The notes beneath the pieces are model-generated. The model made no database searches. It was given only the letters and a program-made list of their open reading frames with translations, and was not told where the DNA came from. From contig NIVC01004692.1 of NCBI GenBank assembly GCA_002269645.1, forward strand, positions 1 through 37,910: a DNA stretch of 37,910 bases, given 5' to 3'. The translations under genes and the position numbers were made by a program. The first letter of the stretch is position 1; each line of letters begins with the position of its first letter. Below are positions 1 to 37,910 of this stretch, piece by piece. Source of the DNA: Macrostomum lignano (Eukaryota).

Positions 1-420
1 AACGCCGAGACCTGGACGCTGATGGATTCGTCGAACAGCAGGTCGACGCGCGCACGCTGGCCTGCTACGCCCGCCTTCAAGATCGGCTACGAGCACTCTA
101 TCGCCGCGCCGGCCTGTCCCATCATAGCGAACTGTTGCATCGTCGGCGACTCCAGCTGGCAGGCCACATCATCCGAGCGAGTCCTTCTGCCCGCAGCTGG
201 TGCAGGAGGTGCTGCTGCTGCGCTGCAGGCACCCTACCGGCGGGGACAGGCGCGCACTCGGTGTTTCGTCGACTGCCTGCTGGCTGATGCCGGCGCCCCG
301 GAACCTGCCGGCGGTGCGGCCAGCGGTTCGCGTCTAGGCCCTAAAACGTGCCCTGTGACGTTGTCCTTGCCTCTCATGACTCGCTTGAATGGCTGACAGC
401 GCATTTTGTTGTTGTTGTAT
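1..420 (+). mobile_element. Degenerate 3' fragment of an RTE-clade non-LTR retrotransposon (RT C-terminal region plus (TTG)n tail); runs off the window start
   Basis: Bases 1 onward (aacgccgagacctggacgctga...) align by eye to 23349-23726 with several small deletions. Ends in ttttgttgttgttg at about 404-418, like the tail of the 22.9-23.8 kb copy. Confidence 0.85.
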
Positions 421-755
421 GGAGGGCACAGCATCAGAGTTTCGTTCTTGCGCTGCATGCTCCATTCTGAGGCCCTGGCTCAGCTGTTTCAGACAGTCGT
501 TGAGATTGTCTTGTTGTACAACTCTGAGACCGCGGCCATGCTGCGTGCGGCGTTCGGAGTGGGCAGCGGTCCAGGCAGCGAGACCAACGCCGCGCTCTAC
601 ACGAGGGGCACGCCTGATGCGGCCTTCGGACCTGCTGCGGGCGGGCGGCGACTTCGACTGGCTGGCCACGTCATCCGGTCGGAGGCTCGCTGCCCTGAGC
701 CGCTAAACTCAGCTGGCCAAGGGCGAACGGCGAGATATTCTGACAGGCTTTGACC
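421..755 (+). mobile_element. Second, more diverged fragment of the same RTE-like family, in tandem with the first
   Basis: Translates to ...LHSEALAQLFQTVVEIVLLYNSET...LRAAFGVG...TNAALY...RRLRLAGHVIRSEARCPEP, matching LQSEAL...LFQAVIETVLLYNAET...LRAAFKIG...RLQLAGHVIRAEAYCPEP of ORF 22866-23726, with internal deletions. Confidence 0.8.
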
Positions 756-2497
756 GATGCTGGCGCCCCGGACCAAGCTGGGGGGGGGGGATGTGACGCG
801 CTCTCTGACTTCTCCCCCTTTCTGGCCACTGCGTGGCTGGCGGTGAAGTATTTTAATTTGTTTTTGTTATTCAGAGTGTCACTTTTTCTCCTGCGCTTAC
901 TGAGAATCTTGTGACGTTGTGTGAAAATCGTGGGCAATAAAGTGCAACGAGCACAGTTGATCGATTCTGTTGTGGGTTGGTAGTTTACCCTTCGAATTCG
1001 TCACAACCATTCTAGTTGAGGATCATGCAAAGGAAGCACATGAAAAAATTTCTGCTTTTTGCTCCAGAAAATTGAATAGCTTTATTTTTTTACTTGCTGC
1101 GCATTTTATCAACCATTCTTTTTCTCTGACTATAGTCTCTGATAAAGCATGTATCATATCGCATCTTTATAACATACTTTTCATTTAGGGTGGAGTGGAG
1201 AAGGCATCCTCAAAAGCATGCGAGCAAATTTACACCCAATGTGCATGGGTTCAGCTTTCAAGGGGGGGGCGCTTTTACCCTGTATGCATCACAGACAAAG
1301 AAACAACGACAAAGAAATAAGACTAAATAACTGCTAGCTACGGGGAGAAGGAGGATTTTTTGAACAAAAATGTGAAAGTTACTTTAATAAGTTTTGTTGT
1401 AACTAGTAACTAGTAAAAAATTTAATAACTAATAAATTTTAATAACTAGTAAAAAATTACTTACCGCTTTTGTGTAGTGTTGCAATGAAATTTTTCTTAG
1501 TTAAGAGAAGAATTCAAGAAATTAGAAATGGGAGATACTTCAATAAGTCCTGGCTTTAAAGGCTAAGAAGAAGGCTAAGATGTACAGTTAAAATTTACGA
1601 TGCGCGGACTTACGAACTGTCGACCTAATCGTTGGTCATGCCACTGTACTTACTTTTGCAATGGGCAGGGGCAAACCCGAGGATGGGGCGGTCACTAAAC
1701 AAGTCTTTCACAAGATCGCAAAACAATGCAAAGCAAGCACTGGCTTAGACTGTCAGAGCGCAGACCGCAGACCGCATAAGATGCATAAGAAATGGTACGA
1801 TAGAATTTAAACGTGTGAGCAAGAAAAGGGCCAGGGGTTGTAGCCTAGCATGGTTAGTTAGAGGCTTAGAGCGTTGGGTTGCTAACGACTGGAAGAAAAG
1901 AAAAGAAAAAATAAACTAAAAGACAATTAGCCTGTTAAGTCCTACATGGGAAGAAAACACTGTACCCTATAAAGGTATAAAGGTAAAAATTAACCAAAAA
2001 AGGTTCTGAAAATGGTACGGTTGAACGACAAAACTTTTTGAACCCCCTCGTACGTCATGTTTTGTACACATGAACCTGAATTATGTATCTTTGTGCACAT
2101 GAACCTGTCGTAAATCAAGTATTTTAAATAAAAACTAATATAAACGACTTCACATATTTAATAATTTTCATGTTTGTTTTCAGAACAATAAATATGCAAC
2201 ATAATTCATATATTTAGTATAAGAGAATAAAACAAATTAAATCAATATAATAATTGATGGCATTCTCAAATGTTTAATGTTAATTAAAACTCATTTTGGC
2301 TGCTGCCTGCAAACAGCAAAACCTGCAAACAACGGATAATTGGGATTCTACTTGTATCGATAATTTCTTAAAACCAAGAAGATCCTGCATGGTCAACCAG
2401 TTACGCTCTTATATAGAAATTGTAATTTTTTAGTTTCAACTTGTAAAAAAAGGTTATGCAATAATTTCAATTGAGAATCCGTCAGTTCAAATCTTTT

Positions 2498-5400
2498 TTA
2501 GGTCTGCGGCAGATAGTGCTCAACCCGTTCGAGCAGTGAATCAGAGTAGCCGGGGCTGTAGTACTTCACAATCTCCTCCGGGTAGCAGTTGTTGATGGTG
2601 TTGATGTACTCCGCTAGAGCGCTGCCCGGCTCCGCTCTGATCTCCTGGATCTTCTTCAGCCCGCCTGAGGTGACGAACAGTCGGCGGGACTTGGGATTGT
2701 GCGGCAGCACCTTGCTGAACTGGGCCACCACGTGCTTGAGGATGTTGGCCGGGGCTTCTTGGAGCAGCGGCTCCAGAGCCTCGAGGTGGACGCACTTTTG
2801 AAGGATGTGTTTCAGCGCTTTCTTGGACTGCCAAGGTTAGGGTTTGAGGAAGTGGTTTACTCAGGATTCTTCAGGTAATACTCAGGATTTACATCTTCAG
2901 GTAATACTCAGGATTTACATCTTCAGGTAATACTCAGGATTTACATCTTCAGGTAATACTCAGGATTTACATCTTCAGGTAATACTCAGGATTTACATCT
3001 TCAGGTAATACTCAGGATTTACATCTTCAGGTAATACTCAGGATTTACATCTTCAGGTAATACTCAGGATTTACATCTTCAGGTAATACTCAGGATTTAC
3101 ATCTTCAGGTAATACTCAGGATTTACATCTTCAGGTAATACTCAGGATTTACATCTTCAGGTAATACTCAGGATTTACATCTTCAGGTAATACTCAGGAT
3201 TTACATCTTCAGGTAATACTCAGGATTTACATCTTCAGGTAATACTCAGGATTTACATCTTCAGGTAATACTCAGGATTTACATCTTCAGGTAATACTCA
3301 GGATTTACATCTTCAGGTTTCTTAAGACTCCAATTATCAGTCATTTAGACACTTGGAGTCACTTAGAACATTGCAGGTAGTTATCGCAATCGCAATCCTC
3401 ACCTTGATCTGCAGATCCTCGCTAACATCGGGCCTCAAATAAGCTCTGAGCAGTTTGGGCAGCACATTGGCCTGAGCAACAGCCTTGGCGTGCTCGGCGA
3501 GTGGCGGCCAATCTGGCCCAGAGACCAGGCCGCCGCAGCCTGGATGTGGTCCTCAGACTCGGTTTGCAGGACCGCGTCCAACGTTAGTACACCCTGCGGA
3601 TGGGGGGGGCACGATCGTGATCTTAGGCTTTTGAAAGAATTGAGAAAATAAGCGCAGCGTGGGAGAGGCGGGATGGGGGAGCGGGGGCGGCAGCCAATGG
3701 AGGGTTTTGGGCTACGAGGCAACCCCCATTTATTACTAGACTTGTAAAATATACGAGCTATATTTTAACTGCACTACTTACACTACAGATATCAGTAGAC
3801 AAACTTGAAAATTTAATTTTTATACAAATGTAGCTCGTAAATGTAATTGCACATGTAAATAGCTTATGAAGAACGTGTTAATAAATCGAGACGGGGATTT
3901 CAGACACAAGCTCACACAGGGTGCACAGGGGCCCTGACTTTCTAATCGTCAGGCATGTACAGTCTCCGTGCCTTTGGGAATGAAAATGAACTCCAGGCAC
4001 TCATTTTAGCGCCACAGGCACTCATTTTAGCGCCGCAGGCACTCATTTTAGCGCCGCAGGCACTCATTTTAGCGCCGCAGGCACTCATTTTAGCGCCGCA
4101 GGCACTCATTTTAGCGCCGCAGGCACTCATTTTAGCGCCGCAGGCACTCATTTTAGCGCCGCAAGCACTCATTTTAGCGCCACAGGCACTCATTTTAGCG
4201 CCGCAGGCACTCATTTTAGCGCCGCAGGCACTCATTTTAGCGCCGCAGGCACTCATTTTAGCGCCGCAGGCACTCATTTTAGCGCCGCAGACACTCATTT
4301 TAGCGCCGCAGGCACTCATTTTGTCGCCCCGTTGGCGACGCCTCCATAGTTAATCCCCAGACAGATTATGTCTGTTAAAAATTACCCTGGACACAATGAC
4401 AGCCATGGCCAGATTCTCAGAGTGGGCGGCCACATATCCAAGCATCATGACTCCCGGCAGGCGGACGTTCCCTCGACTGTCGCCGACAAAATCGACAATG
4501 GCGGCAACTCCGCCCGCATTCACAATGAGCTGCGACAGCTCAGGCGTGTGCTTGGCAACCTCGCGGATGAGGGTGGCGCAGTTCTTGCGAACATATTCGT
4601 CCGGGTCCTTCAGGCAGGTCAGCACAGCCGGGAAGATTTCGGCTTCGACCACCATTTCGGCCAGATCGACGGAGTGCTTGGAGATCTGGGCGAGGGCTGA
4701 GAACACCTGGCGCTTCAGCTTGGCGTCAGGGTTCAGCACCATCTGGGCCAAGTGGGCGATCGCGCCTGGTATCGGGGGAGGCAGGGGACGGAGATTTTAA
4801 TGGATTTTTCTCTTGCATTCTTATAATAATTTTCCACTTTCATCTCCCCTCTCATCTCCCCCTCTCATCTCCCCTCCCATCTTTACTCTCATCTCCAATC
4901 CCATCTCCCCTCTCATCCCCTCTCATCTCCCCTCCCATCTTCACTCTCATCTCCCCTCCCATCTTCACTCTCATCTCTCCTCCCATCTCCCCACCCATCT
5001 CGCCTCTCACCCCCCTCTCATCCTCTTTCCTCACCCCCCTCTCATCCCCCCTCATCCCTCTCTCACCCCTTCTCATCTCCCCTCTCATCCCCCTTCTCAT
5101 CTCCTCTCTCAACACCTCTCATAACGCCTCTTATCTCTTCTATCATGAGATTAGATGAGAAATATAGCAGTCTGACTCTTATTCCTCTCTTTCTTCCATA
5201 GATTGTCCAAATCCCCATCCCGTTCCAAACTTCCTCCCAACTCACCAGCGTCCACCACAGTCTGGGCGAGCTCTGGCGAGTGCTTAGAAATGTCGGACAG
5301 GGCCGAGGCGGCGATCCGCTTGAGGCTGAGGTCGGGCTCCTGCACGCACAGCACCAGGAGCGGCACCGCGCCAGCGTCCACCACAGCCTGGGCGAGCTCC

Positions 5401-7131
5401 GGCCCGTGTCTGGCGATGTAGCCGAGGGCCCAGGCGGCGCTCTCCTTGACGCCCGGGTCGAATTCCTCCAGACAAATGACCAGAGCGTCTAGGGCGCCGC
5501 AGTCAACGACGGCTTGAGCCAGTTCTGGCGAGTGCTTGGCAACGGCGCGGAGTACGAATGCGGCGGCCTTTTTGTAGAAGCGCTGAAGGTCGGGGTGAAA
5601 AATCGAGTTTTAAAAAAAGCGCAAAAATCGAACTGATAAAGGCGCCGAAATCGAACTAATAAAAGGCGCCGAAATCGAACTAATAAAAGGCGCCGAAATC
5701 GAACTGATAAAGGCGCCCACATCGAACTTATAAAGGCGCCAAAATCGAACTTATAAAGGCGCCGAAATTGAACTAATAAAGGCGCCAAAATCGAACTGAT
5801 AAAGGCGCCAAAATCAAACTAATAAAGGCGCCAAAATCGAACTGATAAAGGCGCCAAAATCAAACTAATAAAGGCGCCAAAATCGAACTGATAAAAGGCG
5901 CCGAAATCGAACTGATAAAGGCGCCGAAATTGAACTGATAAAGGCGCCGAAATCAAACTGATAAAGGCGCCAAAATCGAACTTATAAAGGCGCCGAAATC
6001 GAGCTGATAAAAGGCGCCTAAATCGAACTGAAAGGTGCCAAAATCTATTTGAAAGAGCGCCATTCTATTCATTCTATTCGTATTCTTCCTCTCGAAAGAT
6101 TTTTAAGACTTTTATTGATTGCGATAGACAAGCGTTGCTAATCCAAGTAGCACTACATGTGTCTAACGCCAAAAAACCAAAAACTCACATTTTGCTCGGC
6201 GAGGGAATAGACCAGCTGCGGCAGGATGTCGCCTTTGACAACGGCCTCAGCCAGATCGTCGTTGTAGTTGGCCAGTCGGCCGAGAGCCAAGGCGGCGGTC
6301 TGCTGGATAGTGGGCACAATGTCCAGCAGCAGAGGCCGCAGTAGCGACATGACGCCGGCATTTTGCAGCGTCTCGATGTTCTGAGGCCGGGTGGCCAGCT
6401 CGGCGACAGTCTGCACGAACTGGGTGCGAGCCTTCTGGTACTGCTCGAATACTGAGTGAAATTGTTTTATTAAACTTAAGTAAGCTTTGAATGAATAATA
6501 AATAAGACTAAAATCTAACCTTTCAATTCAAAATTTTTTTAACCATCAGAAATAAATTGTGGTCTTTTCGTTGCAGCAAAATATTTTTTGAACTTGGATA
6601 CTTTTAACAAAATTAAATATGCTGCTTTATGTTATATTTATATTAATGTATATTAAAGACCATTTAAAATCGAAAATTATTGATAAGATTTTCATGATGA
6701 AATAGACATCATTTTGACATTGTTTTTAATGTTGAATTTAAATTACTAAAAATTATAATTGATTATTCAGATTATATAACACTACATATGGAAACTATTT
6801 TTTCCTATTAAAACAACATCCTTTTTACAGAAATTAAAAAGCACAGAAATTAAACAAAACTCTTTATCTTAGAATCACACACTTGATCACATAGAATGTT
6901 TTACAGCATGAAACTGCATAGAGAACTTAGTCTGCCTTAGGATTTATTTGCAAATTTTTTTAGTGTAAATAAGCCTACCAGTACCAGTTCATGTCTTCAT
7001 AATCATTTCATTTTCTAATTGAATGGCTGTCTTCTTCTTACTGTCTAAATATACTTCCCTTGAATGATTAACTACCAGTTTTAAGTAACGGACAGCGAAC
7101 CCTTACCTTGAAGAACCTGTCGTTGGCTCAT
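2498..7131 (-). CDS. SPAG6: Sperm-associated antigen 6 / PF16 (armadillo-repeat axonemal central-pair protein), 6 coding exons, about 508 aa after correcting one frameshift
   Basis: Exons 7131-7107 (MSQRQVLQ), 6451-6189 (VFEQYQKARTQFVQ...AEQN), 5582-5246 (RFYKKAAAFVLR...VVDA), 4765-4386 (GAIAHLAQM...VIVSR), 3593-3403 (GVLTL...DLQIK; 191 nt, one base short), 2827-2498 (SKKALK...YLPQT*). All introns are GT-AG and phase-consistent. Recognised as highly similar to vertebrate SPAG6 over the full length. Confidence 0.97.
2870..3318. repeat. 26-bp minisatellite (ctcaggatttacatcttcaggtaata), about 17 near-identical copies, SPAG6 intron 5
   Basis: Direct reading of tandem units. Confidence 0.95.
3995..4322. 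repeat. 21-bp minisatellite (gcactcattttagcgccgcag), about 15 copies, SPAG6 intron 4
   Basis: Direct reading. It produces the artefactual MSACGAK and ALILAPQ ORFs. Confidence 0.95.
4838..5110. repeat. CT-rich low-complexity/degenerate repeat (ctctcatctcccc), SPAG6 intron 3
   Basis: Direct reading. Confidence 0.85.
5620..6040. repeat. 22-24-bp minisatellite (aaggcgccgaaatcgaactgata), about 18 copies, SPAG6 intron 2
   Basis: Direct reading of tandem units with length variants. Confidence 0.9.
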
Positions 7132-7258
7132 CTTTATGCAGCTTGAATTTACTTGCACTCTGTGCTGAACTGCAAAAAAAAGTCACCACGCGTCGCAACC
7201 TTTCAATTTATGAAATGCGTTTTGATTTAGGAATTTGAAATACCTCGCGTTTCCAAAA

Positions 7259-7272
7259 CTTTCTATAGCAAC
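7259..7272. promoter_or_regulatory. Candidate RFX X-box (CTTTCTATAGCAAC; GTTGCTATAGAAAG on the gene strand) about 130 bp upstream of the SPAG6 ATG
   Basis: One strong X-box half-site plus a degenerate half. Motile-cilia genes such as SPAG6 are classical RFX targets. Function is not shown. Confidence 0.5.
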
Positions 7273-8553
7273 ATCAAAAAGTAAAACAAATGAAACAAAA
7301 TTGACATAATTTTTGCACAAACGTTATTTAATTACGTTATTAAATTAAAGTATAGTTAGTTTTTTAGTAGGAAATTATTTTCTACACACTTTCAAATGAA
7401 GTAGATTCGGCAGTACAACAGTACAACATCAATCAACGACCATTTGAATTCATTTATTAGTTTATTTCACTGCAGTTTTATGGATTATACTTATAACTTT
7501 AGTAAGCATGATAGAATTGTTTGATTACACTTAATGAGTTTCTAATTATCTACATATGTATACTGGGCACACTTCCGCTAAATTCCGTTTTTTCAGTTTC
7601 GCTTATTTAATTTTAGTCTGCTCTTAGCAGCTCCTCGTATGTAATGCGTGAATTCTTTCAACTGCTCTTACAGCAAGCGCCGAACATAGCGTTCAACATA
7701 GGCACTGTTGCACATTGTTCATTTGTGCATGATCTTGCTTTATTATAGTCATTACTCAGATATTGTCATACAACAATGCTGAGTAGTATCTATAATATTT
7801 AGTGAATGTGCCAAATAACGCTAGGCCACACGCATAATTTTAGGACGATCGGGTGGCCAATGATCCACCTTGCTTATTTACAAACCGTCTCGCATGTTAG
7901 GCTGCCCGTGCAATGAAGCAGATTTAATATTGTCGCTCGAACTCTGCCGGTATAACCCCTGAGGCCCTGACTACAAATAGCTAGAGGACCCATATGCGCG
8001 CGGCAACACGAAAAGGCGAGCTTAGGGACGGGGGTCTAGGACAGGGGCCAGGTATGGCGTATAGAAGATTGTAGAAAACTCGTTCAATTCAAGCCATATC
8101 TTGCGCACAGACTTCGAGTCGAGAGAATTCTAAACCGATCAATAATAAAATGACACCAGGCCACTGATTCCCAACCCCTCGACCCATGTACATTTATATA
8201 TATACTCATCCACGATCTTACCTTCACTGCAATGGGCCCCAGTAATATTGTGCAAGCCCCGACCGAACCTCTCCACCCCAAGCGGGTGGGGGGGGGCACA
8301 GGGGGGTGGGTACAGAATAAAGGCCCGGGACCCTCCCCTCTAAACATGCACACACTGGCACAGAAAAATTATGACGTAACAATTGCTTTCCAATAGTCTG
8401 TCTGCTTCTTCTTCTGACTATATATTTCTTAAGCCTTAAGTTGCATTGGCACACTGAGCTAAAACTCTAAACAGGTCGAGCCTTTAATAGTTCTATATAT
8501 ATTCGTCAATACAGTGGGAAGATAGGATTAACCTTTTGTGCTATTATAGAGCT

Positions 8554-10071
8554 ATGAAAGCGCACAATGAGCAGATTGAAAATGAGACTGAGGAGCAGCA
8601 GCAACTGCAGCAGCAATTGACCAGCAGCAGCAATGATCAGTCACCGTGTCTGTCAGCATCGACAGAATCTGTCCACTCAACGGGCTCAAGAGGTGTCCCC
8701 GAATGTCGAATTTGTCGCAGTTCATCAACGGAGCTTCGCCGAGTTGGCGACAAGCTTCACCGGGTGAAATGCGCCTGCACTGGCAGCCTGGAGCACCTGT
8801 GCGCCCAGTGCTACCAGCGCTATTACCTGGAACAGGAGTTGGAAAGGTGAGACATTTGAGAACTGATTTTGATCAACTTGCTGGGAATTGAGCCTTTTGT
8901 CTGCTGCCTTCCCAGCTGCCTTCCCAGCTCCCTTTCCTGCTGTCTTCCTTACTGCTTTCCCAGCTGACTTCGCATCTGTCTTACCAGCTACCTGATCTCA
9001 GCTATCTTTCTGCAGTAGCTTTCCCAGCTGTTTTCCCAGCTGTCTTACCGGCTGTTTTCCCAGCTGTCTTACTGGCTGTTTTCCCAGCTGTCTTACCGGC
9101 TGTTTTCCCAACTGTCTTATCAGCTGTTTTCCCAACTGTCTTATCAGCTGTTTTCTTAGCTGTCTTACCGGCTGTTTCCCAGCTGTCTTACCAGCTGCTT
9201 TCCCAGCTGTATTACCAGCTGCTGCTTTCCCAGCTGTCTTACCAGCTGCTTTCCCAGCTGTCTTACCAGCTGCTGCTTTCCCAGCTGTCTTACCATCTGT
9301 TTTCCTAGCTGTCTTACCAGCTGTTTTCCTAGCTGTCTTACCAGCTGTTTCCCAGCTGTCTTACCAGCTGTTTCCCAGCTGTCTTACCAGCTGATTTCCC
9401 AGCTGCCTTCTCTGCATTCCTGGTAATCTTCGAGGATGGCCCAACAACTGAGGATCTGTGGGAGGCTATCTTTCTCAAGCAGCCTGCAGCTCTATAAACA
9501 GCCTTCACTTCCAAGACCCTGTCTCTCTTGCAGATGCGAAATCTGTCGCCAGCCGATTGACATCGAGGAGAGCAACCCCGCGGCCAGGGCTCTGCTGAAG
9601 CTCCGACTTCGCTGCCGCTGCCGCCCCGGTTCCTCGTCGTCTGACGGGTCCCACAGAAGTCGACGCAATGACAGCGGCTGCATTGAGGGCCGCTTCCTGG
9701 CTTACGCCTGCTTCGTTCTAATAGTCTTTGTCGTAGTCTTTATCATATTCTTTGTCGCTGGGGAGAAGCTTCAGCAGCGAAGGCGCCTCAGGCAGCTGGC
9801 GGCACCCGGAGGAGTTGATGATGAAGCCTCGACAGCCGTCACAACGGCGCCGACGAGACCGATGTCGGATTCTGAGCGCCGAGTTGAAGCTGTGGTGTTC
9901 GCCGCGGTGGCCTGCATCAACGTGGCCATCGCGTTGATGTACATGGCCTGGCGGAGTTGCGGCAGCTGCGAGCGGCGCCGTCGACACCACAGTCAGTTTC
10001 CACAACAGCGGTCAGGTGACCGCGACGTGGAGGCTGTTGAGCGAATTGCTAACGAAAATCTAAGGGCTTGA
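8554..10071 (+). CDS. MARCH-like membrane E3 ubiquitin ligase: N-terminal RING-variant domain plus two predicted TM helices
   Basis: Exon 8554-8846 (MKAHNEQ...CRIC...CACTGSLEHLCAQCYQRYYLEQELE) joins through a phase-2 GT-AG intron (8847-9533) to exon 9534-10071 (RCEICRQPI...FLAYACFVLIVFVVVFIIFFVAG...VEAVVFAAVACINVAIALMYMAW...*). The splice completes the RING ligand set. An AG acceptor 4 nt before the ATG suggests an upstream exon or leader. Confidence 0.8.
8900..9405. repeat. About 22-24-bp degenerate minisatellite (cccagctgtcttaccagctgtttt), intron of the MARCH-like gene
   Basis: Direct reading. Confidence 0.9.
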
Positions 10072-10149
10072 ATATTAGCTAAGTAGGTAATTATATCTTA
10101 ATCAATTGTGACTAATTTTTAGGATCAGAATTTAACGTTCAGCAGGGGA

Positions 10150-12831
10150 ATTTGGGGATCAGAGTTTTACCTGAGGAATTTGGGGATCAGAGTTTAACCT
10201 GAGGAATTTGGGGATCAGATTGTTTTACCTGAGGAATTTGGGGATCAGAGTTTTATTTGAGGAACTTGGGGATCAGAGTTTTACCTGAGGAATTTGGGGA
10301 TCAGAGTTTTACCTGAGGAATTTGGGGATAAGAGTTTTACCTGAGGAATTTGGGGATCAGAGTTTTACCTGAGGAATTTGGGGATCAGAGTTTTACCTGA
10401 GGAACTTGGGGATCAGAGTTTTACCTGAGGAATTTGGGGATCAGAGTTTTACCTGAGGAATTTGGGGATCAGATCGTTTTACCTGAGGAATTTGGGGATC
10501 AGAGTTTTACCTGAGGAATTTGGGGATAAGAGTTTTACCTGAGGAATTTGGGGATCAAAGTTTTACATGAGGAATTTGGGGGATCAGAGTTTTACCTGAG
10601 GAATTTGGGGATCAGAGTTTTATTTGAGGAACTTGGGGGATCAGAGTTTTACCTGAGGAATTTGGGGATCAGAGTTTTATTTGAGGAACTTGGGGATCAG
10701 AGTTTTACCTGAGGAATTTGGGGATCAGAGTTTTACCTGAGGAATTTGGGGATCAGAGTTTTACCTGAGGAATTTGGGGATCAGATTTTTACCTGAGGAA
10801 TTTGGGGGATCAGAGTTTTACCTGAGGAATTTGGGGGATCAGAGTTTTACCTGAGGAATTTGGGGATCAGTGTTTTACCTGAGGAATTTGGGGATCAGAT
10901 CGTTTTACCTGAGGAATTTGGGGATCAGAGTTTTACCTGAGGAATTTGGGGATCAGATCGTTTTACCTGAGGAATTTGGGGATCAGATCGTTTTACCTGA
11001 GGAATTTGGGGATCAGAGTTTTACCTGAGGAATTTGGGGATCAGATCGTTTTACCTGAGGAATTTGGGGATAAGAGTTTTACCTGAGGAATTTGGGGATC
11101 AGAGTTTTACCTGAGGAATTTGGGGATCAGAGTTTTACATGAGGAATTTGGGGATCAGATCGTTTTACCTGAGGAATTTGGGGATCAGATCGTTTTACCT
11201 GAGGAATTTGGGGATCAGAGTTTTACCTGAGGAATTTGGGGATCAGAGTTTTACCTGAGGAATTTGGGGATCAGAGTTTTACATGAGGAATTTGGGGATC
11301 AGATCGTTTTACCTGAGGAATTTGGGGGATCAGAGTTTTACCTGAGGAATTTGGGGATCAGATCGTTTTACCTGAGGAATTTGGGGATCAGATCGTTTTA
11401 CCTGAGGAATTTGGGGATCAGATCGTTTTACCTGAGGAATTTGGGGATCAGATCGTTTTACCTGAGGAATTTGGGGATCAGAGTTTTACCTGAGGAATTT
11501 GGGGATCAGATCGTTTTACCTGAGGAATTTGGGGATAAGAGTTTTACCTGAGGAATTTGGGGATCAGAGTTTTACCTGAGGAATTTGGGGATCAGAGTTT
11601 TACCTGAGGAATTTGGGGATCAGAGTTTTACCTGAGGAATTTGGGGATCAGAGTTTTACCTGAGGAATTTGGGGATCAGAGTTTTACATGAGGAATTTGG
11701 GGATCAGATCGTTTTACCTGAGGAATTTGGGGATCAGATCGTTTTACCTGAGGAATTTGGGGATCAGAGTTTTACCTGAGGAATTTGGGGATCAGAGTTT
11801 TACCTGAGGAATTTGGGGATCAGAGTTTTACATGAGGAATTTGGGATCAGATCGTTTTACCTGAGGAATTTGGGGATCAGAGTTTTACCTGAGGAATTTG
11901 GGCATCAGATCGTTTTACCTGAGGAATTTGGGCATCAGATCGTTTTACCTGAGGAATTTGGGGATCAGATCGTTTTACCTGAGGAATTTGGGGATCAGAT
12001 CGTTTTACCTGAGGAATTTGGGGATCAGAGTTTTACCTGAGGAATTTGGGGATCAGATCGTTTTACCTGAGGAATTTGGGGATAGAGTTTTACCTGAGGA
12101 ATTTGGGGATCAGATCGTTTTAACCTGAGGAATTTGGGGATCAGATCGTTTTACCTGAGGAATTTGGGGATCAGATCGTTTTACCTGAGGAATTTGGGGA
12201 TCAGAGTTTTACCTGAGGAATTTGGGGATCAGATCGTTTTACCTGAGGAATTTGGGGATCAGATCGTTTTACCTGAGGAATTTGGGGATCAGAGTTTTAC
12301 CTGAGGAATTTGGGGATCAGATCGTTTTACCTGAGGAATTTGGGGATAAGAGTTTTACCTGAGGAATTTGGGGATCAGATCGTTTACCTGAGGAATTTGG
12401 GGATCAGATCGTTTTACCTGAGGAATTTGGGGATCAGATCGTTTTACCTGAGGAATTTGGGGATCAGAGTTTTACCTGAGGAATTTGGGGATCAGATCGT
12501 TTTACCTGAGGAATTTGGGGATAAGAGTTTTACCTGAGGAATTTGGGGATCAGAGTTTTACCTGAGGAATTTGGGGATCAGATCGTTTTACCTGAGGAAT
12601 TTGGGGATAAGAGTTTTACCTGAGGAATTTGGGGATCAGAGTTTTACCTGAGGAATTTGGGGATCAGATCGTTTTACCTGAGGAATTTGGGGATCAGATC
12701 GTTTTACCTGAGGAATTTGGGGATCAGAGTTTTACCTGAGGAATTTGGGGATCAGATCGTTTTACCTGAGGAATTTGGGGATCAGAGTTTTACCTGAGGA
12801 ATTTGGGAATCACAGTTTTACCTGAGGAATT
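10150..12831. repeat. 2.7-kb satellite of interspersed 28-bp (gaggaatttggggatcagagttttacct) and 30-bp (…gatcagatcgtttt…) units, about 90 copies
   Basis: Direct reading. Lies between two convergent genes. Confidence 0.97.
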
Positions 12832-13422
12832 CCTTGACTATCACCACAAATACCTCACTATAACATTTATGTACATTAATGTATATCTTGTCTAAGCAAA
12901 TTTATGTAACTTTGCATTATTCAATAACAATAAGTATTTTCATGTACATTTTTCTAGTTTTATTTAATTAGTACTTTTAACAGTTTTTCTCATTTAAACT
13001 TTAAAGGGTTTTGTAATTTGTATTCAAAATCTGTACATAAAGCATTACTTGTTTATCTTGCTCAGTAGTAACATTGCCATTTCAAAAAAAATCTTCCAGT
13101 ATAACAAAAGCGATTTGTTGTTGTATTTCGTCTCCTAACAAACAGTTGACTTTATCTGATCAACTATCGATATTTCTTTATCTATCATTTTTTTCTACTG
13201 TAACAAAAAAGCCAAGTTTTTTCTGTCGAAATAAATAAAAAAGAGCCGATAATATTGCTTTTTGTTTTAATAATGCAGCACGTCAAAAAGTTGTTGATAT
13301 TGAATGAAAAATAAACCCTCTCGTTGGATAAACTTGTTTTAATTGGTTAAACATTTCATCCTCTCAATCCAGTTCAAATCCAATAGGTCATTTAAGGTCA
13401 CCGAATAGAATCGTTATCAAAA

Positions 13423-16400
13423 TTAGCAGAGGACCGATTTGCCCCGACGATTGGTTGCCATGGCAACCAGGGCAGCGCCGCCGGCAATTCCAAATTGGGC
13501 GAAGTCCGCCGAGTAGCTGCAAGATGAAACCGGGTGCTTAAATTATTCGGTGCCTGCATGCGTATTTCTAGATTTGTTGAAGCAGTTCGATCAAAATTTT
13601 ATTAGACATCCCGTCTCAATTCCAGCCTTAGAAGATAAGGATGAGATACAGGAGCCTATTCAGAATAACAGCTATGAGCGTTCCTGAAACTCGTGATATA
13701 TCAGCATTCCTGAATCTCATATATGAAGATTCCTGATTCTCATATATCTGAATTTCTGAATCTCCTATATCAGAATATGAAACATTCCCGAATCTTTTAT
13801 ATTACCATTCCTGAATCCCATATATATGAGCATTCCTGAATCTCACCTATGAGCATTCCTGAATCTCACCTATGAGATTCCTGAATCTCACCTATGAGCA
13901 TTCCTGAATCTCACCTATGAGCATTGCTGAATCTCACCTATGAGCATTCCTGAATCTCACCTATGAGCGTTTCTGAATCTCACCTATGAGCGTTCCTGAA
14001 TCTCACCTATGAGCGTTCCTGAATCTCACCCTACAAGATGACACAATGAAACCCACCTCGAAACAGCTCCCACAGCTGAGCCAATCTGCCACAGAATCTT
14101 CTGTTTGAGTGAAGCGCTCGGCACTTGACGGGTCAGTTCGTCGGAGGCCAGCAAAGTGGACAAGGTCTTGTCGAAATTGACGGTCGGCTGACTCGGTAGC
14201 GACACAGTCTGATGATCAGGTTTGCCAAGTGAGATGAGTCGAGAGCTGTTAAGAACGGAGGGCTCTTCAATAACGACGTCGAACTTAGTGCTGGATGATT
14301 TTGTGCTGAGCACCGGCTGGGAGCCAAAATTGGTAACGCGCTTTGACTGCTTGGACAAATGGACTCGCTCCGCAGCCATAGTCAGGCGTCGGTCGTTCGA
14401 CACGGAACGACGTTCTCGTGACAGCCGTCGGTCCATCGACACAACGCGACGCTCAGCAGCTCTAGTCAGACGTCGGTCAGTCGACACAGCGCGACGCTCA
14501 GCAGCTCTAGTCAGACGTCGGTCAGTCGACACAGCGCGACGCTCAGCAGCCCTAGTCAGACGCAGGTCAGTCGACACGGAACGACGCTCTCGTGACAGCC
14601 GTCGGTCAGTCGACACAGCGCGACGCTCAGCAGCTCTAGTCAGACGTCGGTCAGTCGACACAGCGCGACGCTCAGCAGCTCTAGTCAAACGTCGGTCAGT
14701 CGACACAGCGCGACGCTCAGCAGCCCTAGTCAGACGTCGGTCGACACGGAACGACGCTCTCGTGACAGCCGTCGGTCAGTCGACACAACGCGACGCTCAG
14801 CAGCTCTAGTCAGACGTCGGTCAGTCGACACAGCGCGACGCACAGAAGCCTAGAGAGGCGTCGGTCGTTCGACACGGAACGACGCTCAGAAGCTCTAGTC
14901 AGCCGTCGGTCAGTCGTCACAGCGCGACGCTCAGCAGCTCTAGTCAGGCGTCGGTCGTTCGACACGGAGCGACGCTCTCGTGACAGCCGTCGGTCATCGA
15001 CACAGCGCGACGCTCAGCAGCTCTAGTCAGACGTCGGTCGTTCGACACGGAACGACGCTCTCGTGACAGCCGTCGGTCCATCGACACAGCGCGACGCTCA
15101 GCAGCTCTAGTCAGACGTCGGTCAGTCGACACAGAACGACGCTCTCGTGACAGCCGTCGGTCAGTCGACACAGCGCGACGCTCAGCAGCTCTAGTCAGAC
15201 GTCGGTCAGTCGAGACAGCGCGACGCTCAGCAGCTCTAGTCAGACGTCGGTCAGTCGACACAGCGTGACGCTCAGCAGCCTTAGTCAGACGTCGGTCGTT
15301 CGACACGGAACGACGCTCTCGTGACAGCCGTCGGTCCATCGACACAGCGCGACGCTCAGCAGCTCTAGTCAGACGTCGGTCAGTCGACACTGCGCGACGC
15401 TCAGCAGCTCTAGTCAGACCTCGGTCGTTCGACACGGAACGAGGCTCTCGTGACAGCCGTCGGTCAGTCGACACAGCGCGACGCTCAGCAGCTCTAGTCA
15501 GACGTCGGTCAGTCGACACAGCGCGACGCTCAGCAGCCTAGTCAGACGTCGGTCGTTCGACACGGAACGACGCTCTCGTGACAGCCGTCGGTCCATCGAC
15601 ACAGCGCGACGCTCAGCAGCTCTAGTCAGACGTCGGTCAGTCGACACAGCGCGACGCTCAGCAGCTCTAGTCAGGCGTCGGTCGTTCGACACGGAACGAC
15701 GCTCTCGTGACAGCCGTCGGTCCATCGACACAACGCGACGCTCAGCAGCTCTAGTCAGACGTCGGTCAGTCGACACAGCGCAACGCTCAGCAGCTCTAGT
15801 CAGACGTCGGTCAGTCGACACAGCGCGACGATCAGCAGCCCTAGTCAGACGTCGGTCGTTCGACACGGAACGACGCTCTCGTGACAGCCGTCGGTCAGTC
15901 GTCACAGCGCGACGCTCAGCAGCTCTAGTCAGACGTCGGTCAGTCGACACAGCCCGACGCTCAGCAGCTCTAGTTAGGCGTCGGTCGTTCGACACGGAGC
16001 GACGCTCTCGTGACAGCCGTCGGTCCATCGACACAACGCGACGCTCAGCAGCTCTAGTCAGACGTCGGTCAGTCGACACAGCGCGACGCTCAGCAGCTCT
16101 AGTCAGGCGTCGGTCGTTCGACACGGAACGACGCTCAGAAGCTCTAGTCAGCCGTCGGTCAGTCGTCACAGCGCGACGCTCAGCAGCTCTAGTCAGACGT
16201 CGGTCAGTTGACACAGCGCGACGCTCAGCAGCTCTAGTCAGGCGTCGGTCGTTCGACACGGAGCGACGCTCTCGTGACAGCCGTCGGTCCATCGACACAG
16301 CGCGACGCTCAGCAGCTCTAGTCAGACGTCGGTCGTTCGACACGGAACGACGCTCTCGTGACAGCCGTCGGTCCATCGACACAGCGCGACGCTCAGCAGC

Positions 16401-17455
16401 TCTAGTCAGACGTCGGTCGGTCGACACAGCGCGACGCTCAGCAGCTCTAGTCAGACGTCGGTCAGTCGACACAGCGCGACGCTCAGCAGCCTTAGTCAGA
16501 GGTCGGTCGTTCGACACAGAACGACGCTCTCGTGACAGCCGTCGGTCAGTCGACACAGCGCGACGCTCAGCAGCTCTAGTCAGACGTCGGTCAGTCGACA
16601 CTGCGCGACGCTCAGCAGCCCTAGTCAGACGTCGGTCGTTCGACACGGAACGACGCTCTCGTGACAGCCGTCGGTCAGTCGTCACAGCGCGACGCTCAGC
16701 AGCTCTAGTCAGACGTCGGTCAGTCGACACAGCGCGACGCTCAGCAGCTCTAGTCAGGCGTCGGTCGTTCGACACGGAGCGACGCTCTCGTGACAGCCGT
16801 CGGTCCATCGACACAACGCGACGCTCAGCAGCTCTAGTCAGACGTCGGTCAGTCGACACAGCGCGACGCTCAGCAGCTCTAGTCAGACGTCGGTCAGTCG
16901 ACACAGCGCGACGATCAGCAGCTCTAGTCAGACGTCGGTCAGTCGACACTGCGCGACGCTCAGCAGCCTAGTCAGACGTCGGTCGTTCGACACGGAACGA
17001 CGCTCTCGTGACAGCCGTCGGTCCATCGACACAGCGCGATGCTTAGCAGCTCTAGTCAGACGACGGTCAGTCGACACAGCGCGACGCTCAGCAGCTCTAG
17101 TCAGACGTCGGTCAGTCGACACAGCGCGACGCTCAGAAGCCCTAGAGAGGCGTCGGTCGTTCGACACGGAACGACGCTCAGAAGCTCTAGTCAGGCGTCG
17201 ATCGTTCGACACGGAACGACGCTCTCGTGACAGCGGACTGCTCTGTGGGAGCCTTCGCACATCAACTCTTGACTGACGAGCGTCATTCACTACCGAAGTC
17301 TTCCCGACATCCGACACAGAGATGCGGCTGCCCGGCTGTGGTCCAGCAGGAGCGGCATCTCCGGCGTTAACTCCGACTTCAGCGATGTGACAGTCGATTG
17401 TCTTCCTGGTCATGAAGACCAGAGTAATCAACAGCAGCAGCTTGACGTCCACCAT
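13423..17455 (-). CDS. Unknown secreted Arg-rich tandem-repeat protein, about 1,166 aa if five small deletions are corrected
   Basis: ATG at 17455 directly after a TTCCAG acceptor; MVDVKLLLLITLVFMTRKTIDC looks like a signal peptide. About 950 aa of STDRRLTRAAERRAV and S[MT]DRRLSRERRSV repeats follow, then a unique region, a donor at 14057 (AG|GTGGGT) and a phase-matched last exon 13516-13423 (SYSADFAQFGIAGGAALVAMATNRRGKSVLC*). Many inter-repeat substitutions are synonymous in this frame. Frame breaks at about 16968, 15538, 14996, 14850 (-1 each) and 14751 (-4). Confidence 0.7.
13795..14028. repeat. 23-bp minisatellite (gagcattcctgaatctcacctat), last intron of the Arg-rich gene; degenerate copies extend to about 13670
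   Basis: Direct reading. Confidence 0.9.
14375..17230 (-). repeat. Coding tandem array of mixed 45-bp and 39-bp units
   Basis: Units encode the 15-aa and 13-aa repeats on the minus strand. Confidence 0.95.
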
Positions 17456-18064
17456 CTGGAAGTGGAGAAAAGTTTGAGAAAATTTGACAGCTTTTAGATT
17501 AGTATTGCAAAAAAGCATGTTTTTCGAATATTTAATCCCTTTAGCATTTATCAATTTCTTAGCCAAGATACATGTACCGTCCCGGGAAAATTTCTGATCG
17601 AACAGTGCAAATTCGAACAAAATCGGTCAAGCCATTCAGGAGAAAATCGATTTCGTACAAACAAACAACTCATTTTTAGTACATAGGAAAAAGGTAGTTT
17701 TGCAGGAAGGTTGCTGGATCAGAGGATCCAGCTTTAGTGGGCACCTTAGGCTTGATAGGCATATATAGTATATTCACTAGGCCTCTTGGACGACAACTGG
17801 TCTGAAGTTTGTATACAATACTTGCCTGGCGATGAGAAAGTACCCGCATGCGTTTTGTACCAGTGTCTCCGCTTGCCTATACTTGCTGGCTCCGGGTCAA
17901 TTTTAGGCAAGGGTTGGCAAACTCCCGCGCGTGAAGGTTTTTTCGCTCAAGTCTGATGGTCTCTTCTCAGCTCTCTTCTTTCTTCTACTCTCCTCCCCTC
18001 TCTTCTCTCTATCTCCTCTCTCCCTTCTCCCTTTTCTCTTCTTTCCTCTCCTAGCCCGCAGTCA

Positions 18065-19547
18065 TTCGCAAGATTCGATATATTTCAATATTCAAAGATT
18101 CTATATGTATATCTATATCGCAATTAAAGATTCCATATCCATATCGCAAGATTCTATATCTATATCGCAAGATTCCATATCTATATCGCAAGATTCCATA
18201 TCTATATCGCAAGATTCCATATCTATATCGCAAGATTTCAAATCTATATCGCAAGATTTCAAATCTATATCGCAAGATTTCAAATCTATATCGCAAGATT
18301 TCAAATCTATATCGCAAGATTCCATATCTATATCGCAAGATTTCAAATCTATATCGCAAGATTCTATATCTATATCGCAAGATTCCATATCTATATCGCA
18401 AGATTCCATATCTATATCGCATGATTATATATCTATATCGCAAGATTTCAAATCTATATTGCAAGATTCTATATCTATATCGCAAGATTCCATATCTATA
18501 TCGCAAGATTCCATATCTATATCGCATGATTATATATCTATATCGCAAGATTCCATATCTATATCGCAAGATTCCATATCTATATCGCAAGATTCCATAT
18601 CTATATCGCAAGATTCCATATCTATATCGCAAGATTCCATATCTATATCGCAAGATTCCATATCTATATCGCAAGATTCCATATCTATAACGCAAGATTC
18701 CATATCTATATCGCAAGATTCCATATCTATATCGCAAGATTCCATATCTATATCGCAAGATTCTATATCTATATCGCAAGATTCCATATCTATATCGCAA
18801 GATTCTAATCTATATCGCAAGATTCCATATCTATATCGCAAGATTCCATATCTATATCGCAAGATTCCATATCTATATCGCAAGATTCCATATCTATATC
18901 GCAAGATTACATATCTATATCGCAAGATTCCATATCTATATCGCAAGATTCCAAATCTATATCGCAAGATTCCATATCTATATCACAAGATTCCATATCT
19001 ATATCGCATGATTCTATATATCTATATCGCAGGATTCTATATATAGCAAGATTCCATATCTATATCGCAAGATTCCATATCCATATCGCAAGATTCCATA
19101 TCTATATCGCAATTAAAGATTCCATATCTATATCGCAAGATTCCATATCTATATTGCAAGATTCCAAATCTATAACGCAAGATTCCATATCTATATTGCA
19201 AGATTCCATATCTATAACGCAAGATTCCATATCTATATCGCATGATTCCATATCTATATCGCAAGATTCTATATCTATAACGCAAGATTCCATATCTATT
19301 TGCAAGATTCCATATCTATATCGCAAGATTCCATATCCATATCGCAAGATTCCATATCTATATCGCAAGATTCTATATCTATATCGCAAGATTCCATATC
19401 TATATCGCAAGATTCCATATCTATATCGCAAGATTCCATATCTATATCGCAAGATTCCATATCTATATCGCAAGATTCCATATCTATATCGCAAGATTCC
19501 ATATCTATATCGCAAGATTCCATATCTATATCGCAAGATTCCATATC
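18065..19547. repeat. 21-bp minisatellite (gcaagattccatatctatatc), about 70 copies, probably in the 5'UTR intron of the Arg-rich gene
   Basis: Direct reading. It produces the SISISQD, YRYGILR and MESCDID ORF artefacts. Confidence 0.97.
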
Positions 19548-19665
19548 TGCTCGTATTTCCAGGAAAGCTCTAGACGAACTAAGTCTACGGAGAACACCGT
19601 GAACCTGCCGGTTAAAGTGCAATATGCAGTTCAGTTTAAAGGATATTACGAGTAGTTCAACTCAC

Positions 19666-19785
19666 CTTGGTAGACAGTTAGTTCAACAAAAATTATGCGC
19701 AGAAAGGTGCCAGAATCGAAAATTGATGAACTTGGTGAAAGGCAGTGAAGTCCGACTAGCGCCGCTACTGTCTGATATATATATA
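19666..19785 (-). promoter_or_regulatory. Candidate TATA-like element (19775-19785) and ATG-free 5'UTR exon ending in a strong donor AAG|GTGAGT at 19666, for the Arg-rich gene
   Basis: Splicing 19666 to 17455 gives CCAAG-ATG-G (A at -3, G at +4). There is no ATG between the TA run and the donor. Inference only. Confidence 0.45.
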
Positions 19786-20269
19786 CATTTCTCTTAGTTG
19801 CTGGGGGAAAACTGACTTGCTCTTATCAGCAATTGGCAGGCGGAGCGGTCGCCAGCAGGCCGGCACCAACCCAAACCCAATGGGCTTTCATCAATTTCAA
19901 CGGATTGCAGGGCCTTGGTTTCATGGAATTCGAATCGACTTCAACCACTCGCGGTCACGGTTTCAATCCAACGAGTTCCATGATTTTTTATCGCTTTTTC
20001 TTTCCTTCGAGTTTCTCACCGATAATCCGGGAAATCGCGCGTCGAGGGAAATCAGACTCTGAGAGTGGGTTACGCAACAGCGAGTACTGATTGAGAGCTC
20101 GGCACTCGAAGGAATTGCGGGCAACGTTGATTAACTCTTGTGTCATAAACACAAGTTGTCGCTTTTGCAAGCAGATGGGCCTTTGTTTACAGATTTCTGC
20201 TGTCTTTAGGCAAGCATGCAAGAGCAGTAGCCAGCTTGATAACCGTGTGACAGCCTGATGGTGAATCAT

Positions 20270-21108
20270 GTTGCACTTGTTTTGGTGAATAGTGTGATGG
20301 TGAATTATGTAGCAATCTATTGGTGAATGTGACAGTGTGATGGTGAATTGTGTAGCAATCTATTGGTGAATTTGACAGTGTGATGGTGAATTATGTGACA
20401 GACTGCAATGGTGAATGATTTGAAAGTGCAATGGTGAATGATGTGACAGTGCAATGATGAGTGATGTGACAGTGCAATGGTGAATGATGTGACAGTGCAA
20501 TGGTGAATGATGTGACAGTGCAATGGTGAATGATGTGACATTGCAATGGTGAATGATGTGACAGTGCAATGGTGAATGATGTGAAAGTGCAATGGTGAAT
20601 GATGTGAAAGTGCAATGGTGAATGATGTGAAAGTGCATTGGTGAATGATGTGAAAGTGCAATGGTGAATGATGTGAAAGTGCAATGGTGAATGATGTGAA
20701 AGTGCATTGGTGAATGATGTGAAAGTGCATTGGTGAATGATGTGAAAGTGCAATGGTGAATGATGTGAAAGTGCAATGGTGAATGATGTGACAGTGCAAT
20801 GGTGAATGATGTGAAAGTGCAATGGTGAATGATGTGAAAGTGCATTGGTGAATGATGTGAAAGTGCAATGGTGAATGATGTGAAAGTGCATTGGTGAATG
20901 ATGTGAAAGTGCAATGGTGAATGATGTGAAAGTGCAATGGTGAATGATGTGAAAGTGCAATGGTGAATGATGTGAAAGTGCATTGGTGAATGATGTGAAA
21001 GTGCAATGGTGAATGATGTGAAAGTGCAATGGTGAATGATGTGAAAGTGCAATGGTGAATGATGTGAAAGTGCATTGGTGAATGATGTGAAAGTGCAATG
21101 GTGAATGA
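20270..21108. repeat. 23-bp minisatellite (gtgaatgatgtgaaagtgcaatg), about 36 copies
   Basis: Direct reading. His-rich ORFs occur in all three minus frames because 23 is not a multiple of 3. Confidence 0.97.
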
Positions 21109-21484
21109 TTTTCTTCTGGTTGTTGAAATATTTAGCCAAAACAAAGCAAGCCAAGTAAATTTCAAACAGAATACGTCGTAAATTGTTTCACTGCTTCAGC
21201 AAAAACAAATGCAAGCATTTTTAATGCTACGCTTGACAAATGACAAAACTTATCATCAGTGTATTTCGGTTTACGATTTTGCGAATAGAAAAGAACAGTA
21301 TTTTGTGCCGGTGGAAATCAAAAAAAGACTAACAGAAACTATTGGAACAAAAACAAAATAAGCTGCTAATTGTGCATGTATGAAAGCACTTTTATTGTTT
21401 TTATTAGTTAACCTGTTAATCATAGCGATCGAATAGATGATTATTTGGCACCCTCTAAAATGATTTTAGTTCACCGTAGAAATG

Positions 21485-21925
21485 ATTTTGCCTCACACTA
21501 GAAATGATTTTGTCTCATCCTAGAAATGATTTTGTCTCATCCTAGAAATGATTTTGTCTCACCCTAGAAATGATTATGTCTCATCCTAGAAATGATTTTG
21601 TCTCACCCTAGAATTGATTTTGTCTCACCCTAGAAATGATTTTGTCTCATCCTAGAAATGATTATGACTCATCCTAGAAATGATTTTGTCTCACCCTAGA
21701 AATGATTATGTCTCATCCTAGAAATGATTTTGTCTCACCCTAGAATTGATTTTGTCTCACCCTAGAAATGATTTTGTCTCATCCTAGAAATGATTATGAC
21801 TCATCCTAGAAATGATTTTGTCTCACCCTAGAAATGATTATGACTCATCCTAGAAATGATTTTGTCTCACCCTAGAAATGATTATGACTCATCCTAGAAG
21901 TAATTTTGTCCGATCCTAGAAATGA
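21485..21925. repeat. 22-bp minisatellite (ctagaaatgattttgtctcatc), about 20 copies, downstream of PIGW
   Basis: Direct reading. Confidence 0.95.
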
Positions 21926-22050
21926 TTTTGGGTCCCCCTTGGACTGATAGTTTTATAGTTAGGGAAATTTTTAGAAGAGAATTATCAAGAGTCAAAAAAG
22001 CAACAAGGAGTTCCACTGTAAAAAACAGTGCATCATATTTTACGAGGTGT

Positions 22051-25000
22051 TCACTCCGCCTTGCTGCGCGACCCAGCAAGGCCACGCTGTTGCCAAGCCC
22101 CAATTACCATAGACAGCAACGGTAACGAGCCAACCAGACAGATTAGGTAAACAATCAAAATCCCCATAGCAACTAATTTGTCGCTAATTGCCACAGTATC
22201 TACAGTCAGATTAACGGCTCCCGTAAGCAGATTAGCCAATAGGAAATAAGCCAGACTACACCGGCCAATCAGAGCTAGCACAGGCGAACACGACCGATCG
22301 ATGGAGCCGAGGCAGAGCAGCCGGCCGATGGTGAGCATCAACAGCACCTGACAGCAGGCGGCTAGGCAGGTGATCAGGAATCCGGCATTGAACAGAAGCC
22401 GAGAAGGCTCAGTTACGATAGGCGGCAACTTGACAGAGGCCACAGTCAGGGCCCATGGCAGGGCCACGATGGCTAGCAGTAGCAGGGGCCACGAGATCAG
22501 GCGGTTGGCGTCTGGGATGACGAGAGGATTGAATAATTCTATTGTAGCGGTTAACTGTTAGTTTATTTCAGAAACTTGTGCTATAGATCACTATAGATCG
22601 TATGATATAGACATCCTAATACAAAAATTGATTGTTTATAGACAACATTGATCATAGTCTATAGAAACGCTATAGAGATCCCAGTCTATAAACACGTCAT
22701 ATAGATCCTAGAGTATAAAAAACGCCATATATAAATAGATCCCAGTCTAAACACGCGCTATATATAGATAGATCCCAGTCTATAGATACACTACATAGAT
22801 CCCAGTCTATAGATACACTACATAGATCCACTACATAGATACACTACATAGACGCTATTATTCTGGTGCTTGACTGGGTGCTACGGACTGCTCTGCCTTC
22901 CAACGACGACGGCTTCCTGCTGCGGCGACGCGTGGGTCGACGCCAACCGGAGAGACGGCTCAGCGTGCTTGGCTACGCCGATGACCTCGCCCTGCTGTCC
23001 TCGACCGTCGAGGGCGCCCAACGACAGCTGGATAGGCTGGTTGCCGTTGCGGCGAGCGTCGGCCTGGTGGTCAACACGCAGAAGACCGTCGTGCTATGCG
23101 TGCCGGACGACACCGAGGTTGCAATCTTCTGCCGAGGCGCTGACGGACAGGCGAGTGAGCTTCCAAGATGTCAGCAGTTCGTCTACCTCGGCGGTCTGGT
23201 TCCCGACGTTCGCGAGGATCTGCGGCGTCGCCGAGGACTTGCCTGGGCTGCCTTTCGTTCTATAAGGTCAGTCCTGCAGTCCGAGGCCCTACCGGACCGC
23301 CAGAGGGCGGCGCTGTTCCAGGCGGTGATCGAAACCGTCCTGTTATACAACGCCGAGACCTGGACGCTGACAGACTCGCTCGAGGCTCAAGTCGACGCGG
23401 CGCACGCTGGCCTGCTGCGCGCCGCCTTCAAGATCGGCAACGAGCGAGTCACCAACATGGCGCTCTACCATCGCGCCGGCCTGGCCCGTCCTAGCGATCT
23501 GCTGCGCCGTTGGCGACTCCAGCTGGCAGGCCACGTCATCCGCGCCGAGGCCTACTGTCCGGAGCCGGTGCAGGAGGTGCTGCTACTTACGTTGCAGGCA
23601 CCCTACCGGCGGGGACAAGCGAGGACACGGCGCTACGTCGACTGTCTGCTGGCTGACGCCGGCGCCCCGGACTCTGCCGGCGGTGCGGCCTTTGTTTGCG
23701 CCCAAGCTTCGAAGCGTGCCATCTGACGTTGCTTTTTACGACCCGGCAGCGTACTCTGTTGTTTTGTTGTATAGATCCCAGTCTATAGATACACTACATA
23801 GATCCCAGTCTATAGATACACTACATAGATCCCAGTCTATAGATACACTACATAGATCCCAGTCTATAGATACACTACATAGATCCCAGTCTATAGATAC
23901 ACTACATAGATCCCAGTCTATAGATACACTACATAGATCCCAGTCTATAGATACACTACATAGATCCCAGTCTATAGATACACAACATAGATCCCAGTCT
24001 ATAGATACACTACATAGATCCCAGTCTATAGATACACTACATAGATCCCAGTCTATAGATACACTACATAGATCCCAGTCTATAGATACACTACATAGAT
24101 CCCAGTCTATAGACACGCCATATATTGATTCCATTCTATAGAGTATAGATACACTATATAGATCCCAATATATAGAAATACTATATAGATCCGGGTCTTT
24201 AGACACGCTATATAGAGCATGGTCTATAGACACGCTGCGCATAGAGTAAGATCTCAGTCTTACGATGTCTAAAGATCTCAATCTCTAGACACGCTAGAGA
24301 TACCAGCCTAGCAATGAAACCCTGTTGCACCTGCAGCAGTCGACTCAGTTCCGACGCGCAATCGTCGACCAATAGCGGCGCCGGCGCAATAGATGGCGCA
24401 GTAGGGCGGCAGCGACATCAGGCCCTCCTTGTTGGCCACCAGCGGCCACAACAGGTGCCGATCGCCGCTAGCCAAAAGAAACTCGGCCCCACCGAACGGC
24501 AGCACCAGGAGGCAGTGTCCGGCGGCGAGAACCAGCGACCAGAGCCCCGGCCGGCCGGACAACGCAGGCCAGACCGCTCGGAGACAGGCCAGGGTGATGA
24601 AGAAGTTCCAGTGCACTCCATACTCGGTGACGTGCTCCTGCGTGTCGTGGATTGTTTGGTGGGAGGCGGGGTTGTTAGCCTTCATCCACAACAACATCCT
24701 CGGAATAAAACGCCTCGAACGTATGTAAAATTCCAAACAAGATCATTAGCATAAAATCCCTAATAGATATACCTGTAGATATCCCCAAGATGAGAATTCC
24801 CCAATAAGATCCCCCACATGAAAAATCCCCAAAAATATCCCCAAGATGAGAAATCCCCAAATATCTTAAGGATGAGAAATCCCCAATAAGAAAAATCCAC
24901 CAAAATATCCCCTAAATGGGAAATCCCCAAAATTTCCCTAAGATGGAAATTCCCAAAAATATTCGCTAGATTAGAAATCCAAATCTCAAGCAAAAATCCT

Positions 25001-25463
25001 CGAATAGAAAAATCCCTTTAAAAGATCCCAGGATATTACCTGATAATTCGAAGCCTTCACAGCCAGAGTCCTCGCCAGTCCGAGCAGCGCCAGCGGCAGA
25101 CAGGCGCCAACCAGGGATCGGCGCCATCGCGACATTGAAAACGGAGTCGGCGCCGGCGCCAGCAAGCCGCTGGCGAAGGCGAACGCCGGAGCGCCGACGT
25201 CCATGAGACCGACGCCGGCGGACTCGGCCTTGGCCAAGCGGCGGGGCATGGCCGGGAAATCCACGGCCAGAATGGCGACGGACGTCTGCAGCAGCAGGAG
25301 GGCCTGCAGAATGAAGGGTGGGCGGGGATTGTCCGTGTAACCTCTTTTCTTGATGAATCTGTGTGCTTCGGGCAAAGTGTGCGTCTGTCTGTCCGTCTGT
25401 CTATTTGCTTGTCTATCTGTCTGTCTGTCTGTGTCTGTCTGTCTGTGTCTGTCTGTCTATCTA

Positions 25464-25546
<83 letters not shown>

Positions 25547-25611
25547 GTGTCTGTCTGTCCCTCTGTCTGTCTGTCTGTCTTTCTGTCTATTTGCGTGTCT
25601 ATCTGTCTGTG

Positions 25612-25646
<35 letters not shown>

Positions 25647-26073
25647 GTGTGTGTCTGTCACGCACCTGGAATTCCTTGAACAGCGGCCTGGGCTGGGGCG
25701 GCTCGACAACAAAGTCGAAGTTGTTCCGCTGAGCGAAGGGCAGCAGCAGCAGCAGGCAGGCGGCAGCGGCGGAGACCAGTTCGGTCACGTGATCGGCCAG
25801 GACTGTCAGCTGCAGCACCGCCGAGCAGCAGAGAAGACCGGCTTCAAGCCAGCCAATCAGACGCAACAGACGACTGTTGCCATGGCAACAGCATCGCAGC
25901 TGAGCGGTCAGCGCTAGCAGCAGACAGGGCAGGGTGAGATGCAGCCAGATTTCCACCAGACTGCATCCGCCGTGACCCGAGACGAACGCTTCGTGCGCGG
26001 CTTTTCGAGTCGCCTTGTCGCCATGGTTACTAGGGCTACTACTAATATTAGTTAACGTTGCCATGGAGACCAT
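22051..26073 (-). CDS. PIGW: Phosphatidylinositol-glycan biosynthesis class W (GWT1; GlcN-PI inositol acyltransferase), 4 exons, about 479 aa
   Basis: Exons 26073-25666 (…KAAHEAFVSGHGG…FKEFQ), 25303-25040 (ALLLLQTSVAILAVDFPAMPRRLAKAE..GVGLMDVG…NYQ), 24637-24331 (EHVTEYGVHWNFF…NKEGLMSL…), 22511-22051 (…PSRLLFNAGF…FLLANLLTGAVNL…*). GT-AG, phase-consistent, with hallmark GWT1 motifs. The start codon is uncertain (26073, 26064, or 26024 if one base is missing). Confidence 0.93.
22735..24115. repeat. 27-bp minisatellite (atagatcccagtctatagatacactac) in PIGW intron 3, split by the RTE insertion (22735-22850 and 23769-24115)
   Basis: The same unit is present on both sides of the RT fragment. Confidence 0.9.
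22857..23769 (+). mobile_element. 5'-truncated RTE-clade LINE: uninterrupted RT C-terminal ORF (22866-23726) plus a short 3'UTR with a TTG/GTT tail; antisense within PIGW intron 3
   Basis: LGYADDLALL catalytic motif, GLVVNTQKT, FVYLGG, VLLYNAETW and RLQLAGHV are typical of the RTE RT C-terminus. No endonuclease or N-terminal RT is present. No convincing TSD was seen. Confidence 0.9.
24755..24985. repeat. Degenerate low-complexity repeat (aaatccccaagatgag-like), PIGW intron 2
   Basis: Direct reading. Confidence 0.75.
25382..25659. repeat. (TCTG)n microsatellite, PIGW intron 1
   Basis: Direct reading. Confidence 0.95.
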
Positions 26074-26438
26074 AAATTTCGAACGTATTAATCAACAGGT
26101 AGCTGGAGAACAGGCAGTAGAGATAGCGGAACCAGACCAGCTGACTGAGGTGGTGCCGCATGCAGCGCAGCGGCGTCAGGAGGCGGCTGGGAAGCGTGAC
26201 GAAGAGGGCCGTCGCCGGCGAGGGGTCCGAATGCGACAGAGAATGCTCCAGCAGGGCCGGCAGGATGGCCAGGACACCTGCAAGGCGTTTGTGAACGAAA
26301 AGAGTGGCGCTCGGTTAGGCTACGATGTGTCTGCGTTGTGAGAGCGGCCGCTTGATTGACAGACAGACAGAGAAACACGGACAAGCATAAATAATGGACA
26401 GCAAGAGAGAAGCAGGCAGACAGCCGGAGACATACACT

Positions 26439-26520
<82 letters not shown>

Positions 26521-26525
26521 CACAA

Positions 26526-26566
<41 letters not shown>

Positions 26567-27770
26567 CTAAGACAGACAGACAGACAGACATGATAAACAG
26601 ACAGACAGTCAGATAGACATTAAGAGACAGACAGACACACATAACAGACAGACAGAAAGACACACTAAGACAGACACAGACAGACAGCCATGATAAACAG
26701 ACATTAAGATAGACATTAAGAGACAGTCAGACAGACAGACAGACAGACAGTCAGACAGACACAGACAGACAGACACAGACAGACAGACAGAAAGACAGAC
26801 ACACAAAGACAGACAGAGAGGCAGACAGACAGACAGACAGACAGGCAGACAGACAGACAGACATGACACACAGACAATCAGCTCACCCGAATACTTCCTA
26901 GCCAGTCCGACAGTCCTCAGCAGCAGCACAGGCACAGGCCTATCCCGACGCAGTCGGTGGCTGGCGCAGCGGCTCAGAGCCCAGCGTTGCAAAGCCCTGT
27001 GATTGGCGTGGCCGCTCACTCCGCCGCTGTCAAAGGTGGCTAAGCAGTCAATCTGCCACTCGTCAATCAGTCCAGATACGCAATCGTCAATATGAGCCGC
27101 CTGCCAATCAACCGAGTTGCTATCCGGAAGTCTAGAATCGTTCACTATTCGAAGCCTATTGACCGACTGTCCGAACCCTTCGGTCCAAGCGAGTGTCAGC
27201 TCGGACACGCGAATATCGCCAAGTCCGTAATAATTGCCGGTGGATAAGCAGGCCAGATACAGTTCCCAACGATGGTTGCTAGGCGACTCAGACTGGGCGG
27301 ATAGGGCCAACAATAGAGGCGCAAAGAACATGCATTCGTCGTCCGGATGAGCGGTAACCAATAGCAACCGGAGAGGCGACTGTTCAGATGTGGCTGCGCT
27401 CTGTGCGAAAAAGGGTGTCAGACTCTGTTTTAGAATCTGAGAGGGTGTCAGACTCTGTTTGAGAATGAGAGGGTGTCAGACTCTGTTTGAGAATGAGAGG
27501 GTGTCAGACTCTGCTTGAGAATCTGAGAGGGTGACAAACCCTCGAGAACTCTTACCGACAGAAAAGGCCATATCAGATAAATAAAAACCTCCTCACCTGG
27601 CCTCTCAAGCCAATTAGCTGGTTGCCAAGTCGCAGCAAGCAATTATTACTCAAACGACAAGCTATCAGGTAGACTGCAACAATCAGTACTGTGAGAGATA
27701 TTAACAGAATTGACAGCGTCAGGTGCGACGGCTGAGTGGGGGAATCACCTGCCGAACTTGGTAGCTGGGA
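26048..27770 (-). CDS. PIGL: N-acetylglucosaminyl-phosphatidylinositol de-N-acetylase (GPI12), 3 recognisable exons, start codon not in the first of them
   Basis: Exon ~27770-27597 (signal anchor [22 protein letters not shown]), exon 27400-26887 ([16 protein letters not shown]…GNYYGLG…[13 protein letters not shown]…RKYS), exon 26277-26048 (GVLAIL…[28 protein letters not shown]…VN*). The HPDDE and HxxH metal motifs and the SQLxWFRxLY C-terminal motif are conserved, and splice phases are consistent (0, 1). Confidence 0.93.
26358..26875. repeat. (AGAC)n microsatellite, last intron of PIGL
   Basis: Direct reading. Confidence 0.95.
27411..27535. repeat. About 26-bp short tandem repeat (gagggtgtcagactctgtttgagaat), 4-5 copies, PIGL intron
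   Basis: Direct reading. Confidence 0.85.
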
Positions 27771-27864
27771 CTGAAAATGGTGTTTAGCGAGTAGACTGCA
27801 GACTTTTTTTACCAAATACCTGGGGTAATGCAATACCTATTACAGGATTACAGGCCAATCTAAA

Positions 27865-28820
27865 ACCACTTACAAGACACCTTCAGCCACTTACAAGACA
27901 CCTTCAGCCACTTACAAGACACCTACAGCCACTTACAAGACACCCACACCCACTTACAAGACACCCAGACACACTTACAAGACACCCACACCCACTTACA
28001 AGACACCCACTTACAAGACACCTACCACCCACTTACAAGACACCCACACCCACTTACAAGACACCCACTTACAAGACACCTACCACCCACCTAAAAGACA
28101 CCTACAACCACTTACAAGACACATGCAACCACTTACAAGACACATGCAACCACTTACAAGACACATGCAACCACTGACAAGACACCTACCACCCACTTAC
28201 AAGACACCTACACCCACTTACAAGACACCTACACCCACTTACAAGACACCTACCACCCACCTAAAAGACACCTACAACCACTTACAAGACACATGCAACC
28301 ACTTACAAGACACCTACCACCCACTTACAAGACACCTACACTCACCTACAAGACACCTACCACCCACTTACAAGACACCTACACCCACATAAAAGACACC
28401 TACAACCACTTACAAGACACATGCAACCACTTACAAGACACCTACCACCCACTTACAAGACACCCACACCCACTTACAAGACACCTACACCAACTTACAA
28501 GACACCTACCACCCACCTACAAGACACCCACACCCACTTACAAGACACCTACCACCCACCTAAAAGACACCTACCACCCACCTAAAAGACACCTACAACC
28601 ACTTACAAGATACCCACTTACAAGACACCTATACCCACTTACAAGACACCTACACCCACTTACAAGACACCTACACCCACTTACAAGACACCCACACCCA
28701 CTTACAAGACACCCACTTACAAGACACCTACCACCCACTTACAAGACACCCACACCCACTTACAAGACACCTACACCAACTTACAAGACACCTACACTCA
28801 CCTACAAGATACCTACATCC
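27865..28820. repeat. About 21-bp degenerate minisatellite (cacttacaagacacctacacc), upstream of the PIGL anchor exon
   Basis: Direct reading. Confidence 0.92.
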
Positions 28821-29057
28821 ACTTGCACGATACCACCTACAATCCTTAAAAGATTTCAAAGGCGATTCAGTACAAATTTCAGAAATTGAATAAACAAGAG
28901 AGTCGCAAAATCACTTCTAATACCGTTTAAATTCAACGAGGTAAAAACGGAATAAATCAGAAGCAAAACTTCTCGTTCAACCGAGCTGACAAAGCGATAT
29001 CTATATTTAAAAAATATGTATATTTACAAACAGAAATAGGCAGACAGAAACCAGTTA

Positions 29058-31249
29058 CCCGGTTAAAAAAAAGACGGTCGCCAAAATGGCTTGCGACTGT
29101 TCATTCCGCGACCGTTGGTCGACCGTATGTCGACCGTTCGTCGACCGTTGCCTGTCACGCGTCGACCGTTGATTTTCGACCGTCGTTTTCGTCGACCTTT
29201 GCGACTAACAATGCGACCGTTTGGGGACCTACTCCTGCGACCGTTCCTGCGACCGTCCATCGACCGTTCCCACGACCGTCCATCGACCATTCCCGCGACC
29301 GTCCATCGACCGTTCCCACGACCGTCTATCGACCGTTCCCACGACCGTCTATCGACCGTTCCCGCGCCCGTTCCTGCGACCGTCCATCGACCATTCCTGC
29401 GACCGTCCATCGACTGTTCATCGACCGTTCCTGCGACCGTTCATCGACCGTTCCTGCGACCGTTCATCGACCGTTCCTGCGACCGTTCATCGACCGTTCC
29501 TGCGACCGTTCATCGACCGTTCCTGCGACCGTCCATCGACTGTTCATCGACCGTTCATCGACCGTTCCTGCGACCGTTCATCGACCGTTCCTGCGACCGT
29601 CCATCGACTGTTCATCGACCGTTCCTGCGACCGTTCCTGCGACCGTTCCTGTGACCCGTCCTGCGACCGTTCGTCCTCCTTTCATCGACCGTTCAGCGAC
29701 TGTTTGGATTGCTCCGGCGACCCTTCGTCGCCCTAGATCGTATTGTGTTCTAAAAGTCTAAAAATGAAAAAAAGCGTGTAAAGACGGAAACTTTCTTTCG
29801 CTACTAATTATTACTTTCGACAAATTGAAGATTTAACGCGTCGAAAATGTAGGAAGCGTAGACAGTGTAGACATTCTTCCCTGTTTATTTTCTACTTTTT
29901 GTTATCAATAATACCAAAAAACAAAAACATTTGCGTATATAAACGAAGCGCATAAAGGAACAAATGCCAAAGGAGTGACAGAGAAGTGGCCAGACGGAGG
30001 GGAGAGATGAAATTGTAAGATGGGTATTTTAGGTTAATGCAGTGCTAAATGCTAAACGCCCAGGCGCATGTGTCTCGCATTTTCGGAAACTGCACGTTCA
30101 AATTCGTGTGAGCAAGTAATTAATAGCTACATACTTCACGCTGCTCGCGAACATTTGTGACACTAATTATAACTACTGCTTTAACTGCTATAACTGCTAC
30201 TGCTATAACTATAACTATTGCTGCTGCTATTTTACCCACCACGGCTGCTCCGTGTTGGGCAAGTAGCATAAATTTTTAAATATCGAGCTGGTGCTAGATT
30301 TAATGTAGGTGGAGTAAGGGAAAGAAAAAACTGGTGCTCACATTGCCCAAGTAGGAAATTGCCACGAGCAAGTGTTAGTTTAAGTAGTAAAAAAATAATT
30401 CATTTTTTCAATAACTTGCCACACACTGAAGCTGCTGCACTTGTTGCCGTTTCGTTGTTGGTTTATTGTGCTGTTCTAGATGAATAAATACATTCGTCAC
30501 ATATATGGAATTCCATCATCTATGGTAGTGTCACTGAAAGGTGTGGAATAATGGCCACATCGATTAATTATTGCTTCTGGCTAAAAGTATACATACAATG
30601 AGAGAACACAAGCGTCAGGTAAAATGCACAGGTTCGTATAATGGAACAACAAATGTAATTAAGTAGTTGGGCTCCGTAGTAGGATGGGATAAAGCTAGGA
30701 TAGGCTTAGAAAACGAGGCACAGTTTGCCATGAATGAAAAATATACGAATGTTTTGTTATGAAAGCAGAAAATGGCAGAAAGGCCCCTTAATTAGAGGCA
30801 CAAAATGCAGAAAATACTTTTATAAGGGATATAAGGCTTCAGTAAAAGGGACTTGCAGCATATTGGAAGTTTACCTGGAGCTGATTACACACGTCTATTT
30901 TTATAGGATTAGTTTCATTTTCAGGAAGTACTTCCAATAGACAGTATGCCTTTCTTAATCCCGTAAATATAAGGTAGCATAAAAAACATATAGTTAAAAT
31001 CGTGACATGGGTCAGCTGGCGTTCTGCAGAAACAATTTTCAACGTGTCCCGATCCGATTTCGTAGCTTCCATTGCGAATAGACGACCTGATCATGTGCTT
31101 CTTTCCATACGTTGTTGGACATTAAGTCACTTGCACTTTTTCATTCTCTAAGTAGCTAAGTAAAGAAAGGGCAAAAACGATGAGTTGGTGAAGCCATCGT
31201 GGGGGGGGCTTCTCAAGGCGGATTTTTCTGCAACTGTTTCCACCTGGCT

Positions 31250-31322
<73 letters not shown>

Positions 31323-31399
31323 GAGAGAGAGACAGAGAGAGAGACAGAGAGAGAGACAGACAGAGAGAGAGACAGAGAGGGAGAGAGAGAGATCCAGAG

Positions 31400-31462
<63 letters not shown>

Positions 31463-32657
31463 TAGATAGAGAGAGATCTGTAGAGGGATAGAGGCAGTTC
31501 TCCCTCCATCTGGATCTCTCTTTAATGTAGCCAGACTCCGTGACATACGGAGGGATCTAGAGTGACAGACGGAAAAGAACATGGACGGTTAATTTATTAC
31601 GAAACGACTGTGGTAACGTATTCCTTGGGTATATTAAAAGGGTCGACCTCTACAAACGAGCTCATTACCCTCGTTAGCCTTTTAACCCTCGAGGGTTGTT
31701 ACTTTTCCACCCATGGTATGTATAACCACGATCAGTTTCTATGATGCGACGAAGACGAGGGCCCCATAGGCCTTCCCAGTAGAAACTAAGCCGCCCCCTA
31801 GGCGGCTTTGCCGCCTTCGCCAGCACCTCCGACGGTGGCTTCTGCGCTGACGCTGGCCGCCCGCTCGGCGGCGTTGCCGCCTTCGCTGGCCGCCCCCTCG
31901 GCAGCGTTGCCGCCTTCGCTGGCCGCCCCCTCGGCAGCGTTGCCGCCTTCGCTGGCCGCCACCTCGTCAGCGTTGCCTCCCGAGGATGCTTCACTGACAT
32001 CGTCGCCGTCGTCGCAGGCGTCGACGCCTGCTTCAGCAGCTGTGCCATCCGAGGGCTCCGTGGCGGTGGCCTCGGAGCCCTCGGTGGGAAAAACGGTCGA
32101 AAGAGTGGTCGATAAAACGGTCGACGGACGGTCGACGAAACGGTCGACGGACGGTCGACAGAACAGTGGACAGAACGGTCGACAGATGGTCGCAGAGACG
32201 GTCGCCGAGATGGTCGACAAGACGGTCGACAGAACGGTCGGCAAGCCGGTCGGCAAAACGGTCGACAAAACGGTCGACAGACGGTCGACAGACGGTCGAC
32301 AGACGGTCGCAGAGACGGTCGCAGAGACGGTCGCAGACAAGGTCGCAGACAAGGTCGCAGAGATGGTCGAAGTAACGGTCGCAGAGACGGTCGCAGAGAC
32401 GGTCGCAGAAGAACGGTCGCAAAAACAGTCGACGGAACAGTCGCTACCAACGGTCGCATGCCACGGTCGCAAGAATTAGTCGCACAGTCGCACACATCGA
32501 CCGTGCAGAATGGTCGACTACTCGGTCGTTCACATGGTCGCATCCGGCGACCGTGCTTAACGGGCGCTGGAATGGTCGCAATAATAGTCGACGCCGGCCA
32601 TCACGGTCGCAGGACGGTCGAGGGCCCTGAAATGCGACCGTTATTTTTTTAACCGGG
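29058..32657. mobile_element. 3.6-kb non-autonomous DNA transposon (foldback-like) with 24-bp TIRs, TTA TSD and inverted subterminal heptamer arrays
   Basis: Left end 29058-29081 CCCGGTTAAAAAAAAGACGGTCGC; right end 32634-32657 reverse-complements to CCCGGTTAAAAAAATAACGGTCGC (22/24 identical). TTA flanks both ends. CGACCGT arrays at about 29090-29700 mirror ACGGTCG arrays at about 32095-32625. No transposase ORF was seen. Confidence 0.82.
31257..31482. repeat. (GA)n/(GAGACA)n microsatellite inside the transposon
   Basis: Direct reading. Confidence 0.95.
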
Positions 32658-33441
32658 TTACTCAGTTACGTTGTTTTGCAGAAGATGATGCTAACGGACA
32701 AACAAACACAGAGGCAAGCAGAGAAAAATGTGAGAAATCTGATTTTTTAGCACAACAACAAATTAACAGCAAAAGCACACAGCAGGAAAAGTAAGATTAT
32801 AAAAAACATAATACACATAAAAATGAGTATTCTAACAACAGGACAACAGCCCTAGTGTTACTTGCTTAAAAGCGTGTTCAGCAAATTGGTCAATATAAGT
32901 ACTCGTAGACAGCAAGAAAGGCGATTGAAAAATAAAGAACCGAGGCAACATTTACGGTATACATACTACTCAGCAGGCAGGCGAGATTTAAGTAGTACAG
33001 ACTGGACGTTAGTTGACAGATTATTTTTTTCTGCTGGGAAACAAAAAATGAGCTTTTAAATAAACAGAGCTTTGTTAATTTTTCATGCCAAGAATCACAC
33101 CAACATCGTCACTCATACACACAGCTCACACAGGGCGTAAAGCGGCCCTCACCACGGGTGTAAATCGCACAACCAATCCACCTGGTCAATCTGGATGGTA
33201 AGAATCATCAGAGCCTAAAGTGGTTCAACTGCACAATCCCCCGAAGAGGGACACTTGAGCTAGTCCACATATACTAAAATTTCCAACACTTTCTTACCAA
33301 TTCCTAAGCACTCGTTAGAGAACAAAATTTGTTGCATTTTCTAGAAACACACATATAATAAATCACAGCTCAGCTGCTGTCACGGTGGAAACAAGCTTCA
33401 CAAATTGTCCTAGATTCAATAATATACAATGACCGACCGTG

Positions 33442-36400
33442 TTACTGACTCAGACGCGGATCTTTGGTTGGTGGACGCTTAGGTGTAGGCGACGGCGACG
33501 GAGCAAACGCAATGAAGCCATCGGAGTGCTTGTACTGCTCGGCATTGTCATAGTTGATCCGATGCAGATGGCCTGAACTGGTTGAATCTGTCCCCATTGA
33601 CCTCAGACTGTTGAGACGGCCGCCCATGGCTTCTAGGATAGCCTGGCCAGCGCATAGATCCCATTTTTTGATCGGACCCGCGTGGAGATAGTTGTCAGCT
33701 AATCCCTGAATGAACAACCAAGTGGGGATTTTAGTAGTATATTAATAACCTATGAATATATGAAACACTCAAATTTTTAAGACACCCGAATGGCTCATGT
33801 CGATTACAAGACTACAGATACAATGCAAAATTCATTCTAAAAAACCGTCAGCGGATGCTGAGATGCTGAATGACTCACATGGAGTTTATAAAATACAAAA
33901 TGACTTATAGGGAATTGCTAAGATTCCAAACGGCTCATGGGGAATCGTTAGGATGCCAAGTGGCTCATCGGGAATCGCCCTGATACCAAGTGGCTCATGG
34001 GGAATCGCTAGGATGCCAAGTGGCTCATGGGGAATGGCTAGGATGCCAAGTGGCTCATGGGGAATGGCTAGGATGCCAAGTGGCTCATGGGGAATGGCTA
34101 GGATGCCAAGTGGCTCATGGGGAATGGCTAGGATGCCAAGTGGCTCATGGGGAATGGCTAGGATGCCAAGTGGCTCATGGGGAATGGCTAGGATGCCAAG
34201 TGGCTCACGGGGAATCGCTAGGATGCCAAGTGGCTCATGGGGAATCGCTAGGATGCCAAGTGGCTCACGGGGAATCGCTAGGATGCCAAATGGCTCATGG
34301 GGAATCGCTAGGATGCCAAGTGGCTCATGGGGAATGGCTAGGATGCCAAGTGGCTCATGGGGAATGGCTAGGATGCCAAGTGGCTTACGGAGAATCGCTA
34401 AGATGCCAAGTGGCTCATGGGGAATGGCTAGGATGCCAAGTGGCTCATGGGGAATGGCTAGGATGCCAAGTGGCTCATGGGGAATGGCTAGGATGCCAAG
34501 TGGCTCATGGGGAATGGCTAGGATGCCAAGTGGCTCATGGGGAATGGCTAGGATGCCAAGTGGCTCACGGGGAATCGCTAGGATGCCAAGTGGCTCACGG
34601 GAATCGCTCTGATACCAGAGTTTCTAAAGAAGTGTTTAGATACCAAGACTTATAGAGAACGGCCTGTCACGCGGTGCAAGCTTGAAGTAGTTTAACTGCA
34701 CAATCCCCCGAAGAAACACACACTAGTCTACATATACTAAAATTTCCAAACTTTTTTCTTACCTTACTAAGCAGCAGTAGTTTATAACCCGCCCCAGCAG
34801 CCGATAACAAGTCGACGGACTCGTTAGGGAACAATTTTCTAGCCGTGCTATTCAACTGAGCGCCCCGATGACTGCGCGAAATCAGCACCCGCCTTCGTCG
34901 GTGACTCTTATCGGCGGCGCCTTTGATGTGTAAGTCCGATTTTAATACGTGCTTATCCAGCACAATAGGCAAATTTAATTGCTCTTTTAGACTGTCGGAT
35001 ACGCGAGAATTGCGCCAAGCCCAATAGGTTTTATTAGCGAATGGAAAATGCAGCACGCCTAGCAGGGGTGTGCCTCGGTAGGCCACGCACACCTGTTTTA
35101 GAGGTATTGTTGCTTGCTTATTACTTCATTGTGCGATTTCTAACTAATTAACTAAATCTCTTTCTCCCCCTCTAACTCATTGTCTCTATGCTGCATTTCA
35201 CTGTCTCTCTGCCTCTATCTCACCGTCTCTCGGCCTCTATCTCACCGTCTCTCGGCCTCTATCTCACCGTCTCTCTGCCTCTATCTTGCTCTCTCTCTGC
35301 CTCTATCTCACTGTCTCTGCCTCTATCTCACTGTCTCTGCCTCTATCTCACTCCCTCTCCGCTTCTATCTCACTATATCTCTGCCTCTATCTCACTGTCT
35401 GCCTCTATCTCACTGTCTGCCTCTATCTCACTGTCTCTCTGCCTCTATCTTACTCTCTCTCTGCCTCTATCTCACTGTCTCTGCCTCTATCTCACTGTCT
35501 CTCTGCCTCTATCTTACTCTCTCTCTGCCTCTTTCTCACTGTCTCTGCCTCTATCTCACTGTCTCTCTGCTTCTATCTCGCTATATCTCTGCCTCTATCT
35601 CACTGTCTCTGCCTCTATCTCACTGTCTCTCTGCCTCTATCTTACTCTCTCTCTGCCTCTATCTCACTGTCTCTGCCTCTATCTCACTGTCTCTCTGCTT
35701 CTATCTCACTGTCTCTCTTCCTCTATCTCACTGTCTCTCGGCCTCTATCTCACTGTCTCTCTGCCTCTATCTTACTCTCTCTCTGCCTCTATCTCACTGT
35801 CTCTGCCTCTATCTCACTGTCTTTCTGCCTCATCGCAACGTCTATCTCTGTCTATCTCACGGCATCTGCGTCTAGCTTTTCCTGACATCCCGGTCTCAAT
35901 AGCTCCTATATTTTACTCACGTATAAGCACATATTAGCAGTTAGATTTCAAGCCTCTAAGTTAATAAGTTTATTCGTCTTTTTGGCCATCTATTAATAAA
36001 TGTTAAGCCGGCTTGGTAATTAAAAACGCACCTGAACAGACACGTACTGCAGCAGGTGCTCAGTAAACTCTTGCGTACCATCAAGCGGATCCACCCACAC
36101 CAGCACATCGTTAGAATTGACAAAGAAGTCGTGTCTCAAAGGCTCCAAATCTGGATGGCGATGACTGGCTAAAGCCAGGGCCCGATAATCCACTGGGGCC
36201 GATTGTGACTCCTCCGACACAACATGTAACCATGGAAACGATTTATGAAATCCGAATACTAATTCGGCATTCGAAGCTAAATCCGCCTTAGTAACTGGGG
36301 GCGCCGAGTCGCTAATCTGAGCACTGGATTTATTAATTTTTGCTGCCGCTCGATGCCGCAAAATCTGTTGGCCAGCTCGTTCGCACAGCTCAATGCTGAC

Positions 36401-36534
36401 TGACAGCAGCTCTTTGATTGAGACGCCGCGGCCTCTGCCTAGCAGGGGCATCTCGGTGCGCAGCAGGAACAGCAGTGCCGCTGCACTTATCAGGCAGAAG
36501 ATGCCCAGCTTGTTTAGCCTGAGACGGCACACGC
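33442..36534 (-). CDS. BPNT2: Golgi-resident PAP 3'-phosphatase (gPAPP; inositol monophosphatase family), 3 recognisable exons, initiating ATG not located
   Basis: Exon 36534-36032 (TM anchor LGIFCLISAAALLFLL; PVTKADLASN; VVSEE; WVDPLDGTQEFTE), exon 35092-34763 (VCVAYRGTPLLGVLHFPF…ISRSH…GAGYKLL), exon 33705-33442 (GLADNYLH…IKKWDLCAGQAILEAMGG…*). DPLDGT and WD-x-CAG motifs plus the N-terminal anchor fit IMPAD1/BPNT2. Confidence 0.9.
33905..34605. repeat. 30-bp minisatellite (ggatgccaagtggctcatggggaatggcta), about 22 copies, BPNT2 last intron
   Basis: Direct reading. Confidence 0.95.
35200..35860. repeat. 20-22-bp CT-rich minisatellite (ctctgcctctatctcactgt), BPNT2 intron
   Basis: Direct reading. 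Confidence 0.93.
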
Positions 36535-36589
36535 CTGCAGTTGGCAACGGTTTGATATTGCTGCTTTAGGGTAACTTAGAATTGGGGAT

Positions 36590-37270
36590 CTGTGGAGGCC
36601 CAGCAACTGAGGACCTGGGAGGCTGGCCCAGCAACTGAGGATCTGGGAGGCTGGCCCAGCAACTGACACTCTTGGAGGCTGGCCCAGCAACTGAGGATTT
36701 GGGAGGCTGGCCCAGCAACTGACGATCTGGGTGGCTGGCCCAGCAACTGACACTCTGGGAGGCTGGCCCTGCAACTGACACTCTGGGAGGCTGGCCCAGC
36801 AACTGAGGATTTGGGAGGCTGGCCCAGCAACTGAGGATCTGGGAGGCTGGCCCAGCAACTGAGGATCTGGGAGGCTGGCCCCGCAACTGAGGATCTGGGA
36901 GGCTGGCCCAGCAACTGAGGATTTGGGAGGCTGGCCCAGCAACTGACACTCTGGGAGGCTGGCCCTGCAACTGACACTCTGGGAGGCTGGCCCAGCAACT
37001 GAGGATTTGGGAGGCTGGCCCAGCAATTGAGGATCTGGGAGGCTGGCCCAGCAACTGAGGATCTGGGAGGCTGGCCCAGCAACTGACACTCTGGGAGGCT
37101 GGCCCTGCAACTGAGGATCTGGAGGCTGGCCCAGCAACTGACACTCTGGGAGGCTGGATCAGAAACTGAAGATCTGGGAGGCTTGCCCAGCAACTGAGGA
37201 TCTGGGAGGCTTGCCCAGCAACTGAGGATCTGAGAGGCTGGCCCAGCAACTGAGGATCTGAGAGGCTGGT
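36590..37270. repeat. 28-bp minisatellite (gaggctggcccagcaactgaggatctgg), about 24 copies, immediately upstream of the first recognisable BPNT2 exon
   Basis: Direct reading. Confidence 0.95.
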
Positions 37271-37910
37271 GATGGCAAGAACAGAATACTACTCCTAATT
37301 AAACAACCCCAAGTAAAGTCAGTGAAAGCTAGTTAACATCATAGAAAACCCAAGTAAATAAAGCAATGCCTGGGATTTTATTTAAGGAACTGTAAAAATG
37401 ATTTGTAATTAAATAAGATAAGATATGATTGATTATTACAATAACCAACAGAAAAATTATATCACAATAAGCTAGACATTCTGTCGCATGATAAAGGTAG
37501 ATTATTAATAATAATTGAGATGGTAAAGATTTCAAATAATACTTATACAATAATAGAGGCTGTCTAAGCCACAGAGTTAGTGGAGTTAGCAATTTTGGTG
37601 GAGAAAAAAGATAGCTAAGTGTTAGAGAAGGAATGTGCATGAGAATACGAATATGCAGAATTTACACTGGATTTTTTAAGCCATACCGCATACCAAAAAA
37701 GACAAAAAGGCTTAGCTAGATTGAGACAAAAAATCCATTTAGCAAGCCATCGACGATACACACTACTTATCAAGCCAGTAGTATAGTTAGTACTATACAT
37801 AGTTAAATAAAAAATAATATCAGCGGCCATTAGGAAATGAGCAAAACAAAGGTTTTTATTTTGCAATATGCCTACTAAAAGTAGGGTGTAAGAGACGTTT
37901 TGGAAAAAAA

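What the first reader, a model, noticed from the sequence alone, without database searches (positions are those of the whole stretch)
13423..17455. Undescribed ~1,170-aa secreted, highly cationic Arg-repeat protein with signs of purifying selection
Seen: signal-peptide-like N-terminus, about 70 repeats of two interleaved units (STDRRLTRAAERRAV, net about +3, and S[MT]DRRLSRERRSV), a unique Ser/Thr-rich segment, and a small hydrophobic Gly/Ala last exon ending RRGKSVLC*. Unit variants often change only third codon positions in this frame (AGA/AGG, CGT/CGC/CGG, CTG/TTG/CTA, GCT/GCA, TCC/TCT, ACT/ACC), unlike the neighbouring non-coding satellites. RR pairs recur every 6-8 residues. Inference: either a polycationic structural/adhesive or secretory-granule protein (Macrostomum adhesive protein ap1 is likewise a secreted Lys/Arg-rich repeat protein, but I see no sequence identity), or a polyprotein cut at dibasic sites into short peptides (LTRAAE, AVSTD, LSRE, SVSND). 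I recognise no family.
Basis: partly seen in the sequence, partly recalled or inferred. Interest (0 to 1): 0.75.

Follow-up and report, generated by a model that had tools for sequence, protein, structure and literature searches.

The report
Arginine-rich repeat protein gene, Macrostomum lignano
This is a real, transcribed gene found only in the flatworm Macrostomum lignano, encoding a roughly 1,170-residue, extremely positively charged repeat protein of unknown function; its reading frame looks broken in this window only because of assembly errors.

Summary
The window is Macrostomum lignano DNA. The minus-strand feature at 17455-13423 is the annotated but uncharacterised locus Mlig000613, held in databases only as fragmentary "hypothetical proteins".

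Confirmed:
- A signal-peptide-like start.
- 66 tandem units: 47 of 15 aa and 19 of 13 aa (one a degenerate end unit).
- A Ser-rich linker.
- A spliced Gly/Ala-rich last exon.

Not as described:
- The window has no continuous 1,170-aa ORF. Five frameshifts interrupt it. A near-identical Mlig_3_7 contig (1 substitution against about 12 indel events) has all five positions intact, so they are probably long-read assembly errors.
- The tail "RRGKSVLC" is one of three assembly versions.
- The third-codon-position excess is real (p about 0.008) but equally strong in the co-phased antisense frame. Other evidence assigns the strand.

New:
- Published RNA-seq tables show thousands of reads, highest in the head fragment. 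Expression is not testis-, ovary- or tail-specific and is equal in hatchlings and adults.
- No homologue was found outside M. lignano, and there is no Pfam or PDB match.
- The repeats are predicted to form one long helix with an arginine face (33% Arg, net about +200).
- A 17-21-residue TM-like segment precedes a short tail.

Best reading: a polycationic helical rod in the secretory pathway, possibly membrane-anchored, that binds polyanions. Function is untested.

The parts
19659..19672 (-). Putative donor site ending an upstream non-coding exon (CAAG|GTGAGT, exon end 19666). Untested.
   Evidence: Sequence. If it is spliced to 17455, an in-frame TAA lies 4 codons upstream of the ATG. No transcript data were available here.
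17456..19665 (-). Putative first intron, containing a 21-bp satellite (18127-19548).
   Evidence: TRF. The acceptor ...cttccag|ATG is at 17457-17456. The satellite shows no codon-phase bias.
17390..17455 (-). Start codon and signal-peptide-like N-terminus MVDVKLLLLITLVFMTRKTIDC.
   Evidence: Kyte-Doolittle window 1.3-1.4 over residues 1-25. Identical to the start of NCBI PAA52942.1. No dedicated signal-peptide predictor was available.
17210..17389 (-). Unique N-terminal segment (residues 23-82).
   Evidence: Translation. Only M. lignano proteins match it.
14360..17209 (-). Coding tandem array of 66 units (45-nt and 39-nt), with higher-order repeats of 129 and 174 nt. 33.5% Arg, net charge about +193.
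   Evidence: A 172-aa sample is predicted by AlphaFold2 (single sequence) as one continuous helix, pLDDT 93.9. The hydrophobic-moment peak at 100 degrees is coherent along the array.
16966..16970 (-). Frameshift 1 in the window: GGG->GG in ctgactagGGctg.
   Evidence: L001 (NIVC01003160.1) has the extra G and stays in frame.
15536..15540 (-). Frameshift 2: the same G-run loss.
14993..14997 (-). Frameshift 3: tcgatGGacc -> tcgatGacc.
14848..14852 (-). Frameshift 4: G-run loss in ctctagGGctt.
14739..14743 (-). Frameshift 5: 4-nt loss (AACA is present in L001).
14057..14359 (-). Unique Ser/Leu/Lys/Thr-rich linker (about 100 aa, one NSS sequon), predicted largely disordered.
   Evidence: AF2 model of P0002: pLDDT 52, coil over residues 31-87. 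An exhaustive HMMER search found only M. lignano matches to it.
13517..14056 (-). Last intron (GT...AG), containing a 23-bp satellite (13681-14030).
   Evidence: The junction is used by the transcript-derived models P0002 and P0020.
13423..13516 (-). Last coding exon as read in the window: SYSADFAQFGIAGGAALVAMATNRRGKSVLC*, a TM-like Gly/Ala-rich segment plus a short tail.
   Evidence: The segment lies inside a predicted helix (130-155) in the AF2 model.
13398..13455 (-). Zone of three homopolymer indels that decide the C-terminal tail. In the sister contigs the reading frame ends at TGA 13400-13398.
   Evidence: Three-way alignment. ORF 13398..13559. P0002 and P0003 end ...IVGANRSSANFDNDSIR.
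13266..13343 (-). Two ATTAAA hexamers in the presumed 3'UTR (13343-13338 and 13271-13266).
   Evidence: Sequence only.

Best explanation
The feature is one real protein-coding gene of Macrostomum lignano, transcript cluster Mlig000613. Current annotations split it into a 5' and a 3' fragment because short reads and long-read consensus both fail inside its 2.85-kb coding array.

The five frameshifts in the window are most likely assembly indels (inferred).

The intact product is about 1,166-1,215 aa, with these parts in order:
- A secretory signal-like N-terminus.
- An 80-aa unique segment.
- 66 Arg-rich 15/13-residue units.
- A roughly 100-aa Ser-rich, probably disordered and glycosylatable stalk.
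- A 17-21-residue Gly/Ala-rich hydrophobic segment.
- A 9-13-residue tail.

This is the layout of a type I membrane protein. It would be a secreted protein if the last segment does not span the membrane or is shed.

The repeat region is predicted to be a long alpha-helix. The unit lengths (15+15+13 = 43 and 15+15+15+13 = 58 residues, about 12 and 16 helical turns) keep the arginines on one face and Leu/Ala/Val/Asp/Glu on the other.

I infer that it works electrostatically. A rod, or rod bundle, with about +200 net charge would bind and condense polyanions such as sulfated glycans or mucus, granule contents or microbial surfaces. This would occur in a somatic, anteriorly enriched cell type present from hatching.

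Shown: gene structure, transcription, composition, and absence of homologues in the libraries searched. Inferred: topology, helix, binding function.
For: Organism and annotation:
- Only M. lignano proteins match: PAA52942.1, PAA52941.1, PAA51429.1, A0A1I8FIM9 and A0A1I8FC25.

Frameshifts as assembly errors:
- Window against L001 (NIVC01003160.1) over about 4.1 kb shows 1 substitution against about 12 indel events.
- All five window frameshifts are filled in L001.
- The L001 ORF runs 837 aa from the ATG.
- L001 has its own, different indels.
- Window against L002 differs by only 3 substitutions outside satellites in about 8 kb.
- Mlig_3_7 is a Canu PacBio assembly polished with short reads (PMC5730564).
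- After restoring 8 bases the CDS has no stop and gives 1,166 aa, 28.6% Arg, net +203, pI 12.

Transcription:
- The annotation is RNA-seq derived.
- Positional counts A/B/C/D are 2749/1652/1575/1254 (g13), 551/271/246/168 (g3) and 761/475/416/338 (g4). The class is Non-Specific.
- Adult against hatchling log2FC is -0.24, not significant.
- The gene is absent from the held neoblast/germline tables.

Coding strand:
- The sense frame has no stop-creating variants.
- The antisense frame carries a TGA created by a substitution.
- Differences between unit types are conservative in sense (LTRAAERRAV against LSR--ERRSV, with Arg kept through AGA->CGA) and radical in antisense.
- Splice sites and the annotated models lie on this strand.

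Structure:
- AF2 predicts a continuous helix, pLDDT 93.9.
- The hydrophobic moment is maximal at exactly 100 degrees for every window length tested up to the whole 948-aa array. Same-sign charge pairs dominate at i+4 and i+7, 110 and 248.
- The C-terminal segment FAQFGIAGGAALVAMAT(IVGA) lies in a predicted helix. Its Kyte-Doolittle mean is about 1.25 for the window version and about 1.7 for the 21-residue sister version (my hand calculation).
Against: - No experiment or dedicated predictor confirms the signal peptide, the TM segment or the topology.
- The AF2 model is single-sequence. AF2 readily draws helices for charged repeats. With few i/i+4 opposite-charge pairs (18), a free helix carrying +3 per unit may be unstable without counter-ions.
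- The selection signal is modest: 37 events, not independent, and equally good on the antisense frame.
- The three contigs derive largely from the same PacBio data, so agreement between them is not fully independent. Real frameshifts in some copies cannot be excluded.
- The expression site is known only at body-fragment resolution.
- The function is entirely inferred from composition.
Confidence: 0.45

Rival explanations
1. Polyprotein or prohormone. The precursor enters the secretory pathway and is cut by proprotein convertases. Cutting at the 17 RERR (R-x-R-R) sites would give 43-58-residue cationic helical peptides, possibly antimicrobial. Cutting at all 124 RR pairs would give 4-6-residue peptides (LTRAAE, AVSTD, LSRE, SVSND).
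For: - Signal-like N-terminus.
- 124 RR pairs and 17 minimal furin motifs, spaced exactly one per higher-order repeat.
- Head-biased expression would fit the brain or anterior glands.
Against: - No Gly-basic amidation motif anywhere: G[KR][KR] = 0, and one Gly in 949 repeat residues.
- The repeats are followed by a stalk and a TM-like segment, which soluble prohormones lack.
- Sixty-six copies is well beyond the usual number (my knowledge).
- The units form one uninterrupted predicted helix rather than peptide-plus-spacer modules.
- No peptidomic data were available.
Confidence: 0.12
2. Decaying or non-functional locus. A GC-rich minisatellite with a period divisible by three expanded inside a young orphan gene. 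The frameshifts are real and transcripts are made, but no full-length protein is.
For: - The window ORF is broken five times. L001 is broken twice at other places, and L002 is broken many times.
- The genome is saturated with minisatellites.
- No homologue outside the species was found.
- The selection signal is only p about 0.01.
Against: - Breaks are not shared between near-identical contigs. Nearly all are homopolymer indels, with an indel:substitution ratio of about 12:1. This is the signature of long-read consensus error.
- No substitution creates a stop in 66 units.
- There is an excess of synonymous change.
- Transcript counts are high.
Confidence: 0.1
3. A cohesive or adhesive secretory protein of the tail duo-gland adhesive organs, functionally like Mlig-ap1.
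For: Same species. Secreted-type, extremely cationic and repetitive, as are the KR regions of Mlig-ap1 (PMC6410801).
Against: - Not tail-enriched. D_C is -0.33 to -0.58 and the class is Non-Specific, with the highest counts in the head fragment.
- Arg-only, with almost no Lys or Pro.
- No vWD, EGF, C-type lectin or TIL domains.
Confidence: 0.04
4. The array is translated from the opposite (+) strand in the co-phased frame (TARRSAALVRRRSVD / TERRSRDSRRSID).
For: That frame is also largely open. It shows an equally strong synonymous excess: 20 against 17, p=0.0025.
Against: - A TGA created by a substitution interrupts it inside the array in both assemblies.
- Differences between unit types are radical in that frame.
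- There is no ATG or flanking coding context.
- The transcript-derived gene models and GT-AG sites are on the minus strand.
Confidence: 0.02

Closest known systems
Mlig-ap1, the cohesive protein of the M. lignano adhesive organ (Wunderer et al. 2019, PMC6410801)
   Same: Same species. Secretory-type protein with very long, extremely cationic repetitive regions and no homologues outside flatworms. Proposed to act through charge interactions with polyanions.
   Different: - ap1 is 5,407 aa. Its Lys+Arg regions include Pro (antigen peptide SRKPRRKNRKSRKP). It has C-type lectin, vWD/C8/TIL and 17 EGF modules, and it is expressed in tail adhesive glands.
- The protein here has 33.5% Arg but 0.3% Lys and 0.2% Pro in the repeats. 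It has no Pfam domain. It has a TM-like C-terminus. Its RNA is head-biased, not tail-biased.
Multi-copy neuropeptide or prohormone precursors
   Same: A signal-like N-terminus followed by many tandem short units bounded by dibasic RR sites.
   Different: No amidation Gly. No acidic spacers. A stalk plus hydrophobic segment follows the repeats. Sixty-six units. The repeat region is predicted as one continuous helix.
ER/K single alpha-helix (SAH) domains and other highly charged helical rods such as trichohyalin (from my knowledge)
   Same: Low-complexity, highly charged repeats predicted as one very long helix.
   Different: SAH domains are near-neutral and are stabilised by i/i+4 Glu-Lys/Arg pairs in cytoplasmic proteins. 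Here the net charge is +3 per unit, with only 18 opposite-sign i+4 pairs against 110 same-sign pairs, in a secretory-pathway context.
Mucin-like type I membrane proteins (signal peptide, tandem-repeat ectodomain, Ser/Thr stalk, TM, short tail)
   Same: The same overall order of parts.
   Different: The repeats are Arg/Ala-rich and helical rather than Pro/Thr/Ser-rich and extended. There is no SEA domain or other mucin domain.
Protamines and sperm nuclear basic proteins
   Same: Very high arginine content.
   Different: Those are small, lack signal peptides and are testis-specific. This gene is not testis-class and is equally expressed in hatchlings.

Membership tests
Mlig-ap1-type flatworm adhesive/cohesive protein | Lys+Arg-rich (KR) regions | tested here: not met
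   The repeats have 33.5% Arg but 0.3% Lys. The ap1 description is from PMC6410801.
Mlig-ap1-type flatworm adhesive/cohesive protein | vWD/C8/TIL, EGF and C-type lectin domains | tested here: not met
   No Pfam family at E<=0.1 in the N-terminus, repeats or C-terminus.
Mlig-ap1-type flatworm adhesive/cohesive protein | Expression restricted to tail adhesive glands | tested here: not met
   Published positional RNA-seq: class Non-Specific, counts fall from the head fragment to the whole worm, D_C negative. Resolution is body fragments only.
Multi-copy neuropeptide/prohormone precursor | N-terminal signal peptide | tested here: inconclusive
   A hydrophobic h-region LLLLITLVFM follows MVDVK. No SignalP-type predictor was available, and the cleavage site is unclear.
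Multi-copy neuropeptide/prohormone precursor | Repeated peptide units flanked by dibasic cleavage sites | tested here: met
   124 RR pairs and 17 RERR motifs.
Multi-copy neuropeptide/prohormone precursor | C-terminal Gly amidation donor before the basic site (common, not universal) | tested here: not met
   G[KR][KR] = 0. One Gly in 949 repeat residues.
Multi-copy neuropeptide/prohormone precursor | Processed peptides detectable | not testable with these tools
   Needs peptidomics.
ER/K single alpha-helix (SAH) domain | Long continuous helix | tested here: met
   AF2 single-sequence model: helix over residues 2-171, pLDDT 93.9. Prediction only.
ER/K single alpha-helix (SAH) domain | Balanced charge with abundant i/i+4 opposite-charge pairs | tested here: not met
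   Net +193 over 949 residues. At i+4 there are 18 opposite-sign against 110 same-sign pairs.
Mucin-like type I membrane protein | Signal peptide, tandem-repeat ectodomain, then TM and a short cytoplasmic tail | tested here: inconclusive
   The order of parts fits. The hydrophobic segment is 17-21 residues with a Kyte-Doolittle mean of 1.25-1.7, depending on which assembly's tail is right. It is helical in the AF2 model at low confidence.
Mucin-like type I membrane protein | Pro/Thr/Ser-rich, heavily O-glycosylated repeats | tested here: not met
   The repeats have 0.2% Pro and are Arg/Ala-rich.
Protamine / sperm nuclear basic protein | Testis-specific, small, no signal peptide | tested here: not met
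   Class is not Testes. Equal in hatchlings and adults. About 1,170 aa with a hydrophobic N-terminus.

The most novel reading that the evidence does not exclude
The protein is a new kind of electrostatic device. It would be a membrane-tethered alpha-helical rod, about 950 residues and of the order of 100-150 nm if fully helical. Mixing 15- and 13-residue units keeps its repeat arithmetic close to whole helical turns (43 residues is about 12 turns, 58 residues about 16 turns). This would lay a near-continuous stripe of about 320 arginines along one face. The result would be a polycation 'brush' or granule-condensing scaffold unique to Macrostomum, working by reversible binding of sulfated glycans, mucus or microbial surfaces.
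Probability: 0.2. Interest if true: 0.6.

Novelty: new variant of a known kind. Interest (0 to 1): 0.35.

Why it matters
**Practical value.** The locus shows how coding minisatellites are mis-annotated in long-read flatworm assemblies. One highly expressed gene of about 1,170 aa appears in databases only as two or three partial "hypothetical proteins", plus frameshifted UniProt entries (one of them misnamed as a kinesin-domain protein). A corrected model makes the gene usable for in situ hybridisation and RNAi in a tractable model animal.

**Biological value.** A secretory-pathway protein with about +200 net charge and a predicted arginine-faced helix is unusual. After Mlig-ap1, it could be a second example in M. 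lignano of function through bulk charge, but in anterior somatic tissue rather than in the adhesive organ. It does not bear on a long-standing open question, and its function is wholly untested.

Tried and rejected
- **Pfam on N-terminus + 5 units + C-terminus.** Only noise hits (E 0.3-0.6).
- **PDB sequence search with 172 aa of repeats.** No hit at E<=1.
- **Word-indexed search of 5.8 billion proteins and exhaustive HMMER over 1.84 billion representatives.** Only M. lignano entries match the unique parts. The other 14 hits (P0005-P0019) are unrelated low-complexity repeat proteins (sequences checked for the top ones).
- **Codon-position test as proof of the coding strand.** Rejected, because the co-phased antisense frame scores equally well. 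The strand was assigned on other grounds.
- **dN/dS between paralogous contigs.** Impossible. L001, L002 and the window differ by 1-3 substitutions outside satellites.
- **Structure search (fold search).** Not run. One model is a single featureless helix and the other has pLDDT 52, so matches would be meaningless.
- **Full-text search for 'Mlig000613'.** No paper mentions it in the main text.
- **Supplements of PMC5730564 and PMC5816591.** No mention in the text held. Those files may be truncated.
- **Search for a published M. lignano single-cell atlas or rhabdite protein chemistry.** Nothing usable, so the idea that this is a basic rhabdite or rhammite protein remains my speculation only.
- **Stop-codon absence as evidence.** Only about 1.5 stop-creating variants would be expected by chance (my rough estimate), so zero is not significant.


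Full report
**What is in the sequence**

On the minus strand, an ATG at 17455 lies directly after a pyrimidine-rich tract and an AG (…cttccag|ATGGTG). It opens MVDVKLLLLITLVFMTRKTIDC…, a short basic n-region followed by ten hydrophobic residues. After 82 unique residues a tandem array begins at 17209 and runs to 14360. Tandem Repeats Finder reports periods of 45, 129 and 174 nt.

I parsed 66 units:
- 47 fifteen-residue units: 28 of type T (S-T-D-R-R-L-T-R-A-A-E-R-R-A-V) and 19 of type N (S-N-D…).
- 19 thirteen-residue units (S-[MT]-D-R-R-L-S-R-E-R-R-S-V), one of them a degenerate end unit.
- The commonest arrangements are N-T-M (43 aa) and N-T-T-M (58 aa).

A unique Ser-rich stretch of about 100 aa follows (14360-14057). 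Next come a GT…AG intron holding a 23-bp satellite (14056-13517) and a last exon (from 13516) encoding SYSADFAQFGIAGGAALVAMAT….

**The reading frame is not intact in the window**

The longest open piece is 483 aa. The repeat frame hops five times. Four hops are single-base losses in G runs, near 16968, 15538, 14995 and 14850. The fifth is a 4-nt loss near 14741.

**Whose DNA it is and what is annotated**

A search with the N-terminus, five units and the C-terminus returned only Macrostomum lignano entries:
- PAA52942.1 (BOX15_Mlig000613g1, partial): the N-terminus plus the first repeats.
- PAA51429.1 (g4) and PAA52941.1 (g3, partial): the last repeats plus the C-terminus.
- UniProt A0A1I8FC25.

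An exhaustive HMMER scan of 1.84 billion representatives added only A0A1I8FIM9, again M. lignano, which carries the window's own tail. It also returned unrelated low-complexity proteins. Pfam and PDB gave nothing. The gene is therefore annotated only in fragments, is uncharacterised, and has no detectable relative in the libraries available here.

**The frameshifts are probably assembly errors**

The contig carrying g1 and g3 (NIVC01003160.1, locus L001) is the same locus in the Mlig_3_7 assembly.
- Across about 4.1 kb it differs from the window by one substitution and about twelve indel events.
- Every one of the five window frameshifts is filled in L001. Its ORF runs 837 aa from the ATG.
- L001 has two different breaks of its own and one extra 129-nt higher-order repeat.
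- A third near-identical contig (L002, NIVC01003432.1) ends inside the array and is riddled with indels there. Outside satellites it differs from the window by 3 substitutions in about 8 kb.

Breaks that are not shared, that sit at homopolymers, and that outnumber substitutions about 12 to 1 are what unpolished PacBio consensus produces. The assembly was made by Canu from PacBio reads and polished with short reads, which cannot be placed uniquely in such an array (PMC5730564).

Restoring the eight bases gives a stop-free CDS of 1,166 aa, with 28.6% Arg, net charge +203 and pI 12. With the L001 repeat it would be about 1,210 aa.

The same problem affects the C-terminus. Three homopolymers within 30 nt give three tails:
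- Window: …ATNRRGKSVLC*
- L002: …ATIVGANRSSANFDNDSIR*
- L001: …ATIVGQIGPLANFDNDSIR*

Site by site, the majority is the L002 version, but this is not settled.

**Is it transcribed?**

Yes, on published evidence.
- Mlig_3_7 gene models are built from RNA-seq (StringTie/TACO, TBONE, TransDecoder). A shared prefix denotes a 95%-identity transcript cluster (PMC5730564).
- In the re-analysed positional RNA-seq of Brand et al. 2020 (PMC7336406, Table S8), fragments A (head), B, C and D (whole worm) give the counts below, all classed Non-Specific.

| Transcript | A (head) | B | C | D (whole worm) |
|---|---|---|---|---|
| Mlig000613.g13 | 2749 | 1652 | 1575 | 1254 |
| Mlig000613.g3 | 551 | 271 | 246 | 168 |
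| Mlig000613.g4 | 761 | 475 | 416 | 338 |

- The normalised fall from A to D is 1.6-2.1 log units. This is steeper than for most other 'Non-Specific' genes on the same page of the table. It indicates anterior enrichment and no tail or gonad specificity.
- Adults and hatchlings do not differ: log2FC -0.24, not significant (PMC10092323).
- The gene is absent from the neoblast/germline tables held.

**Selection and strand**

Relative to unit consensus there are 37 distinct variants. Twenty fall at third positions and 19 are synonymous, against 31% expected (p=0.008; dN/dS about 0.4). The other two sense frames show no excess. Neighbouring satellites with periods divisible by three show no significant phase bias, though with few variants.

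The antisense frame whose third positions coincide with the sense ones (TARRSAALVRRRSVD) does just as well: 20 against 17, p=0.0025. The test therefore shows a triplet constraint but not the strand.

The strand follows from other facts:
- No variant creates a stop in the sense frame.
- A substitution (sense CGC->CAC near 15275) creates a TGA in the antisense frame in both assemblies.
- Differences between the two unit types are conservative in sense (Thr/Ser, Ala/Ser, Arg kept through AGA->CGA) and radical in antisense.
- The start codon, unique flanks, GT-AG sites and transcript models all lie on the minus strand.
- Most CpGs sit at codon positions 1-2, so CpG decay would not produce the third-position excess (my inference).

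**Anatomy of the protein and likely mechanism**

The repeats are 33.5% Arg, 13.7% Ala and 13.5% Asp+Glu, with almost no Lys, Pro, Gly or Cys. Their net charge is +193.

AlphaFold2 (single sequence) models 172 residues as one helix with pLDDT 93.9. The hydrophobic moment peaks at exactly 100 degrees per residue for all window lengths tested, from 18 residues up to the whole 948-residue array. Arg falls on one half of the wheel, and Leu/Ala/Val/Met/Asp/Glu/Thr on the other.

The arithmetic of the units fits this. A 15-mer advances the face by +60 degrees and a 13-mer by -140 degrees. N-T-M therefore nets -20 degrees and N-T-T-M nets +40 degrees. The whole array of 47 and 19 units nets only +160 degrees. 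This should not be over-read, because a small change in helical pitch would change the total.

Opposite-charge i/i+4 pairs are rare (18) and same-charge pairs are common (110). This is not an ER/K single helix, and a free helix would probably need counter-ions or self-association along the Leu/Ala seam (inference).

The C-terminal part is modelled at low confidence (pLDDT 52) as a disordered linker followed by helices. These include the Gly/Ala-rich segment. That segment is 17 residues followed by NRRGK in the window, or 21 residues (Kyte-Doolittle mean about 1.7, my calculation) in the sister contigs.

The order of parts (signal-like start, repeat domain, Ser-rich stalk, hydrophobic segment, short tail) is that of a type I membrane protein. 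I therefore commit to this reading: a polycationic helical rod in the secretory pathway, possibly membrane-tethered, that acts by binding polyanions.

My rough confidence by step:
- Real protein-coding gene: 0.85.
- Frameshifts are artefacts: 0.8.
- Membrane anchoring: 0.5.
- Polyanion-binding rod: 0.35.

**Rivals**

1. *Convertase-processed polyprotein.* It remains possible, given 124 RR pairs and 17 RERR motifs, one per higher-order repeat. It lacks any amidation Gly, has a TM-like end, and has no spacer architecture.
2. *Decaying orphan gene.* The pattern of non-shared homopolymer indels argues against it, but only accurate reads can exclude it.
3. *Tail adhesive function like Mlig-ap1.* The expression profile, composition and lack of domains argue against it.
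4. *Antisense coding.* The internal TGA argues against it.

**Verdict**

This is a genuine, well-expressed, lineage-restricted gene whose full length has been hidden by assembly error. It is not a member of any family I could test. As a kind of thing (a species-restricted tandem-repeat secretory or membrane protein) it is familiar. The Arg-only helical repeat with about +200 charge is an unusual variant. Interest is moderate (0.35).

Noticed in passing
window 1-37910: Extreme minisatellite density. TRF lists dozens of distinct arrays with periods of 11-64 bp, several of 0.5-2.7 kb (for example a 28-bp array at 10147-12831 and a 21-bp array at 18127-19548). Many lie in presumed introns or between genes. 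This fits the reported 15% simple/tandem repeat content of the M. lignano genome.
   Followed up: partly
window 22051-27367, minus strand: Two GPI-anchor biosynthesis genes sit next to each other on the same strand, just upstream of the repeat gene. They are GWT1/PIG-W exons (22051-22467, 24308-24736, 24986-25375, about 25700-26073) and PIG-L (26609-27367). (GTCT)n and (AGAC)n microsatellites at 25383-25659 and 26440-26876 lie inside open frames that span them. Whether these genes share a transcriptional unit with Mlig000613 was not tested.
   Followed up: partly
window 22866-23726 (+) and 22-753 (+): Two fragments of a non-LTR retroelement reverse transcriptase. One lies inside the GWT1 gene region (RVT_1, E 1e-5). 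The other, at the window start, is 42% identical to the first over about 130 aa.
   Followed up: partly
window 14222-17230, plus strand: The reverse complement of the coding array is also nearly open in the co-phased frame. It would encode a similar Arg-rich peptide (TARRSAALVRRRSVD). It is interrupted by one TGA, and it mimics the synonymous-site signal of the true frame. This is a caution for codon-phase tests on repeats.
   Followed up: yes
window about 14490 against L001 12005-12131: The Mlig_3_7 contig carries one additional higher-order repeat (127 nt as assembled, i.e. 129 minus 2) relative to the window. This is either array-length variation between copies or an assembly collapse.
   Followed up: no
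protein A0A1I8FIM9 (P0004): This UniProt entry is a frameshift-hopping model of the same C-terminus. It is named 'Kinesin motor domain-containing protein', which nothing in its 157 residues supports. The name is probably a propagation error.
   Followed up: no
window 4350-4751 (-), 34667-36547 (-), 8536-10071 (+): Other gene pieces in the window: an Armadillo/HEAT-repeat exon (Arm, E 2e-9), two exons of an inositol monophosphatase-family gene, and a Cys-rich ORF pair with hydrophobic segments flanking a 12/48-bp minisatellite at 8903-9410. The variants of that minisatellite show a weak phase bias [8,8,16], p=0.14, with no Pfam hit.
   Followed up: partly
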